A DNA stretch of 64,000 nucleotides from a virus. This document shows, piece by piece, positions 1-64,000 of the stretch. How positions within the stretch are numbered: the stretch's first letter is position 1; each line of letters begins with the position of its first letter. The notes under the pieces are model-generated. The model did not search any database. It was not told the origin of the DNA and saw nothing but the letters and a program-made list of their open reading frames with translations. The stretch is taken from positions 34,392-98,391 of IMG/VR virus record IMGVR_UViG_3300044475_000063; one strand, 5' to 3'. The position numbers were made by a program, and so were the translations under genes.

Positions 1-56
1 TGAATACACTATCTAACCCACCCAGCGCCTTCGGGCGCTACCTGAAAGGATGAATC

Positions 57-266
57 ATGTTTGATGATTACGAAGACGAGCCAGAAGCAAAGCGTATTTT
101 TGATATGGCCGATCAGTTGGATGATCGATTGGATGATTATGCGCTTGAGCGCTGCAAATCGTCGGAGCACGTTATACGCGGTGGCAATCATGGGCGCGTG
201 TACACCTTTCACGATGGGAGCAAACTGACCACGGCTGAAACTGGCTATGTTGGTTGCGAATACTGA
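57..266 (+). CDS. hypothetical acidic protein (69 aa)
   Basis: ORF behind an AAGGA RBS. Homologous reading frame at 50205..50414. Confidence 0.5.
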   Translation: MFDDYEDEPEAKRIFDMADQLDDRLDDYALERCKSSEHVIRGGNHGRVYTFHDGSKLTTAETGYVGCEY

Positions 267-340
267 TTGACCGGCCCGCTAGACGGGCCTAAGCCACTAG
301 AACCTAGCGCAATGGTGCGCTGGTATATTAAGGAGGAAGT

Positions 341-529
341 ATGGATTGGCAGCCTATTGAAGTTTATGACGCGCTCAAAGTTAAGCCAAAAATGGCGGTG
401 TTTCGATTTGAACCAGTTCCAAGCAAAAATGGTCGGGGCTTGTCTTTGCCGGAGCATTTTGAAATGAAAAGGACTTTCGGCTCTCGTGTCTGCACCCATT
501 TCGTTGAGCTTCCACAGATTCAAAAATAG
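341..529 (+). CDS. hypothetical protein (62 aa)
   Basis: Strong RBS AAGGAGGAAGT before the ATG. Unit 2 has an unrelated ORF (50489..50779) behind the same RBS. Confidence 0.5.
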   Translation: MDWQPIEVYDALKVKPKMAVFRFEPVPSKNGRGLSLPEHFEMKRTFGSRVCTHFVELPQIQK

Positions 530-580
530 CACCTAGCAACCAGCAGTAGAATAAACCAAGTTCACTAAGCGGAGGCTGTC

Positions 581-769
581 ATGATTAGTATCGGTCAGAT
601 GGTGCGTGTTCTGAATTCGGATAATGTGTGTCGTCTTGAATCATGGGAGCGCGATGCTATCCATATGATTCATTCTAAGTCTGTAAATGGGCTGCGGCAG
701 AATCTGCTAGACCTCCGCGAGTGCCAACTTATCATCACTATTTTTAACAGGGTATATCAAAATGCGTAA
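581..769 (+). CDS. hypothetical protein (62 aa)
   Basis: GGAGG RBS. Conserved homolog at 51007..51195, including the shared C-terminal ITIFNRVYQNA. Confidence 0.6.
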   Translation: MISIGQMVRVLNSDNVCRLESWERDAIHMIHSKSVNGLRQNLLDLRECQLIITIFNRVYQNA

Positions 770-860
770 ATTGAATTGGGGATTAATCATCGCGCTTCTC
801 ACTTGCGTGATTATCTGGACTGCTTTTGGCGTGCGTATGTACAGGTACTATCATGGCTAA
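762..860 (+). CDS. 32-aa single-pass membrane micropeptide (MRKLNWGLIIALLTCVIIWTAFGVRMYRYYHG)
   Basis: Below the ORF-track size cutoff. It overlaps the stop of the upstream gene and the start of the downstream gene. Conserved at 51188..51286. Confidence 0.4.
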   Translation: MRKLNWGLIIALLTCVIIWTAFGVRMYRYYHG

Positions 861-1062
861 GATCGGACGACCATCGCACCTTGAAGCAGTAGCTTCTGCG
901 CTTCCTGGCACTCGCAACCAGATCGCCAAGCGAGTAGGAATCAGCGCAGCTTGTGTAGGCCGCTTGCTGCGCGTTCTGGAAGCGAATCGGGCGGTTTATG
1001 TGGTTACGCATGCCGTTCCGAAATGCGGTCCTAAAATGCCTGTATTCGCTTTGAGGCGCTAA
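853..1062 (+). CDS. winged-helix/HTH DNA-binding protein (69 aa from MAKIGRP)
   Basis: The segment NQIAKRVGISAACVGRLLRVLE looks like an HTH. Homolog at 51484..51705. Confidence 0.6.
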   Translation: MAKIGRPSHLEAVASALPGTRNQIAKRVGISAACVGRLLRVLEANRAVYVVTHAVPKCGPKMPVFALRR

Positions 1063-1452
1063 ATGGACCGCGTTGAAATGATCCTCAAGGCCATGCCAGC
1101 AACGCGCCTTGAGATTCAGCTACAAACGCGCATGGGCAAAAGCACGGTGCAGCATATCATTGAGCGATTGCATGAGCGCGGTTGGATTCACATCAGCGGC
1201 TGGGAGCGTATCCTCAAGAACGGAACGGGCAAGTTCGTCATGCGATATAAAGCAGGTCAAGGCACTGACAAGCCCTGCAAGCTGGAACCAATGCCCCGCG
1301 CCGAGCTTGAAAAGCGCCGCCGCAAAAAGCTTCTCAAGACCGGCGAAATAGAAGAACGCAACAAGCGCAACCTCATGCGGTACTACGAGAAGCGAGCAAA
1401 GGAAAAATCCAAGGCAAAGCCTCAAACGTGGCTTTCTGCGCTTGGTGTGTGA
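1063..1452 (+). CDS. winged-helix DNA-binding protein with a basic K/R-rich tail
   Basis: The segment LEIQLQTRMGKSTVQHIIERLHERGWI looks like a wHTH. Homolog at 51698..52111. Confidence 0.6.
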   Translation: MDRVEMILKAMPATRLEIQLQTRMGKSTVQHIIERLHERGWIHISGWERILKNGTGKFVMRYKAGQGTDKPCKLEPMPRAELEKRRRKKLLKTGEIEERNKRNLMRYYEKRAKEKSKAKPQTWLSALGV

Positions 1453-1460
1453 AAAACCTC

Positions 1461-1489
1461 TTGCAATTGGGTTTTTGCTGACCTAGAAT
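1461..1489 (+). promoter_or_regulatory. sigma70-like promoter (TTGCAA-17 nt-TAGAAT)
   Basis: -35 TTGCAA at 1461..1466, exact 17-nt spacer, -10 TAGAAT at 1484..1489. Lies directly after the stop of 1063..1452. Confidence 0.4.
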
Positions 1490-1512
1490 TCTAACTGTCA
1501 ACGCCTGCCAGC

Positions 1513-1657
1513 GAAGACGAAAAAGAAAATGACTCTGTAGCAGCCCCAAGGTTTTTTGGTGGATCGCAAAATGGAGTGTGGACGTAACAGAGTCCGTTCA
1601 CACTTCAGGTTGGCAGACCCGATCCACCAAAGCATCTTGGGGCTTTTTTTCGTCTGC
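1513..1657 (+). ncRNA. candidate ~150-nt small RNA: long compound hairpin ending in a T7 tract
   Basis: GCCCCAAG (1543..1550) pairs with CTTGGGGC (1636..1643). TTTGGTGGATC (1555..1565) pairs with GATCCACCAAA (1621..1631). AGACGAAAAAG (1515..1525) pairs with the T-tract region 1643..1655. The candidate promoter lies just upstream. Confidence 0.35.
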
Positions 1658-1880
1658 ACTGTCTGAATTGACTAGCCTATCGTCGGGAACGAAAGCAACA
1701 GGGCGATAGCGTGAATACTGGAACTGTGGCAAAGCAAGGGAAGCACCAGAATGAGGCGTCGAAGATAGCACCTCACTTGCGCAAGGCTGTCGGGTCAGCG
1801 ATTCCTCAATGGATACGTTGTGATGGGCCTTAGCTAAGTCTAGGTCCGCTCAAACCTCTTGGATAATACGAAAGATAAGA

Positions 1881-2579
1881 ATGAACCTGATGCTTGTAAA
1901 TACTAAAGAACAGACCATGACAAGCAAGGAAATGGCTGAGCTTACAGAAAAGCGCCATGACAGCGTCAAACGGACCATTGAAAACCTTGCTTCTACTGGC
2001 GTGATCGGCCAACCACAAATTGTGGATGGAGAAAAAGCAGGCAACAACGTTGTTGAAAAGCTATATTTGTTTGGGAAGCGTGACAGCTATGTGATCGTTG
2101 CCCAGCTTTCGCCGCTGTTCACTGCCCGACTTGTAGACCGCTGGCAAGAGTTGGAATCCCGAGAATCCTCGGTAGATGGCTTTGAGATTCCCAAGACTTT
2201 TGCAGAGGCATTGCGGCTTGCTGCTGACCAGCAAGAGACGATTGCAAAACAGGCCTTGCAGATTGAGACGAATGCGCCAAAGGTTGCATTTGCCGAAGCA
2301 ATTCGCGCCACTGAGGGCGTTTGCAGCGTTGAGAAGATCGCAAAAACGCTTGGCTGGGGGCGTAACAAGTTTTTCGACAGGCTGCGCACTGATGGCATTC
2401 TGATGGCTAACAACCTGCCATATCAGAAGTACATTGACCGCGAGTATTTCACCGTCATTGAGCAGGAACCATACACGGATAGTAAAGGAGTCGTGCACCC
2501 TACGTTCACGACTCGTGTAACGGGCGCTGGACAGGTGTTCCTTGCCAAAAAGTATGCAAACATCATGGGTGTAGTATGA
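1881..2579 (+). CDS. phage antirepressor (Rha-type N-terminus plus KilAC/ANT-type C-terminus)
   Basis: N-terminal TSKEMAELTEKRHDSVKRTIENL is Rha-like. The central AFAEAIRATEGVCSVEKIAKTLGWGRNKFFDRLRTDGILM is KilAC-like. Confidence 0.7.
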   Translation: MNLMLVNTKEQTMTSKEMAELTEKRHDSVKRTIENLASTGVIGQPQIVDGEKAGNNVVEKLYLFGKRDSYVIVAQLSPLFTARLVDRWQELESRESSVDGFEIPKTFAEALRLAADQQETIAKQALQIETNAPKVAFAEAIRATEGVCSVEKIAKTLGWGRNKFFDRLRTDGILMANNLPYQKYIDREYFTVIEQEPYTDSKGVVHPTFTTRVTGAGQVFLAKKYANIMGVV

Positions 2580-2881
2580 CTACATTGCCTGATTGGATTC
2601 CTGCCGATGCGTGGGCCGGATACGTTGAAATGCGCAAGAAAAAGCGCGCCGTGATGACTGAGCGCGCTACCGAGCTACGCATTAAAGACCTTGCCAAGCT
2701 GCGCGATGCAGGGCAAGACGTAGGCGCGGTCTTAGATCAATCGACTGCGAACGGCTGGACTGATGTGTATCCGGTGAAAGAGCGCCGTGTCGAGCCGCGC
2801 AACCAGTTCGACACTTCGCGCCTTGGAAAGCACGGGCAGGCTACCGCAAATAACGCACTTGATTGGTTGGAGGGGAAATGA
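2576..2881 (+). CDS. hypothetical protein (101 aa)
   Basis: ATGA stop/start overlap with the upstream gene. Lies in the replication module. Confidence 0.5.
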   Translation: MTTLPDWIPADAWAGYVEMRKKKRAVMTERATELRIKDLAKLRDAGQDVGAVLDQSTANGWTDVYPVKERRVEPRNQFDTSRLGKHGQATANNALDWLEGK

Positions 2882-3042
2882 AATACATAATTATTTATAG
2901 CGATGGCTGTTACGAAAAAGCGGGTAGAGGAACTGGTTTTCCCACTACTGAAAAAGATGAGGCAAAAGTTTTTGATTCTGAAGATGATGCTCATGAATAT
3001 TGCGCGTGGTTGATAGAGGCAAAAGTTATTCCGTTGAAATAA
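2878..3042 (+). CDS. hypothetical small protein (54 aa, MKYIIIYSDG...)
   Basis: Not in the ORF track because it is under 60 aa. ATGA overlap with the upstream stop. It exactly fills the gap to 3044. Confidence 0.35.
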   Translation: MKYIIIYSDGCYEKAGRGTGFPTTEKDEAKVFDSEDDAHEYCAWLIEAKVIPLK

Positions 3043-3043
3043 T

Positions 3044-3676
3044 ATGATTGATAATCTAGAAGAAAAGCGCCGCTTCGCCTCGCTCATGACTGCCCTTGCT
3101 GACTATTACGAGAAGTCGCTTTCTAAAGGTGTCCTGTCTCTCTATTGGGAAGGGCTGCGCCAGTATGACTATGAGGCAATCGAAAAGGCCGCATGGGCGC
3201 ATACGCAACTACCAGACGAGGCGGGGCGCTGGATGCCCAAGGTCAGCGACCTAAACAAGATGCTGGCGGGGCGCACCTCTGACCAAGGGCAGAGTGCATG
3301 GAGCAAGGTTGATCGCGCCGTGCGCACCATTGGCCCTTATAGCGACGTTGCTTTTGACGATCCGATTATCCACCGAGTTATTCAGGAAATGGGCGGCTGG
3401 ATTCATCTTTGCGGACAAGACGAGAAACAATGGCCTTTCACAGCAAAAGAATTTGTTACGCGCTACCAGTCATACAAAATGACCGGTGATATTCCAGAAC
3501 ATGCGGGCTATTTGACAGGAATCGCCTCATCGCAAAATGAGCATTCAGGTAATAAACAAAAGCGCGAGATTCATTTAATAGGCGATAAACAAAAAGCAAT
3601 CGAATTAATCCTTGGCGAGAAAAAGAAAGTCGAATCGCTAGGTTTATCAGTTCCAAAAGCAGCAGACGCTATTTAA
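3044..3676 (+). CDS. replication-module protein (function unknown)
   Basis: Positional counterpart of 53557..54204, which follows the replication-initiator-like gene in unit 2; clear similarity is limited to the shared C-terminal VPKAADAI, which also ends 54201..54395. Confidence 0.5.
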   Translation: MIDNLEEKRRFASLMTALADYYEKSLSKGVLSLYWEGLRQYDYEAIEKAAWAHTQLPDEAGRWMPKVSDLNKMLAGRTSDQGQSAWSKVDRAVRTIGPYSDVAFDDPIIHRVIQEMGGWIHLCGQDEKQWPFTAKEFVTRYQSYKMTGDIPEHAGYLTGIASSQNEHSGNKQKREIHLIGDKQKAIELILGEKKKVESLGLSVPKAADAI

Positions 3677-3688
3677 AAGGAGAAGGAA

Positions 3689-3889
3689 GTGAAGAAAAAC
3701 GAATACCCTTATTTGCAAATTATTGTTCACCACGGTCCGACAAATTCAACATCGATAACTGGCGATGAAGGAGTTATTGCTGCTGGGGTTTCATATCTTC
3801 CTCGGTCAATGCAAAACAAACTTAAGGTGGAAACAATCAAGCGCTGGTCACGATTCATTAAAAGCAAATCAAAAGGAGAAGGAAAATGA
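3689..3889 (+). CDS. hypothetical protein (66 aa, GTG start)
   Basis: AAGGAGAAGGAA RBS before the GTG. Confidence 0.4.
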   Translation: MKKNEYPYLQIIVHHGPTNSTSITGDEGVIAAGVSYLPRSMQNKLKVETIKRWSRFIKSKSKGEGK

Positions 3890-4080
3890 AGAAATCTCGT
3901 CTTGCATCAGCAATCAAAGAAGCAAAGCGGTTTTTAGAAATTGCAGAAACCGTAGAAATTGATCCGGACAGCCGTAATGATTACATCTACAGAAGCAAAG
4001 AATCGGCATCTGTTCGCCGCGCTAGTATGGATTTGACTAATGCACTTGTTGAATTGCGTAAAGGAGATTACACAAAATGA
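3886..4080 (+). CDS. hypothetical protein (64 aa)
   Basis: AAGGAGAAGGAAA RBS. Overlapping stop/start. Confidence 0.5.
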   Translation: MKKSRLASAIKEAKRFLEIAETVEIDPDSRNDYIYRSKESASVRRASMDLTNALVELRKGDYTK

Positions 4081-4310
4081 GCAAAGCGAAATTAACCGAC
4101 TGGTTCCCTGCTGATGTTAAGCCGGTGCATGTGGGTGTGTATGAGGTTCTTTATGAGAATGGCTGCTTTGGTAGCCGATATCGATACTGGAATGGCGTTC
4201 GGTTTTGCTATCAATGTATGAATTCTCAGAAAGCTTTTCAAAAAAGGAACAATCACACTGGGCTTGACGCCTTTGTATCTTGGCGCGGCATCGCTGAAAA
4301 ACCAAACTAA
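4077..4310 (+). CDS. hypothetical protein (77 aa, WFPADVKPVHVGVYE motif)
   Basis: Conserved homolog at 54409..54642. Confidence 0.6.
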   Translation: MSKAKLTDWFPADVKPVHVGVYEVLYENGCFGSRYRYWNGVRFCYQCMNSQKAFQKRNNHTGLDAFVSWRGIAEKPN

Positions 4311-4322
4311 AGGAGAATCACA

Positions 4323-4697
4323 ATGTACACTTCTGGCCGACTGATATACCAAGAGGATAGTGATGTATATACGCACATACTTCGTGATGTGACGGGCAAT
4401 CGCATCATACATCAAGGTCCGCAGGATTCTCGCGGTGAGGCTGAGGCAAATGCGCGAAGGCTTGCCGCATGTTGGAACGTTTGCGATGGGCTTGAAACTG
4501 CTGACCTTGAGGTAGGTGCGACGCTTGGAGATATTTGCGCCGATAGAAACGGCCTTGTAATCAAACTAGGTAAAGCGCAAGAAAAACTAGACATGGCCCG
4601 ATCTATGCTGGAAGAGGCTTTAGATACATTTGACGACAACCCAGCAGAGGGCCATGAAATTGCAGACCGTATCCGTAGCTTTTTGGAGGTTAAATGA
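4323..4697 (+). CDS. hypothetical protein (124 aa)
   Basis: AAGGAG RBS. Packed in the operon. Confidence 0.5.
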   Translation: MYTSGRLIYQEDSDVYTHILRDVTGNRIIHQGPQDSRGEAEANARRLAACWNVCDGLETADLEVGATLGDICADRNGLVIKLGKAQEKLDMARSMLEEALDTFDDNPAEGHEIADRIRSFLEVK

Positions 4698-5044
4698 GCA
4701 ATGCAGAACTATTGACTCTGGCAGCTAATGCCGCAGGATTGAAAGTCTTTAGCGTTACTCATCGTGGCATGGGTGGCTACAGTGACGATACTTTGCTCGG
4801 CTTGATTATTGCGGATAGCGTTGGAACTCTATGGAATCCGCTAGAGAATGATTCTCAGGCGCTGCGCTTGGCGGTTGATTTGGGATTGCGATTGACACTG
4901 CCTAAATACAAAGGATTTGGCACGACTGCCGATCATCAGGCGGATGGTATTGCTGGTTGCACGGCTTTCCGAGATGACCCAATGGCGCAGACGCGAGAGG
5001 CTATTGTGCGCGCTGCCGCCGAAAAAGGAAGGGCTATGCAATGA
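4694..5044 (+). CDS. hypothetical protein (116 aa)
   Basis: Overlapping stop/start with both neighbours. Confidence 0.5.
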   Translation: MSNAELLTLAANAAGLKVFSVTHRGMGGYSDDTLLGLIIADSVGTLWNPLENDSQALRLAVDLGLRLTLPKYKGFGTTADHQADGIAGCTAFRDDPMAQTREAIVRAAAEKGRAMQ

Positions 5045-5463
5045 AGGTTAAATCTTCCCGATTAATGGGTGTTAATGATATCGACGATTTGTTCAAGGCC
5101 AAGGCGCGCTTGATGCCTGATGATGTGAGCGAGATTCAGCTTAGGGTGCTTCTGGCGCTCGATTCGGCCAAGCGCTCACGCTGCCCACCAGGCCTCGCAA
5201 ACCTGCTTATCAAGCACATGGTCATGGCTGCTGCAATCGGTAGCCAGATGCGAGACCAAAGCTTCTACAATCTGGCGCAAAGGGCCTATGAGGCGCTTTA
5301 CAACGCTTGCATGCGAGATACGGTGGACCTTGATCTAACAACCGGCGAGTACAGCGTAATCAAGCGAACGATTGCGCTATACTTGAACCATCTGCCTAAA
5401 GTCGAGCGCGGCTTGTTTGAGTTTGCAAGCAATCATGCTCAGAAAGTTTTAGCGCAAGGTTAA
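5041..5463 (+). CDS. hypothetical protein (140 aa)
   Basis: Highly conserved homolog at 54951..55373. Confidence 0.65.
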   Translation: MKVKSSRLMGVNDIDDLFKAKARLMPDDVSEIQLRVLLALDSAKRSRCPPGLANLLIKHMVMAAAIGSQMRDQSFYNLAQRAYEALYNACMRDTVDLDLTTGEYSVIKRTIALYLNHLPKVERGLFEFASNHAQKVLAQG

Positions 5464-5499
5464 AAATAGCGGCTAATTTAATAATTAGCCGCTATTTTT
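5463..5499. terminator. bidirectional intrinsic terminator
   Basis: 13-bp perfect stem ATAGCGGCTAATT/AATTAGCCGCTAT flanked by an A-run and a T-run. Sits between convergent genes. Confidence 0.65.
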
Positions 5500-6009
5500 C
5501 TATATTTCTATATCAGCCCAGCTTTTCCCAAGTTTTATCATGCTTACGGTCGAATGGTGAACATTGAAGAGTTTTCCTAGCTCTTTGTTCGACATTCTAA
5601 TCATAGAGGCTAGCTTTATATATCTAGCCTCTTCTTTGGTTAAGATTGATCTAGGATTCAACTCGCCAAAAATAGGTCGGCATGGCGATCTGCCTTTTGA
5701 AACCATATCATTTGAATTGTCTTGTGCAGTACCAAGAAAAAGATGATTTGGGTTGGTACAGATAGGGTTATCACATTTATGGCATACCATAAAATCACCC
5801 GGCTCTATACCAAAATGCAAAGCATAAGAAATTCTATGCGCGAATACAGATTGTCCGCGCTTGCCAACATGGGCAAGCCTCGCGTATCCCTTTTTGTCTA
5901 CGAAACCATTCCAAGACCAGCAATTGTCTTGCTTGACAACCTTTGACAGGTATCTCTGTTCTATTTTTGACAGAGGATCATTGATAAGAGGTAAAATAAG
6001 AATAGCCAT
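5500..6009 (-). CDS. HNH homing endonuclease (169 aa from MAILIL)
   Basis: The motif CHKCDNPICTNPNHLFLGTAQDNSNDM is an HNH core, and there is a C-terminal HTH-like module. Absent from the equivalent position in unit 2. Confidence 0.8.
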   Translation of the reverse strand: MAILILPLINDPLSKIEQRYLSKVVKQDNCWSWNGFVDKKGYARLAHVGKRGQSVFAHRISYALHFGIEPGDFMVCHKCDNPICTNPNHLFLGTAQDNSNDMVSKGRSPCRPIFGELNPRSILTKEEARYIKLASMIRMSNKELGKLFNVHHSTVSMIKLGKSWADIEI

Positions 6010-6102
6010 GAAGACTCCATGAAAGTCATTTGTGGTTAAAAGCCAACACGTGTGCAACCACTGTTGGCTTTGTCATTCTAACTCAGATACAATGAATTTG
6101 TC

Positions 6103-6178
6103 GCGGGGATAGCTCAGTTGGTAGAGTCTCTGATTTCCAATCAGATTGTCGTCGGTTCAAGCCCGATTCCCCGCTCCA
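6103..6178 (+). tRNA. tRNA-Gly (anticodon UCC), CCA encoded
   Basis: Manual cloverleaf: acceptor GCGGGGA/TCCCCGC, D stem GCTC/GAGT, anticodon stem TCTGA/TCAGA, loop TTTCCAA, T arm GTCGG-TTCAAGC-CCGAT, then T-CCA. Confidence 0.85.
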
Positions 6179-6631
6179 AGAATTAGCGAAGGCAGATAGC
6201 CATGAACAAAAGCGCGTGCGCAAGTAGTCATGCTGGCATACTGGAAGTAGCTAAAGCAAAGCCGCTAATGCGTTATTAGGAATTGCGCCACACAGTTCGG
6301 AAACTGCGGCATGTGGCAAGAATAGTTGGTCCGATACCGCAGGGGCGCTCGGGACAATAAACGCCCCAGCATAAGCGCCGCCCTCCTTTCCCCAGCTATC
6401 GCTAGTGGGCGCAACAAGTAATTAGGCGTGATTATGCAGAGCCAAGTACAAGGGCGCAGAGCGTGGAAGCCGCTAGTTGTTTGTCTCGCAAGAGACGCCA
6501 CATAAAACCAGCCCGTGACGCCCTATTGCAGGGCATATGAGCGAACGAAGTAAGGGCGGCAGTCTTTGCATCTTAGTAGGCCAAGGAAACGTTGGTTGGT
6601 TTTATGTGGTGCAATGCTCGGGGATTTTTTT
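6179..6631 (+). ncRNA. 453-nt ORF-free structured RNA (short form of the late-operon leader RNA)
   Basis: Starts directly after the tRNA CCA and ends in a T7 tract (6625..6631). Multiple helices: 6182..6188/6263..6269, 6287..6317, 6342..6347/6362..6367, a GNRA hairpin at 6483..6496, and 6498..6510/6597..6609. Blocks are conserved with unit 2 but carry 1-nt indels. Confidence 0.55.
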
Positions 6632-6695
6632 GTCTATTGCCTATCTAGAGTAGAATGTCAAGACAGAATTCACCATCACAGATTCAAGGCAAAAC

Positions 6696-7118
6696 ATGGC
6701 ACTTACTCCAAAGCAAGCACTATTCGTCAAAGAATACCTAATCGACCTGAATGCAACTCAGGCCGCGATTCGTGCTGGTTATTCGGAAAAGACGGCTTAC
6801 TCTATTGGTGAAGAAAACCTGAAGAAGCCTGAAATTGCAGAGGCGATTGCCGAGCATCAACAGGCCAAGGCAAAGAAGCTAGATATCACTGTTGATACGA
6901 TACTTGCGGAGCTTGAGGAAGCGCGTCAATTGGCTCTAGAAACTGGTAAGGCTGGCCCAGCAGTTCAGGCTTCGATGGGTAAGGCAAAGATTTTAGGTTT
7001 GGAAAAGCAAGTCATCGATCATACATCTAGCGATGGCACTATGACGCCTAAAGCGCCTATCGTTGTTGACAAGGATACTGCTGCGCAGGTGGCGGCGAAT
7101 ATCAATGGTGGCATCTGA
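6696..7118 (+). CDS. terS: terminase small subunit
   Basis: The N-terminus LTPKQALFVKEYLIDLNATQAAIRAGYSEKTAYSIGEENLKKPEI is a classic Terminase_2/P27-type TerS signature. It lies directly upstream of TerL. Confidence 0.85.
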   Translation: MALTPKQALFVKEYLIDLNATQAAIRAGYSEKTAYSIGEENLKKPEIAEAIAEHQQAKAKKLDITVDTILAELEEARQLALETGKAGPAVQASMGKAKILGLEKQVIDHTSSDGTMTPKAPIVVDKDTAAQVAANINGGI

Positions 7119-8535
7119 CGACCCAGAGGTAATCAAGGCAGTAACTCGCGCACTATGCCTTGAGGATCACCTATTCTTTACTCGCTACTTCTTTAAGCTG
7201 CGCGAGGGGATTAAATTCCGCGTCAACTGGCACCATAAGCGCATGGCTGAGGCTATCCAGCGCGTGATTGATGGGCATTGCAAGCGGCTAATCATCAATG
7301 TGCCTCCTGGCTCGTCTAAGACGGAAATGGCGGTTATTAACCTGATTGCGCGTGGGCTTGCGATTAATCCTCGTGCGCGCTTCCTGCACCTATCGTACTC
7401 TGCTGACCTTGCCGAACTGAATAGCGCCAAGGCAAAGGAGCTAATCACGTCCAGCGAGTATCAAGAGTTATTCACGATCCCGATTAAGACCGACTCCAAG
7501 GCGCGGGGCCGCTGGAACGTGGTTGATGAAAAAGGCGTGTCTATCGGCGGATGCTATGCGACCTCGACGCTTGGTCAGGTAACTGGCTTTCGTGCCGGTC
7601 ACATGGCTGATGGGTTTCAGGGCGCGATCATCATCGATGATCCATTAAAGCCTGTAGACAGCCTATCAAAGACCAAGCGCGATGCAGTCAACAATGCCTT
7701 TATCAATACCGTGCAGAGCCGCAAGGCATCGCCTGATACTCCTATCATCGTCATCATGCAACGCCTCGCAGACGAGGATTTAACGGGCTTCCTGTTGAAT
7801 GGCGGCGACGGCAAAGAGTGGGAGCATGTTTGCATCCCAGCTATTGACGACGATTCCGGCAAGAGCTATTGGCCTGAGAAAGAGCCTATCGAATCGCTCT
7901 TGCAACTTAAGGAAAAGGGTAACTTCACCTTTGAGGGGCAGTACCAGCAGCGACCATATGTGCTAGGTGGTGAAATTATCAGGGGCGAATGGTTCGGGCG
8001 CTATAGCGAACTGCCGCCGCAGAAATGGTGTGTGCAGCGCGCCGTATTCGCTGATACAGCCATGAAAACAGGCGAGCAGAACGACTACACGGTATTTATT
8101 GATGCCGCGCTCTATACCGATGGCAAGGTACGTATCCTTAACCTATGGCGCAAGAAAGTGAATGCCGTGGGCCTTCTTCAATTAGCCAAAGAGGTTTGGG
8201 CCTCGACAGAAGGGCTAGCTAGCGCCATGTACATTGAAGACAAGGCATCTGGCACCGGCCTAATCCAGCAGCTACAGGAAAACGACGTATTTATCCCGGT
8301 TATCCCAATCGAGCGCACCAAAGACAAGCTAACCCGCGTCATGGAAGTGCAGCCAAGGATTCAGGCTGGCGGCGTTTTGCTGCCTACCTATGCGCCTTGG
8401 GTAACTGAGTTCATTAGCGAATGTGAGGCATTCACTGCAAACGATAGCCATAAACACGATGACCAAGTAGACCCGCTTGTAGATGCTGTAAATACGTTCA
8501 TGGCTAACAGTTTCAACCTATCAGCCTTGGTTTAG
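7105..8535 (+). CDS. terL: terminase large subunit
   Basis: Walker A-like PPGSSKT, Walker B-like AIIIDDP, and a C-terminal nuclease-type acidic motif. The ORF is open from 7063; the ATG at 7105 overlaps the terS stop. Confidence 0.85.
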   Translation: MVASDDPEVIKAVTRALCLEDHLFFTRYFFKLREGIKFRVNWHHKRMAEAIQRVIDGHCKRLIINVPPGSSKTEMAVINLIARGLAINPRARFLHLSYSADLAELNSAKAKELITSSEYQELFTIPIKTDSKARGRWNVVDEKGVSIGGCYATSTLGQVTGFRAGHMADGFQGAIIIDDPLKPVDSLSKTKRDAVNNAFINTVQSRKASPDTPIIVIMQRLADEDLTGFLLNGGDGKEWEHVCIPAIDDDSGKSYWPEKEPIESLLQLKEKGNFTFEGQYQQRPYVLGGEIIRGEWFGRYSELPPQKWCVQRAVFADTAMKTGEQNDYTVFIDAALYTDGKVRILNLWRKKVNAVGLLQLAKEVWASTEGLASAMYIEDKASGTGLIQQLQENDVFIPVIPIERTKDKLTRVMEVQPRIQAGGVLLPTYAPWVTEFISECEAFTANDSHKHDDQVDPLVDAVNTFMANSFNLSALV

Positions 8536-8546
8536 ATAAGAGAACA

Positions 8547-8572
8547 TAAATAAAAACCCGCCGAAGCGGGTT
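8547..8572 (-). terminator. intrinsic terminator of the reverse-strand two-gene insert
   Basis: Hairpin ACCCGC-TTCG-GCGGGT followed on the minus strand by TTTTTATTT. Confidence 0.6.
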
Positions 8573-8579
8573 GATTATG

Positions 8580-8954
8580 TTAGCCGTCGCCGGAGCCGTA
8601 GCCGTAGCCGGAGCCGTAGCCGTAGCCGGAGCCGGAGCCGTAGCCGTAGCCGGAGCCGGAGCCGTAGCTGTCGCCGGAGCCGTCGCCGTAGCCGGAGCCG
8701 TAGCCGGAGCCGTCGCCGGAGCCGGAGCCGTAGCCGTAGCCGGAGCCGGAGCCGTAGCTGTCGCCGGAGCCGTCGCCGTAGCCGGAGCCGTAGCCGGAGC
8801 CGTCGCCGGAGCCGTAGCCGGAGCCGTAGCCGGAGCCGGAGCCGTAGCTGTCGCCGGAGCCGTCGCCGGAGCCGTCGCCGGAGCCGTCGCCGGAGCCGTC
8901 GCCGGAGCCGTAGCCGTAGCCGGAGCCGTCAGTAAAAGTTTTATTGGTAGCCAT
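8580..8954 (-). CDS. poly(Gly-X) low-complexity protein (X = Ser/Tyr/Asp; 124 aa from MATNKTFTDG)
   Basis: AAGGA RBS 8 nt before the ATG. The start overlaps the stop of 8941..9315. A terminator lies immediately downstream. The 30-aa unit GDGSGYGSGYGDGSGDSYGSGSGYGYGSGS is repeated. Confidence 0.55.
   Translation of the reverse strand: MATNKTFTDGSGYGYGSGDGSGDGSGDGSGDGSGDSYGSGSGYGSGYGSGDGSGYGSGYGDGSGDSYGSGSGYGYGSGSGDGSGYGSGYGDGSGDSYGSGSGYGYGSGSGYGYGSGYGYGSGDG
8585..8935. repeat. in-frame tandem repeat, 6-nt period with a 90-bp higher-order unit
   Basis: GCCGTAGCTG recurs at 8661, 8751 and 8841, exactly 90 bp apart. The whole tract is GCC-GGA-GCC-GTA/GTC type. Confidence 0.9.
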
Positions 8955-9315
8955 CAATGCTGTCCTTTGCAGCTTGGGTAGCTGGGATCAGTTCGCAGAT
9001 GCCAGTCAGATAAATTTCTGGGTTGACCACATCGACTTTCCCGCCGTCTTTTTTAAGGCCGTGTTGAGCAACGCCCGATAGCGCAACGCCGTCTTTAGCT
9101 TTCCACGACCACAGGCGGCGCGAGTTTTTCAGAACTGCGGTATCGCCGTCAACGCTTACGACTTCGCCAGCATGCACACCAGCGGCATAGCAGCGTGCGA
9201 TTACGTACTTGCCAACGAATGGATGAGGTAATACGGCTTGATATACTTGAGCCGACGCGCCAAACAAGGCGGCAAGTTCTTTAGCTTGGCCGATGGTGAG
9301 TTCGTTAATGTTCAA
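8941..9315 (-). CDS. hypothetical protein (124 aa), partner of the repeat protein
   Basis: GGAGAAG RBS and an AT-rich promoter region at 9316..9450. Absent from unit 2. Confidence 0.65.
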   Translation of the reverse strand: MNINELTIGQAKELAALFGASAQVYQAVLPHPFVGKYVIARCYAAGVHAGEVVSVDGDTAVLKNSRRLWSWKAKDGVALSGVAQHGLKKDGGKVDVVNPEIYLTGICELIPATQAAKDSIDGYQ

Positions 9316-9450
9316 TTTACTTCTCCTATGGTTTTGCCTTTCGGCGTTGTGCTACGGATGACTAATGATAACTAAGGTTTCTCTATCTGTATATTTGAAA
9401 TAAACTATAAAATACTAGAGTAAAATAGAGAAATACTATGAGGGGTTAAG

Positions 9451-10806
9451 ATGGGCCGACCATTGGGAAGTAAGAACAAGCCGAAAGAGCCGCAGCAGAA
9501 TGTAGTTGTGACGGACGGGTACGCTGAGGCATTTACGGGAGCAGGAACAAATCGGGACCGTAGCAGCTACACGCGCATCGGGCGCACCGCCATGCTGCAA
9601 CAGATGGAATGTTCGCTACTGTACTTGGGTGATGGCTTTGCGCGCAAGATTGTGGACGTTCCAGCAGAGGAAATGACGCGCTCGGGCCTTGAGCTTGAGG
9701 ATTTAGAGGACGAGGAACTAGAGCAATTCGTCATGGCGCGTCTTGATGATCTGGACGCCATGCGGCACTTTAACGATGCGGTGGCGTGGTCTAGGTTGCA
9801 CGGCGGCGCTGTGATGATCTTCGGCCTGAATGATGGCGGCACGCTTGATGTGCCTCTTAATCCCGAAGGGATCAAGAGCGTTGAATTTCTCCGAGTCTAT
9901 GACCGCTGGCAAGCGACTATCCAGACCCGCGTGACCGATCCGAACAGCCCGGACTACGGCAAGCCGGACATCTGGCTCATTTCGCCGCTTGATGGTGCGC
10001 AACCGTACAAAGTGCATAACTCGCGCCTTTGGATGTTCGACGGCGACCGCATTCCAGACTTTGACCGCAATGCCAATCTCGGCTGGGGCGCATCGGCCCT
10101 GCAAGCCTGCCAAGATCAGCTTAAGCGCCTCGGCATGGGCCACCAATGGACGCTGGCGATTCTTGAGAGGGCGCAACAGGCAGTTCATAAGATTCCACGC
10201 CTCGGCCAAACGCTGCAATCCCCAGGCGGCGAAGCAATGGTACGCAAGCGCGTGGACGTTGTAGACATGGTGCGCGGCATCCTGAATACGATTGTTGTAG
10301 ACGGAGAAGAGGATTACCAAGTAACAACAGCTACGCTAACCGGCTATACGGACGTGCTAGACCGCTTTGCAGAGGCTTTGGCTGCTACTAGTGGCATCCC
10401 AGTATTTAAGCTGATGGAGCGCACGCAAGGGGGGTTGAGCAATACCGACAAGGGCGCTAGCGATGCTTGGTATGCTCGCATTGAGTCATGGTGGAATAAT
10501 CTGCTTCGTAAGCCTCAAGACTTGCTAATCCAGTACATCATGATTTCTAAGAACGGCGAAGCGCCAGATTACAAGCTGTGCATGGCCCCGCTGTCGGTAC
10601 TGAGCGCGACTGAGCAAGCAGAGGTTGATTTGAAGAAAGCACAGGCATTGCAGGCTCGTGCAGATGCAGCTATTAAATTCATGACTGGTGGTGTTCTTGC
10701 GGCGGATGATGTACGCCCTTCTATCGCGGAAGAATATGGTCTGAAAGAAGATAGCCAAGCGCCGGGGATTATTGAACCAGATGACGGCATGACAGAAAAT
10801 GGCTAA
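9451..10806 (+). CDS. portal protein
   Basis: 451 aa, immediately after the terminase region. About 90% identical to 59843..61201. Confidence 0.8.
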   Translation: MGRPLGSKNKPKEPQQNVVVTDGYAEAFTGAGTNRDRSSYTRIGRTAMLQQMECSLLYLGDGFARKIVDVPAEEMTRSGLELEDLEDEELEQFVMARLDDLDAMRHFNDAVAWSRLHGGAVMIFGLNDGGTLDVPLNPEGIKSVEFLRVYDRWQATIQTRVTDPNSPDYGKPDIWLISPLDGAQPYKVHNSRLWMFDGDRIPDFDRNANLGWGASALQACQDQLKRLGMGHQWTLAILERAQQAVHKIPRLGQTLQSPGGEAMVRKRVDVVDMVRGILNTIVVDGEEDYQVTTATLTGYTDVLDRFAEALAATSGIPVFKLMERTQGGLSNTDKGASDAWYARIESWWNNLLRKPQDLLIQYIMISKNGEAPDYKLCMAPLSVLSATEQAEVDLKKAQALQARADAAIKFMTGGVLAADDVRPSIAEEYGLKEDSQAPGIIEPDDGMTENG

Positions 10807-11812
10807 ACAATGGTTATATCCTCATGCTCAAGAGAGGCAACTTGATAAAGCGATGCAGGCTTATGCACGTCAGGTGATGGCTGACGTTGATGCTGTTATA
10901 GTATCCAACATGGGTTACTTCATGTCGAAGGCTAAGCTTGATGCTGAATCTAGCGAAGAACCAGAAGAACAGGAGTCCTGGAGTGAAGAGCTAGCACTTT
11001 TAGTGGCTATTCTTTTGACGCGATCTGCTAGCTATGATTTCTCAGCAATCTACACTGCTGGTAGAAACATTGCCGCATTTAATGATTATCAATTCAAATC
11101 AGTAATTAATTCTGTATTAAACGTTGTTCCGCGAATAGCAGAGCCTTTTTTAAACGGAATTCTTTCTGATTGGTATAAAAAAACCACGGATTTAGTTAAA
11201 GACAAAGCTTCTGAATACATAAAGTCAGTAGAGGCAATTATTAGAAATCAGTCGGCAATTGAATCAACTCAAAAAGCAGCAAAAGAAGTAATAGCAAAGA
11301 GAAAAGAAGTTTTCTCAGGCAAAATGACATTCACTGCTATTAATGAAACAGGGATGCTGAACTCAATGCTGCAACGTAGCCGCTTGATGGCAATTGGAGC
11401 GCTGTCGTACATCTGGACTACTCAACGGGACGAGCGAGTTAGGCCGCTTCACCAGCAAAGGCAAGGTAAGATGTTTTCATGGACTGTTCCTCCATCAGAT
11501 GGGCATCCAGGTATGCCGATTCGTTGCCGATGCATCGCTACGCCAGTAATTGATTTCGATTTTGAAGGACAATTCCCAACTGATCCAGCAAAAGTTTTTG
11601 AGCTTCGGCAATATCGACGTGGAGTTTCAGAAAATCAGCGCCTAGAAAGAAATAAAGATTATGGCGCAGCATTTAGAAGTGGGAAATTGACGCCCGGGGA
11701 AATTATTTCTCTTAACAGAGATAAGACCTCTGCACGATCTGTTGTAAACTCCTTATTGACAAGCGGGCGACTCACCCAATCCCAACTAAACAATCTCTAC
11801 AAGGATTTGTGA
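10799..11812 (+). CDS. head morphogenesis protein (SPP1 gp7 / Mu F family)
   Basis: Signature RDERVRPLH...GHPGMPIRCRCI, located after the portal gene. Confidence 0.85.
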   Translation: MAKQWLYPHAQERQLDKAMQAYARQVMADVDAVIVSNMGYFMSKAKLDAESSEEPEEQESWSEELALLVAILLTRSASYDFSAIYTAGRNIAAFNDYQFKSVINSVLNVVPRIAEPFLNGILSDWYKKTTDLVKDKASEYIKSVEAIIRNQSAIESTQKAAKEVIAKRKEVFSGKMTFTAINETGMLNSMLQRSRLMAIGALSYIWTTQRDERVRPLHQQRQGKMFSWTVPPSDGHPGMPIRCRCIATPVIDFDFEGQFPTDPAKVFELRQYRRGVSENQRLERNKDYGAAFRSGKLTPGEIISLNRDKTSARSVVNSLLTSGRLTQSQLNNLYKDL

Positions 11813-12294
11813 TGGCTACTAGAGATAGAGACATGGGCTTAAAAAAAATACTGAATGGTATGCGTGTGCTGAAGCGTAAATCAATCACTATCGGCCTTCA
11901 CGAAGATTTAGGAATTCATCCCGGAGAGCATAATTCAGAAGGTCTTACTCATGCTCAGATCGGGGCTATACAGGAGTTTGGCGCTACGAGGACATTCTTG
12001 GACGGACATACGATGGAGATTCCGTCTCGCCCATTCACAAGAGATTCTTTCGATAGAAACCTAGAAAATATATGGCGAGACATACAGAGGTCATTTGAGG
12101 CAGCAAAACCAACTGGAAATTTTATACAAGCAATGTTTGATGTTGGCAAGCGTCATGCAGAATACCAGCGGAAAGTAATGGATGCTTGGTCTGATCCGCC
12201 AAATTCTGCGCGGACTATCAAGTACAAAAAGAAAAATGATCCGCTTGATTGGACTGGTGCAATGATCCATGCAGTAAAGGCAAAAATAGAATGA
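11809..12294 (+). CDS. HK97 gp10-like protein, extra paralog
   Basis: Shares the N-terminal RDxGLK...motif and the EFG core with 19775..20233. Absent from unit 2. Confidence 0.5.
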   Translation: MMATRDRDMGLKKILNGMRVLKRKSITIGLHEDLGIHPGEHNSEGLTHAQIGAIQEFGATRTFLDGHTMEIPSRPFTRDSFDRNLENIWRDIQRSFEAAKPTGNFIQAMFDVGKRHAEYQRKVMDAWSDPPNSARTIKYKKKNDPLDWTGAMIHAVKAKIE

Positions 12295-12497
12295 ATTGCG
12301 AAAAAGGAGATATTGCTATAGTTACAGCAATCGGAGAATTGGAAGGCAAGGTAGTTATCCTTACTGATCTTATAAAAACCGAAAAGGGGTATGCTTGGAG
12401 ATATGAGCCTCCCTTGCTAAAGCTTAAAAATGGCAACGAACAATCTAGCTTATTTGATAGCGCTTTAATGCCTGTAGAAATGAAATTTTCCAATTAG
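12291..12497 (+). CDS. hypothetical protein (68 aa from MNCEKGD)
   Basis: ATGA overlap with the upstream stop. Absent from unit 2. Confidence 0.4.
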   Translation: MNCEKGDIAIVTAIGELEGKVVILTDLIKTEKGYAWRYEPPLLKLKNGNEQSSLFDSALMPVEMKFSN

Positions 12498-12539
12498 GGC
12501 ACTTCGATAGGCTATGATCGCCTTTGCAGAGTGGGCAGG

Positions 12540-12737
12540 TCATAACTTCACCACTTCTTCAAGATGAATAGTGGCCTGGAATCGATTTGGAACAAGCGCA
12601 GAAAAATATGATGAATGCTCTTCAAACCTGATTTCCTTAATCATGTATGTTACGCCAACAATATCAATTAAGCCATTTGAATCGTAGACTTTTTTGTACG
12701 CCTCAAAGGTTTTGCGGTTGTTTGTGGTAATCATCAC
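12540..12737 (-). CDS. hypothetical protein (65 aa)
   Basis: Last gene of the reverse-strand cassette. Overlapping stop/start. Confidence 0.45.
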   Translation of the reverse strand: MMITTNNRKTFEAYKKVYDSNGLIDIVGVTYMIKEIRFEEHSSYFSALVPNRFQATIHLEEVVKL

Positions 12738-13072
12738 GCTTCCCCAAAAAGGGCAGCGACCAGCGGGTCACGTTGCACACGCTCAGGAAGCAACTCACCC
12801 TGAACATTGCGCGGCTTCTTAAAGGTGTAGAACTGCACTTTTTGGCTATCGTCGCCAAGAATTCTCTTCTCGCCTTTAAAAATCCCCTCGGCTTGATAAA
12901 GACCACGGAACAAGCTCGTGGCCTCCTGAATGCTCAAGCCTAGCTCTTTGGCTACATACTGTGGACAGCTTTCGCCGTCGCGCTCTATGATTTCCTCAAC
13001 CTCGGCCATGAGTTCTAACCGTGACTTCTTCGTAGCCGCCTGCAAAAACTTGATAGTGAGCGATTTAAGCAT
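12734..13072 (-). CDS. hypothetical protein (112 aa), possibly winged-helix
   Basis: Conserved homolog at 62073..62405. Confidence 0.6.
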   Translation of the reverse strand: MLKSLTIKFLQAATKKSRLELMAEVEEIIERDGESCPQYVAKELGLSIQEATSLFRGLYQAEGIFKGEKRILGDDSQKVQFYTFKKPRNVQGELLPERVQRDPLVAALFGEA

Positions 13073-13111
13073 TTTAAGTTCCGATGGTTGATTTGCATTA
13101 ATCTATCACAA

Positions 13112-13255
13112 TCAATGCTGGACTTTTTGAAAGCATTTCTTAGGGCCTTCCCAACTGCCGCCAGATTTTGAGCAATTAGCAATTTCCTTTTCGTTGGCAA
13201 GAAATACAAAGCTCAAGAACGCAACAAAGCATAGAATTGACAGAAAGAGGCGCAT
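13112..13255 (-). CDS. 47-aa secreted peptide candidate (signal peptide plus two-Cys mature part)
   Basis: Not in the ORF track. Sequence MRLFLSILCFVAFLSFVFLANEKEIANCSKSGGSWEGPKKCFQKVQH. ATGA overlap with the upstream stop. Confidence 0.3.
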   Translation of the reverse strand: MRLFLSILCFVAFLSFVFLANEKEIANCSKSGGSWEGPKKCFQKVQH

Positions 13256-13719
13256 CATTCCTCCGTGTTGATTGGTTCTTGGCTTAGACCGCGCCAGAAA
13301 AGAAGATCACTTTTCCACCAAGCATGTTTGCCCATAGACGATGCGCTATTCACATCATAAGCACCATACATGAAAGCAGCTCCATCCCAATAGCGATAGA
13401 ACTCCTCGCCGCGATCTACAGTTGCTAGATACACCCCTTTTTTATTCCGATCAGGAAGCTCATTTACTCCATATCGCCAATCAGTTAGAGGAATCGCCGC
13501 ATTGATTTCGTCCGCTACTTCGGAGAAGGATTTGACCTTAATTCCACTCATGCGAAGATTAAATGGCCCGTCAACGAAATAGACATAACCACGGCTTGAA
13601 ATCATGCCGATGTTGAATAATCCGCCATTGCGCAGCCCATAGAACTTAGCAATCCTCTCAGCGAAGCGAGTTTTGCCGTTGGGAACGCCGTATATGATTA
13701 GGGATGGTTTCATTTGCAC
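13255..13719 (-). CDS. hypothetical protein with an N-terminal Walker-A-like motif (GVPNGKT)
   Basis: The N-terminal ~85 aa are conserved with 62425..62874, while the C-terminal halves differ. Confidence 0.6.
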   Translation of the reverse strand: MQMKPSLIIYGVPNGKTRFAERIAKFYGLRNGGLFNIGMISSRGYVYFVDGPFNLRMSGIKVKSFSEVADEINAAIPLTDWRYGVNELPDRNKKGVYLATVDRGEEFYRYWDGAAFMYGAYDVNSASSMGKHAWWKSDLLFWRGLSQEPINTEE

Positions 13720-13982
13720 ACCTGTTTTCCATTGTTGTCCATGCGAGGCGTAATTGCTGCGCCTCGGTTATAAGCGCCGTCCCAGCCAAGATAGTGACAG
13801 CCGGTGCGCGCATCAATTAGAACCCACATACCGCTGCGCCCATTTGGTGGGTCTGAGTCATCGCGTACAGTGTTGTCATAGGGCTTCGCTTCGGCTTTTA
13901 TTGGGGCGATTTTAGGCTCACATTGAGGCGAGCCAGAGCAGCCAGATAAAAGAACAAACAAAACACCAAAGAAGATTTTCAT
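13710..13982 (-). CDS. lipoprotein (90 aa)
   Basis: Signal peptide with lipobox LLSGC (MKIFFGVLFVLLSGCSG). Confidence 0.65.
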   Translation of the reverse strand: MKIFFGVLFVLLSGCSGSPQCEPKIAPIKAEAKPYDNTVRDDSDPPNGRSGMWVLIDARTGCHYLGWDGAYNRGAAITPRMDNNGKQVCK

Positions 13983-14227
13983 TTCTCGCGCTCCTTAAGC
14001 ATGGCATCGGCAATTAAGAAAGCTTGCTTAGCCGCAAAATCATAAACATCAACAAGATAGTTATCCCCTGGCCGTGTTAAATCGACATTGAGCCACGCTT
14101 GCATCGCCTTTGCCGCGAAGTAGTCACGGATCGAAAGGCCGGGGAATTGCCAAGTATTAGGGCCGTCTTGATGCCCCTCTACGCCAGAAGTAGAAACTGG
14201 GAATGCTGGCTCACTAACTTTGCTCAT
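13979..14227 (-). CDS. hypothetical protein (82 aa)
   Basis: Overlapping stop/start within the cassette. Confidence 0.5.
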   Translation of the reverse strand: MSKVSEPAFPVSTSGVEGHQDGPNTWQFPGLSIRDYFAAKAMQAWLNVDLTRPGDNYLVDVYDFAAKQAFLIADAMLKEREK

Positions 14228-14595
14228 TCCTTCTCTCCCGGCAGCACTACGTCTCCGTCTTGGATGGCGCGGCGGATGGCGGCGTTGGCGATTGTTCGCT
14301 TAGAGAACAAAGCTGCTGAATCGCTTACTGCGTCCAATTCCTCATTGGTCATGCGAGTCTCTGGAGACTTAGGTTCTGGCTTGATGCGGAACGTGCCATG
14401 CAGAGGAAAATTCCAATCATCATCCTCCATATCCTTAAAGAAAGCTTTGCCATCTGCAACACCAGCGAATCGTTGCACAACTTCTCCGTTTGCCTTGGCA
14501 ATAATGAATTCTGCTAGTTTGTGAGGTTTTTTCATTTGCATTCCTTTGAAGTATATTTCAGAGCGAATTTCTGCCATAAAGTCTACGGCGCTCAT
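14224..14595 (-). CDS. hypothetical protein (123 aa)
   Basis: C-terminal AIRRAIQDGDVVLPGEK is shared with 62871..63197. Confidence 0.6.
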   Translation of the reverse strand: MSAVDFMAEIRSEIYFKGMQMKKPHKLAEFIIAKANGEVVQRFAGVADGKAFFKDMEDDDWNFPLHGTFRIKPEPKSPETRMTNEELDAVSDSAALFSKRTIANAAIRRAIQDGDVVLPGEKE

Positions 14596-14810
14596 TTTGA
14601 AAGTTCCCAGCCTTCCTCTTGAAGCTTTTCAGCATAGAGGCGGTTAATCGAGAACATGTAGTAGAAATTGGCGAAACCGAACGTAAAGAACGAGATAGCC
14701 GCTTGAGGCCACATGCCACGGCTGATGAAAACGAGGAAGCCGAAGAAGAAAGTAGTCCAGCTAAAGCCCTCGGGGACGTGGCGGGTGATGTTGTTGCGGG
14801 TTGCGATCAT
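14592..14810 (-). CDS. two-TM membrane protein (72 aa)
   Basis: Hydrophobic segments FSWTTFFFGFLVFI and AAISFFTFGFANFYYMF. First gene of the reverse cassette. Confidence 0.6.
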   Translation of the reverse strand: MIATRNNITRHVPEGFSWTTFFFGFLVFISRGMWPQAAISFFTFGFANFYYMFSINRLYAEKLQEEGWELSK

Positions 14811-14954
14811 TACATTTCCTTTGGGTGGACTCGTTCGGTTTTAATGAAAAGTGGGATAAAACCAAATAGACACACTTTGGTTGTACGATGAAGTTTTTCA
14901 TTTTGTGGGCCAGATAGGTGATAGCTCACATCAAAAGTAATCATTTAAATCTCC

Positions 14955-15047
14955 TATAAATTATTCAGTAACAACATCATGCCTTAGATGGTTGCGCGTT
15001 ACCAATAGATTTTTTCTATTGAATTTGGATTGTGATATTATTCCGCT
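14955..15047. promoter_or_regulatory. conserved divergent control region with inverted repeat AATAGA-N5-TCTATT
   Basis: About 90 nt nearly identical to 63208..63301. The inverted repeat is at 15004..15020 (63257..63273 in unit 2). Lies between the reverse cassette and the scaffold gene. Confidence 0.35.
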
Positions 15048-16139
15048 ATGGCTACCTATCAAAGATACGACCGCGCCGAATTTAAGGCAACCAAGACTGA
15101 CGAGGGCTTTCTAGTCGATAGCCCTATCGTCGGTCGAGTCGGCATTCAAGAGTATCGCCGCGCTGATGGCACGATGCGACGTGAGTTGCGCTTGCCTGAG
15201 AATGTATTCCATGCCGATGCGCTGGCTTCAATGCGCGGCAAGCCGATTACTAGCGGCCATCCGGGCTCGGGAAAAGTTACTGCGGCTGATTCTCACCGCG
15301 TGACTATTGGAACGATCCTGAGTGAAGGTCGTCAAGATGGCGATAATATGCGCACCGACATTGTTATCCATAATGTGGCGGCAATGGGGAAGAATAAAGA
15401 GCTTTCCCTAGGATATACGTGCCATATGGACGAAACGCCCGGTGTGCATCCGGTGTATGGCCCTTACGACGCTATTCAAGGCGTCCCAATTACCAATCAT
15501 TTATCCGTTGTCCCCGTTGCTCGCGCTGGCGCAATCGCCCGCTTGAACTTGGATAGCATGGATCAGGAAGATTTTTCAACCCAGCAGGAGCAACAAACTA
15601 TGAGCATGGTCAAAGTACGACTTGACAGCGGCTTAGAGTATGAATGCGCTCCCGAAGTCTCGGTGGCGCTCGACAAGCTGCGCTCCGATGCTGCGGAAGC
15701 TGCAACCAAACTCGCGGCCATTCCAACCCTGACGGCAGAGCGCGATACGCTGAAAGCGCGTGTTGACGGCTTTGCGGCAGAACTGACTAAGGCTAAAGAC
15801 GAAGGCAAGGCCGCTGGCCGCGCCGAAGTTGAAGCTAAGGCCAAGCTGGATGCGGTTGCTACTGCATTCAAGATCGACGCTAAAGACATGACTGAGCGCC
15901 AAGTCAAGGAAGCGGTTATCAAAGCCGTTACCCCAGCGCTGGTTCTGGATGGCAAAGACGATGCCTATATCGATGTTGCCTTCGCAATGGCCCAAGAGTT
16001 CAAAGGCGATGCAGCCATGGCAGATCAGCGCCAGAAAGCGCAACATCGCAACGACGGAGGCGATAACAAAGCCCAAGGCAGCATGTCGGCGCGTGACAAA
16101 ATGATTGCTCGTATGAGCGGTAAGAAGGAGGACAAATAA
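15048..16139 (+). CDS. scaffold / prohead-protease-like protein (DUF2213-like)
   Basis: Position upstream of the capsid gene, and an Ala/Lys/Glu-rich coiled C-terminal half. Homolog at 63302..64000. Confidence 0.65.
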   Translation: MATYQRYDRAEFKATKTDEGFLVDSPIVGRVGIQEYRRADGTMRRELRLPENVFHADALASMRGKPITSGHPGSGKVTAADSHRVTIGTILSEGRQDGDNMRTDIVIHNVAAMGKNKELSLGYTCHMDETPGVHPVYGPYDAIQGVPITNHLSVVPVARAGAIARLNLDSMDQEDFSTQQEQQTMSMVKVRLDSGLEYECAPEVSVALDKLRSDAAEAATKLAAIPTLTAERDTLKARVDGFAAELTKAKDEGKAAGRAEVEAKAKLDAVATAFKIDAKDMTERQVKEAVIKAVTPALVLDGKDDAYIDVAFAMAQEFKGDAAMADQRQKAQHRNDGGDNKAQGSMSARDKMIARMSGKKEDK

Positions 16140-16627
16140 TGCCTATCCCACAAACTACCTTCGGCCAGTACTCGGCTGCTGGCTTCGCTGGCTTGCTGTA
16201 CGATTCTGGCTTCCGCGACACTATGTCTTATTCGGCAGAGGGCGCGATTCCATTCGGCACCTTCGTTAAACTGGGTACGAACAAAGAACGCCAAGTTCTG
16301 GCCCCTACCACTGCTGCCGGTCAAGCCGCGCTGCTGATTGGCGTAGCTGCCGCAAGCGCCATGGCAGAACAAGCCTACCCTTCGACTGGCGCGGCTGCCG
16401 CATATGCTGCTACTGAAAGCGTATCGGTGCTGAAAGACGGCCGTATTTGGGTCCAAACCAATGATGCCGTAGTAGCTGGTGCAACCGCTAACTTTGTGCT
16501 GGCTAACGGCACTGTTACCGATGAAGCCGTTACTACCGGCATCGAAGCCTTCACGCAACTGACCGTGAAGTTTATCACCGGCACGACTGCTGCTGGCCTC
16601 GCTGTTGTGGAGATTGCGCCAAAATGA
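16139..16627 (+). CDS. head protein (decoration-like, 162 aa)
   Basis: Sits between the scaffold and major capsid genes, with an ATGA overlap. Confidence 0.55.
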   Translation: MPIPQTTFGQYSAAGFAGLLYDSGFRDTMSYSAEGAIPFGTFVKLGTNKERQVLAPTTAAGQAALLIGVAAASAMAEQAYPSTGAAAAYAATESVSVLKDGRIWVQTNDAVVAGATANFVLANGTVTDEAVTTGIEAFTQLTVKFITGTTAAGLAVVEIAPK

Positions 16628-17604
16628 ACATGAAAACTGACAACATGCACTACGATGCCCAAGACCTGCGCATCATCGAAAACACCGGCCTGCTGCGTGA
16701 GGATGCTGGCGAGTCGGTATTCTTCGCTCGACAACTGGAGTATGTGCGCTCCAAGACCTATGATGTTGAGTACGTCAACCTGTCGGCAATGGAACTGTTC
16801 CCGATTGATACTTCGGTTCCCTCTGGCGCGAAGTTCATTACGTGGCGTCAATGGGACGGCGTAGGCTCGGCAAAGATCATCGCCAACTATGCGGACGATC
16901 TGCCACGCGTTGACGTGCAAGCGCTGGAAATGACCACTCCAATCCGTTCGATTGGTGACAGCTACGGCTACGACGTGCAAGAGATTCGTTCGGCGCAGTT
17001 CGCTGGCGTGGCTCTGGACGCAAAGCGCGCTACCCAGGCTCGCAAGGTCATCGACCAGAAGTTCAATCAACTGGCATGGTTTGGCGACACCGTATCAGGT
17101 CTGCCGGGCTTCCTGTCGAACGCGAATATCCCTGCTGTGGTTCTGGCTGCTGATGGTACTGGCTCGTCCAAGACCTTCGCAAGCAAAACGCCAGATAATA
17201 TCATCCGCGATATGAATGCTTTGGTGAACTCGATCTTCGTTACCACGAAGGGCATTCACCGCGCTAACGAACTGTGGATGCCTCTGGCTCAGTATGCCTA
17301 CATTAGCTCGACTGCTCGCAGCGCAACCAGCGATACGACCATTCTCGACTTCTTCCTCGCCAACAACCCGTTCATTCAATCGGTCAAGCCGATCTTCGAA
17401 CTGACTGGCGCTGGCGCTGGCGGTGTTGATCGCATGGTGGCTGCTGAAAACAGCGCTGATAACTACCAGATGAACATCACCATGCCGTTCATGCAGCACC
17501 CTCCACAGCCTCGCAACCTGTACTTTGAAGTCCCTTGCGAAGCCCGCTTCGGCGGCGTAACCATCGAACGTCCGCTGGCATTTGCATACGCTGACGGCAT
17601 CTAA
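16624..17604 (+). CDS. major capsid protein
   Basis: 326 aa, follows the scaffold gene, and is followed by a strong terminator. Confidence 0.75.
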   Translation: MNMKTDNMHYDAQDLRIIENTGLLREDAGESVFFARQLEYVRSKTYDVEYVNLSAMELFPIDTSVPSGAKFITWRQWDGVGSAKIIANYADDLPRVDVQALEMTTPIRSIGDSYGYDVQEIRSAQFAGVALDAKRATQARKVIDQKFNQLAWFGDTVSGLPGFLSNANIPAVVLAADGTGSSKTFASKTPDNIIRDMNALVNSIFVTTKGIHRANELWMPLAQYAYISSTARSATSDTTILDFFLANNPFIQSVKPIFELTGAGAGGVDRMVAAENSADNYQMNITMPFMQHPPQPRNLYFEVPCEARFGGVTIERPLAFAYADGI

Positions 17605-17633
17605 ACTCGCGTGATGGTGAGTGTGTAGCACTA

Positions 17634-17660
17634 GCCCGCCCTTCACCGGGCGGGCTTTTT
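17634..17660 (+). terminator. intrinsic terminator after the capsid gene
   Basis: GCCCGCCC-TTCACC-GGGCGGGC followed by TTTTT. Confidence 0.75.
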
Positions 17661-17664
17661 ACTT

Positions 17665-19023
17665 TTGGGGAATTACATGGCACTTTTCGGGCGTACAAAA
17701 CAGCAGGCGCTAGCTGCGATAGCGCGCACAAAAGATCGCAAGGGGCGTCGTCGCGTAGGTGGAGGGCAGGGGAATATTGTTCCAGCAGTTTCGCCTCTGC
17801 GTTTTGTTACCACGCAAAACAGGATGGCTAGCGGCCTTGGAACCGTTCCTGCAAATCGTTCTGCATGGGACTTCCGTATGCCTTACGTAATCGCCAGTGG
17901 CGACGTGGATGGTATCGTTTTCACATGGACCAATCAGAACCCAGCAGCCCCAGACTCAACCGCGCTTTCGCCTATTGTTCTGAATGACGTCTACATCGAA
18001 AACTCTAACGCAACCGCTGCAAAACAGCTTTCGCTCGACGGACAAAGCTACCCATACACGCTGGTATCTGGAGCCAATGATATCCGGCATGTGAAATTGC
18101 TCCCATCCGACCTTGGCGTTTCAGTTTTCACGCCCGGCGATACCTTGTACGTAAAAGGCCGTGGCAGCATGACTCCTGGTATGCAGTTCCCGAACATGGC
18201 AGACCGTATTCCAGTATCGGACGCTAGCAAAATTTTGTGGACCCTCTACGACCCTACCGCTACTACGCCATCCGCGCTGTCAACGCCGGGAGTCCAGACG
18301 GTTGTATCGGGGGCTGCCTTCCCGATTACCAGCAGCGGCGGATTCTGCCCGTTTGCTCTCGGCACGTTTGTGCAGCCGTTGGCCTCTCGTAAGCCAACGT
18401 TTGCCGGCTTCGGCGACAGTAATTTGTTTGGCTTCCGGGATACCGCCCTTTTGTACCATGGAAAAGGCGAATTCCAGCGCATGCTTACTGGCAACGGAAC
18501 GAATAGCGACCTCATGGCAGGCGGGAATTTCTCTGTGACTGGTTACACGATTCAGCAGATTAACCACCCAAAAATCATCTACTGGAGCCAGTTTGCGGAC
18601 AAGATTATTGATGAAGTTCTGGTCAATTCGTTTGGCTCCACTGGTGTAACCGACCAAGCCACTATTCGGCCTATTAAACAAGCTCTATGGGACGCCTATA
18701 AATCAGCAAACCCAAATGCTACGGTGTATAGCTGCGATGTCGGCCCGCGCACTAATGGTGCATGGACACTTGCAGATCAGTCGGACCAAACTTATTTTGC
18801 TGGCTTTGGTCCGGGCGGCAACATTGAGACGTTCCGCACATGGTTTATTGCACAGGCCGGGCTGCCGAACACCTACAACACGCTGGTGCAGTTCACTGCA
18901 TGGCGCGGCAGTCCAGACCCGCTGAAATGGCCGGGGGGTGGCCTTACTGATGACGGCACTCACGCGCTATCAACGACCGTAGCAGCAAAAGCAGCACAAC
19001 TGCGTAGTATTGTTTTGTCTTGA
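17665..19023 (+). CDS. protein with a C-terminal SGNH/GDSL-type hydrolase domain
   Basis: FAGFGDSNLFG looks like block I (GDS) and DDGTHAL looks like block V (DxxH). The likely start is MALFGRT at 17677. Confidence 0.55.
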   Translation: MGNYMALFGRTKQQALAAIARTKDRKGRRRVGGGQGNIVPAVSPLRFVTTQNRMASGLGTVPANRSAWDFRMPYVIASGDVDGIVFTWTNQNPAAPDSTALSPIVLNDVYIENSNATAAKQLSLDGQSYPYTLVSGANDIRHVKLLPSDLGVSVFTPGDTLYVKGRGSMTPGMQFPNMADRIPVSDASKILWTLYDPTATTPSALSTPGVQTVVSGAAFPITSSGGFCPFALGTFVQPLASRKPTFAGFGDSNLFGFRDTALLYHGKGEFQRMLTGNGTNSDLMAGGNFSVTGYTIQQINHPKIIYWSQFADKIIDEVLVNSFGSTGVTDQATIRPIKQALWDAYKSANPNATVYSCDVGPRTNGAWTLADQSDQTYFAGFGPGGNIETFRTWFIAQAGLPNTYNTLVQFTAWRGSPDPLKWPGGGLTDDGTHALSTTVAAKAAQLRSIVLS

Positions 19024-19093
19024 TATTTAGACATAAAAACAGAAATCTTCTGCAAGGTTATAATCTAATTTCATCATCACTACGGAGAATCAA

Positions 19094-19381
19094 ATGAAAA
19101 TCGAAAACATTAGCGCACGTCTGTACATTCTTTCGGATGGTACTAAGCTGATCCCTAACGAAACTACCAAAGGCGTTTCTGACAGTCTTGCAAAAGAAGT
19201 CGAGGGCATCAAAGAACTAAAGGTGACGCAAGAAACTAAGGCTCAAGAAGTTGAGTTCAAGGAAGTACCAACTACTGTCAAGGAACTGAAAGCGGCGCTT
19301 GATAGTCTGAATGTTGAGTACGCATCGAATGCCGACAAGGCTGAACTGCAAGCCCTGTACGACGAAAACAAAGCCAAGTAA
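19094..19381 (+). CDS. hypothetical protein with a C-terminal HeH/SAP-like motif
   Basis: The segment TVKELKAALDSLNVEYASNADKAELQALY is the motif. GGAG RBS. Confidence 0.5.
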   Translation: MKIENISARLYILSDGTKLIPNETTKGVSDSLAKEVEGIKELKVTQETKAQEVEFKEVPTTVKELKAALDSLNVEYASNADKAELQALYDENKAK

Positions 19382-19383
19382 TC

Positions 19384-19803
19384 ATGACGACCGCGCTGGA
19401 ATATTTTCGCATCATCGGCAAGCAGTTCGCCGCGCTATCTGACGCTGAGGTACAGGCATGGTTAGATATGGCGACGACACTTGGTGCTGCCGGTTGTCTC
19501 TTGGGCGATCCGGCTAACCTTGCTACGGCGCTTTATGCTGCACACTTGCTGCAACTAGATGCGGAGAATTCCAGCGGCGAAGGCGGGCGCGGGCCTGTGA
19601 AGTCAGAGAAAGAAGGCGACTTGGCCCGCTCCTATGGTACTGGCGGCTATACCGATGGCTGGCTAGGTTCCACAGGCTACGGGCAACAGTACGCAAACAT
19701 GCAGCTTGGATGCACTGGCGCTACGATCATGACGCGCTATGGTCAAGATATCCCACAAGGAATCGAGGTAATCAATGGCCTCCCGCCATACTACAGACCG
19801 TGA
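19384..19803 (+). CDS. head-tail connector protein (putative)
   Basis: Position between the capsid and gp10-like genes. Confidence 0.45.
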   Translation: MTTALEYFRIIGKQFAALSDAEVQAWLDMATTLGAAGCLLGDPANLATALYAAHLLQLDAENSSGEGGRGPVKSEKEGDLARSYGTGGYTDGWLGSTGYGQQYANMQLGCTGATIMTRYGQDIPQGIEVINGLPPYYRP

Positions 19804-20233
19804 TTTGGGCCTAAAGCGCTTCATGCGAGAACTTCAGAAGGCGCGAGTCACTGAGGTTGTAGTGGGTGTGCAGCAAGGCTCTGATAACGCCGATGGTGAA
19901 TCTATTGCTGAGTATGCCGCATACAATGAGTTCGGCACAGAAAAGATTCCTGAGCGCTCTTTTATGCGCTCAGCGTTTGATGAAAACGTAAATGACCTGA
20001 GCAATCAACTGGATCGAAGCTATGCGCAGATTCAAGCAGGAACGATGACCGTTTATCGTGCGCTCGGCTTAGTCGGTTTGCGCCATCAAGATCAGATACA
20101 GCACAAGATTGATACGAACGTGCCGCCGCCCAATGCGCCAGCAACGATTGCAGCTAAAGGATCAAGCCACACGCTGATTGACACAGGCGCTATGCGCGCT
20201 TCAATTCGATACATTATCAGGCCCGTACGATGA
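19775..20233 (+). CDS. HK97 gp10-family neck/tail-completion protein
   Basis: The motif EYAAYNEFGTEKIPERSFMRSAFDEN is typical of the gp10 family. Confidence 0.6.
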   Translation: MASRHTTDRDLGLKRFMRELQKARVTEVVVGVQQGSDNADGESIAEYAAYNEFGTEKIPERSFMRSAFDENVNDLSNQLDRSYAQIQAGTMTVYRALGLVGLRHQDQIQHKIDTNVPPPNAPATIAAKGSSHTLIDTGAMRASIRYIIRPVR

Positions 20234-20568
20234 GTTTTAGAAAGCCACAAACGATTATCCGCACTACGCCGGGACAGTATGCCGATGGCAAGTGGGTAGA
20301 AGGCGCACAAGTTACTGTGCCTATTTTGGCATCGGTTCAGCCTGTAACGGCAGAAGATCAGATCGTCATGCCAGCCGGTAAGCGATTGTCAGACTACGTG
20401 AAGCTTTACACCTCGACGGAGCTAATCCCGTTGAGTGAAGGTAGTCAGCAGCAGCCTGACCGCTTAGTTTGGCGCGGCAAGGAATATGAATGTATTGAGC
20501 TTGGAGTACGACAGATGCGGGTAATTGACCACTTCAAAGCGATCTTCTCATTGGTGCAGCAATCATGA
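20230..20568 (+). CDS. neck protein (putative)
   Basis: Operon position and an ATGA overlap. Confidence 0.45.
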   Translation: MSFRKPQTIIRTTPGQYADGKWVEGAQVTVPILASVQPVTAEDQIVMPAGKRLSDYVKLYTSTELIPLSEGSQQQPDRLVWRGKEYECIELGVRQMRVIDHFKAIFSLVQQS

Positions 20569-21083
20569 TTTCAGATACCGTATTGCAGCGCCTAATTGTG
20601 CAAATCAGCGGCGAACCATCCGGCAAAGTTATCTGGATGAATGAGAATGCGCCGCGCCCCGTTTTGCCATATCTGGCGATTCGGGTTAGCCCTGCGCGCC
20701 GCATCAACAAAGACCGCTATTCAGACGTAGATGCTAACGGAATTCAGACGGTAGTAGGCGACCGAGAATTTACCTTGAGTGTGCAAGCGTTCGGCTACGA
20801 TAGCCCTGTCTCGTACTTGCAAGACTTTGCCGACAAGCTGCAACTAATCACGAACAATGACCGCTTCCGCGCCCAAGGAATGGCTTTGCGCGATACAAGT
20901 ACGGTCATGGATATTTCTTCGTTGCTGAGCAATACTAAAATCGAGAAACGCGCCAATCTAGATTTGACTATCGGCTATCGCTCGGTGCAGACGGATAATG
21001 TGGGCGTCATCGAAACCGCAAACATCGAGGGGCGCGACAATGGTATTAATTCGCCCGTTTATACCATCATCGCTAACGTTTAA
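20565..21083 (+). CDS. tail terminator / neck protein (putative)
   Basis: Operon position directly upstream of the sheath gene. Confidence 0.45.
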   Translation: MISDTVLQRLIVQISGEPSGKVIWMNENAPRPVLPYLAIRVSPARRINKDRYSDVDANGIQTVVGDREFTLSVQAFGYDSPVSYLQDFADKLQLITNNDRFRAQGMALRDTSTVMDISSLLSNTKIEKRANLDLTIGYRSVQTDNVGVIETANIEGRDNGINSPVYTIIANV

Positions 21084-21167
21084 ATCAGAAATAGCAATTG
21101 TTTTTACCTATTGAAATTAAAGGTATAATCAGTTTTATCTAAACCACGTTTGATAGGAAGCCCGAGA

Positions 21168-22499
21168 ATGGCTACTCTCCAAGACATCACAAATGTAGTT
21201 ATTACTTTGAACACTGCTTCTGTTCAGCGTGGTAACTTTGGTATTCCCCTGATTGCTGCTCCTTTGGCGTCTTTCTCTGAGCGAGTCCGTAGCTACACGG
21301 ATTATGACGCTCTGAATCCAGATAACCTCCCGGCAAATGTGCAAACCGCACTGTCGGACGCATTCGGCCAAACACCTCGCCCTTCCGTGGTTAAAGTAGG
21401 CCGCTTGAGCATTGCAAGCGTGGTTATTACGCCTGTTGATGCAACGCCTAACGGCGTGTACTCGCTGAACGTAGGCGCTACGCTTGTTTCGGTGACTGCC
21501 GTTGCATCGCCAACCACTACCACTATCGCCGCGCAGCTTGCAGCCGCGATTACTACTGCGCTTGGCGCTGGTGGCACGGCAACCGCATCCGGCGCTAACG
21601 TGACGATTACTTACAGCGGCAATGTTATCCCGCTAACCAACTTCGTAAAAGTGGCATTCGGCATGATTACCCCATCGTCTACTGCTGGTATCGTCGCAAC
21701 CGATCTGGCTGCAATCCAAGCTGCTGATAGCGTTTGGTACTTCCTGATTATGGCGGAGCGTACCAAGCAACGCGTACTAGATGCTGCTGCATGGGTTGAG
21801 ACGCAAGACAAGATGTTCTTCGCCGCAGCAGACGAGGCTGCGATTCTGACTCAAGGCGGCACTACTGACCTTCTGGCGCAATTGAAGGCGCTGAACTATT
21901 TCCGAACTGTTGGCGCATATCACAGCACCGCAGCGACCGAATACGCCGATGCCGCATGGGTTGGCCGCGTCTCGCCTACTCAGCCGGGTTCGGAAACTTG
22001 GGCGCTGAAACGCCTTGCTAGCGTCACTAGCGACAATCTGTCGAAAACCGATCAAACTACGATCTTTGGCAAAGGCGGCAATACCTTTGAGCGCTATAGC
22101 GATCAATTCTCGCTGACCAATCTGGGTAAAGTTGCTGCTGGTGAGTGGATCGACGTTATCCGCTTCCGCGACTGGCTGAAAGATTACATTCAGACGAGCA
22201 TGGTTCAACTGATGGTGAACCGTGACAAGATTCCGTACACCGATGCGGGTATCCAACTGCTGGCAACCAATCTGCGCGCCTCGCTGCGCCAAGGTCAGAC
22301 CGTTGGCGGCATCGCACCGGATGAAACCGCAGAGGATGGCACCAAACGTCCCGGCTTCAATATTACTGTGCCTCGCGCTTCGGAAGTTGACGACGCAACC
22401 AAAGCATCGCGCATCGTCTATCTGAAATTCAACGCCCGCATCGCTGGCGCTATCCATGTAGCCGATATTAACGGCGCGCTGGCTTACAGCCTTGACTAA
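21168..22499 (+). CDS. tail sheath protein (putative)
   Basis: 443 aa from MATLQDITNVV. Followed by tube, chaperone and tape-measure genes in the canonical myovirus order. Confidence 0.6.
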   Translation: MATLQDITNVVITLNTASVQRGNFGIPLIAAPLASFSERVRSYTDYDALNPDNLPANVQTALSDAFGQTPRPSVVKVGRLSIASVVITPVDATPNGVYSLNVGATLVSVTAVASPTTTTIAAQLAAAITTALGAGGTATASGANVTITYSGNVIPLTNFVKVAFGMITPSSTAGIVATDLAAIQAADSVWYFLIMAERTKQRVLDAAAWVETQDKMFFAAADEAAILTQGGTTDLLAQLKALNYFRTVGAYHSTAATEYADAAWVGRVSPTQPGSETWALKRLASVTSDNLSKTDQTTIFGKGGNTFERYSDQFSLTNLGKVAAGEWIDVIRFRDWLKDYIQTSMVQLMVNRDKIPYTDAGIQLLATNLRASLRQGQTVGGIAPDETAEDGTKRPGFNITVPRASEVDDATKASRIVYLKFNARIAGAIHVADINGALAYSLD

Positions 22500-22513
22500 T
22501 CAGGAGAAAACAA

Positions 22514-22942
22514 ATGAGTGCAGGTGATGTGCAACGTACTTATGACCCGCAACAGGTGATTATCACTGTTGGCGGTGCAATTGTAAGTGGCTTTACGGAC
22601 GGCGACTTTATTACCGTAAGATATGACGAAGAACGCTACAACGTTAAGGCAGGCGCTGATGGCGAGGTAGCACGAGCCAAGAATGCTAACCGTATGGGGA
22701 CATTTGAAATTACCCTTTCGGCTACTAGTGCTGCAAATGCTGAATTGTCGGCGCTGTTCAATCTGGAAATGCTCGGCGGCTTTGACGTAGTTCTGCCTGT
22801 TGCTGTGGCTGACTTGTCTGGAACTTCTGGCGCCTTTGCTTCCAAGTGCTGGATTAAGCAAGCGCCTGATTTCACTCGTGGCAAGGAGGTAGCAGACCAG
22901 ACGTGGGCTATTTCGGCTGCTGATTTGACCATTTCGTACTAA
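22514..22942 (+). CDS. tail tube protein (putative)
   Basis: 142 aa, located between the sheath and chaperone genes. Confidence 0.55.
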   Translation: MSAGDVQRTYDPQQVIITVGGAIVSGFTDGDFITVRYDEERYNVKAGADGEVARAKNANRMGTFEITLSATSAANAELSALFNLEMLGGFDVVLPVAVADLSGTSGAFASKCWIKQAPDFTRGKEVADQTWAISAADLTISY

Positions 22943-22970
22943 GTAGTAACCTCACCATCACGGAGAACAA

Positions 22971-23432
22971 ATGCAACGCGAAACTTTTATCATCGGTAAC
23001 AAAGAATTCTCGGCAATGAAGATCGCGCCGTTCCAGGCGAACTCTATTGCTTTGAAACTGCAAAAGATCATCCTGCCAGTATTGGGTGAATTCACTGGTG
23101 GCGGCAAAGGCAACTTGATGGATATGGATATCAGCGGCCCGCTTAAAACGCTGTCTGAGAGCCTTGACGACAAGGTTATGACTGATATCGTGCTGCCGAT
23201 GTTTAAAGCCTCTGGCGTGGTTTGCGTAAGCGAGAACGTCAAGGTTGATAGCGAAGGCGCTATCAATAAAGTATTCGTTGACGCCGATGGCTTGGCTGAT
23301 CTATACGAACTGATTTACGAAGTCGCCATGTTCAACTTCAAGCCTTTTTTTATCAAGCTGAAGGACCGCTTTGGAGCCAGCGTTACCGGAGCAAATCAAG
23401 CGGAATTGACTTCAGCCGTTGCGGCAGTCTAA
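22971..23432 (+). CDS. tail assembly chaperone
   Basis: Lies immediately upstream of the tape-measure gene and contains a T7 slippery run. Confidence 0.6.
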   Translation: MQRETFIIGNKEFSAMKIAPFQANSIALKLQKIILPVLGEFTGGGKGNLMDMDISGPLKTLSESLDDKVMTDIVLPMFKASGVVCVSENVKVDSEGAINKVFVDADGLADLYELIYEVAMFNFKPFFIKLKDRFGASVTGANQAELTSAVAAV

Positions 23433-23614
23433 GCCCTACGTTGCAAGATGAGCTTTGGCTATGGCGTCCAATACTAGCTGGGAAATGCACGCTAGAGGGA
23501 GTTAAAAGCGGAGTAGTGACAGTAGAGGATTTGCTTAAGCTAAATGCTTTGCTTGATATGTCTGAATGCTACCAAGCCTATGCAGATGAGAAATCGAAAA
23601 GCAGCCGGAAATGA
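23345..23614 (+). other. programmed -1 frameshift site and extension frame of the tail chaperone
   Basis: The T7 run at 23345..23351 reads CCT-TTT-TTT-ATC in frame 0. The -1 frame is open from there to the TGA at 23612..23614. Confidence 0.5.
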
Positions 23615-23628
23615 CCGGCTGTTTTTTT
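23602..23628 (+). terminator. intrinsic terminator-like hairpin before the tape-measure gene
   Basis: CAGCCGG-AAATGA-CCGGCTG followed by TTTTTTT. Confidence 0.5.
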
Positions 23629-23639
23629 AAGGAAGAGAG

Positions 23640-25424
23640 ATGATTGTACGGGAGCTTTTAAGTCGCTTCACTTTCGCGGTTAATGAAAGCCAATTGCGCC
23701 GCTATGAGCAAGGCGTGAATAACTTCCGTCGCCAAGCAGACGAGGCTGCGGAATCGTTCCGTAATATCTTCTTGGCCTTTGCTGGCTTTGGCGCTTTGCG
23801 CTCTATTGCGCATGTCGCAGATGATATGCAATCGCTTGAGGCCCGAGTAGGCCAATTGCCGCAAACGATCACGAGTGCTGCTGATGCTTTCGACGTTGTT
23901 ACGGCCAGCGCAAGCGCCGCACGTCAATCTATTGACGCATACACCAACTTCTACATTAAGCTGCAACACGCTGGCAAAGATTTCATCAAGACCCAAGAGG
24001 AAGGGCTTTTGATTACTGATACGATCAGTAAAGCCCTTATTCTTGGCGGCGCTACGGCGCAAGAGCAAGCTTCTACGCTGCTCCAATTTGGCCAAGCAAT
24101 CGGCTCAAATGTGCTGCAAGGCGATGAGTTCCGCGCCCTTGCGGAATCCGCGCCTCAATTGGTCGATGCAATTGGTAAGCAACTAGGAATTGCTCGTGCT
24201 GACCTGAAAAAATACGCTAGTGAAGGAAAGCTAACCTCTAAAGTAGTAGTAGAGGCGGTGAAAGCTATTTCTAGCCAGTTCGATGACAGGTTCAAAGAAA
24301 TGCCGCTGACTATCGGATCAGCAACAACTATCGTTGCTAACCGATGGGCTGTATTTATCAATCGCTTGAATCGTGAAAGTTCTGCCGTCACAAAAACTGC
24401 TAATTTTTTCTTGAAGTCGTTTGATACCATCGAAAAAGGTTTGGCGGATATGGTCAAGTTCTTCGGAGGCGCAACCAATACTCTCAAGTTCTTCGGTATC
24501 GCCTTGGCTGCTGCATTGGCTCCGTTCGTGTTCCGCACTGCTGCGGGAGCAATCGCATTCCTGCTTTCTCCTATGGGCCTATTACTGGCTTCGCTGCTGC
24601 TGCTTGGCTTGGCTATTGAGGACTTCTACCAATGGATGACAGGCGGTAAATCTGTATTCCAAGAGTGGTTTGGCAACTTTGATGATGCCAAGAAAAAGCT
24701 TGATGAATATAGTGGCTGGATTCAGGCAGTGAAAATTGCTGTTGTATCCGCTGTTGGTGTGATGGTTGCAAATTGGATTTGGGCTGCTGGCATTGCCATA
24801 GTGAGTGCTGGGCAAGCATTTGGTGCTTGGATAGCTGGCCTTGTACGTTTTGGTATTGCAATGGCAGTTAATTTATTAGCAGTTGGCGCTTGGGTTGTAG
24901 GAATTTTGGCGCAAACCGCAATTCTTGTGGCTGGTTGGATTGCATCATTCGTAAGTATGGCGCTGGCTGCTGCACCAGTGATTTTACCAATCCTAGCAAT
25001 TATCGCTGCTATAGCATTGGTTGTATCAGGTATTTACTACCTGTACAAAAATTGGAATAAAGTATGGACAGGAATAAAAGATATAGCATCTAATGTATGG
25101 GATGGTATATCAGGCGGATTTAGTGCTATGGTAAATAAGTTAAAAGTCTACTGGAATTCTTTTAAATCATTCTTCGGAATGAAGGTAGATACAACTATCG
25201 GCGCAACTGGAACAGCACCTGTTGTTACTCCTACCGTTGCTGCTGGGGCTGCTGTTTCTGCTGGTGGAGTTGCTGGCGGTAATTCATCTGTTGTTATTAA
25301 TCAGACTTTGCCACCAGGAAGCCCGGCGGAAACAGCAGAAGCAGCTAGGGTAGCAACTCAACAGGCTTTGGATGATGCAGCAATTAGCCGTTTATCTCGG
25401 CAGATGGGGCAGGTAGGTGGATGA
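23640..25424 (+). CDS. tail tape measure protein
   Basis: 594 aa, helical N-terminal half, long hydrophobic Gly/Ala/Ile-rich segments, canonical position. Confidence 0.85.
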   Translation: MIVRELLSRFTFAVNESQLRRYEQGVNNFRRQADEAAESFRNIFLAFAGFGALRSIAHVADDMQSLEARVGQLPQTITSAADAFDVVTASASAARQSIDAYTNFYIKLQHAGKDFIKTQEEGLLITDTISKALILGGATAQEQASTLLQFGQAIGSNVLQGDEFRALAESAPQLVDAIGKQLGIARADLKKYASEGKLTSKVVVEAVKAISSQFDDRFKEMPLTIGSATTIVANRWAVFINRLNRESSAVTKTANFFLKSFDTIEKGLADMVKFFGGATNTLKFFGIALAAALAPFVFRTAAGAIAFLLSPMGLLLASLLLLGLAIEDFYQWMTGGKSVFQEWFGNFDDAKKKLDEYSGWIQAVKIAVVSAVGVMVANWIWAAGIAIVSAGQAFGAWIAGLVRFGIAMAVNLLAVGAWVVGILAQTAILVAGWIASFVSMALAAAPVILPILAIIAAIALVVSGIYYLYKNWNKVWTGIKDIASNVWDGISGGFSAMVNKLKVYWNSFKSFFGMKVDTTIGATGTAPVVTPTVAAGAAVSAGGVAGGNSSVVINQTLPPGSPAETAEAARVATQQALDDAAISRLSRQMGQVGG

Positions 25425-26077
25425 GTGAGCAAGTAGGGATTCTGTTTAGGGATGGGAAACCATTATCTAGGTTTGAATCTGATCTATTTTCCATGGAGTT
25501 TGACGCTGTTCTTACAGAGGGCCACTCATGGTCAAATGATATTACGTCTAACCCTGTAGAGCGTGGCGTAGATGTTACTGACCATATCCGCGAGATTCCA
25601 GATCAAATTACACTTGTTGGGTTTGTTACTAATACGCCTTTTCTTGAAGGCGTAGATACAAACACAATTACAGATGACGACGAGGATAAAGTACAAGCAA
25701 TAATTGATAGGATGCGTCTTATCAGGGCAGAAAGATCAACTGTAGTCATATATACTAAATATGTTCAATATAAAGATATGGCTATTAAGTCAATAGACTT
25801 TACGCGTGATTCAAGCAATACAAATTCTGTAATTTTCACAATACAATTCCAGAATATAAAATTGGTTGAAACACAAACAGTTGATGTTCCTGCTGGTATA
25901 AGCAAAAAACTAGACAAAAAATCTGGCGATGCGGTAAAGAAAAAAACTGAGCCACAAAAGGCAGGCGGGGCAAAGCAGCCGAAGGAGCCTGAAAAGGCAA
26001 GTTCCGTACTTTCAAACACTTTGCCAAAACTAAAAGATTTTATTTTGGGGAAACAGCCAACAATCCCAGGATCGTAA
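25421..26077 (+). CDS. tail/baseplate protein (218 aa)
   Basis: Overlapping stop/start after the tape-measure gene. Confidence 0.55.
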   Translation: MSEQVGILFRDGKPLSRFESDLFSMEFDAVLTEGHSWSNDITSNPVERGVDVTDHIREIPDQITLVGFVTNTPFLEGVDTNTITDDDEDKVQAIIDRMRLIRAERSTVVIYTKYVQYKDMAIKSIDFTRDSSNTNSVIFTIQFQNIKLVETQTVDVPAGISKKLDKKSGDAVKKKTEPQKAGGAKQPKEPEKASSVLSNTLPKLKDFILGKQPTIPGS

Positions 26078-26082
26078 TAATC

Positions 26083-26448
26083 ATGACAATAGCATTTGAA
26101 ATACCATTACTTTCTGAAACTGCGGATCAAACGCTAGATATCACGATTGATAGCATTCCTTACACAATGCGCGTATTGTGGAATGTGCGCTTTGAATACT
26201 TCTCTCTAAGCATCTATGAGAAGGGAGGCGATGCTATCCTGACCAATGTTAAGATGGTTCCATACTTCCCACTGGTAGGCATATATAGGAAATTTCCTTT
26301 TGCTGGCGATCTTTATTTTCTTCATCGTGGTGGAAAGACCTATCGCCCAGGATATGAGGATATTGGAGGATCGGCCTATGGGCTGTACTACTACGATCCA
26401 GAAACGCCGATTGAGTACCCTATACCTTTAGAGCCTGTGGAGCCTTGA
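26083..26448 (+). CDS. tail/baseplate protein (121 aa)
   Basis: Operon position. Confidence 0.5.
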   Translation: MTIAFEIPLLSETADQTLDITIDSIPYTMRVLWNVRFEYFSLSIYEKGGDAILTNVKMVPYFPLVGIYRKFPFAGDLYFLHRGGKTYRPGYEDIGGSAYGLYYYDPETPIEYPIPLEPVEP

Positions 26449-26449
26449 T

Positions 26450-27382
26450 ATGCCATTGTTCAATAGGGTTGCTGAGTTGGTTGTAGGCCAATCAGGCAAG
26501 GAAGGCTTGCTCATTAAGGATTTGCGTATTTCATTTTCGATTGAGAAGACGCTCACGGAGACGCTTAACACGTCAACAGTTCGCATCTACAACCTGAATC
26601 CGACCTCGCGCAAGCTGGTGGAGACGCCAAACAATGCGGTTATATTGAAAGCTGGATATAGTCAGGACAAAGGGGCGCTGACAATCTTTGTTGGAATCGT
26701 GCGCCGCTCCTTGACAGTGCGCGAGGGTGTTGATTGGGTGACTGAGCTAGAGCTTGATGACGGACTGATTGCATACCGTGACAGCAAGTTTTCGACTAGC
26801 TTTGCTCCGGGCGCAAAAGGCGTTGATGTTCTTAAGCAGGTCGCTGATAAATTCGGCATTACTGTAGGCAAGCTGCCGGATGCAATCGAGCAAAAGATTT
26901 ACCCTAACGGCTTCTCGTTCGTTGGCCGCGCTCGTGACGCTATGGCAAAGGTCTGCAATTACTTGGGCCTTGAATGGTCGATTCAAAATCAGACTATTCA
27001 AGTTCTGAAAAAAGGCGGCTACCGAGAGCGCACGGCAATTGTCATTTCACCAGAAACCGGCATGATTAAGTCGCCGCAGCTTGAGGCTAAGACGATGAGT
27101 GATAAGCTAGCAGCAAAGCAGGGCTTGACGACGAATAGCGCAGGCGTAGTGACAAAGAAATCAGATAAACTGACTGTCAGCGGGAATCCGCCAAAAGACC
27201 GCCTTGAGGTGCAGGGATACAAGGTTGAGACTCTTATGCAGCCTACTATCTTGCCTGGTGACGTAGTTAAGATCAAAGCAGAAGGTGTTGATAACTTCTT
27301 TAAAGTGGAGAAAGTTACCCATCAAGGAGATACTCATGGTGATGAATGGGTATCCGAATGCAGCGTACGATTTATAAGTTGA
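26450..27382 (+). CDS. baseplate hub-like protein (gpD / Mu gp44-like, putative)
   Basis: 310 aa, lies upstream of the spike-like gene. Confidence 0.5.
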   Translation: MPLFNRVAELVVGQSGKEGLLIKDLRISFSIEKTLTETLNTSTVRIYNLNPTSRKLVETPNNAVILKAGYSQDKGALTIFVGIVRRSLTVREGVDWVTELELDDGLIAYRDSKFSTSFAPGAKGVDVLKQVADKFGITVGKLPDAIEQKIYPNGFSFVGRARDAMAKVCNYLGLEWSIQNQTIQVLKKGGYRERTAIVISPETGMIKSPQLEAKTMSDKLAAKQGLTTNSAGVVTKKSDKLTVSGNPPKDRLEVQGYKVETLMQPTILPGDVVKIKAEGVDNFFKVEKVTHQGDTHGDEWVSECSVRFIS

Positions 27383-27383
27383 T

Positions 27384-28058
27384 ATGGCAGAAGAAACTAA
27401 TGACTTCGTAGCGAGCCTGCGAACCCTAATTCAAAGCGAACTACTGGACTTCAATACGTCCGTAGAAGGCACTGTGCGAGCCTATGCAAACGGCTTGGCT
27501 ACGGTTCTTCCTGACGCTACTAAACGATTTGCAGACGGCGATACGCTGCCCTTCCCCCAGCTTTTCCAAGTTCCCATCCGTTGGCCTTCTTTTAATGGTG
27601 GAAGTTGCGGCATCAAAGGCCCGATTCGTGTAGGTGATAAAGTTCTAGTAGTGTTCGCGCAGCAAGCACGAGATGGGACTGACGACGAACGCCGCTTTGA
27701 TATGACTGATGCCTACGCTATCCCATGCGGAAATGCACAAGCTGGTCAGGCATCAAACAATGCTGACATGATTATGTGGTTTGGTGATGCGTATATCAAA
27801 TTGACAGAAAGCGGCGCTCTTGAGATTAATGCCCCAGGCGGCAGTAAGATTATCACGCCAAACAATGAATTTACCGGAAATAATAAAGTTGATGGAAATC
27901 AGCAGACTATCGGGACAACAACTAATACTGGAGCAACTGCAATGAATGGCGGATTTAGTAGCATTGGCTCTGCAACCAATGATGGTAAAAACATTGGTGA
28001 CGATCATCGCCATAGCGGCGTACAAACTGGCACTGGTCAGTCTGGTCCAGTTGTATAA
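27384..28058 (+). CDS. baseplate central spike protein (gpV / Mu gp45-like, putative)
   Basis: OB-fold-like N-terminus and a Gly/Thr-rich C-terminal tip with DDHRHSGVQTGTGQSG. Confidence 0.55.
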   Translation: MAEETNDFVASLRTLIQSELLDFNTSVEGTVRAYANGLATVLPDATKRFADGDTLPFPQLFQVPIRWPSFNGGSCGIKGPIRVGDKVLVVFAQQARDGTDDERRFDMTDAYAIPCGNAQAGQASNNADMIMWFGDAYIKLTESGALEINAPGGSKIITPNNEFTGNNKVDGNQQTIGTTTNTGATAMNGGFSSIGSATNDGKNIGDDHRHSGVQTGTGQSGPVV

Positions 28059-28066
28059 TCTAGAAT

Positions 28067-28417
28067 ATGAACGATTTAGCCCTAGACCCTGCAACTGGAG
28101 ATCTTTCCATAGTTGGCTTTGAACTTTATGTAGTTCAAGGCGCTGATGCTGTACGACAACAGCTTGATATGAAATTATCGCTATGGACTGGCGCATGGTT
28201 TCTGGATACTGAGTTTGGTACACCATATTTGGATAGTGTCTTGGGCAAACAAGTAAGTTTGAATGGTGCTATATCAGCGCTTAAAAAGTCGATCCTTGAA
28301 GTTCAAGACGTGGATAAAATTACACAATTCAATTTCAGTTTTGATCGACAGCAACGGAAAATAAGCGTTTCTTTTGAATGCTCAACGGCATACGGACTAA
28401 TTAGGACTAGCACATGA
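28067..28417 (+). CDS. baseplate wedge protein (gpW/gp25-like, putative)
   Basis: 116 aa, directly upstream of the J-like gene. Confidence 0.5.
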   Translation: MNDLALDPATGDLSIVGFELYVVQGADAVRQQLDMKLSLWTGAWFLDTEFGTPYLDSVLGKQVSLNGAISALKKSILEVQDVDKITQFNFSFDRQQRKISVSFECSTAYGLIRTST

Positions 28418-29829
28418 GTTTGACCTCAACAGGGCTTGAGCGACCACGCCTAGCCGAACTAAAGGCCGATCTGGATCAAAGCATTACTGATGTGCTTGGT
28501 CCGGTAAATGTCGCGCCAGATGCAGTTCTAGGACAGATTGACGGCATCAATGCCGCTGCCTTAGATGATGTATGGGAAGCAGTTCAGGATAATTATGACA
28601 GTATGTATCCATCTAGCGCGGAAGGTGTTAGTTTGGACCGTGCTGTATCGTTCTTGGGCCTTGTGCGAATCCCTGCTGCACCTGTTGTAGTTACAGCAGC
28701 TATCTATGGCACAGAAGGGGCAGTAGTTCCTGTAAATGCGCTGGCACATGCTGACGTACAATATTTCAATACTTCTCAAGTCACGATTACTCAAGCAAGC
28801 GTGATTGATACTATTGTTGGTGTTGCAGCCGCATTTGATGCGGTTACTTACACGGTGACACTTAATGGTACGCCATACTCTTATTTGTCAGGCGCTGGCG
28901 CTACAAAAACTTCTATTGCACTTGGCTTAAAAACTGCAATTGGCGCTGCATATATAGTTTCTGTAACTGACGATAAGCTGCGCATCAGCGCATTGGATGG
29001 CGAAACGCCATTTCCTATTCTCATAACTGATAATCTGACGCTTGATAGCATCGGCTCTCCTGCTATCTTCGTTTCTGTAGTTAGTGGCGCTCGTGGTTTG
29101 CCTGTTGGTGCATTATCGAATGTAGATACTCCTGTATTCGGCTGGACTGGTATATATAACTTGCTTCCAGGCGCTGGCAGTCGAGATGTTGAGTCAGATA
29201 TTGATTTGCGCCTACGTCATGCTACGGCATCTCGTGCTACTGGTTCAGCAACCGTTAAGGCAATTCGTGCGCGCTTGCTAGCAGAGGTTCCAGGGGTTAC
29301 GGCTGTCTCTATCTATGAGAATCGTACCAGCAGTGTAGTTTCTTCGCGTCCACCTCATTCATTTGAAGCAGTTGTACAAGGTGGAGTAGACCAGCTTGTA
29401 GGAAACAACATTTGGGAAAATAAACCAGCAGGTATAGAAACTTATGGCAACGTGACAGTTAATGTCACTGATGATAATGGCGATCTGCAAGCTACTAAAT
29501 TTTCGCGCCCAACCTCTAAATATCTATGGGTACGCGTGACTGTTACCGCACTTTATCCAGAAGAGGATTTGCCGTCAAATACTGAGCAAGCAATCATAGA
29601 TGCTGTGTTAGCAACATCAAGCGCGCTCACTGTTGGAGAGGACGTTATTACTCAGCGCTTTATCGGACCGATTTATGCCGCAACTACGGGCATCGGAATG
29701 ATTACTGTTGAAACTGCTTTGACTAATTTACCCGGCGATACTCCAACCTACACAACTGCAAACAAAGCAATCTCGTTTGCAGAATTAGCTATTGCTGCTC
29801 AAAGTCGAATCACGGTACTTGGCCTATGA
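28414..29829 (+). CDS. baseplate J-like protein
   Basis: 471 aa, canonical position, overlapping stop/start. Confidence 0.6.
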   Translation: MSLTSTGLERPRLAELKADLDQSITDVLGPVNVAPDAVLGQIDGINAAALDDVWEAVQDNYDSMYPSSAEGVSLDRAVSFLGLVRIPAAPVVVTAAIYGTEGAVVPVNALAHADVQYFNTSQVTITQASVIDTIVGVAAAFDAVTYTVTLNGTPYSYLSGAGATKTSIALGLKTAIGAAYIVSVTDDKLRISALDGETPFPILITDNLTLDSIGSPAIFVSVVSGARGLPVGALSNVDTPVFGWTGIYNLLPGAGSRDVESDIDLRLRHATASRATGSATVKAIRARLLAEVPGVTAVSIYENRTSSVVSSRPPHSFEAVVQGGVDQLVGNNIWENKPAGIETYGNVTVNVTDDNGDLQATKFSRPTSKYLWVRVTVTALYPEEDLPSNTEQAIIDAVLATSSALTVGEDVITQRFIGPIYAATTGIGMITVETALTNLPGDTPTYTTANKAISFAELAIAAQSRITVLGL

Positions 29830-30482
29830 TGGATTACTCTTCTGTAGCTCGTGTTAGATTGGCGGGTAGAATAAATCAAAAGCCTTTAGTAGAGGCGGTT
29901 GCTACTTCTTTGCCTAAGCAATTGACCATTGTTGAAGCAACTCTTGACCAACTAAAGAATGAGCGCTCAATCGATACAGCAATTGGAGTGCAGCTAGATA
30001 GGGTAGGTGAGATTGTTGGCGAACCACGTAATGGGCGTGATGATGAAACTTATCGTCAATACATAAAATTCCGTGTTTTTGTTAATGTATCAAAAGGTAG
30101 GCCGCATGATGTAAGCTATGCAACTAGATTTATTACGCAAGGGGATGATATCCAATATCAAGAATTCTTCCCGGCGCAAGTTGTAATGTTTAGTGATGGC
30201 TATGCAGCAAATCAGGATACGCCATCGCTTTTACAAGATGTCTCTCCCGCAGCAGTTTTTGATATCCCTTTAGTAGTTTCATTTGGCGAGACGCCATTTA
30301 GAACTTCTACAGTTAATATGAATATCGACAATGATTCTGAACTTGCTGGTATACAATTAGGGGTGTTTGTTACGCTTCGTAATAAACGTTTAATGACGTT
30401 AAGCGGCAAGCGAATAAGAATTAAACAAAATTATCGTACATACACTAGCGATACTAGACTAAATGGGGTTTATCAAGCATGA
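29826..30482 (+). CDS. baseplate/tail-fibre attachment protein (putative)
   Basis: Operon position after the J-like gene. Confidence 0.45.
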   Translation: MMDYSSVARVRLAGRINQKPLVEAVATSLPKQLTIVEATLDQLKNERSIDTAIGVQLDRVGEIVGEPRNGRDDETYRQYIKFRVFVNVSKGRPHDVSYATRFITQGDDIQYQEFFPAQVVMFSDGYAANQDTPSLLQDVSPAAVFDIPLVVSFGETPFRTSTVNMNIDNDSELAGIQLGVFVTLRNKRLMTLSGKRIRIKQNYRTYTSDTRLNGVYQA

Positions 30483-30919
30483 CGACATTTGCTGAAACTT
30501 CTGTGCAATATCCAGATGGGCAATCAAATGTCTATCCATTGCCTGAAAATATTATGACTCAAGGATTTGCGCCTAAGCAATCAGGAGTTCGCGGGCAACC
30601 TCTAGCGGCTAATTGGCTTAATTGGCTTTTCCGAGAGCTTTTTCGACGTGTAAATAAAGATAGGCTTACTGATGGGAATGGCTCAGGTATTTTGTCCTCT
30701 GCTGATTCTGATTCGTTTGTAACTATTCATGCTGTTGTAAAAACAGACCCTACAAAATGGATATCCGCTATTGGTTATAAGACTGCAAATGGAGTACCAG
30801 CAATGAAAGTTACTAGTTCAGGAACGCTTGCTTTAGGTACTCTTACAGCAACAGATATCCCAATCACTGGTGCAACTGCAAGCACTATTGCATTGCGTGT
30901 AACCGTTACGGGGGCATAA
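30479..30919 (+). CDS. tail fibre-associated protein (putative)
   Basis: Operon position. Confidence 0.4.
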   Translation: MTTFAETSVQYPDGQSNVYPLPENIMTQGFAPKQSGVRGQPLAANWLNWLFRELFRRVNKDRLTDGNGSGILSSADSDSFVTIHAVVKTDPTKWISAIGYKTANGVPAMKVTSSGTLALGTLTATDIPITGATASTIALRVTVTGA

Positions 30920-31221
30920 TGGCACTTACCGCAGTTGAAGAAGGACAATTACGCGACCTTCTACAATATTTTTCTGGACTTTCTGACATTGGGGCTTCTT
31001 CTTCCGATGTTATGGCCGCACTTGCTTATGGAGAAGTGGTAGTAACAGACTTGCCAAGTGCTGGGACTTATAATGCTAGTGATGTTTTTTATCTTGCACA
31101 AAATGGGCAGGACGTTAAAACTAGCGTAACAGATTTTGCAACTTATGTAGCCGCTGCTGTTACTGGCGGTATTCCAATCGGCGTAACCGCTGAAGAACTT
31201 TACTTCATGAGTCAATCATAA
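30919..31221 (+). CDS. hypothetical tail-module protein (100 aa)
   Basis: ATAATG junctions on both sides. Confidence 0.45.
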   Translation: MALTAVEEGQLRDLLQYFSGLSDIGASSSDVMAALAYGEVVVTDLPSAGTYNASDVFYLAQNGQDVKTSVTDFATYVAAAVTGGIPIGVTAEELYFMSQS

Positions 31222-31541
31222 TGGCAAACGGAACTTTAGCCCAAGGCCGATTAACGGCTAATACAATTGTGCCTGTTTATCCTGTACCTTCGGGGAAGGT
31301 TACTAACTACAATATTAGGATTGTAAATAATGATCCTATTAATGCTGTAGCAATTAGATATACTCATTCAGTTGCTAATAATGCGCAGGCCAATGGTGAA
31401 TATATGCTTCCTAAAGATATTGTTTTGGAAGCTGGAGGTTTTTTTGAGGAAACTGCTTTAATGATAAGCGGCAATAGGTTTATTAACCTATTTACAACTG
31501 GTAGCCAAGTAGATTATAACGTTTATGGGTATGAAAAATAA
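31221..31541 (+). CDS. hypothetical tail-module protein (106 aa)
   Basis: Tight packing in the operon. Confidence 0.45.
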   Translation: MANGTLAQGRLTANTIVPVYPVPSGKVTNYNIRIVNNDPINAVAIRYTHSVANNAQANGEYMLPKDIVLEAGGFFEETALMISGNRFINLFTTGSQVDYNVYGYEK

Positions 31542-32323
31542 TGGGCCATTATACTAAACCTGTTCAAAATACGAACATAATTTCTAGCGCTGCAAATAAT
31601 ATAGCCACTGGCAAGTTTGGCAATGGTAATGTGGCATTTATTAATTCAACCCAAACATTTACTATTCCAGCTGTTAATATTAGGGTTAGGGGTTGGGGCG
31701 CTGGTGGGAATGTAGCAGCTATTAGCAATGCTGGCGGCGCTGGTGCTGGTGGATTTTTTCTTAAAACGATTACCGGCCTAACTGTTGGGGCAACTGTTTC
31801 AGCTACAGTTGGGGCAACTGCTGGCTCAAGCACATCTTTTGGAGCTTATGCTTCGGCTACTGGCGGCGCTAGCTCTACAACCTCTTCTGGTGGGGCTGGT
31901 GGTAGTGGCTCTAGTGGCGATATTAATTCCACAGGTGGTTCTGGTGGGGTCAATGGAGCATCTGGCGGTGTAGGGGGGGTTTTTGGAAATGGCGGCGCTG
32001 GCTGGTTATCTGGCGGAACGTCAAGTATGAATGGCAATTCTGGCGGTGGTTCATCTAGTTCTACTATACCTGCTGGTAATGGTGTATTTGGTCATGGTGG
32101 AAATATTACAAGCGGCAATGGTGAACCCGGTGATAACTATTCCATAGATTGGATTGGTACTGGTGGTGGCGGCGGTCCTTCCACTGCTGGTAATGGAGCA
32201 GGACACGGAGCAAACGGGGGGGGTGGTGGCGGAAGTACCAATGGAGCAAACTGCGGAGATGGTGGATTCCCTGGCGGTGGCGGCAGGATTGGCGCTCGTG
32301 GTCTAATTATCGTGGAGTGGTAA
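31541..32323 (+). CDS. glycine-rich tail-fibre-like protein
   Basis: Irregular GGxGG tracts ending in ...GARGLIIVEW, a pattern seen in phage glycine-rich fibre domains. Confidence 0.6.
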   Translation: MGHYTKPVQNTNIISSAANNIATGKFGNGNVAFINSTQTFTIPAVNIRVRGWGAGGNVAAISNAGGAGAGGFFLKTITGLTVGATVSATVGATAGSSTSFGAYASATGGASSTTSSGGAGGSGSSGDINSTGGSGGVNGASGGVGGVFGNGGAGWLSGGTSSMNGNSGGGSSSSTIPAGNGVFGHGGNITSGNGEPGDNYSIDWIGTGGGGGPSTAGNGAGHGANGGGGGGSTNGANCGDGGFPGGGGRIGARGLIIVEW

Positions 32324-32324
32324 A

Positions 32325-32498
32325 ATGACGTCCTATGCTCGCGTGATTGATGACGTTGCAGTAGAGATTTTTGTTCCATTGCCGGGATTTACGCTTGAAG
32401 AATCCTTCACGCCAGAAGTAGCGGCAATGTTTCAAGAGGTTCCAGACAATGTAAAAGTTGGATGGATTTATAAAAACGGTAAATGGGTTAAACCATAA
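32325..32498 (+). CDS. small tail-module protein (57 aa, MTSYARVIDD...GWIYKNGKWVKP)
   Basis: Not in the ORF track. Begins 2 nt after the fibre gene stop. Confidence 0.4.
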   Translation: MTSYARVIDDVAVEIFVPLPGFTLEESFTPEVAAMFQEVPDNVKVGWIYKNGKWVKP

Positions 32499-32616
32499 TA
32501 GGAACTGAAAATGAAAATTTATGAAATGTCTGGTCATGGCGACCCTCCACCAAAGCCTACTACGCCTCCTACTCCACAAGCAGTTCCCCCAGTAGACGAC
32601 GAGACGAAAGTCTAAA

Positions 32617-33015
32617 ATGCTGTACGCGGCATTTAGTCTGTTAATACTGATTGCCGCTGTCCTCAACAAAGAGGATAAAAAAACGCTCGTGCTCTGCCTA
32701 ATGGTAAGCGCGGGTTTTTTTTCGCCACTCCCAAACAACGATTGGTTGATGTTTTATGTTTGTGGCATTTGCACTGAATTGTGCGTTGCCATGTTAGCGT
32801 GGCACTTAAATTGCGCCGCATCTAGATCAATCGTGGTAGTGTCGCTGTTGATGGCGATATGTCACACAACAGGAATTATTTACGATGGATATCCGCCACT
32901 CAGCCCATACAGAATTCTCGTGCCAGCGTTTGAGCTTGCAGAGCCGTTTTTCATCATTCTTACTTCGCGTTGGGTTTCAAACCTACTTCACAATCATGAA
33001 TCGCCGCCTGTCTGA
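32617..33015 (+). CDS. multi-pass membrane protein (132 aa)
   Basis: Four hydrophobic segments. Start of the lysis-region membrane gene set. Confidence 0.5.
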   Translation: MLYAAFSLLILIAAVLNKEDKKTLVLCLMVSAGFFSPLPNNDWLMFYVCGICTELCVAMLAWHLNCAASRSIVVVSLLMAICHTTGIIYDGYPPLSPYRILVPAFELAEPFFIILTSRWVSNLLHNHESPPV

Positions 33016-33424
33016 TTACGCATTGACCGTGTTACGGATTTACATGGGGGGGAATGCCATTGTTGCGTGGCATACGGCTATTAGCGAGCCTAGATCATTG
33101 ATTGCAGAGGCTACACGCACTCCAGATTCACTAGTTCTTATTTGGCTTCTAGGCATTGTAGGAGTACTTTTTGCGGTAGACGTTATAATAAATGACATTA
33201 TGCCGCAGCGATTTATTTGGAAGCGAGCGCTTAAATACAGGCATTTCCTATTTTCAGCGCTCGCATATTGCTATGTTGCGCAATTGTTTGTCGGTGTTAT
33301 GGCTCATCAAGGCTTAGCACTGCTTATTTCTTTCGTCTGGAATGCTTCGATAATTATGATTGCGGCATTCTTGGACGCTAAAAAACGTTCAAGGGACGCG
33401 GGATGCGCAATGTTATACAACTGA
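32996..33424 (+). CDS. multi-pass membrane protein (142 aa from MNRRLSDY)
   Basis: Hydrophobic segments. The ORF is open from 32885 but the upstream part overlaps the previous gene. Confidence 0.5.
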   Translation: MNRRLSDYALTVLRIYMGGNAIVAWHTAISEPRSLIAEATRTPDSLVLIWLLGIVGVLFAVDVIINDIMPQRFIWKRALKYRHFLFSALAYCYVAQLFVGVMAHQGLALLISFVWNASIIMIAAFLDAKKRSRDAGCAMLYN

Positions 33425-33834
33425 GAAAGTTTGTCTTTGCATGGCTGATAGTTCTTTGGAGCGTAGCCGCATGGGCCGCTGAATCAACCTTTGCAAAAGA
33501 TATGGCCTCGATTCCACTAGAGGCTATTCAGTTGACGGTTTTCCTTTCTTTTATTGGTGGCTTAGCATTCACTACCAACAAAATATCAAAGCCCGATGTA
33601 GTCGTAAAAAATGTTTGGCTTGAAATGGCAAAGGACATTCTTGCTTCTGTAGTCGCTGGTCTTGTTACTTTCTTCTTCGGCTTGTGGGTCGGCGCTCCGT
33701 GGGCGCTTCAAGCTGCACTGATTACCATTGCTGGGTTTGGTGGTTCTAAAACCCTTGATAAATACCTCAACGATGCACTGTTTTCTTGGATCGAGAAAGC
33801 AAAGGCAGCGCCTACCGGAGATAAAGCACCATGA
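33403..33834 (+). CDS. holin candidate (143 aa, 3-4 TM)
   Basis: TM segments, a charged C-terminus, and a position immediately upstream of the wall-active candidate and the spanins. Confidence 0.45.
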   Translation: MRNVIQLRKFVFAWLIVLWSVAAWAAESTFAKDMASIPLEAIQLTVFLSFIGGLAFTTNKISKPDVVVKNVWLEMAKDILASVVAGLVTFFFGLWVGAPWALQAALITIAGFGGSKTLDKYLNDALFSWIEKAKAAPTGDKAP

Positions 33835-34220
33835 AACTGACTCTTAAGCGCGAACCATCGACTACCAAATCTACGCCGAGTAAGCTGTATGTAGATGGCG
33901 TCTTTGAGTGCTATACGCTTGAGGACGTTGTTAGGCCGTCTAAAATCTACGGTGAGGCGGCGATTCCTGCTGGGACGTACAAAGTTATCATCAATATGTC
34001 AAATCGCTTCAAGCGGCTTCTACCGTTGTTGTTGAACGTGCCGAATTATGAGGGCATCCGTATTCATCCGGGCAACACGGACAAAGACACAGAAGGCTGC
34101 ATTCTTCCAGGCGTGACTCGTAGCGTTGATTTTGTCGGCAATAGCCGTGTGGCCTTCGATGCGCTTTTCGCCAAGATGCAGAAGGCGGATTCCATTGAAA
34201 TTACTATCGAGCCAGCATGA
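33831..34220 (+). CDS. DUF5675-like protein; candidate non-canonical endolysin
   Basis: Lies between the holin candidate and the spanins. The motif IHPGNTDKDTEGCILPG resembles the YkuD-type His...Gly-Cys catalytic motif. Confidence 0.5.
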   Translation: MKLTLKREPSTTKSTPSKLYVDGVFECYTLEDVVRPSKIYGEAAIPAGTYKVIINMSNRFKRLLPLLLNVPNYEGIRIHPGNTDKDTEGCILPGVTRSVDFVGNSRVAFDALFAKMQKADSIEITIEPA

Positions 34221-34708
34221 TTTCTATCATCGCCCAATACAAGCGATGGTTTGAGATAGGCACTATTGCGCTGGTGATTATTGGCGCATTGTGGGGCTTT
34301 CATGCTTTCTCGGAAAGGCAGCGCGAGATAGGCAGAAACGAGATTCGCTTAGAATGGCGTGAGGCCGAAGTTAAGCGCATAGAGGCTGAAAACAAACTAT
34401 TGGCCGTACAAAATGCGGCTCGTGATATAGCAAACAAAGAAGGACAAGAACGTGAAAAAGCTATCAATAATGCTTTTGCCGCTAACAGCGCTGCTCTTGT
34501 CAGCCTGCGCGGCACAATCTCAAACCAGCAGGCCCAGCTTGCCACCGCCAATATCGAAACCCTCCGTCGATATTCCAGCACAGCCAGCGCCGTATTTGCA
34601 GAATGCGCAGCAGAATATAGCGAAATGGCAAAAGAAGCTGCAAGAGGCTATAACGCCGCCAGAACGCTAGATCAAGCTTGGCCTACTTCTCCTGCCGAAG
34701 CAAAATAG
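34217..34708 (+). CDS. Rz: i-spanin (Rz-like)
   Basis: N-terminal TM segment, coiled-coil periplasmic domain, and an embedded lipoprotein ORF. Confidence 0.75.
   Translation: MISIIAQYKRWFEIGTIALVIIGALWGFHAFSERQREIGRNEIRLEWREAEVKRIEAENKLLAVQNAARDIANKEGQEREKAINNAFAANSAALVSLRGTISNQQAQLATANIETLRRYSSTASAVFAECAAEYSEMAKEAARGYNAARTLDQAWPTSPAEAK
34452..34670 (+). CDS. Rz1: o-spanin (Rz1-like lipoprotein), fully embedded in Rz in another frame
   Basis: Signal peptide with lipobox LLSAC and a Pro-rich mature region. Confidence 0.7.
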   Translation: MKKLSIMLLPLTALLLSACAAQSQTSRPSLPPPISKPSVDIPAQPAPYLQNAQQNIAKWQKKLQEAITPPER

Positions 34709-34922
34709 GAACCCACTTAGCAAGCCATTCCTTGTCTGCTTTCGAGTAACGGCGAAGTTTGATCTTCGCCCGCTTCACGCAAGACAAAAACAGTTCCTCG
34801 CTCGATTGAATATCGCCAAGACGCCCTATAAGCGCTTGGCGTTCTTCCTCATCACGCATTGAGATATCCATAGAAGCCATCCTTAAAACTATATTCTGAA
34901 TGGCTTCTATGATACCGTCCAA
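34683..34922 (-). CDS. hypothetical protein (79 aa)
   Basis: Last gene of the leftward operon, convergent with Rz. Confidence 0.45.
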   Translation of the reverse strand: MDGIIEAIQNIVLRMASMDISMRDEEERQALIGRLGDIQSSEELFLSCVKRAKIKLRRYSKADKEWLAKWVPILLRQEK

Positions 34923-34967
34923 TTGATTGTTGCTATCAAAATGCGTGGGCCTCGCCTAGTTCGTTGG

Positions 34968-35816
34968 TCATGGCTCGTCCACTTCACGATAGATAAAGCA
35001 CTTTTCGCATTGGTCATTAAGGCCAATACCTGCTGGTTTCCATTGGTGGGTGCATGAATCACTTAAGCCGGCAGCTTTGAGGGCAGCACGACCATCGTCA
35101 AGAGCTTTAGCCCATCGGCCAGCCCAATGGGGCTCTTTCGGTTGGTTCGGCCACGTTACAAGGATATTTCGTAGCGCTTCTACCAGCACCTTGTTAGGCT
35201 GTGTTTGCGCTTCAATATCTCGTGCAAATGCAATCAGCGCCGCGTCAGGAACGTCATCAGATGTTTCTATGCCAAATTGCGCAGCAGTCATCAACACCGC
35301 AGTATCATCTAAGCCATCGCTATGTGTCGCCTTGTTAGGCGCACTGTTGGCGAGAATGGCACGGGCGAACTGCAAGTAACCGAAGCTTTTGCAGAACTCG
35401 CTATAGCCGCCCAACTCATCGAAAATCGCGCCGATACGCTCATCGCTCATCACCACTGGCTTAGCTTGTGCAGCGATGGCGGCGCGGGCGTAGTCCTTCA
35501 TGGCGCTGATGTTCCAGTAGCGCACCTTGGCGATCTCGCCGTCTGCATTTGGCAGCGGTGGAAGTTCCGGCTCTTCCGCTCCGCTGGCTGGTGGAGTGGC
35601 AGCGCGGAGCATCGCTTGCCGCGCCGTCTCGGATTGCGCCAAGGGGATAGCGTGAGGCTTGTCCAGCGCACCGAATAACTTGGCCGCTTCGCGTAATTTG
35701 CCATCGCGCAGCAAGCCGGTGTCTTGCCATTCGATCTCGTCTGCGCAGCATTCCGCCAGATTGGCCGCGACAAATTCCTGCGCTTTGCTGCGCGCATCTT
35801 TCATTTCGTTGCTCAT
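34968..35816 (-). CDS. hypothetical protein (282 aa)
   Basis: Long ORF in the leftward operon. Its start overlaps the upstream stop. Confidence 0.6.
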   Translation of the reverse strand: MSNEMKDARSKAQEFVAANLAECCADEIEWQDTGLLRDGKLREAAKLFGALDKPHAIPLAQSETARQAMLRAATPPASGAEEPELPPLPNADGEIAKVRYWNISAMKDYARAAIAAQAKPVVMSDERIGAIFDELGGYSEFCKSFGYLQFARAILANSAPNKATHSDGLDDTAVLMTAAQFGIETSDDVPDAALIAFARDIEAQTQPNKVLVEALRNILVTWPNQPKEPHWAGRWAKALDDGRAALKAAGLSDSCTHQWKPAGIGLNDQCEKCFIYREVDEP

Positions 35817-36073
35817 GCTTTCTCCTTTGCGATAGCCGCATCGATTGCCGCATCAATCCCCATGCCGCCAGCATGGATGCGCTTGCTCATTGGCTCCCAG
35901 GTTGAATCGCCAACATCGCGGAGCCATTTGTATCGCTCAGCATCGGCAGCGAGGGACTCGATGCGAGCGCGGAGTTCGGCGATTTCTGCACGGTACAGTT
36001 CGCAGTTATGTTCGTGACTGACGAAGCCGTGTTCTCGCAAGCGCTCTTGATGAGTCTTGATTTCGTTGTTCAT
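35813..36073 (-). CDS. hypothetical protein (86 aa)
   Basis: Operon packing. Confidence 0.5.
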   Translation of the reverse strand: MNNEIKTHQERLREHGFVSHEHNCELYRAEIAELRARIESLAADAERYKWLRDVGDSTWEPMSKRIHAGGMGIDAAIDAAIAKEKA

Positions 36074-36076
36074 GGT

Positions 36077-36322
36077 TTATTCCTTAGTTGCGCGATTTTC
36101 GTATTGTTCGGACTCGACAGAGCGCGAGTAAGCGCCGTAGAGGTACATTGGGACAAAGACAGCGGCCATCACGCCAGCGCCTAATAGTGCGCCTTGCCAG
36201 CCCCCTTTAGAGCCAGCCAGCGCGCCAATGAGAAGGAATGCGACTATCAGCAATGTGCCGGGATGCTCCCCTACGTGCGGAAGAGTCCCGCAGCCGCGTA
36301 TGATGTGGCGAAGTGTTTTCAT
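36077..36322 (-). CDS. membrane protein (81 aa, 2 TM)
   Basis: Hydrophobic segments LLIVAFLLIGALAG and LLGAGVMAAVFVPMYLY. Confidence 0.55.
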   Translation of the reverse strand: MKTLRHIIRGCGTLPHVGEHPGTLLIVAFLLIGALAGSKGGWQGALLGAGVMAAVFVPMYLYGAYSRSVESEQYENRATKE

Positions 36323-36324
36323 GG

Positions 36325-36741
36325 CTATTCCTTGGTTGCGGTAATGGCGGCTCTTTGGCGATCAATAGACGCCTTGGCGGCATCGCAGCAGCATCCTGCT
36401 CCCCGGTGGTCATGCATGCCGCCGTTCGGGTCTTCGTAGTCGCAGCCTGGATTGCAGAACGGCCAGTCCGGAACAATTTCTATTGCCGTCGCTGTATTTT
36501 GTCGCATCAGGCGGTATTGTTCAGCGTCCTTTGCCATTCTGCTTACTTGCTCTAGCACAGTAACGTTTCCACCGTCTGGTTGATCCATGTAGTAGGTCGA
36601 TGGAAGCAAAGAAGCAACTGCATCCATAGCAGCTAGCCAGCCTTCCCCGCGTAGTTGTTCCGCATCATCGCCAGAAGGCGCGGCGGGTGGTTGAGGGGGC
36701 ATGTCAGTTTCGCCGCCGATAAAATCGGCTCGCTCCCACAT
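36325..36741 (-). CDS. hypothetical Cys-rich protein (138 aa) starting with MWERADFIGGET
   Basis: Overlaps the 3' end of 36633..37541 by 109 nt. The motif is shared with 39045..40547. Confidence 0.5.
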   Translation of the reverse strand: MWERADFIGGETDMPPQPPAAPSGDDAEQLRGEGWLAAMDAVASLLPSTYYMDQPDGGNVTVLEQVSRMAKDAEQYRLMRQNTATAIEIVPDWPFCNPGCDYEDPNGGMHDHRGAGCCCDAAKASIDRQRAAITATKE

Positions 36742-37541
36742 GCCAGGAAATCTGTATCTGCAAACAGGTTAGCCGTGGCGTTGCGGACATAAGCAGCCAC
36801 AGCTTTCCCCAGCAAGTTACCCTCTTCAGTCAGCGTATTCACATACGGATGCTCGATGTGGCTGGCTTCGCTCCAGCCCACCGGACGACATGCTTCCCAC
36901 CATGCAATAGCCGCTTTAATGACGCCTTCCGGCACCTCTACAACTGCTTGCAGGGAGGGTGCTGGGTTGGTGTATAGTGGAGTAACTTCCCAATGCTTCG
37001 CTTTTTGATCTCGCATCTCAACCATTTCTGATTGCGAATTGGTATAACGCATTTTCCCGGTTACAGTATTTACGCAGAACCATGCCAACGGCTCTTGCTT
37101 CTCCCCCTCGCGCAGCACAGGAGCAGCCTTGTAAGCTTGCAAAGCTCGCTCCAGACGATCTCCAACCTCTTCGCCATGACCGTTCTGCCAGCCAGTCCAC
37201 GATTGTTCGTTGCAGCCTTCATGCAGAGCATCCAACGCGGCAATTACTTCGTCGGCTAGCATAACCTTGTCTAGGCTTTCGCGCAGCACGCGCTCAGCCT
37301 GAACAGGGCGCGGACGCTTAGTCGCAGGGTCCCAATCTTCTGCTTTCAATTGCGCACGCGGAGGGAACATGGCGGCGTCAATTTCAGCATCAGTCAGCGG
37401 TAGCGATTTCAGCACGCGCTCAGCATTAGCCTGTGCCGCGTTGAGCTTCTGCCACAGTTCCGGCGACTCTCCGCAGTCTTTGAAGTCAACCAGCTTCATC
37501 GCCTCTATGCACTGGCGGAGGGCTTCGTGGGCGGTAATCAT
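36633..37541 (-). CDS. hypothetical protein (302 aa)
   Basis: Long ORF. The last ~36 codons are an out-of-frame reading of the next gene. Confidence 0.55.
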   Translation of the reverse strand: MITAHEALRQCIEAMKLVDFKDCGESPELWQKLNAAQANAERVLKSLPLTDAEIDAAMFPPRAQLKAEDWDPATKRPRPVQAERVLRESLDKVMLADEVIAALDALHEGCNEQSWTGWQNGHGEEVGDRLERALQAYKAAPVLREGEKQEPLAWFCVNTVTGKMRYTNSQSEMVEMRDQKAKHWEVTPLYTNPAPSLQAVVEVPEGVIKAAIAWWEACRPVGWSEASHIEHPYVNTLTEEGNLLGKAVAAYVRNATANLFADTDFLACGSEPILSAAKLTCPLNHPPRLLAMMRNNYAGKAG

Positions 37542-37954
37542 GCGAATGGGCCCGTTCGATTGTCGTCGCCCATCTTCTTCAAACCTTGCAGAATATGGGT
37601 TGCCAGAGTCATGTATTCGCTGATCTGGCTTTCAGTCGGTGGCTCGCTGCTGTATTCGCTGATCGCCTGCAACGTGTCGCATCCGCTGCACGAGCCGTAG
37701 CTGACTTTCACATACCAGTAATCATCAGGCTGATAACCACCGGCCGCGATTACGAAAACGAGCGTTCCTTGGTAGTCACCGTCATCAATCTGGTGGATGC
37801 GGGCCGGATCTGGTGAGTCGTATTCGCTATCGCCGCCTACTACGCGAACAACGGCTTCTACGATATCCTTGTAACTGTCAGGATGCTTTGCTGCGAACAC
37901 AGAACGCAACGACTCACGGTTTGCATCAAAGCGCTCGATAAATTCTTTGATCAT
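37538..37954 (-). CDS. hypothetical protein (138 aa, YGSCSGCD motif)
   Basis: Operon packing. Confidence 0.55.
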   Translation of the reverse strand: MIKEFIERFDANRESLRSVFAAKHPDSYKDIVEAVVRVVGGDSEYDSPDPARIHQIDDGDYQGTLVFVIAAGGYQPDDYWYVKVSYGSCSGCDTLQAISEYSSEPPTESQISEYMTLATHILQGLKKMGDDNRTGPFA

Positions 37955-37984
37955 TCTCTTCTCCTATGCTGGCACTGCCGGCGG

Positions 37985-38215
37985 TTAGACTTCTGGTGGT
38001 GGTGGAAGTGGCTGCCAATGTGTTGGCTGGCTATCTCGGGTATCACGAGTTCCAAACGTGCGCTCACGGTCATCGGACCAATATGGCCGAGGTTTTTTGG
38101 CGTAACGGTCATCGTTGTACCATCCGAAAACAATCTTATCGCGTTCGCCTCGGCGTGCAAAAAGCATGATTCGGCTACCATCACGCGGAGCGGTTTCGAT
38201 TGGCAGCCAGCTCAT
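37985..38215 (-). CDS. DUF551-like protein (76 aa)
   Basis: N-terminal WLPIETAPRDGSRIMLF and C-terminal THWQPLPPPP are typical of DUF551. Confidence 0.6.
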   Translation of the reverse strand: MSWLPIETAPRDGSRIMLFARRGERDKIVFGWYNDDRYAKKPRPYWSDDRERTFGTRDTRDSQPTHWQPLPPPPEV

Positions 38216-38358
38216 AGCATCACTCCCTTATACCAAGCCGCAAACTCAGGCGCATAAAACAGCACCACACAGCCAGCCACCAGACCAGCAAAACCGGCAA
38301 AGTAGTAGAGCGCTCCGGTCAGCAACCATGGGCGCGATGTTGGGATGGCGGCCTTCAT
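38212..38358 (-). CDS. small membrane protein (48 aa)
   Basis: Not in the ORF track. Sequence MKAAIPTSRPWLLTGALYYFAGFAGLVAGCVVLFYAPEFAAWYKGVML. Overlaps both neighbours. Confidence 0.35.
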   Translation of the reverse strand: MKAAIPTSRPWLLTGALYYFAGFAGLVAGCVVLFYAPEFAAWYKGVML

Positions 38359-38552
38359 TGCGAAGCCGCCATAGCGTAGATTTCTTCCTGTACCGATTCA
38401 CGCGGCGTGCTCATATCGCCGAACTCGGCATAATCAGTAGCCGACCAGTCCCACCACATAGCGATGCCCATGCTTGGAATTTTGTGGGAGCCGATGAAGG
38501 TATAACGGACGCGCCATTGCAGACGGTGAATTGCTTTGATGATCTTGCTCAT
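38355..38552 (-). CDS. hypothetical protein (65 aa)
   Basis: GGAGAGAAGC RBS. Confidence 0.5.
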   Translation of the reverse strand: MSKIIKAIHRLQWRVRYTFIGSHKIPSMGIAMWWDWSATDYAEFGDMSTPRESVQEEIYAMAASQ

Positions 38553-38634
38553 GCTTCTCTCCTATTGGTTGTGGGTACTGCCTCAGTGCTTAACCCGGCT
38601 CGGGGCCGGGATGGGTGATGCTGCTGTGATTTGA

Positions 38635-38799
38635 TTATTCCGGCTTTACATCGATCTTGATGATGATGTCGTTGCCTTGGCCGTCGGAAGAGTTAATCAT
38701 TGCCATAGTGTCGCCGGTTGCAACGCCAGCGAAGCCATAGGCGGCATTCAAGCGCTGAGTAGCGTAACGAACGATGTCTGCGAGGATTGCGTCTTTCAT
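38635..38799 (-). CDS. hypothetical small protein (54 aa)
   Basis: Not in the ORF track. AAGGAGAAACACA RBS before the ATG. Confidence 0.4.
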   Translation of the reverse strand: MKDAILADIVRYATQRLNAAYGFAGVATGDTMAMINSSDGQGNDIIIKIDVKPE

Positions 38800-38828
38800 T
38801 GTGTTTCTCCTTCTTGGTGGTGGTTGAA

Positions 38829-38909
38829 TTACTTCCCAGCTTTGATGAACTGCGCAGCCATTGGAGCTACGATCAGAGACAGCAGAAGCCAGATGATGAA
38901 AATGTGCAT
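38829..38909 (-). CDS. 26-aa hydrophobic peptide (MHIFIIWLLLSLIVAPMAAQFIKAGK)
   Basis: AGGAGAACACC RBS before the ATG. Single TM segment. Confidence 0.3.
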   Translation of the reverse strand: MHIFIIWLLLSLIVAPMAAQFIKAGK

Positions 38910-39044
38910 GGTGTTCTCCTATTTGCGCTGCGGGATTCGCTGCGGCATGTAGTAACTATACGCACTAGATTATTTAGCGTCAACATAAAAGTTGACTTGT
39001 GTGGAAATACAACAGGCGTAAAAAAGCCCAGTTAGGGGCTTGTG

Positions 39045-40547
39045 TTATTCCGCTGGCTTGGCGGCGAGAGCGCGGATAGCCATTGCCTGTTCGGTGAAGG
39101 TCACGATGCCTTGATCGGCCTGATAGTCCTCGATAGTACGCGCCGCTTCCTCAATCCCGGCAGCGCGGCCCTTGGCGAACGCCTCGTCGCGTTCAGCCAT
39201 CAGCCCGTGCGTTACCTTGCAGGCTTGCTCATTGGCGCGACGCATGCCTGCCTCGAATGCCTGGCTCAGCGCATCGCCCTGTGCGACAGGTGGCACCTTC
39301 CATGCCAGCGTGTACTTGCCGCATGCGCTTTGTTGCGCTTTCATCATCTCGCCAGGCTTAATATTTACGGGGATTACCCCGGTAACGAAGTTGCCATTGC
39401 TATCTGGCCAGCCACCATTTTCGGCAACGTGGATTTCTACACCGGCCGGTGGCGCATCACCCTGACAAGCACCAGCGTCAACCGCTTTCTGCTTCCAGTA
39501 TTTGATTTCCGCCCTGGCGTCCGAAAGCCGTAGATCGGCCAGCGCATCACCCTGCGCGGTGGATGACTGGGCGGAAAACTTCGACACAACGGCTGCTGCT
39601 GCGTGAATAGCGCCGTTGAACGCAAAGCGCTTGTCCGGCGTCATCGAAGGATCAGGCTTTATCGCCAACACAGCGGCGTGAATAGCCTTCGCATCTACTG
39701 GTGCTACATCTGCCTTCGCTTTCAGCCGCTCAATCTCCCGGCGCACGATGCCCAGCGCGGCGAACTCGTACCCTGTCAGATCGCCATCCGGCACACACGA
39801 TTGCAGGCCCAGCAGGTCAACGATGCTGCGCAGGCGCGCGGTGGCGTCGACGTCCCAGGCTGGCGCTGTCTCAGTCTCGCCCCCGGTAAAGTCGGCCGGC
39901 TCCCACATGCCGGGGAGTTCTTCGGCTGGCGCTGCATCTGCTGGGGGATGGGCGGCTTCCAGTTCCCATTCACCGTACATGCCGCCTGTTCCGTTTTCAC
40001 CAACCACGTTGTAAGGTTTAGTTTGGTCAGGGTAGATGCGTTGAATCACCCCTTCTCGCTTAAAACTATCCGTGGTTATTACTCGATCCCCGGCAGAGAA
40101 CTTCATAGCAACACCTGCCTGCTTGGAGGATGCTGTCACATCAGCGGCTACAGGCGCGGCGGCTGGCTGTGGGGAGGCGACAGTGAGAATCTGACTAGGG
40201 ACAACCTGAGACGATGAAGTATCTCCGTCTGCGCGCACTTGATAAAAAATGTGCGGTCGCTTGTCCTTGCTCCAACGGGTTTCAGATTTCGTGATGATGC
40301 CGCCGTAAATGTGGCCAAACTCGTTGCGTACCTCTACCCTGTCTCCCTTATAAAATGATGGAATTCCTTCCGGCACCGCCACTGTCGGCACGCTGGCTAC
40401 TGGCGCGGACTGGCGGGTGGCGGCGATGGCGCGGGCGAACGCTCGGTAGTTCTCGACGCCGCCCAGCGCTGCATACGGCTCAGCAATCACATCGATCTGC
40501 TCGTCGCTCAGCCCTTGAATGTCTTTGTTCGTTTCCATGGTGGTCAT
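39045..40547 (-). CDS. large hypothetical protein (500 aa) with two KOW/SH3-like GDRV segments
   Basis: Longest ORF of the leftward operon. Contains MWEPADFTGGET and a C-terminal ...AMAIRALAAKP module similar to that of 40730..41473. Confidence 0.65.
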   Translation of the reverse strand: MTTMETNKDIQGLSDEQIDVIAEPYAALGGVENYRAFARAIAATRQSAPVASVPTVAVPEGIPSFYKGDRVEVRNEFGHIYGGIITKSETRWSKDKRPHIFYQVRADGDTSSSQVVPSQILTVASPQPAAAPVAADVTASSKQAGVAMKFSAGDRVITTDSFKREGVIQRIYPDQTKPYNVVGENGTGGMYGEWELEAAHPPADAAPAEELPGMWEPADFTGGETETAPAWDVDATARLRSIVDLLGLQSCVPDGDLTGYEFAALGIVRREIERLKAKADVAPVDAKAIHAAVLAIKPDPSMTPDKRFAFNGAIHAAAAVVSKFSAQSSTAQGDALADLRLSDARAEIKYWKQKAVDAGACQGDAPPAGVEIHVAENGGWPDSNGNFVTGVIPVNIKPGEMMKAQQSACGKYTLAWKVPPVAQGDALSQAFEAGMRRANEQACKVTHGLMAERDEAFAKGRAAGIEEAARTIEDYQADQGIVTFTEQAMAIRALAAKPAE

Positions 40548-40729
40548 TCCTTAGGTTTTGGTTTCACCGCATCGGTGACGTTTTTGCCTGCGGAGTGGAG
40601 CAGGTCAGCGGTGCGACTGAACGGATGACGCCCGGAGTCGGCGGATTCCGGCAGCGTTACCACATCAACCACGACAGCGACTGGGGACAGCGTGACAGCT
40701 ACAGCGGCTTTTACGAGTTTTAGCAACAT
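40544..40729 (-). CDS. small membrane protein (61 aa)
   Basis: Operon packing and a hydrophobic N-terminus. Confidence 0.45.
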   Translation of the reverse strand: MLLKLVKAAVAVTLSPVAVVVDVVTLPESADSGRHPFSRTADLLHSAGKNVTDAVKPKPKE

Positions 40730-41473
40730 TCACCCCTCCGTTTTGCTGAGTGCGCGAATGGCGGCGGCATAAGCCAAGCCCATCAGGTTATGTTTATTGC
40801 GCGGCGTTACGGTACGCTCGTTTGTCTGACCATCAGGGCCGTTTATGACGTGCGTTTCCTGCGTCTGCTCAATCAGCTTCGCCGCCTCTTCCAGCGCAGC
40901 AGCGCGGCACTGGTGGCCGTAGGTGCGGAGCATGTTGCGGATACGCTGCTGCTCCACGCGGCTCCAATCGCCTTCAATAAGATCAAGCAGCGGCGGCAAC
41001 TCCCCTGCTATGGGCTGGGCCGGTGCTGGGTCATCGCAGCCGGGCTTGCATTGACCGAAGCCTTGGCATGCACAACCACGCAGCGCCGCTTGCGCATGCT
41101 GCTGTGGGGCGGAGGCTCGCTCCTTCAGGTTGCCGACATGGCGAACTGCATCAGCCAGCGCCGCGCGCTCAACACTTAATTCAGCTTGGACATCGGCCAC
41201 AGCCTTTGCTGCAACTGCTGCGGTGTGGGCGTCGATGTGGCCTACTAGTGCAGCATGATTCTCGCGGTAATTTTCAATTCTTGCGGCGTATTGGCCTAGC
41301 AGGTTGTTGAATTCAGGCGTGTCTATAGTGCCTGTTATCACGATAGGCTGAGTAAAAAGCACGCGCCCCAACCAGTCGCATTTGTTGACCATTTCTTCTT
41401 GCTTTTTTTTAGTCGTTGCAAACCATTCGGCTTCTTCGTTAGGGCGCATCTGATATATTATTTCTTGGCTCAC
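40730..41473 (-). CDS. hypothetical protein (247 aa), Ea22-like position
   Basis: Coiled-coil centre and a Cys cluster CACQGFGQCKPGC. Confidence 0.55.
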   Translation of the reverse strand: MSQEIIYQMRPNEEAEWFATTKKKQEEMVNKCDWLGRVLFTQPIVITGTIDTPEFNNLLGQYAARIENYRENHAALVGHIDAHTAAVAAKAVADVQAELSVERAALADAVRHVGNLKERASAPQQHAQAALRGCACQGFGQCKPGCDDPAPAQPIAGELPPLLDLIEGDWSRVEQQRIRNMLRTYGHQCRAAALEEAAKLIEQTQETHVINGPDGQTNERTVTPRNKHNLMGLAYAAAIRALSKTEG

Positions 41474-41700
41474 TTTGGTTCCTCTTTGATGGTGATTTCG
41501 CTTGCTGGTATGAGTTCAGGATTGCCAGCTAGATAGACTGCTGTAGACCAACCAGCGCCAATCGGGCTTGGGAAGCGCTGGAACTCTTGAATGTAATGCT
41601 TGGTTCCCTTGTAGACCACAGGCCAGCCCAATTCCTGCGCATTCATTAGCATGCGAGCGTGTTTGTATTCTGCTTCGGCTGGGCTGGTTTTGTCTGTCAT
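41470..41700 (-). CDS. hypothetical protein (76 aa)
   Basis: Overlapping stop/start. Confidence 0.5.
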   Translation of the reverse strand: MTDKTSPAEAEYKHARMLMNAQELGWPVVYKGTKHYIQEFQRFPSPIGAGWSTAVYLAGNPELIPASEITIKEEPK

Positions 41701-41876
41701 TTTTTTTCTTCAAAATTAGCGCACGATGTAAGTTCACCATTGTTATTTCGGAAGAAATACAAATCATTACCTTCTCGGCGCTCAACATTATATGTTTTTC
41801 CAAGTGTAACAATCCCATCTTCAATATCCCACTGTGCAGCAGAATTGGTAGCTTTATATGGGGTGATAGTTTTCAT
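41697..41876 (-). CDS. hypothetical protein (59 aa, MKTITPYKATNSAAQW...)
   Basis: Not in the ORF track. GGAGAGGG RBS and an ATGA overlap downstream. Confidence 0.4.
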   Translation of the reverse strand: MKTITPYKATNSAAQWDIEDGIVTLGKTYNVERREGNDLYFFRNNNGELTSCANFEEKK

Positions 41877-41949
41877 TTTTCCCTCTCCTATTTATCCCGC
41901 AGCCCAACGCCGCGCCATGTAGAAAGCATACCTATCCAATTATCCGGCG

Positions 41950-42231
41950 TCAACCAAAATCGCTAAACGATACGCCAATGTTGCAGCCAAGCCACAGCAT
42001 GAATTCAATAAAACAATCAGCGCGTGAAACGTCCATACGCGATGTTTTCTCCGGTAGCGGAATGTCTGAAACGGGCCTGCCGTCTGCCTCTGCAAGCGAC
42101 GCTTCAAAGTATGAACACAAGACTATCTTCCACTCAGCAGACGTTAGATAAACGCCTTCGTGATGCCATGAGCGCGCAAAATCGCCTATTAGGGCGTGAA
42201 TGGCTTTATTTTGTTGCGCACTCCTAAGCAT
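41950..42231 (-). CDS. ninB: NinB/Orf-like recombination mediator (93 aa)
   Basis: The segment RSAQQNKAIHALIGDFARSWHHEGVYLTSAEWKIVLCSYFE parallels lambda NinB (RSLDQNRKLWACLGDVSRQVEWHGRWLDAESWKCVF). Confidence 0.55.
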   Translation of the reverse strand: MLRSAQQNKAIHALIGDFARSWHHEGVYLTSAEWKIVLCSYFEASLAEADGRPVSDIPLPEKTSRMDVSRADCFIEFMLWLGCNIGVSFSDFG

Positions 42232-43316
42232 TAGTACGCGATGCTCACGTTAGCAACTTTGCCTTGCGCAATCAGCTTTACCGCCATCATTGCCTGCTCT
42301 GCTGATAAGCCTCCAGCAATAAGGCATTCCATTGCATCGCGGTTGATTTTTGCTTTATGTTCCTTGTTGCGCTCGCGTGCGGCTGCTTCGTCAGCTACGC
42401 GCTGGGCTTCCGCTGCAATACGGTCCTGCTCTGCCTTGATCGCACGCTGCTTATCTTCCTCTGCACGCTTCTCGGCGGCGATACGGCGCTGCTCTGCCTC
42501 GGCTGCTTCTGCAATGCGGCGACGTTCTGCGGCTTCGGCGTCACGTTGGGCCTTTTCTTCAGCTTGCTTGATTGCCAGTGCTGCCGCCTCTTCCTTGCGC
42601 TTGGCTTCGGCTTGGGCTGCTTCCAATTCCTTGCGCGCCTTCTCTGCCTCAGCCGCTGCCTTTGCTTCGGATTCGCGCTGGGCCTTCTCTGCTGCCGCTT
42701 TGGCAATAGCCGCTTCATGCTCGGCCTTAGCTCGGGCTTCTGCTTCGGCGCGCAAGCGGGCCAGTTCTGCGGCTTCCTCGTCGCGCTTGATGGCTGCTTG
42801 CAGCGTGTCGTTCAGCTTCTGCAAAACTGCTTCCTTGGTAGTAGCGGCTTGCGCCATCATTTCTTCCCAATCGGCAGTAATGGCGATAGCCTCAACACGC
42901 GCAATCTCGGTTCGGATATCTGCCGCCTCGTTGAATGCACCAAGGTTCTGCGAGATTTCCTCGTAGCGCTTTTGTAGGGCGGCTACACGGTCTTTCTCGC
43001 GCTGTTCGATTTCGTCCAACTTAGTTTGGTGAACGGTAATCATCGCCTCAATGCGAGATTCAATCTCGGCGGCTTCCGAGTCAACAGCGCGGCCCAATCG
43101 CAGGTATTCTGCCTTAGCTTCCTTGCGGACGCGCTCCAATGCTCCCTTGGTCTTGCGCAGGCTGAATACGTGGCTACGCGCTTCCTTGTTACCTTTGGGC
43201 GATTCGTAGTTGAACACTAGCGCCGCATTGTCCGCTTCCAGCTTTGCCAGTTCGGAATAGAAGGGTTGATAAGCTGCTACTTGCGTGGTTTGTGCATCAA
43301 GGATTTCGGTAGTCAT
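42231..43316 (-). CDS. coiled-coil protein of the recombination module (361 aa; Ala/Glu/Lys/Arg-rich repeat region)
   Basis: Globular N-terminal domain followed by about 150 aa of AEAxxKAE-type low-complexity helix. Confidence 0.6.
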   Translation of the reverse strand: MTTEILDAQTTQVAAYQPFYSELAKLEADNAALVFNYESPKGNKEARSHVFSLRKTKGALERVRKEAKAEYLRLGRAVDSEAAEIESRIEAMITVHQTKLDEIEQREKDRVAALQKRYEEISQNLGAFNEAADIRTEIARVEAIAITADWEEMMAQAATTKEAVLQKLNDTLQAAIKRDEEAAELARLRAEAEARAKAEHEAAIAKAAAEKAQRESEAKAAAEAEKARKELEAAQAEAKRKEEAAALAIKQAEEKAQRDAEAAERRRIAEAAEAEQRRIAAEKRAEEDKQRAIKAEQDRIAAEAQRVADEAAARERNKEHKAKINRDAMECLIAGGLSAEQAMMAVKLIAQGKVANVSIAY

Positions 43317-43966
43317 TAGGCTTCTCCATGTTCTTCGTAAATTTGCTCAACACGGCGGCGCAGGTAGGCTTGCGCAACCTTCACTTTTGCGATCATTTTT
43401 GCTTCGATTTCTGCATCGCGCTTGATCGTGGCGCGGGTTACTCGTAAAGCTGGGTCGATATGGTCAACTTCGTGCAGCGATGCTTGCTCCCACTTGCGTA
43501 GTTCTTCGGGAGTGCTTACCATCGTATAGGCTACCTCGCCTTCGTCTACATCGTAAAGAGCCATGTAAGACCACAGTTGATAGTCATAGCCTGATTTCTT
43601 TGCGATGGCTAGAACTTCCTCGCTGGTGGCGGGGAACGTCGCTAGTGACCATGCGTTTTTAATGTCGATAACTTTGGTCTTTGGAACCAAGATATCGCAC
43701 TCACCAGTTACCCATTCATTCGTTAAGCGAACCGTGTTTTTCTCATGGCGCGACAGCGTGACCATGTTGTAAAGGTCAATTGCTGCCTGTTCGCACTCAA
43801 TGCCCTTTTTTAAATACTTGGTGTCGATTTCCTCGCGGAAGCCGTAGACGTATTCCTTGGCAATGCCGTTCAGGAAGGTTTTAGCGCCGACACTTAGGCC
43901 ATCAGCGCCTTTGCCATCAGCCATCAACTCAGCAATCGAAGAAGCGCGGAAAGTGATATCGATCAT
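43316..43966 (-). CDS. PD-(D/E)XK nuclease (YqaJ/exonuclease-like)
   Basis: The motif GECDIL...KVIDIKN fits D...(D/E)xK. ATGA overlap with the erf stop. The ORF is open to 44029. Confidence 0.6.
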   Translation of the reverse strand: MIDITFRASSIAELMADGKGADGLSVGAKTFLNGIAKEYVYGFREEIDTKYLKKGIECEQAAIDLYNMVTLSRHEKNTVRLTNEWVTGECDILVPKTKVIDIKNAWSLATFPATSEEVLAIAKKSGYDYQLWSYMALYDVDEGEVAYTMVSTPEELRKWEQASLHEVDHIDPALRVTRATIKRDAEIEAKMIAKVKVAQAYLRRRVEQIYEEHGEA

Positions 43967-44709
43967 TTCTGCACCTCTTTTTGCGCCGCGATCATAGCCA
44001 ATTCCTGATCTGCATTCAGGGTGTACCACGCCTTAATTTCCTCAATTGTGTATTCTCCAGCCTTAACCGACTTCATCGCGTTTTCAAACTTCTTAGCGCT
44101 CATGATCGGCAGCGCCTTGGTTTTGGCTTGCTCGGCTTGACTTGCGCCGTTGCCGTCGTCATCGCTGTTTGCATCGGTCGAAGCGAGGCCGCAAACGGAT
44201 TCGTAAGTAACCGCCTTGGCATAGGTGATTGCGCTCTTAATCTTCTGAATCTCGTTTTTTGCACCAGTTCCATCTGGCGGCACAACGAACGGCACAGATT
44301 CAGAGTGGCCCAGCGAATGCGACAGAATGCACGTTACCTTAATCATGCTGCCGTTTTGCTCGATCTGCCAATCAGCCGACAAGCCGTGCTTACTCAGATA
44401 AGGCGCTACAGTGTTGACCACGTTGCCAAGCGACGAATACCACGACTTGAACTGAGTATTGTATTTATCCTTGATGATCTTGATTGCCTCGCCTTTGAAA
44501 GCAGCCTTAGCAGCAGTGAAAGCCTTGCGCGCTTCATTGGCATCGTGACGCTCTTTCAAGGCCATCATGCGCTCGATAGTGTCGATATTGCCGCTTTGCA
44601 GGGCAACCATCAGCATGTTGTCAGGCGTCGCCGACAATGCCGTCTGAGGCTGCGCTACAGGCAAAGCTTGCGCCCGCTGGTCATCGACCAACTGAATTTC
44701 TTGGTTCAT
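43963..44709 (-). CDS. erf: single-strand annealing protein, ERF family
   Basis: The segment KDKYNTQFKSWYSSLGNVVNTVAPYLSKHGLSADWQIEQNG..IKVTCILSHSLGHSE matches the ERF core pattern. Confidence 0.7.
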   Translation of the reverse strand: MNQEIQLVDDQRAQALPVAQPQTALSATPDNMLMVALQSGNIDTIERMMALKERHDANEARKAFTAAKAAFKGEAIKIIKDKYNTQFKSWYSSLGNVVNTVAPYLSKHGLSADWQIEQNGSMIKVTCILSHSLGHSESVPFVVPPDGTGAKNEIQKIKSAITYAKAVTYESVCGLASTDANSDDDGNGASQAEQAKTKALPIMSAKKFENAMKSVKAGEYTIEEIKAWYTLNADQELAMIAAQKEVQK

Positions 44710-45298
44710 GGTTTCTCCGTGATGGGTAGTGTAAGGAGGGGATTTTCACCCCATTCCTTTTTAAGCGTGGTCGCTGTATGCAATAACTCTGGCGGGACGT
44801 TGTTTATCCTGAGTCTACTCAGAACCCGTCTTTGCATCTTCGATTCTGACCATATCGACCATGGGCATGTGCGCGTTCATGCTAGCGTGTGGTGGCCGGT
44901 GCTGATATCCGGCATTGGGCGTCTTATCCACGTTTCCCCATCCTTACTACCCAGCGTTTGGAACCCTGGTTGACAAGTAAGCGCATCAGCTTGCGCATTC
45001 ACCACATCGAAACGGGCTAGGGCTTGATACCTAGCTAATCGTATGTCGGTCATACGACTACCAACCAGTTGCGGAACCCCTTTTTAACGAGTCGGTTAAG
45101 CCTCTTTTGTCGCCTTCAGGTTGGTTAAGCACCCTAAGCTCCGTTTCCGCCGACCTTGCTTAGCACGTCCTTCCGTGCTGCCGTTTCGATGTGGTTCCTA
45201 GCACTTACGCGGCTAGGTTACGATACTAGGAATTAATCCCTTGTCCTAGTAGCTTGCTAGATTCTTTCGCCGTTCTTGGCTCTAGCGGGCCAAAAGGA
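44710..45298 (-). ncRNA. 589-nt ORF-free structured leader in the leftward early operon (contains module M at 45002..45194)
   Basis: No minus-strand ORF here. A 14-bp closing helix CCACATCGAAACGG/CCGTTTCGATGTGG, internal hairpins, and two sequence blocks identical to 57136..57154 and 57225..57245. Confidence 0.45.
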
Positions 45299-45478
45299 TT
45301 ACTTAACCGCCTTGTCAATCACGTCAACAAACAGCCAGCCGACGAAAGGCAAGAGAATCAAGCACAAGGTAAGTATAGCAACCTTATCCGCGTCATCGTT
45401 ATCCTTTTTGTGTCGCTGCTGCATTTCTTTCCAGCTTTCGTTGCGTTTAGGCCACTTGTCGAATGGATCGTTAAGCAT
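45299..45478 (-). CDS. small membrane protein (59 aa from MLNDPFDKW)
   Basis: AAGGGG RBS and a C-terminal TM segment. The longer form (to 45547) would overlap the upstream gene. Confidence 0.45.
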   Translation of the reverse strand: MLNDPFDKWPKRNESWKEMQQRHKKDNDDADKVAILTLCLILLPFVGWLFVDVIDKAVK

Positions 45479-45479
45479 T

Positions 45480-45782
45480 TCATTCCCCTTTGGTGTGAAC
45501 GTACATATCATCGCGCTCGCGCTGCTCTGCGCGCATCTGCTTTTCAAGTGCGCGGCGGTCGCAAAGGTGCGTTACCTCGTAGCATGGGCCGTAGCTCAGT
45601 TTGATCCCGCCGCTTTCTGTTGCAAACTCTACGCCATCGTCTGCATAAACGCGAACGATAGTGCCGTCTTCGATAATACAGGTCAGAGTTACCGCCTGCA
45701 CCTGCTTTACAGGCATGCTTAATCCGCCGCCTATGCTGATATCCGTCTCAAGGTTGCTTACTACTAAGCCGATTGCTGGCAT
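45480..45782 (-). CDS. hypothetical protein (100 aa from MPAIGLV), first gene of the leftward operon
   Basis: GGAGGAAAT RBS. Confidence 0.55.
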   Translation of the reverse strand: MPAIGLVVSNLETDISIGGGLSMPVKQVQAVTLTCIIEDGTIVRVYADDGVEFATESGGIKLSYGPCYEVTHLCDRRALEKQMRAEQRERDDMYVHTKGE

Positions 45783-45824
45783 ATTTCCTCCGTGTCGATG
45801 TGATGAATAGTACATGCAATCTAG

Positions 45825-45888
45825 TTGATACGCAATATCGTATTTTTACAACAGTTAGATTGATGACGGATAACTCTCGTGCTACTAT
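45825..45888. promoter_or_regulatory. divergent early control region: palindrome ATACG-N6-CGTAT plus a rightward promoter TTGATG-17-TACTAT
   Basis: Palindrome at 45828..45843. -35 at 45860..45865, exact 17-nt spacer, -10 at 45883..45888. Confidence 0.4.
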
Positions 45889-45916
45889 TGAGGCTCAACA
45901 ACCAAAGAGGTAACAC

Positions 45917-46180
45917 ATGACCGACATTGAGCAACCCAAGGAAGCAAAGAAGTACCCGAACGACACCAGCGGCAACCTGTTCGACTACATCAAGCGTAAG
46001 TTTGACCTTACTACAGACGAAGCGCTGGCTCAGAAAACCGGCCTATGGAAGAACGACATCAGCCGCATCCGCAACGGCAAGCGCAAAGGCCTGACCAATA
46101 GCAACAAGCTGAAAATCCACGTATCAACCAAGCTGTCGATAGCAAAGATTGAGCGGCTTATTGCGAAGGAGGAAGAATGA
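45917..46180 (+). CDS. HTH transcriptional regulator (Cro-like position)
   Basis: The segment TTDEALAQKTGLWKNDISRIRNGKRKG looks like an HTH. First gene of the rightward operon. Confidence 0.6.
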   Translation: MTDIEQPKEAKKYPNDTSGNLFDYIKRKFDLTTDEALAQKTGLWKNDISRIRNGKRKGLTNSNKLKIHVSTKLSIAKIERLIAKEEE

Positions 46181-46413
46181 GCGACGTTATGTTTTACGGC
46201 GTGTTGCGCATGCCCTACGAAATGGCGATGGATGGCGAGATTAGCCGCTGGCAGTTCTGGCAGCGCGCACAGGAGGCCGTAGAACGAGTTGCGAAAGCTG
46301 AGGCCCGAGTAGCTGAATTGTCAGCCGCAATCGACAAACTAGCCGCTTGCAAAGGCCGCTATCACACAGAAGCTAATTTTAAGGAACTGCTTGCAGTTCG
46401 GGAGGGGAAATAA
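46177..46413 (+). CDS. hypothetical protein (78 aa)
   Basis: Overlapping stop/start. Confidence 0.5.
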   Translation: MSDVMFYGVLRMPYEMAMDGEISRWQFWQRAQEAVERVAKAEARVAELSAAIDKLAACKGRYHTEANFKELLAVREGK

Positions 46414-46751
46414 TGGGCAATGCAATCCGTTTTGGAATACTTGGCGATGCTGGCTTGTCGCCCGTTATCGGTGAAGAATTTGAAATTGATGGAACCAAAG
46501 AACAATTTGCTGTTCACCCTTCTACCTATCGTGAGCGCGTTGAATTAGATTTCCTTTGGTGCGCAACTCATGTTGAAACAGGACTTCGCATTGCAAAAGG
46601 AAATGATATCGATGAGGTTATTGAATTAGCGCGAGTGGCATGGAAAGATAAAACGCCTGAGCAAATCGAGTCTGCACTGGTTAATGGCCGCGCCATGCGA
46701 CGCCAAGCATTTCTTCAAAATCTAGATATATCTGACTTATGTAATGACTGA
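46413..46751 (+). CDS. hypothetical protein (112 aa)
   Basis: Operon packing. Confidence 0.5.
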   Translation: MGNAIRFGILGDAGLSPVIGEEFEIDGTKEQFAVHPSTYRERVELDFLWCATHVETGLRIAKGNDIDEVIELARVAWKDKTPEQIESALVNGRAMRRQAFLQNLDISDLCND

Positions 46752-46811
46752 TATTCCCCACGTAATGCCAATCAAAGACTTTGAGCGCATCAAGGCGCAG
46801 GAGGAAAAGAA

Positions 46812-47231
46812 ATGAAAATCGAACTGACCAAAATAGCAGAAGTTGAAGTCTCGGCGCTGGAAGTTGAAGCGGAAGTACGTTATTGGGAAGATGCTTCAAT
46901 TGATGGCGTAGAAGATACCGAAGGCAAGATTCCTCTGCGCGATGGCGATTGCTGGCGTCCAATCATCAATCTGGCGACAGGCTTTATCAAAGACTGGCCG
47001 CAAGGCGTAACAGCCAATGTTCATTACAAGGTCTGCGACCAAGGGCAATACTGGTTGCTGGATGAGGAAGGAAGGCGCGTAGCCAAGTGGAAGGGTTACT
47101 ATGTCCCTGACAGCCTCCTATGCCCGAATGGTAACGGCTACGGCGATTACATCATTCTCCAAATCGAGCAAGACGGCCATATCAATAGCTGGCGCTCTGC
47201 AATCGATAGCGAAGAATGGGAGGCGGTATGA
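46812..47231 (+). CDS. hypothetical protein (139 aa)
   Basis: GGAGGAAAAGAA RBS. Confidence 0.55.
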   Translation: MKIELTKIAEVEVSALEVEAEVRYWEDASIDGVEDTEGKIPLRDGDCWRPIINLATGFIKDWPQGVTANVHYKVCDQGQYWLLDEEGRRVAKWKGYYVPDSLLCPNGNGYGDYIILQIEQDGHINSWRSAIDSEEWEAV

Positions 47232-47638
47232 CCATCAACCTAACCCAAATCCGCAGCGACTTCGATAACGGCATCATCGTAAGCAAGCAGACTTTGCTTG
47301 CTCTGGTGGATTATGCGATTGAGTTGGAAGGCAAGCCAATCACGCGGCAAGAGTATTGCAGCGAGCGCCCAGCGCGGTTTGTAGTATGTGCCGCCAATAA
47401 ATACGGCGATCTTGTTTTTACCGGCGTGCGGCATTTCTGTCCCGTTATGCAGGTCAATATGCAAGCCTACGATATTCCGGCGCTTCGCAAAGAGCGCGGC
47501 GAGGTGCAGGGCTTCATCGACCAGTTTGGCGTGTTCATGACACGCGAGGAGGCGGCAATCGTGGCAAAAGAATCGGGGCAGCTTGCGCGTTATGGCAATC
47601 ATTGCCCAACCGTTTTGTTTAGCGAGGACTTGTACTGA
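47228..47638 (+). CDS. hypothetical protein (136 aa from MTINLTQ)
   Basis: ATGA overlap with the upstream stop. Confidence 0.5.
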   Translation: MTINLTQIRSDFDNGIIVSKQTLLALVDYAIELEGKPITRQEYCSERPARFVVCAANKYGDLVFTGVRHFCPVMQVNMQAYDIPALRKERGEVQGFIDQFGVFMTREEAAIVAKESGQLARYGNHCPTVLFSEDLY

Positions 47639-47823
47639 TGCGATTTGAGAGCGATAAGATTGGCTTATACCGCCAAGCCACAGCAACGCGCAGCCCCGGC
47701 CCGAATAGCACCTTTTTCTGCTGCCGCTGCGCTAAACCAAAACAGATCGTAGGACGCAAAAAAGTCGGCCAGAACGGGCGGCAGGCTTTGTATGCTTGTG
47801 TGTCTTGTCAGGAGGTGAAATGA
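47638..47823 (+). CDS. small zinc-ribbon-like protein (61 aa)
   Basis: CCRC...CVSC cysteine pairs. Confidence 0.45.
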   Translation: MRFESDKIGLYRQATATRSPGPNSTFFCCRCAKPKQIVGRKKVGQNGRQALYACVSCQEVK

Positions 47824-48524
47824 AGCCGGTAATTATTAGTGATGCTGAACTGTGGCTGGGCGATTGTGCAGAAATTTTGCCGTTGATTGGTAAGGTGGAT
47901 GCTGTTATTACTGACCCACCATATGGTATTGGGGAGCGTAAAGGGACAATTTCCAAGGCCAGAAACCGCAATAATTATGAAAATTTTGATGATACTCCAG
48001 AAGCAATAAAAAATGAGATAGTCCCACGTTTTGAGCTTGCGCTCTCATTGGCTAATAGAGCAATTATGACTCCGGGAGGAAAGTGCTTTTCGATGTATCC
48101 GGCCCCTGTTGATATCGGCATGTCTTTTCAACCTGCAACATCGTCAATGACGCATTGGGGCCGCGCCACTTGCCAGCCAATTTTTTATTATGGGAAAGAC
48201 CCGATGGCAGGGAAAACCATTAAGCCAATTCACTATCAGCTAACCGAAGCTCCGGAAAAAAATGGCCATCCATGTCCTAAGCCAATTGGATTTATGATGT
48301 GGATGGTTGATAGAGGATCATTAAATGGCGAAGTAATTTTAGACCCATTCATGGGAAGTGGCACAACTGGAGTGGCATGTGTTCAACTTGGACGAAAGTT
48401 TATTGGCATTGAGCGCGATGAACGATATTTTGAAATTGCTTGCCAGCGCATCGAGCGTGCCGTATCTCAAGGCCAGCTTTTTGCGCCAGCGCCTGTTAAA
48501 CAAATACAGGAGCCTATGTTTTGA
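47820..48524 (+). CDS. orphan DNA methyltransferase (N6-A/N4-C type, DPPY)
   Basis: Motif IV is TDPPYGI and motif I is ILDPFMGSGTTGVACVQLGRKFIGIE. No adjacent restriction gene. Confidence 0.85.
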   Translation: MKPVIISDAELWLGDCAEILPLIGKVDAVITDPPYGIGERKGTISKARNRNNYENFDDTPEAIKNEIVPRFELALSLANRAIMTPGGKCFSMYPAPVDIGMSFQPATSSMTHWGRATCQPIFYYGKDPMAGKTIKPIHYQLTEAPEKNGHPCPKPIGFMMWMVDRGSLNGEVILDPFMGSGTTGVACVQLGRKFIGIERDERYFEIACQRIERAVSQGQLFAPAPVKQIQEPMF

Positions 48525-49132
48525 AGCGCACCGAGCTAAAACGAAAAGTTGGCTTGCGGCCTTCGTCTATAACTAAGATGCCAAAGCCGCCGAAAGGGCC
48601 AAGAAAGCGTAAATGCGTGGTCTGCAAAGAACTGTTTGAGCCGCGCAGCATGACGCACAAAGCCTGTAAGCCAGAATGCGCAGCAATCCACGCAGAAGCG
48701 GTCAGGAAGGTGCAAGAGCGCAAGTCTGATCGAGAGCGCAAGCAAGCATTAAAAACGCGCCAAGACTGGTTACGCGAGGCGCAAGCAGCATTCAATACTT
48801 GGATTCGGCTGCGCGACCATGACCAGCCCTGCATTAGCTGTGGGCGGTTTCATGCTGGCTCCTTTGATGCGGGGCATTTTCGCTCTGTAGGTGCTGCACC
48901 AGCTTTGAGATTTGATGAGAATAATTGCCATAAACAATGCGTCCCCTGCAACCAACACAAAGGCGGAAACATTCTTGAGTACCGTATCAGACTGATTGAA
49001 AAAATAGGCCGTGTTGCTGTCGAATGGCTAGAGCGTGAGCCGCCGCCAGCTAAGTACACGATTGAGGATGCGCAGCGGATTAAAGCTGAATATCAGCGCC
49101 GAGTGCGCGAAATGAAAAGGGAATTGCCTTGA
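48521..49132 (+). CDS. ninG: NinG/Rap-like protein (TTG start)
   Basis: Cys clusters CVVCKELFEP...HKACKPECA and ISCGR...DAGHFRS...CHKQCVPCN, typical of the lambda NinG family. Confidence 0.6.
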   Translation: MKRTELKRKVGLRPSSITKMPKPPKGPRKRKCVVCKELFEPRSMTHKACKPECAAIHAEAVRKVQERKSDRERKQALKTRQDWLREAQAAFNTWIRLRDHDQPCISCGRFHAGSFDAGHFRSVGAAPALRFDENNCHKQCVPCNQHKGGNILEYRIRLIEKIGRVAVEWLEREPPPAKYTIEDAQRIKAEYQRRVREMKRELP

Positions 49133-49506
49133 AACTTACAAAAATTCAGCGCGCAACCTTGCGAGAAATGTTCGGTGGCCTGTGCGCCTATTGCGGCCAG
49201 TCATTGGGCGACCGATGGCATGCTGACCATAAAGAACCAGTGTTGCGAGGATATGCACCTACGAGTGAAGAAAATCCTTTAGGAATCCTGCATACACAGC
49301 GCGACCAGATAGAAAACCTGATGCCAGCATGTGCGCCATGTAATCTCGATAAGGCCAGCTATTCGCTGGATCAGTGGCGCGGAAAATTGGAGCGCTCGGC
49401 ATCCTCGTTGCAGCGTTACAGTTCTACGTACCGCCATGCTTTCAGGTTTGGCCTTGTAGCTCCGATTGCTGAAAAAGTCGTTTTCCACTTTGAGAAAGTC
49501 AAATGA
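49129..49506 (+). CDS. HNH endonuclease (125 aa, TTG start)
   Basis: CAYCG...WHADHKEP...NLMPACAPCNLDK forms an HNH core. Confidence 0.75.
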   Translation: MKLTKIQRATLREMFGGLCAYCGQSLGDRWHADHKEPVLRGYAPTSEENPLGILHTQRDQIENLMPACAPCNLDKASYSLDQWRGKLERSASSLQRYSSTYRHAFRFGLVAPIAEKVVFHFEKVK

Positions 49507-49805
49507 AAGTCACCTATGGCGCACTAGCTGACCTAGTAGGCCAAGCAGAGCCACTAGACCCAAGCAAGATGCAGTATCGGTCTGTCCCTGCTGTAGTATG
49601 GGTGTCGCGTAAGGATGCCTTAAAGTCTGAGCGAGCGTGTAACCAATGCATCTTCAAGGGCCAGAAATCGAAAGTCTGCGTACAGGCTGGGCAGCTTGCG
49701 CGCCTTGCTGGGCATAACGACTGCGAGGACCGAGACACTGAGACAGACAAGACTTTCATCTATGAGCTAGTCCCTACAGACCCTCGCCAACTAACCATAG
49801 CCTAA
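49503..49805 (+). CDS. hypothetical protein (100 aa)
   Basis: Overlapping stop/start, followed by a terminator. Confidence 0.5.
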   Translation: MKVTYGALADLVGQAEPLDPSKMQYRSVPAVVWVSRKDALKSERACNQCIFKGQKSKVCVQAGQLARLAGHNDCEDRDTETDKTFIYELVPTDPRQLTIA

Positions 49806-49809
49806 CCCT

Positions 49810-49832
49810 AAGCCGCCTAGTGCGGCTTTTTT
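49810..49832 (+). terminator. intrinsic terminator
   Basis: AAGCCGC-CTAGT-GCGGCTT followed by TTTT. Confidence 0.65.
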
Positions 49833-49931
49833 GCAACTTCGCAATTTTGTTGTTGACGCGTGATAATCTTAGGTCTATGATTCTTCACATGGGCAGCGCA
49901 TTGTGTGCTGCGGAGATAGGAGCAAGACATC

Positions 49932-50159
49932 ATGGAAACCAGCAAAGAGGGCATCAAGTTTCAAATAAAAGAAACGCACATCGCAGACATCAAAGCTGGC
50001 GACACCGTGCTGCATAACGGGCATCTGAAAACTGTTTGCGGTAAAAATATCAAGAGCGACAAATTCCTCGGCACGTCTTTGTTTGGCGATACATACATGG
50101 GTGGTCGCTTGATGGTTAAGAAAGCTGAGATATTCCACGCAATGCCTGCCCGTCACTAA
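49932..50159 (+). CDS. hypothetical protein (75 aa)
   Basis: ORF followed by hairpin CGCCCGC-GACAA-GCGGGCG. An equivalent hairpin (AGCGCC-TTCG-GGCGCT) sits at 22..37. Confidence 0.45.
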   Translation: METSKEGIKFQIKETHIADIKAGDTVLHNGHLKTVCGKNIKSDKFLGTSLFGDTYMGGRLMVKKAEIFHAMPARH

Positions 50160-50204
50160 CCCACCCCGCCCGCGACAAGCGGGCGCTACCTGAAAGGATG
50201 AATC

Positions 50205-50414
50205 ACGTTTGATGACTATGAAGAAGAGCCAGAAGCAAAGCGCATCTTTGACATTGCCGATCAGCTAGATGATCGCTTGGATGATTACGCGCTTGAGCGC
50301 TGCAAATCGTCGGAGGACGTTATACGCGGCGGCAAGCATGGGCGCGTGTACACCTTTCACGATGGGAGCAAATTGACCACGGCTGAAACTGGCTATGTTG
50401 GTTGCGAATACTGA
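50205..50414 (+). pseudogene. homolog of 57..266 whose ATG is ACG (start codon lost, or a non-canonical start)
   Basis: Same length and frame and about 90% identical. An in-frame TGA lies 2 codons upstream, so no alternative upstream start exists. Confidence 0.4.
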
Positions 50415-50488
50415 TTAACCGGCCCGCTAGACGGGCCTAAGCCACTAGAACCTAGCGCAATTGTGCGCTGGTAGATATAGGAGGAAGT

Positions 50489-50779
50489 ATGAGCAAGCAT
50501 ACGCCGGGACCTTGGGTAATCAATCGCAATCAAACTGATTGCGGCGAAGATAAAATCAGCATTGAAGCCGCTGATGAATATTTTATCGCGCAAGTTGATC
50601 CCGGAGTAAGTCAAGAAGCAAACGCTAGCCTGATCGCTGCCGCGCCTGAACTGCTGGAAGCTTGCCAATTGATGCTTACTGCAATGAAGCTGGCAAATTG
50701 GGAGGGCGATTTTGCAGCGCTAAAAGGAATTGCGGCGATTGCCAAAGCAACCGGCGAAACTCATGAGGAGGAAGTATGA
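50489..50779 (+). CDS. hypothetical protein (96 aa), unit-2 specific
   Basis: ATAGGAGGAAGT RBS. Confidence 0.5.
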   Translation: MSKHTPGPWVINRNQTDCGEDKISIEAADEYFIAQVDPGVSQEANASLIAAAPELLEACQLMLTAMKLANWEGDFAALKGIAAIAKATGETHEEEV

Positions 50780-50955
50780 GTGAAGATGAAAAAGACGAGT
50801 GGTTTTCTAAGGGATACAGTTCCTATACTTCACTGGGAGATATAACGCCACCTGAGAATGCCACTCAAGAACAGAAACACGAATGGTATGAAGGCTGGCA
50901 ACAGGCTGTGCGCGACAGTTATGAGTTCCATGATGATTATGGAGCTTCACTTTAG
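50776..50955 (+). CDS. hypothetical protein (59 aa, MSEDEKDEWF...)
   Basis: Not in the ORF track. ATGA overlap and a GGAGGAAGT RBS. Confidence 0.4.
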   Translation: MSEDEKDEWFSKGYSSYTSLGDITPPENATQEQKHEWYEGWQQAVRDSYEFHDDYGASL

Positions 50956-51006
50956 CACCTAGCAACCAGCAGTAGAATAAACCAATTTCACTAAGCGGAG
51001 GCGGTC

Positions 51007-51195
51007 ATGGTAACAGTGTCTCAGATGGTAAGGGCGTTAAATTCGGATCAGCATTGCCACATGGCTTCATGGGAGCGTGACGCGGTGCATCGAGCGCATA
51101 TTCGATCTTGCCACGGCCTGAAGCCTTATCACCTGACGCTCCGCGAGTGCGAATTAATCATCACTATTTTTAACAGGGTGTACCAAAATGCGTAA
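51007..51195 (+). CDS. hypothetical protein (62 aa)
   Basis: Homolog of 581..769. Confidence 0.6.
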   Translation: MVTVSQMVRALNSDQHCHMASWERDAVHRAHIRSCHGLKPYHLTLRECELIITIFNRVYQNA

Positions 51196-58364: not shown

Positions 58365-59794
58365 GCGCTATTGAGATTTTCCCGGCGTATGAGGAATATC
58401 TGCAGCCGGCTCGCTTCAAGGTTGCATACGGCGGGCGCGGATCGGCTAAAACGCGCACATTCGTAACCATTCTTCTAAGCAACGTCCTGCATTTTGGCTG
58501 GCGAGTTGTTGCTTTTAGGGAGTTAATGGAAAGCATCGAGGACTCAGTTTATCAAGAAGTGGTTGCAGAGATTACGCGCCGCGAGTGGGATAAATGGTTT
58601 GACGTGCTTAAGACAGAGATTCGCTGTCCTGTCAGCGGTGGTGTATTCAAGTTCTCAGGCATTAAATCGAGCGCTAAGCGCCTCAACAGCCAAAAGCTTA
58701 AGGGTTTCTCAGACTTTGATGCCGCATGGCTGGAGGAGGCCAATCCTGTGTCTGTCGAGTCATGGAATGCGCTCATTCCTACCATGCGTAAGCCGGGTTC
58801 AGAAATTTTCGTATCCTTTAACCCGGAAAACCCACTTGAGGAAACCTATAAGCGGTTTGTGACTGAGCGCAAATACCCTGATTACTTGGGTGGAAAGCGC
58901 TATTGCATAGTCAAAAAGCTGAATTACGATGCAAACCCGCGATTCCCTCAAGAGTTGCGCGACGACATGGAGTTAATGAAGGCGACGGACTTTGAAATGT
59001 ACCGTCACGTCTATTTGGGTGAGCCTGTGAGCAATTCTGACTTGTCGATCATCAAGCCGATATGGATTGAAGCGGCAATGGATGCGCACCTGCACATTGC
59101 GGACTTCCCTATGGGAGGCGGCAAGATCGGCGGATTTGACGTATCTGGAGGCGTTGAGGGGGATATTGCAACACCCAAGGCAAACGATCCAAACGCCTTT
59201 GCATGGCGTCATGGCTGCATCCTGCAATCGCTTGAGGAATGGCATGACGAAGACCCTAATCGCGCCGCTGCGACGTGTTATGAGCATGCATATCGCTCTC
59301 AAGTGGACACGCTCAATATTGACGATATTGGCGTTGGTGCCTCTGTTCCTGGCGAACTAAGGCGCTTGCAGGGCGAAGCCTATGCAAAGAGCGTTAAGAT
59401 CAAGCAGATCAATTTCCACGGCTGGACAGCATCCGAAGGACCGCAAGACCCTGATGCAGAGTACATGCCGGGTAAAACGAACTTTGATATGTTCGCCAAC
59501 CTCAAGGCGCAGGGATGGGGAACGCTGGCAGATCGCTTTAGGGCAACTTGGCAAGCGCGTAACGGTCTGCCATACGACAAAGACAAGCTAATCAGCCTGC
59601 CTAGTGGTTTGTCTCTTGTTGACAAGCTTAAGGCAGAACTAGCCCAGCCGCGACGCGAGATTATCAATGGACGATTCAAGGTAGAAGGCAAGAAAAAGCT
59701 CAAAGAGCGCGGCATCCCATCGCACAACTTGGCCGATGCGGTTGTTATGGCATTTGCGCCGGGTGATAGCTTTGATCTATCAGCACTGATATGA
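58361..59794 (+). CDS. terL: terminase large subunit (different family from the unit-1 TerL)
   Basis: Walker A is YGGRGSAKT and Walker B-like is DAAWLEEA. Lies directly upstream of the portal gene. Confidence 0.85.
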   Translation: MSAIEIFPAYEEYLQPARFKVAYGGRGSAKTRTFVTILLSNVLHFGWRVVAFRELMESIEDSVYQEVVAEITRREWDKWFDVLKTEIRCPVSGGVFKFSGIKSSAKRLNSQKLKGFSDFDAAWLEEANPVSVESWNALIPTMRKPGSEIFVSFNPENPLEETYKRFVTERKYPDYLGGKRYCIVKKLNYDANPRFPQELRDDMELMKATDFEMYRHVYLGEPVSNSDLSIIKPIWIEAAMDAHLHIADFPMGGGKIGGFDVSGGVEGDIATPKANDPNAFAWRHGCILQSLEEWHDEDPNRAAATCYEHAYRSQVDTLNIDDIGVGASVPGELRRLQGEAYAKSVKIKQINFHGWTASEGPQDPDAEYMPGKTNFDMFANLKAQGWGTLADRFRATWQARNGLPYDKDKLISLPSGLSLVDKLKAELAQPRREIINGRFKVEGKKKLKERGIPSHNLADAVVMAFAPGDSFDLSALI

Positions 59795-59842
59795 TTAATT
59801 AAATAGGATATATAATTGATTTATTGAATATCGGGATTAATC

Positions 59843-61201
59843 ATGGCACGAACTAAAGGCGCACTCGGCAAAAAGACATTGGAGCGAATGCAGCAAGGCG
59901 GAGGTGTAACTGTAACAGACTCATATGCTGAGGTCTTTACGGGCGCAGGGACAAATCGGGACCGTAGCAGCTACACGCGCATTGCCCGCACCGCCATGCT
60001 GCAACAGATGGAATGCTCTCTGCTGTACTTGGGCGACGGCTTTGCGCGCAAGATTGTGGACGTGCCAGCAGAGGAAATGACGCGCTCCGGGCTTGAGCTT
60101 GAGGATTTGGAGGACGAGGAACTAGAGCAGTTCGTCATGGCGCGGCTTGATGATCTGGACGCCATGCGGCACTTTAATGATGCTGTGGCGTGGTCTAGGC
60201 TGCATGGCGGCGCGGTGATGATCTTCGGCCTGAATGATGGAGGCACGCTTGACGTTCCGCTTAATCCAGATGGAATCAAGAGCGTTGAATTCCTCCGAGT
60301 TTATGACCGCTGGCAAGCGACTATCCAGACCCGCGTGACCGATCCGAGCAGCCCGGACTATGGAAAGCCTGATATTTGGCTCATTTCTCCGCTCGATGGT
60401 GCGCAACCGTACAAAGTGCATAACTCGCGCCTTTGGATGTTTGACGGCGACCGCATTCCCGATTTTGACCGCAATGCTAATCAAGGCTGGGGTGCATCGG
60501 CGCTACAAGCTTGCCAAGATCAGCTTAAGCGCCTCGGAATGGGCCATCAATGGACGCTGGCTATCCTTGAGCGTGCGCAACAGGCTGTGCATAAGATTCC
60601 GAATCTCGCGCAGACATTGCAAGCGCCAGGAGGTGAAGCACTGGTACGCAAGCGCGTTGACGTCGTTGACATGGTGCGTGGCATCCTGAATACCATCGTT
60701 GTAGACGAAAAGGAAGCATACGAAGTCACCACGGCCACGCTAACGGGCTATACGGACGTGCTAGACCGATTTGCGGAGGCACTGGCGGCTGTATCGGGCA
60801 TTCCAGTGTCCATCCTCATGGGGCGCTCGCAGGGAGGCTTAAGCAATACCGAAAAAGGCACCATGGATGCTTGGTACGCTCGTATCGAATCGATGTGGAA
60901 TGACATTCTGCGCAAGCCGCAAGATCGCCTGATTCAGTACATCATGATTGCGCAACAAGGCGAAGCGCCGGACTATAAGCTGTGCATGAAGCCTTTGAGC
61001 GTTCTCAGTGAGCAGGAAGAAGCCGATGTGGAACTGAAAGAGGCGCAAACTTGCAAAGCCCGCGCAGAGGCTGAGAGCATCCGAATTGCTGATGGCGTAC
61101 TCGATCCGCTGGAAGTGCGCGAAACGCTCAAGGATGATTATCCTCTGTTCTCCACGCCACCAGAGCCGCCAGAAGCACCAGAGGTAACTAATGGCATCTA
61201 A
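59843..61201 (+). CDS. portal protein
   Basis: About 90% identical to 9451..10806. Confidence 0.8.
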   Translation: MARTKGALGKKTLERMQQGGGVTVTDSYAEVFTGAGTNRDRSSYTRIARTAMLQQMECSLLYLGDGFARKIVDVPAEEMTRSGLELEDLEDEELEQFVMARLDDLDAMRHFNDAVAWSRLHGGAVMIFGLNDGGTLDVPLNPDGIKSVEFLRVYDRWQATIQTRVTDPSSPDYGKPDIWLISPLDGAQPYKVHNSRLWMFDGDRIPDFDRNANQGWGASALQACQDQLKRLGMGHQWTLAILERAQQAVHKIPNLAQTLQAPGGEALVRKRVDVVDMVRGILNTIVVDEKEAYEVTTATLTGYTDVLDRFAEALAAVSGIPVSILMGRSQGGLSNTEKGTMDAWYARIESMWNDILRKPQDRLIQYIMIAQQGEAPDYKLCMKPLSVLSEQEEADVELKEAQTCKARAEAESIRIADGVLDPLEVRETLKDDYPLFSTPPEPPEAPEVTNGI

Positions 61202-62027
61202 GACCCGCGCTTGGTTGTATCCTCACACAGCCGAGCGCAATTACCAGCGAATGCTAACCGCCTACGTGGACGAGTTCACGAAGGAGGGATTGGCGCATCT
61301 GAAAGAGCTTGAATTGCTGCGCATGGATGGTTGGAGCGATGATCTGACAAATGCTATTCTTTACATTCTGCAAACTGCGCTCACGGCAGGGCAAAGGGTA
61401 ATCGCACGTCTGCCCGAAGTCTACGCGCAGGTCAACCAGTTCAATGACCGACAGTTTCGGCTAGTGGTCAAGGCTGGCACAGGTCTAGAGATTGGGCCTA
61501 GCGGACGATTGCCGCCCGGTTCTGTGCCATTCGGTAACGTATCCGACCCGCGCTTGATTCGAGCACGTTTCGGTGTAGGCGTGGACGTTTATCGCTCCGA
61601 ACCTTGGTTGGCACAAGCGCAAACGAACTGGGTAGCGTCAAACACAGCACTGATTAAGTCGATTCCAGCGCAGCATATGGAGCGTGTAGAGCAGATCATC
61701 AGAAATGGCGTATTGCAAGGCGAATCGCCACGGTCACTTGCGGCTAAGATCGAAGAGGCTGGCGGCGTTACTAAACGACGTGCGCAGCTAATCGCTTCTG
61801 ACCAGATTGGCAAGGCAAATGCTGAACTAACTCAGTATCGGCAAACCGAGCTAGGAATCAAGGAATACGAATGGGTTGATAGCCATGATGAACGGGTCAG
61901 GCCGCTGCATCGTGTCTACAACGGTCAAATTTTCTCTTGGGATAAGCCGCCAGCAGATGGGCATCCGGGTTATGCCGTAAAGTGCAGATGCCGCGCATCG
62001 CCGCGCTTTCCTGACTCCGCCAATTAG
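61191..62027 (+). CDS. head morphogenesis protein (SPP1 gp7 / Mu F family)
   Basis: Signature HDERVRPLH...GHPGYAVKCRCR. Confidence 0.85.
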   Translation: MASKTRAWLYPHTAERNYQRMLTAYVDEFTKEGLAHLKELELLRMDGWSDDLTNAILYILQTALTAGQRVIARLPEVYAQVNQFNDRQFRLVVKAGTGLEIGPSGRLPPGSVPFGNVSDPRLIRARFGVGVDVYRSEPWLAQAQTNWVASNTALIKSIPAQHMERVEQIIRNGVLQGESPRSLAAKIEEAGGVTKRRAQLIASDQIGKANAELTQYRQTELGIKEYEWVDSHDERVRPLHRVYNGQIFSWDKPPADGHPGYAVKCRCRASPRFPDSAN

Positions 62028-62072
62028 GGCATTTCGATAGGCTATGATCGCCTTTGCAGAGTGGGCAGGTCA

Positions 62073-62405
62073 TTATGCCTCCCCAAACAGGGCCGCTACC
62101 AGCGGGTCCCGCTGCACACGTTCAGGGAGCAAATCCCCCTGAGTATTGCGCGGCCTTTTCATCGTATAGAACTGCACGCGCTGGCCTTCGATAAGCTTTT
62201 TCTCGCCTTTGAAGATGCCTTCGGCTTGATAAAGCCCACGGAAAAGGCTTGTCGCCTCCTGAATCGTCAAGCCTAGCTCCTTAGCCGCATGATGGGGGCA
62301 ACTCTCCCCGTCGCGCTCAATGATTTCTTCAACCTCTGCCATCAATTCCAGCCGTGACTTCTTCACAGCCGACTGTAAAAACTTGATCGTGAGCGATTTA
62401 AGCAT
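62073..62405 (-). CDS. hypothetical protein (110 aa)
   Basis: Homolog of 12734..13072. Confidence 0.6.
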   Translation of the reverse strand: MLKSLTIKFLQSAVKKSRLELMAEVEEIIERDGESCPHHAAKELGLTIQEATSLFRGLYQAEGIFKGEKKLIEGQRVQFYTMKRPRNTQGDLLPERVQRDPLVAALFGEA

Positions 62406-62424
62406 TTTTCCTCCTAATGTTGCA

Positions 62425-62874
62425 TCAATCTATCACAATTGGTTCTTCGCTAAGGCCGCGCCACAACGGACGCCACATGTAGTCTTGTCGGTATGAGGCG
62501 TTGAAATCTTTTTGCCTCTGCGTATGCTCTTCAAGAATTGCATATGACCAACCATCACCGTGCCACCAACGCTTATAGGCAGGATCATGAGACGAAAACT
62601 TAACCTCATATTCACCAACAATAGTAGGTTCACCGAGAACAAATTCGGTATATGAAATAGCAGCATTGATTTCATCCGCTACTTCGCGGAAGGATTTAAC
62701 AAGTATCCCCATTCCAGAAGGAAATTCAAGACTATCGAAATAAATGTAGCCTCGGCTGCACGCTGTTAGCAAAGAGAAGGCTCCGCCATTGCGCAGCCCA
62801 TAAAACTTAGCAATCCTCTCAGCGAAGGGAGTTTTACCGTTGGGGGCGCCGTAGACGATCATGGATGGGTTCAT
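62425..62874 (-). CDS. hypothetical protein with a Walker-A-like GAPNGKT
   Basis: The N-terminal half is homologous to 13255..13719. Confidence 0.6.
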   Translation of the reverse strand: MNPSMIVYGAPNGKTPFAERIAKFYGLRNGGAFSLLTACSRGYIYFDSLEFPSGMGILVKSFREVADEINAAISYTEFVLGEPTIVGEYEVKFSSHDPAYKRWWHGDGWSYAILEEHTQRQKDFNASYRQDYMWRPLWRGLSEEPIVID

Positions 62875-63197
62875 TTCTTCTCTCCCGGCAGCACTACGTC
62901 CCCGTCTTGGATTGCGCGGCGGATGGCGATATTTACACCGTCACGAATAACCTTGAGTTGCGATGGAGTAGAATCGTTGATAAATGCATGAGCCAATTCA
63001 TGATCTTCCATCCGCGTCACAGGATAAACAGGATCTTGCTTGATGCGGTATTCGTGATGCTCTTGCCAGTTTAGGCAAGACAACGCGAAATTTGCATCAA
63101 CTAACATCCATTCTTCCGAATTGTTCTTACGGACCTCAATATCTTTTCCGTCCGCCGCAGCCTTAATGACCTCTGCGTGTTTATGTGGTTTGTTCAT
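62871..63197 (-). CDS. hypothetical protein (108 aa)
   Basis: The C-terminus is shared with 14224..14595. Confidence 0.55.
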   Translation of the reverse strand: MNKPHKHAEVIKAAADGKDIEVRKNNSEEWMLVDANFALSCLNWQEHHEYRIKQDPVYPVTRMEDHELAHAFINDSTPSQLKVIRDGVNIAIRRAIQDGDVVLPGEKK

Positions 63198-63301
63198 TTA
63201 ATACTCCAATAAATTATTCAGTAACAACATGATGCCTTAGATGGTTGCGCAATGCTAATAGATTTTTTCTATTGAATTTGGATTGTGATATTATTTGCGC
63301 T

Positions 63302-64000
63302 ATGAACACTGTCCAGCGATACGATTACGCCGAAATTAAGGCCGTCAAGACTGACGAGGGATTCTTGCGCGATACGCCGATTGTGGCGCGTGTTGGCATT
63401 CAAGAATACCGTCAGCCTGATATGTCTATTCGCCGTGAATTGCGTTTGCCAGAAGAGGTTTTCCACGCTGATGCGCTTGCATCGATGAAGGGTAAGCCGA
63501 TCACGATCACTCACCCAAAATCGGGCCGTGTGACTGCCAAGGATGCGCACCGCGTGACTGTTGGCACGATGCTTACTGAGGGAAAGCAGGATGGCGAGAA
63601 TGTACGCACTGAGATTGTGATTCACTCGCCTGACTCTATGGGCAGCGCTCGGCAGCTTTCGCTAGGTTACAAAGCCGATATGGACGAAACGCCGGGTGTT
63701 CACCCTGTGTACGGCCAATACGATGCGATTCAGCGAAATATCCGTGTCAATCATTTATCCGTTGTCCCTGTTGCTCGCGCTGGCGCAATCGCCCGCTTGA
63801 ACTTGGATAGCATGGATCAGGAAGATTTTTCAACCCAGCAGGAGCAACAAACTATGAGCATGGTCAAAGTGAAACTTGACAGCGGCTTAGAGTATGAATG
63901 CGCTCCCGAAGTCTCGGTGGCGCTCGACAAGCTGCGCTCCGATGCTGCGGAAGCTGCAACCAAACTCGCGGCCATTCCAACCCTGACGGCAGAGCGCGAT
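63302..64000 (+). CDS. scaffold / prohead-protease-like protein, 3'-truncated by the window edge
   Basis: Starts MNTVQRYDYAEIKAVKTDEGF. Homolog of 15048..16139. The last ~225 nt are nearly identical to 15521..15745. Confidence 0.7.
   Translation, partial: MNTVQRYDYAEIKAVKTDEGFLRDTPIVARVGIQEYRQPDMSIRRELRLPEEVFHADALASMKGKPITITHPKSGRVTAKDAHRVTVGTMLTEGKQDGENVRTEIVIHSPDSMGSARQLSLGYKADMDETPGVHPVYGQYDAIQRNIRVNHLSVVPVARAGAIARLNLDSMDQEDFSTQQEQQTMSMVKVKLDSGLEYECAPEVSVALDKLRSDAAEAATKLAAIPTLTAERD

Follow-up and report, generated by a model that had tools for sequence, protein, structure and literature searches.

The window analysed in this study, a 64,000-nt stretch of viral DNA, carries two related mosaic prophage-like units in tandem. 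In unit 1 the early-right genes occupy positions 1–6000, the terminase small subunit gene (terS) lies at 6696 and the late genes run to ~34.7 kb. Unit 2 has leftward early genes at ~34.9–45.8 kb and its own terS at 57786. Both the small and the large terminases are unrelated between the two units (Pfam Terminase_2 versus an HTH-type protein), and the portal is less than 40% identical to that of any GenBank phage. An Rfam search placed a Betaproteobacteria-1 RNA at 1675–1795, and a sister phage, the viral contig L223, encodes a betaproteobacterial two-piece tmRNA; together these point to a betaproteobacterial host. In both units a 140-aa gene precedes an island of RNA genes that ends at terS. 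The product of this gene matched no Q family and no other Pfam or PHROG family. The segment under study, 6179–6631, belongs to the unit-1 island, whose parts are listed below together with their matches to unit 2, to L223 and to a second viral contig, L158.

6064–6093, + strand: promoter-like site TTGGCT-18-TACAAT, 10 nt upstream of tRNA-Gly (consensus match only)
6103–6178, + strand: tRNA-Gly(UCC), the first gene of the island (ARAGORN; Rfam tRNA model, 65.4 bits)
6177–6186, + strand: linker motif CAAGAAUUAG at the tRNA/A junction (motif scan)
6179–6253, + strand: block A, 5' half ("A core"), matching unit 2 and L158 and missing from L223; predicted parts are a hairpin GGC/GCC, a stem AUGA/UCAU whose internal loop holds AGUA, and a hairpin GCG-N4-CGC
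6254–6324, + strand: block A, 3' half, with a predicted hairpin GCCACACAGUU-CGGA-AACUG..UGUGGC at 6287–6317; 94% identical to unit 2 and 93% to L223 3009–3079
6317–6325, + strand: linker motif CAAGAAUAG at the A/B junction (motif scan)
6321–6365, + strand: block B, 5' part, a predicted hairpin GGGGCG-loop-CGCCCC, common to unit 2 only
6366–6502, + strand: block B core, 95.7% identical to unit 2 and 89% to L223 3277–3412; in the consensus fold a helix GCAUAAGCGCC/GGCGUGAUUAUGC surrounds a hairpin CCCCAGCU/AGUGGG, with two more hairpins
6382–6393: CCUCCUUUCCCC in the B core, predicted single-stranded (consensus fold)
6483–6496: GNRA hairpin GUCUC-GCAA-GAGAC in the B core (consensus fold)
6496–6612, + strand: long-helix domain private to unit 1, 13 bp perfect and ~20 bp in the fold
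6606–6617, + strand: tail motif GUGGUGCAAUGC (motif scan)
6620–6695, + strand: U7 run (6625–6631) and terS upstream region, 94% identical to L223 4563–4640
6696–7118, + strand: terS, the first late gene past the island (Pfam Terminase_2, 8.5e-28)

At the place equivalent to the unit-1 promoter-like site, unit 2 has TTGACT-17-CATCAT and L223 has TTGACA-17-CATGAT. The pattern CAAGAAT[AT]?AG occurs five times in the window, and four of these occurrences (6177, 6317, 56142 and 56523) fall at junctions between modules. In RNA form this CAAGAAU(U)AG linker is similar to the A/U-rich sequences at which RNase E parts tRNA precursors from each other, and it may be such a site. In L158 a similar sequence, GCAAGAGU, forms one side of the 8-bp helix by which the A-like domain is closed. 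The tail motif GUGGUGCAAUGC was found only at 6606(+), 57429(+) and 44995(−), each time within an RNA island and in the transcribed orientation. The private domain is closed by the 13-bp helix of the preliminary description, in which CCACATAAAACCA (6498–6510) is the exact reverse complement of TGGTTTTATGTGG (6597–6609), and the region 6490–6640 folds better than shuffled sequence (z = −2.68). In unit 2 and in L223 the U-run that all three islands share comes directly after a canonical terminator hairpin. Unit 1 has lost this hairpin and keeps the U7 run.

Comparison of the window with itself by BLAST aligned block A at 6171–6324 with 56136–56288 (94.2% over 154 nt, E = 1e-61) and block B at 6320–6502 with 56761–56943 (95.7% over 184 nt, E = 1e-78). 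The two blocks had been estimated by eye to be well over 90% identical between the units, and these values bear the estimate out. They are among the best-conserved stretches shared by the units; the coding segments that flank them are 74–86% identical. Conservation begins at 6171, inside the 3' end of tRNA-Gly and slightly upstream of where it had been placed before. In each unit a tRNA-Gly(UCC) gene immediately precedes A (6103–6178 and 56070–56143). These two genes are quite different from each other, so that the homology starts sharply at the tRNA 3' end.

The detailed differences between the copies were also as first described. Single-nucleotide indels that would break a reading frame were recovered in the alignments (GTACAAGG versus GT-TAAGG; TAGTTG-TTTG versus TAGTAGTTTTG), and a further indel, CGGA versus CAA, lies in a loop of block A. 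Two substitutions preserve predicted pairing: within ATTAGCG/CGCTAAT, A6267 to G converts a U-A pair into U.G, and within GCCACA/TGTGGC, C6317 to T converts G-C into G.U. The two blocks abut directly in unit 1. In unit 2 about 470 nt lie between them and about 770 nt follow B.

Relatives were sought by several routes. No Rfam family matched A or B, either at the gathering score or at E<=10, in searches covering 6000–6750 and 55800–57800. BLASTN against GenBank phages and PLSDB plasmids returned no homolog of either block, exact 23- and 25-mers had no match in IMG/VR, and an 18-mer search of GTDB genomes gave chance matches only. Degenerate A patterns run against IMG/VR and JGI metagenomes returned only L158 and its equivalent L180. 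Searching with a covariance model built on the A core added no new member; a weak 18.7-bit match within an ORF at 39283–39354(−) was treated as chance. A look-alike of B, GGGNCAAUAA...CUCCUUUCCC, upstream of tRNAs in two further loci (L168 and L221) was rejected, with an nhmmer E-value of ~1 and a different structural context.

L158 is an unrelated viral contig that had been fetched because it contains the T core, an RNA element described below. Its positions 688–765(−) match the A core at ~70% identity (nhmmer E = 3e-5; 77.9 bits by covariance model), and it contains the A 5' half without B. This copy is flanked by a T core on one side and an unusual tRNA of 105 nt on the other, and a tRNA-Gly(UCC) follows 450 nt downstream; no terminase is adjacent. 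L223 was found through homologs of the 140-aa gene, its own protein being 89% identical, and was the only one of six fetched contexts that contained the blocks. Between this homolog and a Terminase_2 terS it carries a 2-kb ORF-free island with two tRNA-Leu genes, tRNA-Tyr, the A 3' half, the B core, a T core, a tmRNA (Rfam beta_tmRNA, 148 bits) of the two-piece type and a terminator, in that order. The terminator and the terS leader are common to L223 and the window. Neither the A 5' half nor the B 5' hairpin could be found in L223 by alignment.

By these comparisons A and B are each a mosaic of two pieces, and they occur independently. The islands have fixed borders and variable content. Conservation in other related phages, the absence of which had been named as evidence against a functional RNA, was lacking in most of them: the blocks were missing from all 96 loci fetched around relatives of both large terminases, where there were also almost no tRNAs, and from five of the six contexts of the 140-aa gene, and L223 kept part of them. 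Among the loci fetched and the patterns scanned, the A/B family is very rare, comprising the two window units and L223, with the A core alone in L158/L180.

At 89–96% identity, A and B are about as alike as other mosaic patches between these phages, and much of their conservation could be due simply to recent exchange. The blocks might then be largely neutral spacer or trailer DNA of a tRNA operon, recently exchanged by recombination among co-circulating phages and conserved because it is young, with at most the A 5' half functional. The other inter-unit patches, coding ones included, are indeed 93–98% identical by self-BLAST, and the rarity of the blocks in related loci fits this explanation.

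For block A, comparison with L158 revealed compensatory changes. The pairs GGC/GCC became GUC/GAC and AUGA/UCAU became CCUGA/UCAGG, and the hairpin GCG-CAUG-CGC kept its stem with a new loop. None of the eight differences between units 1 and 2 breaks the unit-1 minimum free energy (MFE) fold of A (p ~0.004), and one of the eight breaks the unit-2 fold (p ~0.03). In the 3' half, all five differences from L223 fall at unpaired positions. The folding energy of A is no better than that of shuffled sequences (z = +0.88), and no partner for the predicted closing helix AUUAGCG/CGCUAAU was visible when the L223 sequence was read. Compensatory change, the generic hallmark of a structured RNA, was thus seen for the A 5' half only (two double changes versus L158). 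A is a reasonably supported candidate for a small structured RNA. It does not belong to the familiar classes that were considered. Neither block matched the Rfam tRNA model at E<=10, and no tmRNA model in Rfam matched within 6179–6631. ARAGORN called A as tRNA-like only at -ps80/85, settings at which shuffled sequence gives ~34 calls per 64 kb. A by-eye likeness to 4.5S/SRP RNA was likewise discarded, the Rfam SRP models giving no match.

Block B is less clear. In a consensus fold of the three sequences, 33 core pairs are invariant and the ~20 differences lie in loops and junctions, a pattern that is partly circular because the fold itself came out of the alignment on which it was scored; the score of this fold was reached by 49 of 500 shuffles. 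The GCAA tetraloop is GGAA in L223, which keeps the GNRA form. The B 5' hairpin is replaced in L223 by a different hairpin, and two aligned pairs that change from G-C to U-A are the sole double changes. MFE folding of the three sequences one at a time gave structures at odds with each other, and when substitutions were tested on these folds p ranged from 0.02 to 0.56. The folding energy of B is no better than that of shuffles (z = +1.10), and the searches made returned no divergent homolog. It is plausible on this modelling that B is a structured RNA. The one lead to a molecular target is the predicted single-stranded CCUCCUUUCCCC of B, which could pair with purine-rich sequences of the Shine-Dalgarno type.

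The positive z-scores of both blocks, the scatter of the B substitution tests and the lack of a divergent B homolog favour young neutral DNA. Three other observations speak against it: the borders of the exchanged patches coincide with the borders of RNA genes and of hairpins in three phages; the A 5' half persists, with its compensatory changes, at ~70% identity in an unrelated contig; and the differences in L223 cluster in hairpin loops and junctions and leave the stems intact, down to a GNRA-preserving tetraloop change. We regard neutral spacer DNA as an unlikely explanation for the segment as a whole. The feature is real and probably exists at the level of RNA.

The arrangement in unit 2 bears on what kind of RNA this is. 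The order there is tRNA-Arg, tRNA-Gly, A, a tRNA/tmRNA-like element ending in CCA, 240 nt without an assigned feature, B, a tRNA-Met-like gene, a T core, tRNA-Ile and a terminator. The parts flanking and separating the blocks are as follows.

56144–56288, + strand: block A, unit-2 copy (self-BLAST, alignment)
between A and B: tRNA/tmRNA-like element with a 7-bp acceptor stem containing G3:U70, T arm GGGUUCAAUUCCC, discriminator A and 3' CCA
56761–56945, + strand: block B, unit-2 copy (self-BLAST, alignment), followed 7 nt later by the next gene
56952–57024, + strand: tRNA-Met(CAU)-like gene (ARAGORN at 90–95% of threshold)

The Rfam tmRNA model aligned to both ends of the element between A and B with 25.6 bits, below the gathering score, and ARAGORN with introns allowed read 56290–56518 as a tRNA with a 132-nt insert. 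At 90–95% of the ARAGORN threshold the tRNA-Met(CAU) was the sole extra call in 64 kb. The island closes with tRNA-Ile(AAU) and then the canonical terminator. The extra stretches of unit 2 are discrete RNA genes and not domains. The view that domains had been gained and lost around a conserved core must accordingly be given up: what was inserted are genes, and A and B are separable and mosaic.

A single large functional leader RNA, made of A, B and the private domain, with a core that tolerates insertions in the manner of GOLLD and with short and long forms doing the same job, would agree with several features of the locus. A and B keep their order in units 1 and 2, the A 3' half and the B core keep theirs in L223, and in unit 1 the two blocks are joined without a gap. 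GOLLD and ROOL occur in phages and prophages, often near tRNA islands, and tRNAs sometimes lie inside the linker of GOLLD (PMC12286853, PMC5737381), a variable segment between conserved halves (PMC12286853). The tRNA-like genes between A and B in unit 2 recall this arrangement. Yet the intervening unit-2 elements are complete genes with a 3' CCA and a cloverleaf. Maturation of a tRNA requires RNase P and 3' processing at the tRNA ends, so that maturation of the unit-2 tRNAs between and after the blocks would cut A away from B. Furthermore, L158 has the A 5' half and no B, L223 has neither that half of A nor the 5' hairpin of B, and in the folds each block closes on itself with no need for long-range A–B pairing. 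The covariance models of GOLLD (RF01998) and ROOL (RF03087) gave no match at E<=10, and the blocks measure 140–180 nt, occurring separately and in pieces, compared with 580–800 nt or more for GOLLD and ROOL. These two RNAs have structures, and neither is known to have a function. A single large leader RNA is, on this evidence, quite improbable. The earlier term "leader RNA" keeps its value for position, since the segment shares its strand with the tRNA genes and has a promoter-like site before it and terS after it, where a lambdoid late-operon leader would sit; as a name for one large RNA it does not stand.

The T core, present in the islands of unit 2, L223 and L158, proved to be much more widespread than A and B. 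It consists of a 5' hairpin GCACG-GAAGGA-CGUGC, a variable arm, a 3' hairpin GCNGG-(U/A)AUCAAG-CCNGC and a long closing helix. No Rfam family matched it. A 19-mer from the unit-2 tail, GGCAGCACGGAAGGACGTG, occurs in 59 IMG/VR contigs. The 10 nt that precede this 19-mer were compared with the next 520 nt to locate the stretch most complementary to them, with no constraint on its location; in ~42 of the 59 loci that stretch lay directly after the second conserved hairpin. In an alignment of 27 sequences, 10 of the 11 pairs of the closing helix showed double changes and 90% of cells could pair, compared with 26–40% when the strands were slid; these pair counts are inflated because the 3' segments were chosen partly by complementarity, and the position result is not.

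Some further features of the T core were noted. Its variable arm sometimes holds a whole tRNA (L118, L125, L138), and tRNAs are often adjacent. A second copy in the window lies on the minus strand at ~45003–45194, in the leftward early operon of unit 2, and several copies elsewhere lie upstream of terS. Iodobacter phage phiPLPE has a variant with a covarying 5' hairpin, in an 800-nt end that carries no annotation. The idea that the T core is a riboswitch-like element coupled to a terminator was rejected, a terminator being found within 150 nt in 4 of 45 loci compared with 3 of 45 upstream. The private domain of unit 1 (6496–6612) resembles the T core in its long closing helix (CCACAU.../...AUGUGG) and its GUGGUG(A/C)AAUGC tail, but both conserved T-core hairpins are missing and it was not assigned to the family. 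A and B have no similarity to the T core.

A signal in the DNA itself, either for packaging (pac/cos) or in the form of an array bound by a regulator of the late genes, upstream of terS, would place the blocks where they are, immediately upstream of terS in three phages, and four GCCGCA repeats do lie upstream of the unit-2 terS. Against such a signal, B in unit 2 is separated from terS by 840 nt and several RNA genes, no repeat array could be read inside A or B, and the A 5' half in L158 has no terminase next to it. The unrelatedness of the terminases of units 1 and 2 makes a shared pac/cos site unlikely. We hold a DNA-level signal to be very improbable.

The segment is non-coding, as had been proposed. 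No ORF longer than 81 aa is present in 6179–6631, and neither strand gave a coding signal. Two small ORFs were considered. A basic 31-aa ORF on the plus strand (6326–6421) is intact in both units. On the minus strand an ORF beginning MLGRLL... starts at 6372 behind AAGGAGG-N9-ATG, and its Shine-Dalgarno-like GGGGAAAGGAGG is strong, lies 9 nt before the ATG and is conserved in both units. A gene for a small protein in either frame is nevertheless extremely improbable: every nucleotide difference inside both ORFs is non-synonymous, the C-terminus of the minus-strand product is wholly different between the units because the unit-2 insertion falls inside the ORF, the 5' part that encodes the remainder of either peptide is replaced in L223, and protein searches gave no homolog. 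In these searches all six frames, joined into one query, were put against 5.8 billion predicted proteins, where ORFs spuriously predicted over homologous RNA would also have come up, and nothing was found; the 78-aa minus-strand ORF, run in full with HMMER against 1.84 billion representatives, returned nothing meaningful.

The segment is thus conserved, modular and linked to tRNA genes, and compensatory changes are present in A. The reading that we favour, with somewhat better than even confidence, is that 6179–6631 consists of cassettes in the 3' part, that is the tRNA-Gly trailer, of a recombining phage tRNA and small-RNA island that reaches from the promoter-like site to the terminase genes, and that A and B are released from it and act in trans. 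The cassettes would be the A 5' half, the A 3' half, the B 5' hairpin, the B core and the long-helix domain, which related phages would keep, lose or swap among genes for tRNAs, tRNA-like RNAs, tmRNA and T cores. Unit 1 is the shortest assortment of these island cassettes. The island would be transcribed as one precursor, from the promoter just upstream of tRNA-Gly(UCC) into the terminase genes. Host tRNA-processing enzymes would then cut the precursor. Every tRNA or tRNA-like gene would be cleaved at its 5' end by RNase P, and behind each tRNA either RNase E or 3' trimming would act, plausibly where the CAAGAAU(U)AG linkers lie. In this way A and B would be freed as small stable RNAs that may act in trans during lysogeny or infection. 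We infer transcription of the island, its processing, the stability of the RNAs and their action in trans from the arrangement of the genes.

Several known systems resemble such an island in part. That phage tRNA clusters can contain small RNAs without an assigned role has been recognised for a long time. RNAs C and D of phage T4 are small stable RNAs from the T4 tRNA region, and their role is unknown (PMC3014915). A and B share with them that they are non-coding and lie among phage tRNA genes on the same strand. No sequence relationship to the T4 RNAs is expected. T4 differs in being a virulent myovirus whose single cluster is fixed; the present cassettes are shuffled among temperate phages and occupy the position of a late-operon leader. 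The island lies where a lambdoid P_R'–t_R' late leader would lie, past the last gene of the regulatory region and ahead of the late genes, and each of the three islands (in units 1 and 2 and in L223) has a promoter-like site. The islands differ from that leader in that unit 1 lacks the strong intrinsic terminator, which is present in unit 2 and L223, and in that the upstream protein has no match to Q. Stx phages carry tRNA genes downstream of P_R', and the tRNA cargo of the present islands occupies the same late-leader position. For the release of a functional RNA from a tRNA precursor, Lalaouna and co-workers are said to have described in 2015 the E. coli 3'ETS-leuZ, a spacer/trailer of ~50 nt that RNase E reportedly frees from a tRNA operon and that serves as a sponge for known small RNAs. 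The same RNase E route is proposed here for A and B, with cleavage at the linkers that we infer.

A broader proposal is that A, B, the T core, the CCA-ending tRNA/tmRNA mimic and the two-piece tmRNA form one undescribed, recombining toolkit of small structured RNAs, which betaproteobacterial temperate phages would carry beside tRNAs in the late-operon leader and which would act on the host translation or tRNA machinery. We put this forward as a speculative and rather unlikely extension of the reading that the blocks are cassettes of a tRNA and small-RNA island. If it were true, B might offer its anti-Shine-Dalgarno-like CCUCCUUUCCCC, the tRNA-like domain might compete for SmpB or AlaRS, and unit 1 would be the minimal kit.

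Taken by themselves, A and B are rare and modest elements. The RNA island around them is more promising, with its phage-encoded two-piece tmRNA and with the T core, a widespread, strongly covarying and uncatalogued RNA family. Three related phages that have the same promoter, terminator and terminase borders and carry different assortments of cassettes between them amount to a compact natural experiment.

The T core, for which Rfam holds no entry, is a widespread phage RNA family. A T-core 19-mer was present in 59 IMG/VR contigs, tRNA genes were often adjacent to the element and the terminase small subunit gene (terS) often lay downstream. A long, covarying helix closes the element; inside it are a 5′ hairpin that never varies (GCACG-GAAGGA-CGUGC), a variable arm inside which a whole tRNA can fit, and a 3′ hairpin of the form GCNGG-UAUCAAG-CCNGC. 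Unit 2 carries two copies, one in each of two different operons. Outside the window the element was found in the fetched loci L112-L170 and L222, and at 3655-3823 of L223, the sister-phage island. Many T cores are followed by a small companion module, GGUG(A/C)AAUGC plus a hairpin.

T cores and companion modules in the window
57124-57256, plus strand: T core in the unit 2 RNA island
About 45003-45194, minus strand: second unit 2 T core, in an operon other than that of the first copy
57429-57456, plus strand: companion module
44995-44960, minus strand: companion module

The companion module also occurs in the fetched loci L113 and L122, and its hairpin stem covaries (GCGCA/UGCGC versus GCGGA/UCCGC). 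Unit 1 keeps only the 5′ part of the module, GUGGUGCAAUGC, at 6606-6617.

Among cultured phages, Iodobacter phage phiPLPE (NC_011142; locus L222) has a genome end of 800 nt that is non-coding and unannotated (about 46,640-47,453 of the record). A T-core variant was found there, with a closing helix of 17 bp, a 5′ hairpin reading GCGUG-GAUGGA-CACGC and a T-arm-like hairpin located internally.

Of three further elements of the unit 2 island, one is a tRNA and two resemble tRNA or tmRNA.

tRNA, tRNA-like and tmRNA-like elements of unit 2
56290-56518, plus strand: tRNA/tmRNA-like element (T arm present, G3:U70 pair, A as discriminator base, CCA at the 3′ end)
56952-57024, plus strand: tRNA-Met(CAU)-like gene
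57584-57661, plus strand: tRNA-Ile with the unusual anticodon AAU

The element at 56290-56518 scored 25.6 bits against the Rfam tmRNA model, its two ends lying just 71 nt apart (56399-56518), and was read by ARAGORN as a tRNA carrying a 132-nt insert. Possible readings are a miniature tmRNA and a decoy made of a tRNA-like domain. Reading by eye also picked out a putative tag-like frame at 56383-56406, GCA GAA GCA CCU AUA GCG GCC UGA (AEAPIAA-stop). A full two-piece (permuted) betaproteobacterial tmRNA was found at 3958-4420 of L223, inside the sister-phage RNA island and just upstream of terS; it scored 148 bits against Rfam beta_tmRNA, and ARAGORN read its tag as ANDAQFKVAAYA-stop.

The tRNA-Met(CAU)-like gene was not called by ARAGORN at the default threshold and appeared at 90-95% of that value. 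Between its T arm and acceptor stem are three additional bases, and it scored only 16.6 bits against the Rfam tRNA model. In the Rfam alignment of the tRNA-Ile, two acceptor pairs are mismatched.

The A-core model, built on the 5′ half of block A, gave a weak match to 39283-39354 on the minus strand (18.7 bits, E=0.01), which has about 18 nt in common with the A core (AAAGCGCAUGCG-CAAGUA). This match lies inside a 500-aa ORF and is probably due to chance.

Several other features flank the islands.

Genes and elements around the islands
5041-5463 (unit 1) and 54951-55373 (unit 2), plus strand: gene for a conserved 140-aa protein
5500-6057, minus strand: HNH_3-type homing endonuclease gene, between the 140-aa gene and the RNA island and opposite in strand
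1675-1795, plus strand: Betaproteobacteria-1 RNA (RF02932), 57.2 bits (gathering score 49.4)
57721-57758, plus strand: four GCCGCA direct repeats, starting at 57721, 57734, 57744 and 57753

The 140-aa protein (83% between units) had no match in Pfam or PHROG and only 10 homologs among 5.8 billion proteins. In three phages the gene immediately precedes the island promoter, a position that suggests a late-gene regulator. Because unit 1 alone has the HNH_3-type gene, it looks like a free-standing insertion. The Betaproteobacteria-1 RNA of unit 1, of which no copy was found in unit 2, is flanked by an HTH-like gene on one side and an anti-repressor (Ant/KilAC) gene on the other. Placed between the upstream island terminator and the downstream start of unit 2 terS, the GCCGCA repeats may form a binding array for terminase or a regulator.

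Publicly available short-read assemblies that cover the same two phages (L097-L100; Logan SRR35899580 and SRR35908198) are interrupted precisely at the RNA island. Breaks of this kind are expected where blocks recur in two prophages residing together, and islands of this type will therefore be under-represented in assembled data.

Follow-up and report, generated by a model that had tools for sequence, protein, structure and literature searches.

A conserved phage gene pair of a DUF6948 protein with a predicted Sm-like fold and a poly(Gly-X) protein of variable length

The locus between terL and portal

We analyzed a 64,000-nt stretch of viral DNA (the window; positions 34,392 to 98,391 of IMG/VR record IMGVR_UViG_3300044475_000063), in which two units, unit 1 and unit 2, each carry a large terminase gene (terL) followed by a portal gene. 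In unit 1 a gap of 915 nt separates terL from portal and contains two overlapping minus-strand genes with an AT-rich upstream region and a terminator-like hairpin (Table 1), whereas in unit 2 only 48 nt lie between the terL stop at 59794 and the portal start at 59843. The original prediction had described these features from the sequence alone, and its observation is confirmed in all coordinates and features. Its description of the segment as an insert relative to unit 2 is only loosely true, however, as the two portal proteins are 84% identical but the two terL proteins are unrelated (Terminase_6C in unit 1 against Terminase_3 in unit 2). The segment therefore sits at a mosaic joint and not in an otherwise identical backbone.

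Table 1. Features of the terL-portal segment of unit 1 and its flanks (positions in the window)
Feature	Position	Strand	Description
terL (flank)	7063..8535	+	Large terminase of unit 1 (Terminase_6C, phrog_38)
Terminator-like hairpin	8555..8572	-	7 bp, 5 GC pairs, 4-nt loop, just after the G-X stop codon; good T-run on the minus strand (TTTTATTTATG), poor one on the plus strand (GATTATGTTA), so that late transcripts from terL can probably read through
G-X gene	8580..8954	-	124 aa from ATG 8954; leader MATNKTFTDG, then 57 dipeptide units; TAA stop
Shine-Dalgarno-like site of the G-X gene	8963..8968	-	AAAGGA, 8 nt upstream of ATG 8954, within the Lys-Asp codons of the DUF6948 C-terminus; translational coupling signal as inferred from sequence
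DUF6948 gene	8941..9315	-	124 aa, TTG start; overlaps the G-X gene by 14 nt
Shine-Dalgarno site of the DUF6948 gene	9323..9327	-	AGGAG, 7 nt upstream of the TTG start
Upstream region	9316..9450	-	32.6% GC; right end also carries the ribosome-binding site of the plus-strand portal gene
Sigma-70-like site	9393-9365	-	TATACA-17-TATCAT, the one such site in the upstream region
Portal (flank)	9451..10806	+	Phage_portal_3; 84% identical to the unit 2 portal from about residue 18 onward

The downstream gene could also start from a TTG at 8957, giving 125 aa and an overlap of 17 nt, but the ATG is the likelier start because relatives place their ATG there. Its product consists of 55 Gly, 29 Ser, 19 Tyr and 13 Asp with a single Lys, no Cys and no hydrophobic N-terminus, and has a net charge of about -12. 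Gly occupies 54 of the 57 Gly-register positions and alternates with Ser (26), Tyr (19) or Asp (12), while the three exceptions are Ser encoded by AGC, one base from GGC. The self-identity of the DNA peaks at a lag of 90 nt (0.913 against about 0.83 at other lags), confirming the predicted 30-aa higher-order unit, present about three times, and Tandem Repeats Finder reported periods of 12 and 18 with a score of 435. The codon usage is monotone, with every Gly encoded by GGC, Ser by TCC in 26 of 29 cases, Tyr always by TAC and Asp always by GAC, although TCC is rare in the neighbouring genes.

Family and predicted fold of the two proteins

The upstream protein, in which the original prediction recognized no motif, is a clear member of the Pfam family DUF6948 (PF22253, E = 8e-26), scoring 90.5 bits against a cut-off of 27 with residues 35-120 matching model positions 1-85 of 85. 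An AlphaFold2 model (pLDDT 86.7) shows an N-terminal helix (residues 8-24), a strongly bent five-stranded sheet (37-111) with one short helix (79-85), and a C-terminal helix (114-121). All top 50 Foldseek hits in the PDB are Sm/LSm proteins, namely SmD3/SmB, Lsm1-7/2-8 or archaeal SmAP, but this resemblance is fold-level only and borderline, with E = 1e-3 to 1e-2 and TM-scores of 0.47-0.69 normalised to the target and about 0.4 normalised to the query. At the sequence level no relationship was found: there is no Pfam LSM or Hfq hit and no Sm1/Sm2 motif, hhalign gives a probability of 1.5% against Hfq and 0.7% against SmAP, and phmmer against the PDB returned only ribosomal protein S17 at E = 1.4. 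DUF6948 also has extra N- and C-terminal helices.

The G-X protein is probably disordered, which rests on the G-X tract of a relative being modelled with pLDDT < 50. No family was found for either protein in NCBIfam or, at E <= 1, in PADLOC-DB v2, and PHROGs gave only a weak, unnamed hit for DUF6948 (phrog_18306, E = 0.0036) and nothing for the G-X protein. An Rfam search of the segment found no RNA family. Near-identical DNA was not found in GenBank phages or E. coli genomes, a 99%-identical protein (P0001) has no contig on record, and a scan of species-representative genomes found only three relatives, all in metagenome-assembled genomes.

Conservation of the gene pair

To see whether the two genes belong together, we collected DUF6948 homologues, of which there are at least 1797; the family forms at least 1288 clusters at 50% identity. 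Nearly all of the 150 listed are stand-alone proteins of 79-171 aa and two are longer (216 and 240 aa). Of 83 DUF6948 loci 80 have a G-X ORF downstream, the other three contigs ending within 40 nt, and 79 of the 80 ORFs are in the +1 frame with the ribosome-binding site and start codon inside the 3' end of the DUF6948 gene, as in the window. In the junction sequences of 81 loci, which were compared in register and not by a formal alignment, an AAGGAG motif (Lys-Glu) plus ATG is embedded in the conserved C-terminus ...AKESIxGY(K/Q)*, at the position where the window has AAAGGA. The reverse search agrees, as 92 of 97 loci found by the repeat DNA alone, with upstream DNA available, have DUF6948 upstream on the same strand, 90 of them adjacent and two at 0.3 and 0.9 kb. 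The pair is also present in isolated phages, namely Ralstonia NK-7, seven Pectobacterium phages, Iodobacter phiPLPE, Vibrio IKEMa6-1 and Chlorobiaceae CV-1-33, as well as in gut phages. Thus, the pair is not specific to unit 1, as had been predicted, but occurs in hundreds of phage contigs.

Two outcomes that would have spoken against the minus-strand reading had been named beforehand, namely repeat lengths varying out of frame and expression of the plus-strand Ala-Val-Gly frame, and in both respects the comparison came out in favour of coding. In other phage lineages the tract is the N-terminal arm of a longer protein, fused in frame to a conserved globular C-terminal domain, and at least 4858 proteins carry it fused to one such domain. 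In 174 of these proteins the tract ranges from 8 to 102 residues and its length is even in 172, that is, it varies nearly always by whole dipeptides. Loci differ by synonymous C/T changes at third positions while the composition stays G > S > Y > D, and the plus-strand frame would not keep its composition in relatives that use TCT, TAT and GAT codons. The fused C-terminal domains A and B match no Pfam, PHROG, PADLOC or PDB sequence, and domain A, which models confidently, has no fold match in the PDB, so that they give no functional clue.

Concerning the genomic context, the neighbours are usually early recombination or replication genes. The recurring families, each found in 5-10 loci, are SSB, YqaJ, AAA_24, Sipho_Gp157, DUF669, RecT and NinB, and individual loci show RecE/Bet, Erf, and PDDEXK plus SMC-like genes. 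No single neighbour is conserved, however, and as the largest neighbour cluster covers only 10 of 172 loci, guilt by association is weak. Of 112 loci with both neighbours called, 58 have the pair in the same direction as both neighbours and only 14 show the antisense-island arrangement seen in the window, among the further examples of an antisense position being Pectobacterium phage Koroua with the pair between tail genes.

Possible function and alternative readings

The interpretation given in the original prediction is partly supported. The G-X frame is a real gene coupled to its upstream partner, the copy in the window has, as judged from sequence alone, the anatomy of an autonomous antisense moron, with a promoter-like region, ribosome-binding sites and a terminator between two late genes, as in lambdoid phage morons, and the comparison with Gly/Ser/Tyr low-complexity domains is reasonable. 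The silk and microcin analogies of the prediction fail on their defining features. "Moron" describes the placement of this copy and not the function of the cassette. We regard it as shown, with high confidence and on comparative sequence evidence, that the segment is one copy of a conserved, portable two-gene phage cassette, whose gene products are probably made together from one mRNA and whose repeat number changes quickly but in whole dipeptide units. In the window it has been captured as an apparently self-contained antisense unit at the recombination joint between a swapped terminase module and portal. How it works is only inferred, and our explanation as a whole remains tentative, the mechanism even more so. 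The two proteins would form a cytoplasmic complex early in infection, in which the Sm-like partner provides an oligomeric core binding nucleic acid or peptide, and the G-X chain a flexible, multivalent arm with Tyr as sticky contacts and Asp as negative charge. This arm could drive self-association or compete with RNA or single-stranded DNA for basic binding surfaces, and the net effect would be to modulate RNA or ssDNA transactions of the phage or its host. Oligomerization, nucleic-acid binding and interaction of the two proteins are all part of this inference, and the tract, being acidic and lacking Arg and Lys, argues against direct RNA binding of the RGG type.

A precedent is Hfq of Acinetobacter baumannii, which combines an Sm core with a glycine- and aromatic-rich tail of GGFGGQ units (PMC11617691), although there core and tail are one polypeptide and the hexapeptide repeat has no acidic residues, whereas here a phage encodes two coupled genes and a strict, strongly acidic dipeptide repeat. 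FUS-type [G/S]Y[G/S] low-complexity domains and glycine-rich RNA-binding proteins of plants and cyanobacteria also have Tyr flanked by Gly or Ser in a disordered, glycine-rich chain and usually accompany an RNA-binding fold. All 19 Tyr of the G-X protein are in G-Y-G or S-Y-G contexts, but the tract has no Gln or Arg, alternates strictly, is far shorter, and is bacterial and viral. It could also be possible, although we consider it unlikely, that an Sm-like ring protein and a separately encoded, hypervariable low-complexity protein assemble into a condensate-like or nucleic-acid-mimicking complex that reorganizes RNA or ssDNA metabolism or sequesters a host factor early in infection. This would be a previously unrecognized, widespread phage system and a viral, prokaryotic counterpart of the LSm-plus-low-complexity scaffolds of eukaryotic RNP granules, with repeat number tuning its behaviour and, in some lineages, the same arm delivering novel globular effector domains.

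The literature searches on DUF6948, PF22253, fibroin-like phage proteins, the peptide motifs and dipeptide repeats in phages returned no paper mentioning the family or its link to a downstream poly(Gly-X) gene, and the only relevant find was the repeat table of the phiPLPE study (PMC3391216). Both genes are common but unstudied, in phages of several bacterial phyla and in human-gut samples, and the G-X gene is often left unannotated, mislabelled or read as non-coding repeat DNA. A strictly coupled pair of a folded and a low-complexity protein, with repeat lengths varying among near-identical phages, offers a testable entry point into what disordered dipeptide-repeat proteins do in bacterial viruses, and cultured models suited to knock-outs exist with Koroua and its relatives, NK-7 and phiPLPE.

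Among the alternatives, an anti-defence or host-takeover decoy overlaps with our explanation but is more doubtful. Here the acidic, Tyr-studded chain would mimic single-stranded nucleic acid or another host substrate and soak up a host defence or repair protein, with DUF6948 as its chaperone or presenter. Carboxylates on alternate residues, the position in early accessory regions next to recombination genes, where anti-defence genes cluster, a rapid length variation that would fit an arms race, and the modular layout of one arm with different C-terminal domains in different lineages would agree with this. If the function turned out to be anti-defence or host takeover, it would add a mechanistically new class. 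However, no similarity to any known anti-defence protein was seen, known DNA mimics are folded and not disordered, there is no evidence for a target, and the PADLOC library searched covers defence systems only. Unlikely is the originally preferred role in defence, superinfection exclusion or as a toxin-antitoxin moron expressed from the prophage, for which the antisense placement with its own promoter-like region and terminator speaks, as well as the fourteen other loci with this arrangement and Koroua. No PADLOC, toxin or antitoxin family was matched, most copies run in the same direction as early lytic-cycle genes, and a strict 1:1 coupled pair with a hypervariable disordered member does not resemble known toxin-antitoxin pairs. 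As the pair occurs in phiPLPE, which is described as lytic (PMC3391216), lysogenic conversion is also unlikely to be its general role.

Very unlikely is a function at the DNA level with an incidental ORF, although this is the published reading for phiPLPE. Table 3 of PMC3391216 lists 46,046-46,255 as a '(KMGCCG)35' GC-rich repeat, treated as non-coding and speculated to be a novel att site, and these coordinates are the repeat part of the unannotated G-X ORF downstream of gp84, a DUF6948 protein. The monotone codons, the third positions that are nearly all C or all T within most loci, and the many contigs breaking at the array, which tends to break metagenome assemblies, might point in this direction. 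Against it stand the conserved ribosome-binding site and ATG in the right frame in about 80 loci, the amino-acid composition kept across arrays of C-ending and T-ending codons, the whole-dipeptide lengths, the in-frame fusions to conserved, well-folding domains and the varying array position among genomes. A remote possibility is a secreted glycine-rich bacteriocin or microcin with an immunity protein, or a silk- or amyloid-like extracellular or virion structural protein. Depositors have named relatives 'fibroin heavy chain-like protein' (NK-7) and 'colicin E3', but these names are low-complexity artefacts. In contrast to the (GAGAGS/GAGAGY)n repeats of silk fibroin heavy chain, with which it shares Gly at every second position and some Ser and Tyr, the protein has no Ala-rich crystalline motif, its only Ala being in the leader, is 10% Asp and not secreted, and has 124 aa instead of thousands, so that the resemblance is compositional only. 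The features of class II microcins and colicin-like bacteriocins are also missing, as the leader is hydrophilic without signal peptide or double-glycine motif, the protein has no hydrophobic segment and is strongly acidic, the cassette has no exporter or membrane immunity protein, the partner is modelled as a small beta-barrel with flanking helices and matched no membrane-protein family, and the genes usually lie in early, non-structural regions.

We also considered a programmed frameshift fusing DUF6948 to the G-X tract, as the +1 relationship is conserved. However, every locus has its own ATG, GTG or TTG with a ribosome-binding site, other lineages use an ATGA overlap or a 4-nt gap, and no fused protein appears among the 150 representatives listed, P0202 (one protein record) looking like a gene-calling read-through. 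Third-position codon choice was compared with background GC3 as a test for drift and showed no correlation (rho = 0.19), which, with most arrays being nearly all C or all T, points to concerted evolution of the repeat array instead and explains the monotone codons. A link to the phage tRNA-Gly(UCC) at 6103-6178 was dropped, as this tRNA reads GGA and GGG whereas the gene uses only GGC, and unit 2 carries the same tRNA without the cassette.

The two-gene segment between terL and portal

To take a closer look at the segment between terL and portal we first compared the two phage-like units that lie in tandem in the window. Their terL and portal genes are separated by 915 nt in unit 1 and by 48 nt in unit 2, and the 915 nt hold two minus-strand ORFs. 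The original observation of a two-gene minus-strand segment at this position was confirmed, including its coordinates. All features are listed below.

Coordinates and signals of the features in the window and in related phage loci
Sequence	Feature	Position	Strand	Details
window	Unit 1 against unit 2	1-34000 against 35000-64000		two phage-like units in tandem
window	Rha/KilAC antirepressor	1881-2579
window	ORF with HNH-like motif	5500-6057	-	motif CHKCDNPICTNPNHL...
window	tRNA-Gly(UCC), unit 1	6103-6178
window	Small-terminase-like ORF	6696-7118
window	terL, unit 1	7063-8535	+	Terminase_6C
window	GC-rich hairpin	8555-8572		good T-run only on the minus strand
window	Poly(Gly-X) ORF	8580-8954	-	ATG start, eight bases after AAAGGA; overlaps the DUF6948 ORF by 14 nt
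window	DUF6948 ORF	8941-9315	-	TTG start, seven bases after AGGAG
window	Region upstream of the DUF6948 ORF	9316-9450		32.6% GC; one sigma-70-like site on the minus strand
window	Portal, unit 1	9451-10806	+
window	Early region of unit 2	about 35-45 kb	-
window	ERF recombinase	43963-44709		within the early region of unit 2
window	DNA methylase	47796-48524
window	tRNA-Arg(UCU), tRNA-Gly(UCC) and tRNA-Ile with an unusual AAT anticodon, unit 2	55986-56061; 56070-56143; 57584-57661
window	terL, unit 2	58361-59794		Terminase_3
window	Portal, unit 2	59843-61201
L088	G-X tract fused to domain A	9826-10536
L108	G-X tract fused to domain A	9890-10816	-
L212	G-X tract fused to domain A	9001-9660
L150	G-X tract fused to domain B	7805-8530	-
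L216	Two tandem G-X-type ORFs	about 2764-3060; about 3126-3524

The downstream protein has a 10-residue hydrophilic leader followed by 57 dipeptide units, in which Gly occupies 54 of the 57 Gly-register positions and the three exceptions are Ser encoded by AGC, one base from GGC. The other position is Ser in 26, Tyr in 19 and Asp in 12 cases. There is no Cys and one Lys, and the net charge is about -12. DNA self-identity peaks at a lag of 90 nt, confirming the 30-residue higher-order unit of the original prediction, and Tandem Repeats Finder scores the array at 435. The window holds only one DUF6948 gene and only one extended poly(Gly-X) ORF (109 residues in G-X runs), while one other ORF has a single 16-residue run. 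No Rfam family matches the segment.

The two portals are 84% identical from about residue 18 onward, but the two terL proteins are unrelated, as they belong to different Pfam families and show no similarity in BLASTP. A metagenomic relative of the portal (locus L207, 86% identity) has the arrangement of unit 2. The gene pair therefore lies where a different terminase module has been joined to a shared portal and head module, and is not an insertion into an otherwise collinear backbone. The ORF with the HNH-like motif, identified by this motif alone, lies just upstream of the tRNA and the small-terminase-like ORF, and HNH endonucleases are often found next to terminase genes. The tRNA-Gly(UCC) reads GGA and GGG and not the GGC used throughout the G-X gene, so we see no link between this tRNA and the cassette. 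Most large ORFs in the 35–43 kb block have no Pfam match.

DUF6948 and its pairing with the poly(Gly-X) ORF

The upstream partner matches Pfam DUF6948 (PF22253) with E = 8e-26. The family is large, as one search found at least 1797 homologues and a full HMMER scan found 1288 clusters at 50% identity. Nearly all of the 150 listed are stand-alone proteins of 79–171 aa and two are longer (216 and 240 aa). Two DUF6948 proteins in public collections are odd: P0202 (164 aa) runs from DUF6948 into the Leu-Arg-Pro frame of the repeat, which looks like a gene-calling or frameshift artefact, and P0165 (240 aa) joins a truncated DUF6948 to what looks like an outer-membrane beta-barrel segment and may be chimeric. 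Using a 44-sequence alignment, AlphaFold2 gave a model with pLDDT 86.7, consisting of a helix, a strongly bent five-stranded sheet with one short helix, and a final helix. In a Foldseek search of the PDB all top 50 hits are Sm/LSm proteins (SmD3/SmB, Lsm1-7/2-8 and archaeal SmAP), although with E-values of only 1e-3 to 1e-2 and TM-scores normalised to the target of 0.47–0.69. In the viral structure library the only named matches at E <= 1e-3 are other DUF6948 proteins, and sequence profiles show no relationship to Hfq or SmAP (hhalign probability about 1%). We therefore call the protein Sm-like by predicted fold only.

In order to find out whether the two genes belong together we examined 83 loci encoding DUF6948 relatives, 80 of them IMG/VR contigs and 3 isolated phages. 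Of these, 80 have a poly(Gly-X) ORF directly downstream and the other three contigs end within 40 nt of the DUF6948 match. In 79 of the 80 the G-X ORF is in the +1 frame relative to DUF6948. The junction is conserved: the DUF6948 C-terminus reads ...AKESIxGY(K/Q) before the stop codon, its Lys-Glu codons spell AAGGAG, and 6–8 nt further on an ATG in the +1 frame opens the G-X ORF, which is the classic layout for translational coupling. For the reverse test we scanned IMG/VR for the DNA motif GGCTCYGGCTAYGGCGAYGGCTCYGGC and recovered 120 loci, of which 97 had usable upstream DNA. From these 97 loci 92 have a DUF6948 ORF upstream on the same strand, 90 being adjacent and two lying 0.3 and 0.9 kb away. 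Many metagenomic contigs end inside or just after the G-X array (among others the IMG/VR loci L005, L007, L018, L022, L028, L034, L038, L041, L043, L055 and L056). The repeat seems to break short-read assemblies, so the cassette is probably under-counted and its lengths under-estimated in public data.

The pair is also kept in isolated and more distant phages, namely Ralstonia phage NK-7, where the G-X gene is annotated as 'fibroin heavy chain-like protein', Pectobacterium phages Koroua, Ymer, Abuela, Amona, Taid, Pappous and Sabo, Iodobacter phage phiPLPE, where the ORF is unannotated, Vibrio phage IKEMa6-1, Chlorobiaceae phage CV-1-33, a spring-water podovirus (MW202898, locus L216) and a human-gut phage scaffold. 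In the spring-water podovirus two G-X-type ORFs follow the DUF6948 gene in tandem, both with a more degenerate composition including His, Arg and Phe among the X residues. One partial, distant DUF6948-like hit (L218) lacks the partner.

Evidence for coding and codon pattern of the G-X tract

Four independent lines support coding on this strand and in this frame. As described, the ribosome-binding site and start codon are conserved. The composition is conserved as G > S > Y > D in two very different lineages, while the codons differ between loci at synonymous third positions (TCC/TCT, TAC/TAT, GAC/GAT), and in the antisense in-phase frame those changes would turn Gly into Arg and Val into Ile. 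Among 174 proteins that share a closely related C-terminal domain the tract is 8–102 residues long and 172 of the lengths are even, showing that the repeat number changes fast but in whole dipeptides. Near-identical phages differ by in-frame indels of 12 and 16 residues (locus pairs L069/L070 and L061/L064). Finally, in about 47 of the 203 loci examined the tract is the N-terminal arm of a longer protein with a conserved globular C-terminal domain that is read in the same frame.

Two families of such C-terminal domains were found. Domain A (about 150 aa, at least 4858 members) carries the motifs FAHGETL and WHHxLTGSCxxGR and occurs in many phages in proteins of 180–260 aa (for example in L088, L108 and L212, and in proteins P0271–P0446), where the accompanying DUF6948 protein is a shorter 96-aa form. 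It models confidently (pLDDT about 90), while its G-X segment scores below 50, meaning disordered. Domain B (about 115 aa) with the motifs FWRSxxxGxPSNGG and GPLxLCxxGTLHAT is fused after the G-X tract in other phages (L150, L164, L165, L141, L144 and L171). Neither domain matches Pfam, PHROGs or PDB sequences, and domain A also matched nothing significant in PADLOC and has no PDB fold match. The gene of the window is the minimal form, with the arm and no C-terminal domain.

In the window every Gly is GGC, 26 of 29 Ser are TCC, and all Tyr and Asp codons end in C, although TCC is among the rarest Ser codons in terL, portal and DUF6948. Pooled over the 81 loci used for the comparison of the junctions, GGC makes up 88% of the Gly codons and TCY 92% of the Ser codons. 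Third positions are nearly all C or all T within most loci and do not follow the background GC3 (rho = 0.19), a pattern that fits concerted evolution of a repeat array. Ser (TCY), Tyr (TAY) and Asp (GAY) are neighbours by single-base changes, but other equally reachable residues (Cys, His, Val, Pro, Thr) are rare, so the composition is under selection.

Genomic setting and possible role

Both neighbours could be called in 112 loci. In 58 of them the pair runs in the same direction as both neighbours, in 27 it heads a same-direction gene run after a divergent neighbour, in 13 it ends such a run, and in 14 it forms an antisense island as in the window. The recurring neighbour clusters are SSB, YqaJ exonuclease, two AAA_24 families, Sipho_Gp157, DUF669, RecT and NinB, and at least 47 of 172 loci have one of them within 3.5 kb. 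Individual loci add detail, as one pair is divergent from an HTH_3 gene (L208), one heads an operon with PDDEXK and SMC-like genes (L209), one lies near RecE/Bet (phiPLPE), one near Erf, SSB and ExoVIII (Koroua), and one in the early or middle region of an SPP1-like siphovirus (L212/L213). phiPLPE is described as lytic (PMC3391216). The cassette is therefore usually an early lytic-cycle gene pair, and its moron-like placement at a terL/portal joint in the window is a secondary capture.

The interpretation given in the original prediction is partly supported: the gene pair is real and this copy is moron-like, but the pair is a widespread conserved cassette, usually early and co-directional with its neighbours, and the proposed analogies to silk and microcins fail. 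The system matches no characterised family or mechanism. It is abundant, has cultured model phages and is directly testable. What our analysis establishes is a coupled gene pair with conserved composition, a hypervariable arm modelled as disordered in a relative, a partner with a predicted Sm-like fold and an early nucleic-acid-metabolism neighbourhood, whereas it is only an inference that the two products act together in the cytoplasm. In this view the barrel protein would be an oligomeric binding core, and the acidic, Tyr-rich arm would be a multivalent element that self-associates or that competes with RNA or ssDNA for basic surfaces. Hfq from A. baumannii, which combines an Sm core with a glycine-rich tail of GGFGGQ repeats (PMC11617691), is a precedent for this kind of pairing within one polypeptide. 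We regard this mechanism as tentative. It could also be possible that the pair serves as an anti-defence decoy, which we consider only slightly less likely, whereas a defence, exclusion or toxin-antitoxin moron appears more doubtful. A DNA-level repeat element is improbable, and a secreted or structural glycine-rich protein is the least likely of these readings.

No paper in the literature searched mentions DUF6948 or PF22253. The only trace is Table 3 of PMC3391216, which lists phiPLPE 46,046-46,255 as a 210-bp '(KMGCCG)35' GC-rich repeat and speculates that it is a novel attachment site. These coordinates are the repeat portion of the G-X ORF downstream of gp84, which is a DUF6948 protein. 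The reverse complement of KMGCCG is CGGCKM, which is the repeating unit GGC-KMC read one base out of register, and KMC can spell TCC, TAC, GAC or GCC. On the comparative evidence we reinterpret this repeat as a translated gene.

Follow-up and report, generated by a model that had tools for sequence, protein, structure and literature searches.

A structured RNA module with tRNA-like topology in bacteriophage operons and tRNA arrays

Two copies of the module in one phage region

The window, i.e. the whole 64,000-nt stretch that was analysed (positions 34,392 to 98,391 of the IMG/VR virus record IMGVR_UViG_3300044475_000063), contains two copies of a structured RNA module. Copy 1 lies in a leftward operon with the order orf111, module, Erf, exonuclease. 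Copy 2 is found where the rightward early region ends, ahead of the terminase genes, in a 1.9-kb RNA-gene island that also contains three tRNAs and a degenerate tRNA. The features of the two regions are as follows.

Copy 1 and its surroundings:
43316-44029: exonuclease gene, after Erf
43963-44709, minus strand: first gene that follows copy 1, encoding an Erf-like single-strand annealing protein
44981-44996, minus strand: terminator-like hairpin at a distance of 5 nt from the 3′ end of copy 1, GCGCA-AGCUGA-UGCGC and then UUACUUGU
45001-45195, minus strand: module copy 1, whole (closing helix to closing helix)
45001-45015, minus strand: 3′ strand of closing helix P1, CCGUUUCGAUGUGGU
45016-45035, minus strand: T-arm-like hairpin GCUAGG-UAUCAAGC-CCUAGC
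45036, minus strand: A, the last interior base, which is the family-invariant A before the T-like stem
45036-45162, minus strand: variable interior of 127 nt, predicted to be multi-branched
45163-45178, minus strand: D-arm-like hairpin GCACG-GAAGGA-CGUGC
45179-45180, minus strand: two-base linker CA (family consensus C-R), at the place of tRNA positions 8-9
45181-45195, minus strand: 5′ strand of closing helix P1, ACCACAUCGAAACGG, acceptor-like
45480-45815, minus strand: ORF of 111 aa (orf111), upstream of copy 1

Copy 2 and its surroundings:
55986-56143, plus strand: tRNA-Arg(UCU) and tRNA-Gly(UCC), start of the island with copy 2
56949-57026, plus strand: degenerate tRNA-like element that ARAGORN did not call, 100 nt upstream of copy 2; its acceptor has 10 bp and its anticodon loop contains CAU
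57123-57257, plus strand: module copy 2, whole
57123-57137, plus strand: 5′ strand of closing helix P1, AUUACAUAUCAUCGG; 14 pairs and one 1x1 mismatch (57129/57251)
57138-57139, plus strand: linker CA
57140-57155, plus strand: D-arm-like hairpin GCACG-GAAGGA-CGUGG, 4 bp with G/G at the outer pair
57156-57222, plus strand: variable interior of 67 nt, ending with the invariant A57222
57223-57242, plus strand: T-arm-like hairpin GUUAGG-UAUCAAGC-CCUAGC with one U.G pair
57243-57257, plus strand: 3′ strand of closing helix P1, CCGAUGAUCUGUAAU
57584-57661, plus strand: tRNA-Ile(AAU), 327 nt downstream of copy 2
57683-57704, plus strand: strong intrinsic-terminator-like site (8-bp GC-rich stem, then UUUUUUU) between the RNA island and the terminase genes
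57786-59794, plus strand: two genes downstream of copy 2, an ORF of 192 aa at the place of the small terminase, with no more than a weak HTH_7 match, and the large terminase subunit

A first-pass annotation of this DNA had described cores of 19 and 21 nt that are identical in both copies, enclosed by helices that are altered at nearly every position yet remain complementary. Core matching within the window confirmed the former, and the latter holds for both copies. The window contains exactly two instances of the 5′ core CAGCACGGAAGGACGTG, at 45164-45180 (minus strand) and 57138-57154 (plus strand), with a chance expectation of ~0.1 matches when up to three mismatches are allowed. The 3′ core TAGGTATCAAGCCCTAGCCCG is likewise found only at 45013-45033 (minus strand) and 57225-57245 (plus strand), with 0.0 occurrences expected. 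The helix of copy 1 (ACCACATCGAAACGG with CCGTTTCGATGTGGT, 45181-45195 paired with 45001-45015) comprises 15 bp rather than the 14 bp given at first. That of copy 2 (AUUACA.AUCAUCGG with CCGAUGAU.CUGUAA, 57123-57137 paired with 57243-57257) comprises 14 bp and one 1x1 mismatch; the mismatch had been recognised, and the 12 bp reported with it represent only the inner part. The interiors had been estimated at ~130 and ~70 nt, close to the measured 127 and 67 nt, and the 3′ core folds as described, i.e. GCUAGG-loop-CCUAGC with a U.G variant in copy 2. The 5′ hairpin is closed by a G-C pair in copy 1, whereas G faces G at this place in copy 2; the folding z-scores are −4.7 and −1.7, respectively.

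The interior of copy 2 is, by eye, about 90% like those of two other loci (L076 and L021). The interiors of the two window copies share only a repeated 15-mer, on the same strand, and no significant complementarity was found for them elsewhere in the window, which argues against an antisense guide. The copies had originally been assigned to two different units. They do belong to two transcription units in two orientations; however, both flank the same immunity region, and the gene order usual in lambdoid phages makes a single phage unit most likely. The other related unit in the window (1-6502, similar to 50180-56943) has a homologous upstream region and no module before its terminase.

A family of modules with a conserved secondary structure

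Each core has at least 100-120 exact matches in IMG/VR viral contigs. The family was delimited by a descriptor scan with controls, which retrieved about 175 distinct modules elsewhere that share one common architecture; reversed or complement-only sequence yielded 1 match, compared with 180. From 5′ to 3′, the module consists of the closing helix, a C-R linker, a 5-bp hairpin with the loop GA(A/U)GGA, the interior, an invariant A, a second 5-bp hairpin with the loop U-N-UCRA-R-Y and, directly after it, the 3′ strand of the closing helix. The closing helix most commonly has 8 bp, with 16-21 bp in ~12% of the members, and its sequence is not conserved across the family. The total length is 110-200 nt.

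The interiors are hypervariable. They range from 25 to 400 nt, with 60-100 nt being most common, and 146 of the 180 are devoid of a detectable relative. Their stability is barely above that of shuffled sequence (mean z −0.44, a weak signal at the population level), and a conserved stem closing the interior was not found, the result being no better than the shuffled control. Some modules hold tRNA-like pieces in the interior, and tandem copies of the module exist.

With short composite queries, cultured carriers were limited to five phage species (seven records), in all of which the module is unannotated. Their hosts are Caulobacter, Pseudanabaena (a cyanobacterium), Komagataeibacter (phage phiKX1), Acidovorax, and Alcaligenes; the phages share the same loops and include temperate and lytic phages of different types. 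A megablast of both window regions against 50,697 phage records gave no match. In bacterial genomes, the architecture surrounds only ~11 of 56 matches to a 17-mer, and chance matches are devoid of it. The sole other exact match to the T-like hairpin of the window (L001) lies at the end of an HNH-like reading frame, has no 5′ hairpin, and is probably a chance match or a fragment. The 4227 models of Rfam 15 returned nothing over the modules, neither for the window nor for 26 further loci, at thresholds of E ≤ 0.1 to 10. The family was not found described in the literature, which was searched for sequence strings and topics; a survey of 10,006 phage RNA candidates may list it unnamed.

The first-pass proposal of a portable RNA domain under selection for structure is borne out by these homologs, which number in the hundreds and carry compensatory changes in the closing helix and in both hairpins. 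Changes that alter both sides occur at 17 of the 17 scaffold base pairs, and the covariation score is 0.70, compared with 0.17 for shuffles and 0.06-0.12 for slid partners. A test that did not assume the pairing used 114 loci that were seeded on the 3′ hairpin alone. When the 5′ hairpin was chosen by its own stem alone, the closing helix was fully paired (8/8) in 63 of these loci and paired at 7/8 in 28. Conversely, when the site was chosen by complementarity of the closing helix alone, the 5′ hairpin had a complete 5/5 stem in 90 of 103 cases. Among the non-Watson-Crick pairs, G.U outnumbers A.C (49 vs. 19, and 24 vs. 3 in the two hairpins alone), and this excess points to an RNA of the annotated strand.

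Two kinds of mobile or reverse-transcribed element were considered and rejected. Copy 1 is followed by the Erf and exonuclease genes and copy 2 by tRNA-Ile and terminase, in contrast to a retron msr/msd, in which inverted repeats a1/a2 flank the non-coding RNA and the reverse transcriptase gene comes directly downstream. In a MITE, the terminal inverted repeats are conserved between copies and bordered by direct target duplications, whereas here the terminal helices of the two copies differ at nearly every position while the internal cores are identical.

Comparison with tRNA and other known RNAs

Judged by sequence, the topology and the invariant bases of the module match the tRNA cloverleaf and its D-loop/T-loop elbow. 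The structural reading of the first-pass annotation stands, yet the tRNA topology, the tRNA signature bases, and the company of tRNA genes had escaped notice. The module shares with tRNA (RF00005) a four-arm topology, in which an acceptor-like helix leads through a linker of two bases to a D-like hairpin whose loop contains GG, and a T-like hairpin, carrying U-C-R-A in its loop, directly adjoins the 3′ strand of the acceptor. Modules also occur within tRNA arrays, with spacers of 2-15 nt. Several of the shared bases were not required by the search, i.e. the linker C (180/180), the A before the T-like stem (168/171), and the G-C pairs at the places of G53-C61 (120/122) and G10-C25 (110/122). 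The GA.GGA and U-C-R-A loops were required by the descriptor and are also present in seeds chosen on the other hairpin; their GG and U-C-R-A bases hardly vary. A loosened descriptor of the family additionally retrieves genuine tRNAs, with interiors of 21-23 nt.

The module differs from tRNA in several respects. It has no anticodon arm (5 bp, 7-nt loop), but a hypervariable domain of 25-400 nt instead; the T-like loop has 8-9 nt rather than 7; the D-like arm has a 5-bp stem and a 6-nt loop; a C takes the place of U8; and the helix mostly has 8 bp, up to 21 bp, with no CCA encoded. Only a weak A-C-C tendency and no clear discriminator base follow the closing helix. The tRNA covariance model (family threshold 29 bits) matches neither window copy even at E ≤ 10, and in the window ARAGORN called only the four true tRNAs, no module and no tmRNA.

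These departures bear on whether the modules could be decaying tRNA pseudogenes or a DNA-level element, such as a site for packaging or recombination, or a miniature transposon bounded by terminal inverted repeats. A probable derivation from tRNA, the frequent position upstream of terminase genes, and the integrase gene adjoining the module in the Caulobacter phage DMCA are compatible with an origin of this kind. However, the 8-nt T-like loop, the GA.GGA loop, and the linker C are themselves kept across phages of several phyla; the excess of G.U over A.C marks one strand only; the closing helices are not the same from copy to copy and are thus not transposon ends; and copy 1 lies in an early operon, far from packaging genes. 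We regard explanations at the DNA level, decaying tRNAs included, as highly improbable.

tmRNA combines a tRNA-like domain with a tag reading frame and pseudoknots, has a large insertion in the place of the anticodon arm, and carries the G3.U70 alanine identity pair. The module resembles it in its tRNA-like acceptor and T arm and in the large insertion at the same place. It differs in the absence of G3.U70 and of a CCA end, and its interiors are short and mutually unrelated. Identity with tmRNA was rejected, as the window copies have no reading frame, no tag, and no ARAGORN tmRNA call, and as there is no Rfam match.

Bacterial Y RNAs (YrlA, Yrn1) are also modular, with a tRNA-like D/T module and a helix formed by both RNA ends. 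In Deinococcus Yrn1, this helix binds Ro/Rsr and the distal part is tRNA-like; some Y RNAs are encoded by phages, and some are substrates of RNase P (PMC4201824). A relative of Yrn1 that tethers a host protein would account for the overall plan of the module (closing helix, D-like arm, middle domain, T-like arm), for its presence in phages, where Y RNAs occur as well (PMC4201824), and for an AUCGAAG in some closing helices, which is near the YrlA motif GNCGAAN0-1G. However, this motif is confined to a subset, the closing-helix sequence not being conserved family-wide, and YrlA is permuted, with the order T, acceptor-like stem, D vs. D-like, interior, T-like in the module; identity with YrlA was rejected. 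Y RNAs of the YrlA type are encoded no more than ~4 kb from a Ro/Rsr (TROVE) gene, with which they share a strand, whereas no such protein cluster recurs within 3.5 kb of the ~180 modules, nor does any long protein among the flanking gene clusters. Whichever Y-RNA models Rfam 15 contains, none of them matched the two window regions at E ≤ 10. A Y RNA relative is thus very unlikely.

The large phage RNAs GOLLD and ROOL have 500-800 nt or more and ornate folds, assemble into cages, and are found near tRNA islands (PMC12286853). The module shares with them the status of a non-coding RNA of phages and prophages near tRNA islands; the GOLLD linker sometimes holds tRNAs, as some module interiors hold tRNA-like pieces. 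The folds are unrelated, and the module, with 110-200 nt, has a tRNA-like scaffold.

Genomic company and candidate roles

Wherever a tRNA lies within 1 kb of a module, the two share a strand (33/33), and the same holds for 36 of 36 modules when the distance is extended to 3 kb. Eleven modules lie 2-15 nt from a tRNA, and in one locus (L095) the module starts 2 nt past the CCA end of one tRNA within a run of 19 tRNAs. Many members, copy 1 among them, have no tRNA nearby and sit between protein genes at operon heads, a position that fits a role in cis as well. As crude ORF calling renders strand statistics for neighbours noisy, the context was read from protein clusters shared between loci and from tRNA calls. 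Genes for terminase, recombination, lysis, and NusG-like proteins are common neighbours. A consistent protein partner was rejected: the flanking genes are diverse, and the largest cluster, the large terminase, accounts for only 19 of ~180 modules.

A terminator within 60 nt downstream was predicted for 7 of 174 modules, and few have a promoter-like site within 50 nt upstream, suggesting that the module is embedded in longer transcripts. A stand-alone small-RNA gene was rejected on the same grounds. The stem of the hairpin 3′ of copy 1 covaries and is kept after related modules in two other loci (L003 and L021), in the second of which no U tract follows.

The position ahead of gene blocks raises the possibility of a cis-acting processive antiterminator, in which the nascent module would bind its own RNA polymerase and enable it to read through terminators further downstream, both within the leftward early operon and on the way into the late genes. 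The precedent is the put RNA of HK022, which has ~70 nt and folds as two stem-loops into a V shape with a triplex, without a helix joining the ends (PMC9378689). Like putL and putR, the window copies are a pair of related RNA elements that a single temperate phage carries in different operons, each preceding a gene block and terminators (PMC9378689): a strong terminator separates copy 2 from the terminase genes, and a terminator-like hairpin directly follows copy 1. Family-wide, predicted terminators are enriched ~2-fold 100-300 nt downstream on the same strand, 28 loci have a large terminase gene 1-2 kb further downstream, which in 26 of them shares the strand of the module, and a gene for a NusG-domain protein is directly upstream on the same strand in all eight loci that have one. 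By this analogy, put is a possible functional analogue of the module.

Several observations argue against this explanation. By inspection, there is no evident similarity to put in sequence or structure; put is a 70-nt V of two stem-loops without a closing helix, whereas the module has such a helix, two short conserved hairpins, a variable domain, and tRNA features, and its occurrence extends to tRNA arrays and a lytic N4-like phage. In that phage, it lies in a region whose counterpart in N4 is transcribed by phage-encoded polymerases. Modules also occupy a slot in a dense tRNA array, 2 nt past a tRNA end, lie between convergent genes in phage DMCA, and occur in tandem, and the related unit in the window has the homologous upstream region but no module ahead of the terminase. 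Nor would an antiterminator explain the tRNA signature bases or the hypervariable interior. A role in terminator readthrough is possible, yet other readings are better supported, and we consider an antiterminator quite unlikely and less likely than a tRNA mimic.

With moderate confidence, and on the basis of the sequence comparisons, we favour the view that each copy encodes a tRNA-mimic RNA that is matured together with the phage tRNAs. The closing helix would stand in for the acceptor stem, the GCACG-GAAGGA-CGUGC hairpin for the D arm, and the NNNGG-UAUCAAGC-CCNNN hairpin, stacked directly on the closing helix, for the T arm, with the hypervariable domain replacing the anticodon arm. We infer a loop-loop contact, in which the invariant GG of the first loop and the U-C-R-A of the second would form an elbow equivalent to G18-psi55, G19-C56, R57, and A58. 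The module would be transcribed within longer phage transcripts, i.e. those of tRNA arrays and of the leftward recombination operon as well as the packaging-gene leader, and would be excised by the tRNA-maturation enzymes of the host, RNase P at the 5′ side and trimming enzymes at the 3′ side. The product would be a stable tRNA-shaped RNA, which may act in trans. Its conserved face may bind a factor, conserved among bacteria, that recognises the shape formed by acceptor, T arm, and elbow, and the variable domain would be the cargo. The partner is probably a host factor, because the same loops occur in phages of diverse hosts and types and no consistent protein accompanies them.

The pattern of conservation is consistent with a tRNA mimic. 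RNase P and other readers of the tRNA shape ignore the position of the anticodon arm (e.g. PMC4810234, PMC4919913), so that the conserved parts of the module are those that such readers recognise and the variable part is the one that they ignore. In contrast, the 8-9-nt T-like loop, the 5-bp D-like stem, the C at the place of U8, the lack of an Rfam tRNA match, the absence of CCA or a clear discriminator, and the many members not near tRNAs count against it. RNase P prefers an acceptor helix of 7 bp. The closing helices, mostly with 8 bp and up to 16-21 bp, exceed this length, which also argues against the mimic; bacterial Y RNAs without a 7-bp stem were not cleaved (PMC4201824).

The same structural and contextual evidence would also fit a processing signal only, in which the tRNA-like fold recruits RNase P (or RNase III for long helices) to cut polycistronic phage RNA and thereby sets mRNA ends or stability, the excised RNA having no function. 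Plant mitochondrial t-elements and the mascRNA of MALAT1 are precedents for tRNA-like transcript processing, and in the engineered tRNA scaffold for RNA expression a cargo takes the place of the anticodon arm. In all three, as proposed here, a tRNA shape in a longer transcript recruits tRNA-processing enzymes; they are, however, eukaryotic, organellar, or artificial, and the literature searched describes no bacterial or phage family of tRNA-like processing signals or scaffolds of this kind. Modules between genes within an operon, e.g. in the order orf111, module, Erf (in the window for copy 1 and in L076), conservation limited to the parts read by RNase P, and hypervariable interiors, 146 of 180 without a detectable relative, are compatible with a mere signal. 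Conversely, the interiors remain long (mostly 60-100 nt) and have not decayed to a minimal stem, flanking tRNAs in arrays already provide cleavage sites, long closing helices are ill-suited to RNase P, and the D-like and T-like loops appear to be more conserved than RNase P would need. We consider a processing signal without further function unlikely.

If the variable domain of the tRNA mimic is indeed a cargo, phages would carry a natural tRNA scaffold, a frame excised and stabilised by host tRNA maturation that displays a fast-evolving RNA payload in the place of the anticodon arm. The near-shuffled stability of the interiors (mean z −0.44) and the absence of a conserved closing stem offer such a role no direct support, and we give this extension a small chance. 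If it is true, the payloads could be decoys or regulators, directed against host defence or at host or phage gene expression, and the family would represent a general delivery vehicle for small RNAs in phages of Proteobacteria and Cyanobacteria.

Mimicry of tRNA has recurrently served to borrow cellular machinery, as in tmRNA, Y RNAs, and the tRNA-like ends of plant viruses. The modules would be a new and abundant class of tRNA mimics in dsDNA phages of several bacterial phyla, absent from Rfam and unannotated in every cultured carrier, and a small, tractable addition to the unexplained RNAs that cluster in phage tRNA islands, beside GOLLD and ROOL. Cultured phage-host pairs are available for Caulobacter (DMCA), Acidovorax (AP1), Pseudanabaena (Pan3), and Alcaligenes (QDWS595), and a covariance model of the family would annotate hundreds of "empty" intergenic regions of phages. 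The family raises the question whether phages use tRNA-processing enzymes to make and stabilise other small RNAs.

Two copies of the module in the window

Both segments with identical cores that the first-pass annotation had described were found again when the sequence was re-read. Across its 64 kb, the window has exactly two occurrences of the 17-mer CAGCACGGAAGGACGTG and exactly two of the 21-mer TAGGTATCAAGCCCTAGCCCG, in each case one per strand (~0.1 and 0.0 occurrences, respectively, are expected by chance). From closing helix to closing helix, the two modules are:

45001-45195, minus strand: copy 1, whole module
57123-57257, plus strand: copy 2, whole module

Copy 1 consists of a closing helix of 15 bp, the linker CA, a first hairpin GCACG-GAAGGA-CGUGC, an interior of 127 nt between the two hairpins, and a second hairpin GCUAGG-UAUCAAGC-CCUAGC, after which the closing helix is completed by its 3′ strand. 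In copy 2, both hairpins recur, one of them with a U.G pair, around an unrelated interior of 67 nt. Its closing helix had been described as rewritten but complementary, and it does have another sequence, with 14 pairs and one 1x1 mismatch. Compared with shuffled sequences, the predicted fold is far more stable for copy 1 (z −4.7) and modestly more stable for copy 2 (z −1.7). The variant of the second, T-like stem that is common to both copies has only one doubtful match elsewhere, and multiple copies inside other phages usually differ in their stems, which suggests that the scaffold was recently duplicated or gene-converted within this phage.

Copy 1 lies in a leftward operon with the order orf111 (a 111-aa ORF at 45480..45815, minus strand), module, Erf-like protein, exonuclease. 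Copy 2 lies in a 1.9-kb RNA-gene island just before the terminase genes, with the order tRNA-Arg, tRNA-Gly, degenerate tRNA, module, tRNA-Ile, strong terminator. In the degenerate tRNA-like element (56949-57026, plus strand), the acceptor helix has 10 bp (GCCGATTTGT/ACAAGTCGGC), the anticodon loop contains CAU, and the T arm, GGTTCGATTCC, is canonical; the element is not called by ARAGORN, and its tRNA-model score is only 16.6 bits. A stray T-arm-like piece is present at about 56490-56510.

The window contains two related phage units, in that 1-6502 resembles 50180-56943 with 74-96% identity; 9501-15746 and 59905-64000 also match. The matching parts comprise early-right regions, tRNA islands, and portal/head genes, whereas the terminase genes differ (Terminase_2 at 6696-7118 versus a 192-aa ORF at 57786-58364). 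Near the junction, at about 34.7-35.0 kb, the ORFs tested included none for an integrase-like protein. A Betaproteobacteria-1 RNA (RF02932; 1675-1795, plus strand; 57 bits, above the family threshold) is present in the first unit, in its early region. In this unit (1-6502), tRNA-Gly is present and there is no module before the different small terminase gene; the module thus behaves as an accessory gene within the tRNA island would.

Extent, layout and covariation of the family

In a search for further homologs, both cores were found to recur widely in IMG/VR viral contigs, with at least 100 exact matches for the 5′ core and more than 120 for the commonest 3′ hairpin form, AGCCGGTATCAAGCCCGGC, among the matches listed. 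Nearly all loci matched by either core have the same layout. A layout descriptor identified 180 instances in 171 of the 275 sequences scanned (L-numbers below are handles of such sequences), compared with one instance in reversed or complement-only controls. In a 596-Gb genome collection, the 17-mer had 56 matches, about chance level by our estimate, and only ~11 of these have the module architecture (Nitrosomonas, Comamonas, Burkholderiales, Undibacterium, Sphingomonas, Acetobacteraceae, and several metagenome-assembled genomes); it was not found at the Streptomyces-type matches.

The consensus starts with a closing helix of mostly 8 bp (range 6-21), a C-R linker, and a first hairpin with a 5-bp stem and the loop GA(A/U)GGA. 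An interior of 25-400 nt (mostly 60-100) and an invariant A precede the second hairpin, which has a 5-bp stem and the loop U/A-N-U-C-R-A-R-Y and runs without a spacer into the closing helix's 3′ strand. The 5′ stem occurs as GCGUG/CACGC, GCGCU/AGCGC, GCACG/CGUGC, GUGUG/CACAC, AUGCG/CGCAU, and ACCGC/GCGGU.

The structure was borne out by covariation: in 122 distinct scaffolds, which had been pre-selected for pairing, both sides changed in 17 of 17 pairs, and the covariation score was 0.70 versus 0.17 for shuffled and 0.06-0.12 for slid partners. Because of this selection, a second test was made that presupposed no pairing, using 114 loci seeded on the 3′ hairpin alone. When the choice of the GA.GGA site rested only on the stem of that site, the closing helix paired at 8/8 positions in 63 loci and at 7/8 in 28. 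When the site was picked by closing-helix complementarity alone, the 5′ stem was perfect in 90 of 103. Among non-Watson-Crick pairs, G.U was more frequent than A.C (49 versus 19; within the hairpins 24 versus 3), and the structured molecule is therefore the RNA of the annotated strand. That the module is a DNA-level element or a pseudogene is the least probable of all readings.

Long closing helices of 14-20 bp define a subfamily (copy 1, L003, L019, L021, L024, L043, L076, L080, L088, L159, L179, and Acidovorax phage AP1, L279 4986-5118). In the outer part of the helix a sequence motif has been kept, with CCAUCACAUCAG in the 5′ strand and CUGAUGUGAUGG(U)GA in the 3′ strand, which suggests shared ancestry or an added binding site. 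Directly past the closing helix of copy 1 lies a terminator-like hairpin (44981-44996, minus strand; AAUGCGCA-GCUGA-UGCGCUU). This hairpin is kept in a subfamily (L003, L021) with a covarying stem, GCGAA/UUCGC in L021, where it lacks a U tract and may thus serve as an additional structural element instead of a terminator.

Some contigs carry two or three modules, on the same strand (L038, L047, L059, L259, L262; spacing a few to ~250 nt) or on opposite strands (L060, L156; divergent pairs a few kb apart), usually with unlike stems and interiors.

The interiors are hypervariable, and 146 of the 180 have no detectable relative. No conserved stem closing the interior was found across the modules, and interiors are only slightly more stable than shuffled sequences (mean z −0.44). 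The same interior can occupy different genomic positions: that of copy 2 recurs in L076 between orf111 and Erf, i.e. in the slot held by copy 1 in the window. A few interiors (L012, L028, L048, L040, L068, L064) contain tRNA-like pieces, namely sequences of the D-arm and T-arm type (for example GGTAGCTCAGTCGGGAGAGC and GGTTCAAATCC), with an apparently complete cloverleaf in L040 and L068; ARAGORN called none of these pieces. A 15-mer related to AAGCGCTGCAAATAG occurs five times in the window at ≤2 mismatches (0.43 expected), once inside the copy 2 interior, and could be a host-specific repeat, e.g. an uptake sequence:

147-161: 15-mer
31585-31599: 15-mer
33248-33262, minus strand: 15-mer
50295-50309: 15-mer
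57158-57172: 15-mer

Likeness to tRNA and genomic neighbours

In its layout the module follows the tRNA cloverleaf: an acceptor-like helix and a linker of two bases lead into a D-like arm, and after the middle domain comes a T-like arm stacking on the acceptor-like helix. The bases that hardly vary are signature bases of tRNA. In the first loop, GG corresponds to G18 G19, while the second and the last position hold A, as do A14 and A21 of tRNA; in the second loop, U-C-R-A corresponds to psi55 C56 R57 A58. Two G-C pairs stand at the places of G53-C61 and G10-C25. An elbow contact between the two loops would be expected from these correspondences. When loosened, the descriptor also catches true tRNAs, both in the window and at other loci, and their interiors measure 21-23 nt. 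An identity as a tRNA was dropped, as the module has no anticodon arm, a T-like loop of 8-9 nt, and C for U8. The tRNA model and ARAGORN did not detect the module copies, and no other Rfam 15 family matched over the modules in the window and 26 further loci.

The clearest neighbours are tRNA genes. Module and tRNA share the strand in 33 of 33 cases with a tRNA within 1 kb and in 36 of 36 within 3 kb. For 11 modules the distance to a tRNA is 2-15 nt, and the closing helices of these modules mostly have 7-9 bp; in L095, the module starts 2 nt past the CCA end of a tRNA, within a run of 19 tRNAs. Terminase genes (large, small) recur 0.2-2 kb downstream, the large one in 28 loci, and genes for Erf/RecT, a YqaJ-type exonuclease, and SSB are recurrent downstream neighbours. 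A phage gene for a NusG-domain protein (PF02357) lies directly upstream on the same strand, at 100-1100 nt, in all eight loci having one (L259, L221, L182, L267, L053, L054, L215, L186), and in L259 the module is closely followed by the large terminase gene; the arrangement has the look of a control region for late genes. Most modules have no promoter-like site ≤50 nt upstream or terminator ≤60 nt downstream and are therefore embedded in longer transcripts.

The module is unannotated in all cultured phage carriers:

Caulobacter DMCA: flanked by convergent genes for a transposase and an integrase
Pseudanabaena Pan3 (P22-like, judging from its annotated genes): ~800 nt upstream of the small terminase gene
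Komagataeibacter phiKX1 and phiKX2: adjoining tRNA-Met
Acidovorax AP1: carrier
Alcaligenes QDWS595: carrier, a lytic N4-like phage

Two known RNAs were found near modules. On viral contig L177, an abiF RNA motif (RF03085; 7856-7891, minus strand; 41 bits, above the family threshold) lies ~13 nt downstream on the same strand and may be a phage-borne copy of this defence-system-associated RNA. L179 has a Burkholderiales-2 RNA (RF02917; 1542-1615, minus strand; 93 bits) ~1 kb away on the opposite strand.

Possible role of the module

Positions at operon heads, downstream terminators, and NusG-like neighbour genes would fit a put-like antiterminator acting in cis, but the occurrence in tRNA arrays, between convergent genes, and in an N4-like phage makes this improbable. 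We give an even chance to a tRNA-mimic RNA: tRNA-maturation enzymes would cut the module out of the phage transcript, and it would persist as a stable tRNA-shaped RNA carrying a variable domain. This is favoured because RNase P and other factors that read the shape of a tRNA recognise the conserved parts, and because the module occupies slots in tRNA arrays and is not tied to one operon type. A further reason is that phages of very different kinds, from several phyla, carry it, which would fit a conserved partner in the host. Its weak points are the many closing helices of more than 7 bp and that modules encode no CCA end. A pure processing signal is a possible but less probable function, and a Y-RNA-like tether is very unlikely.

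No description of the family was found in the literature searched, and Rfam has no such family; it may be among the unnamed candidates of the large phage RNA survey PMC10690425. We place the family with the tRNA-like RNAs, and its interest lies in its abundance and clear structure.
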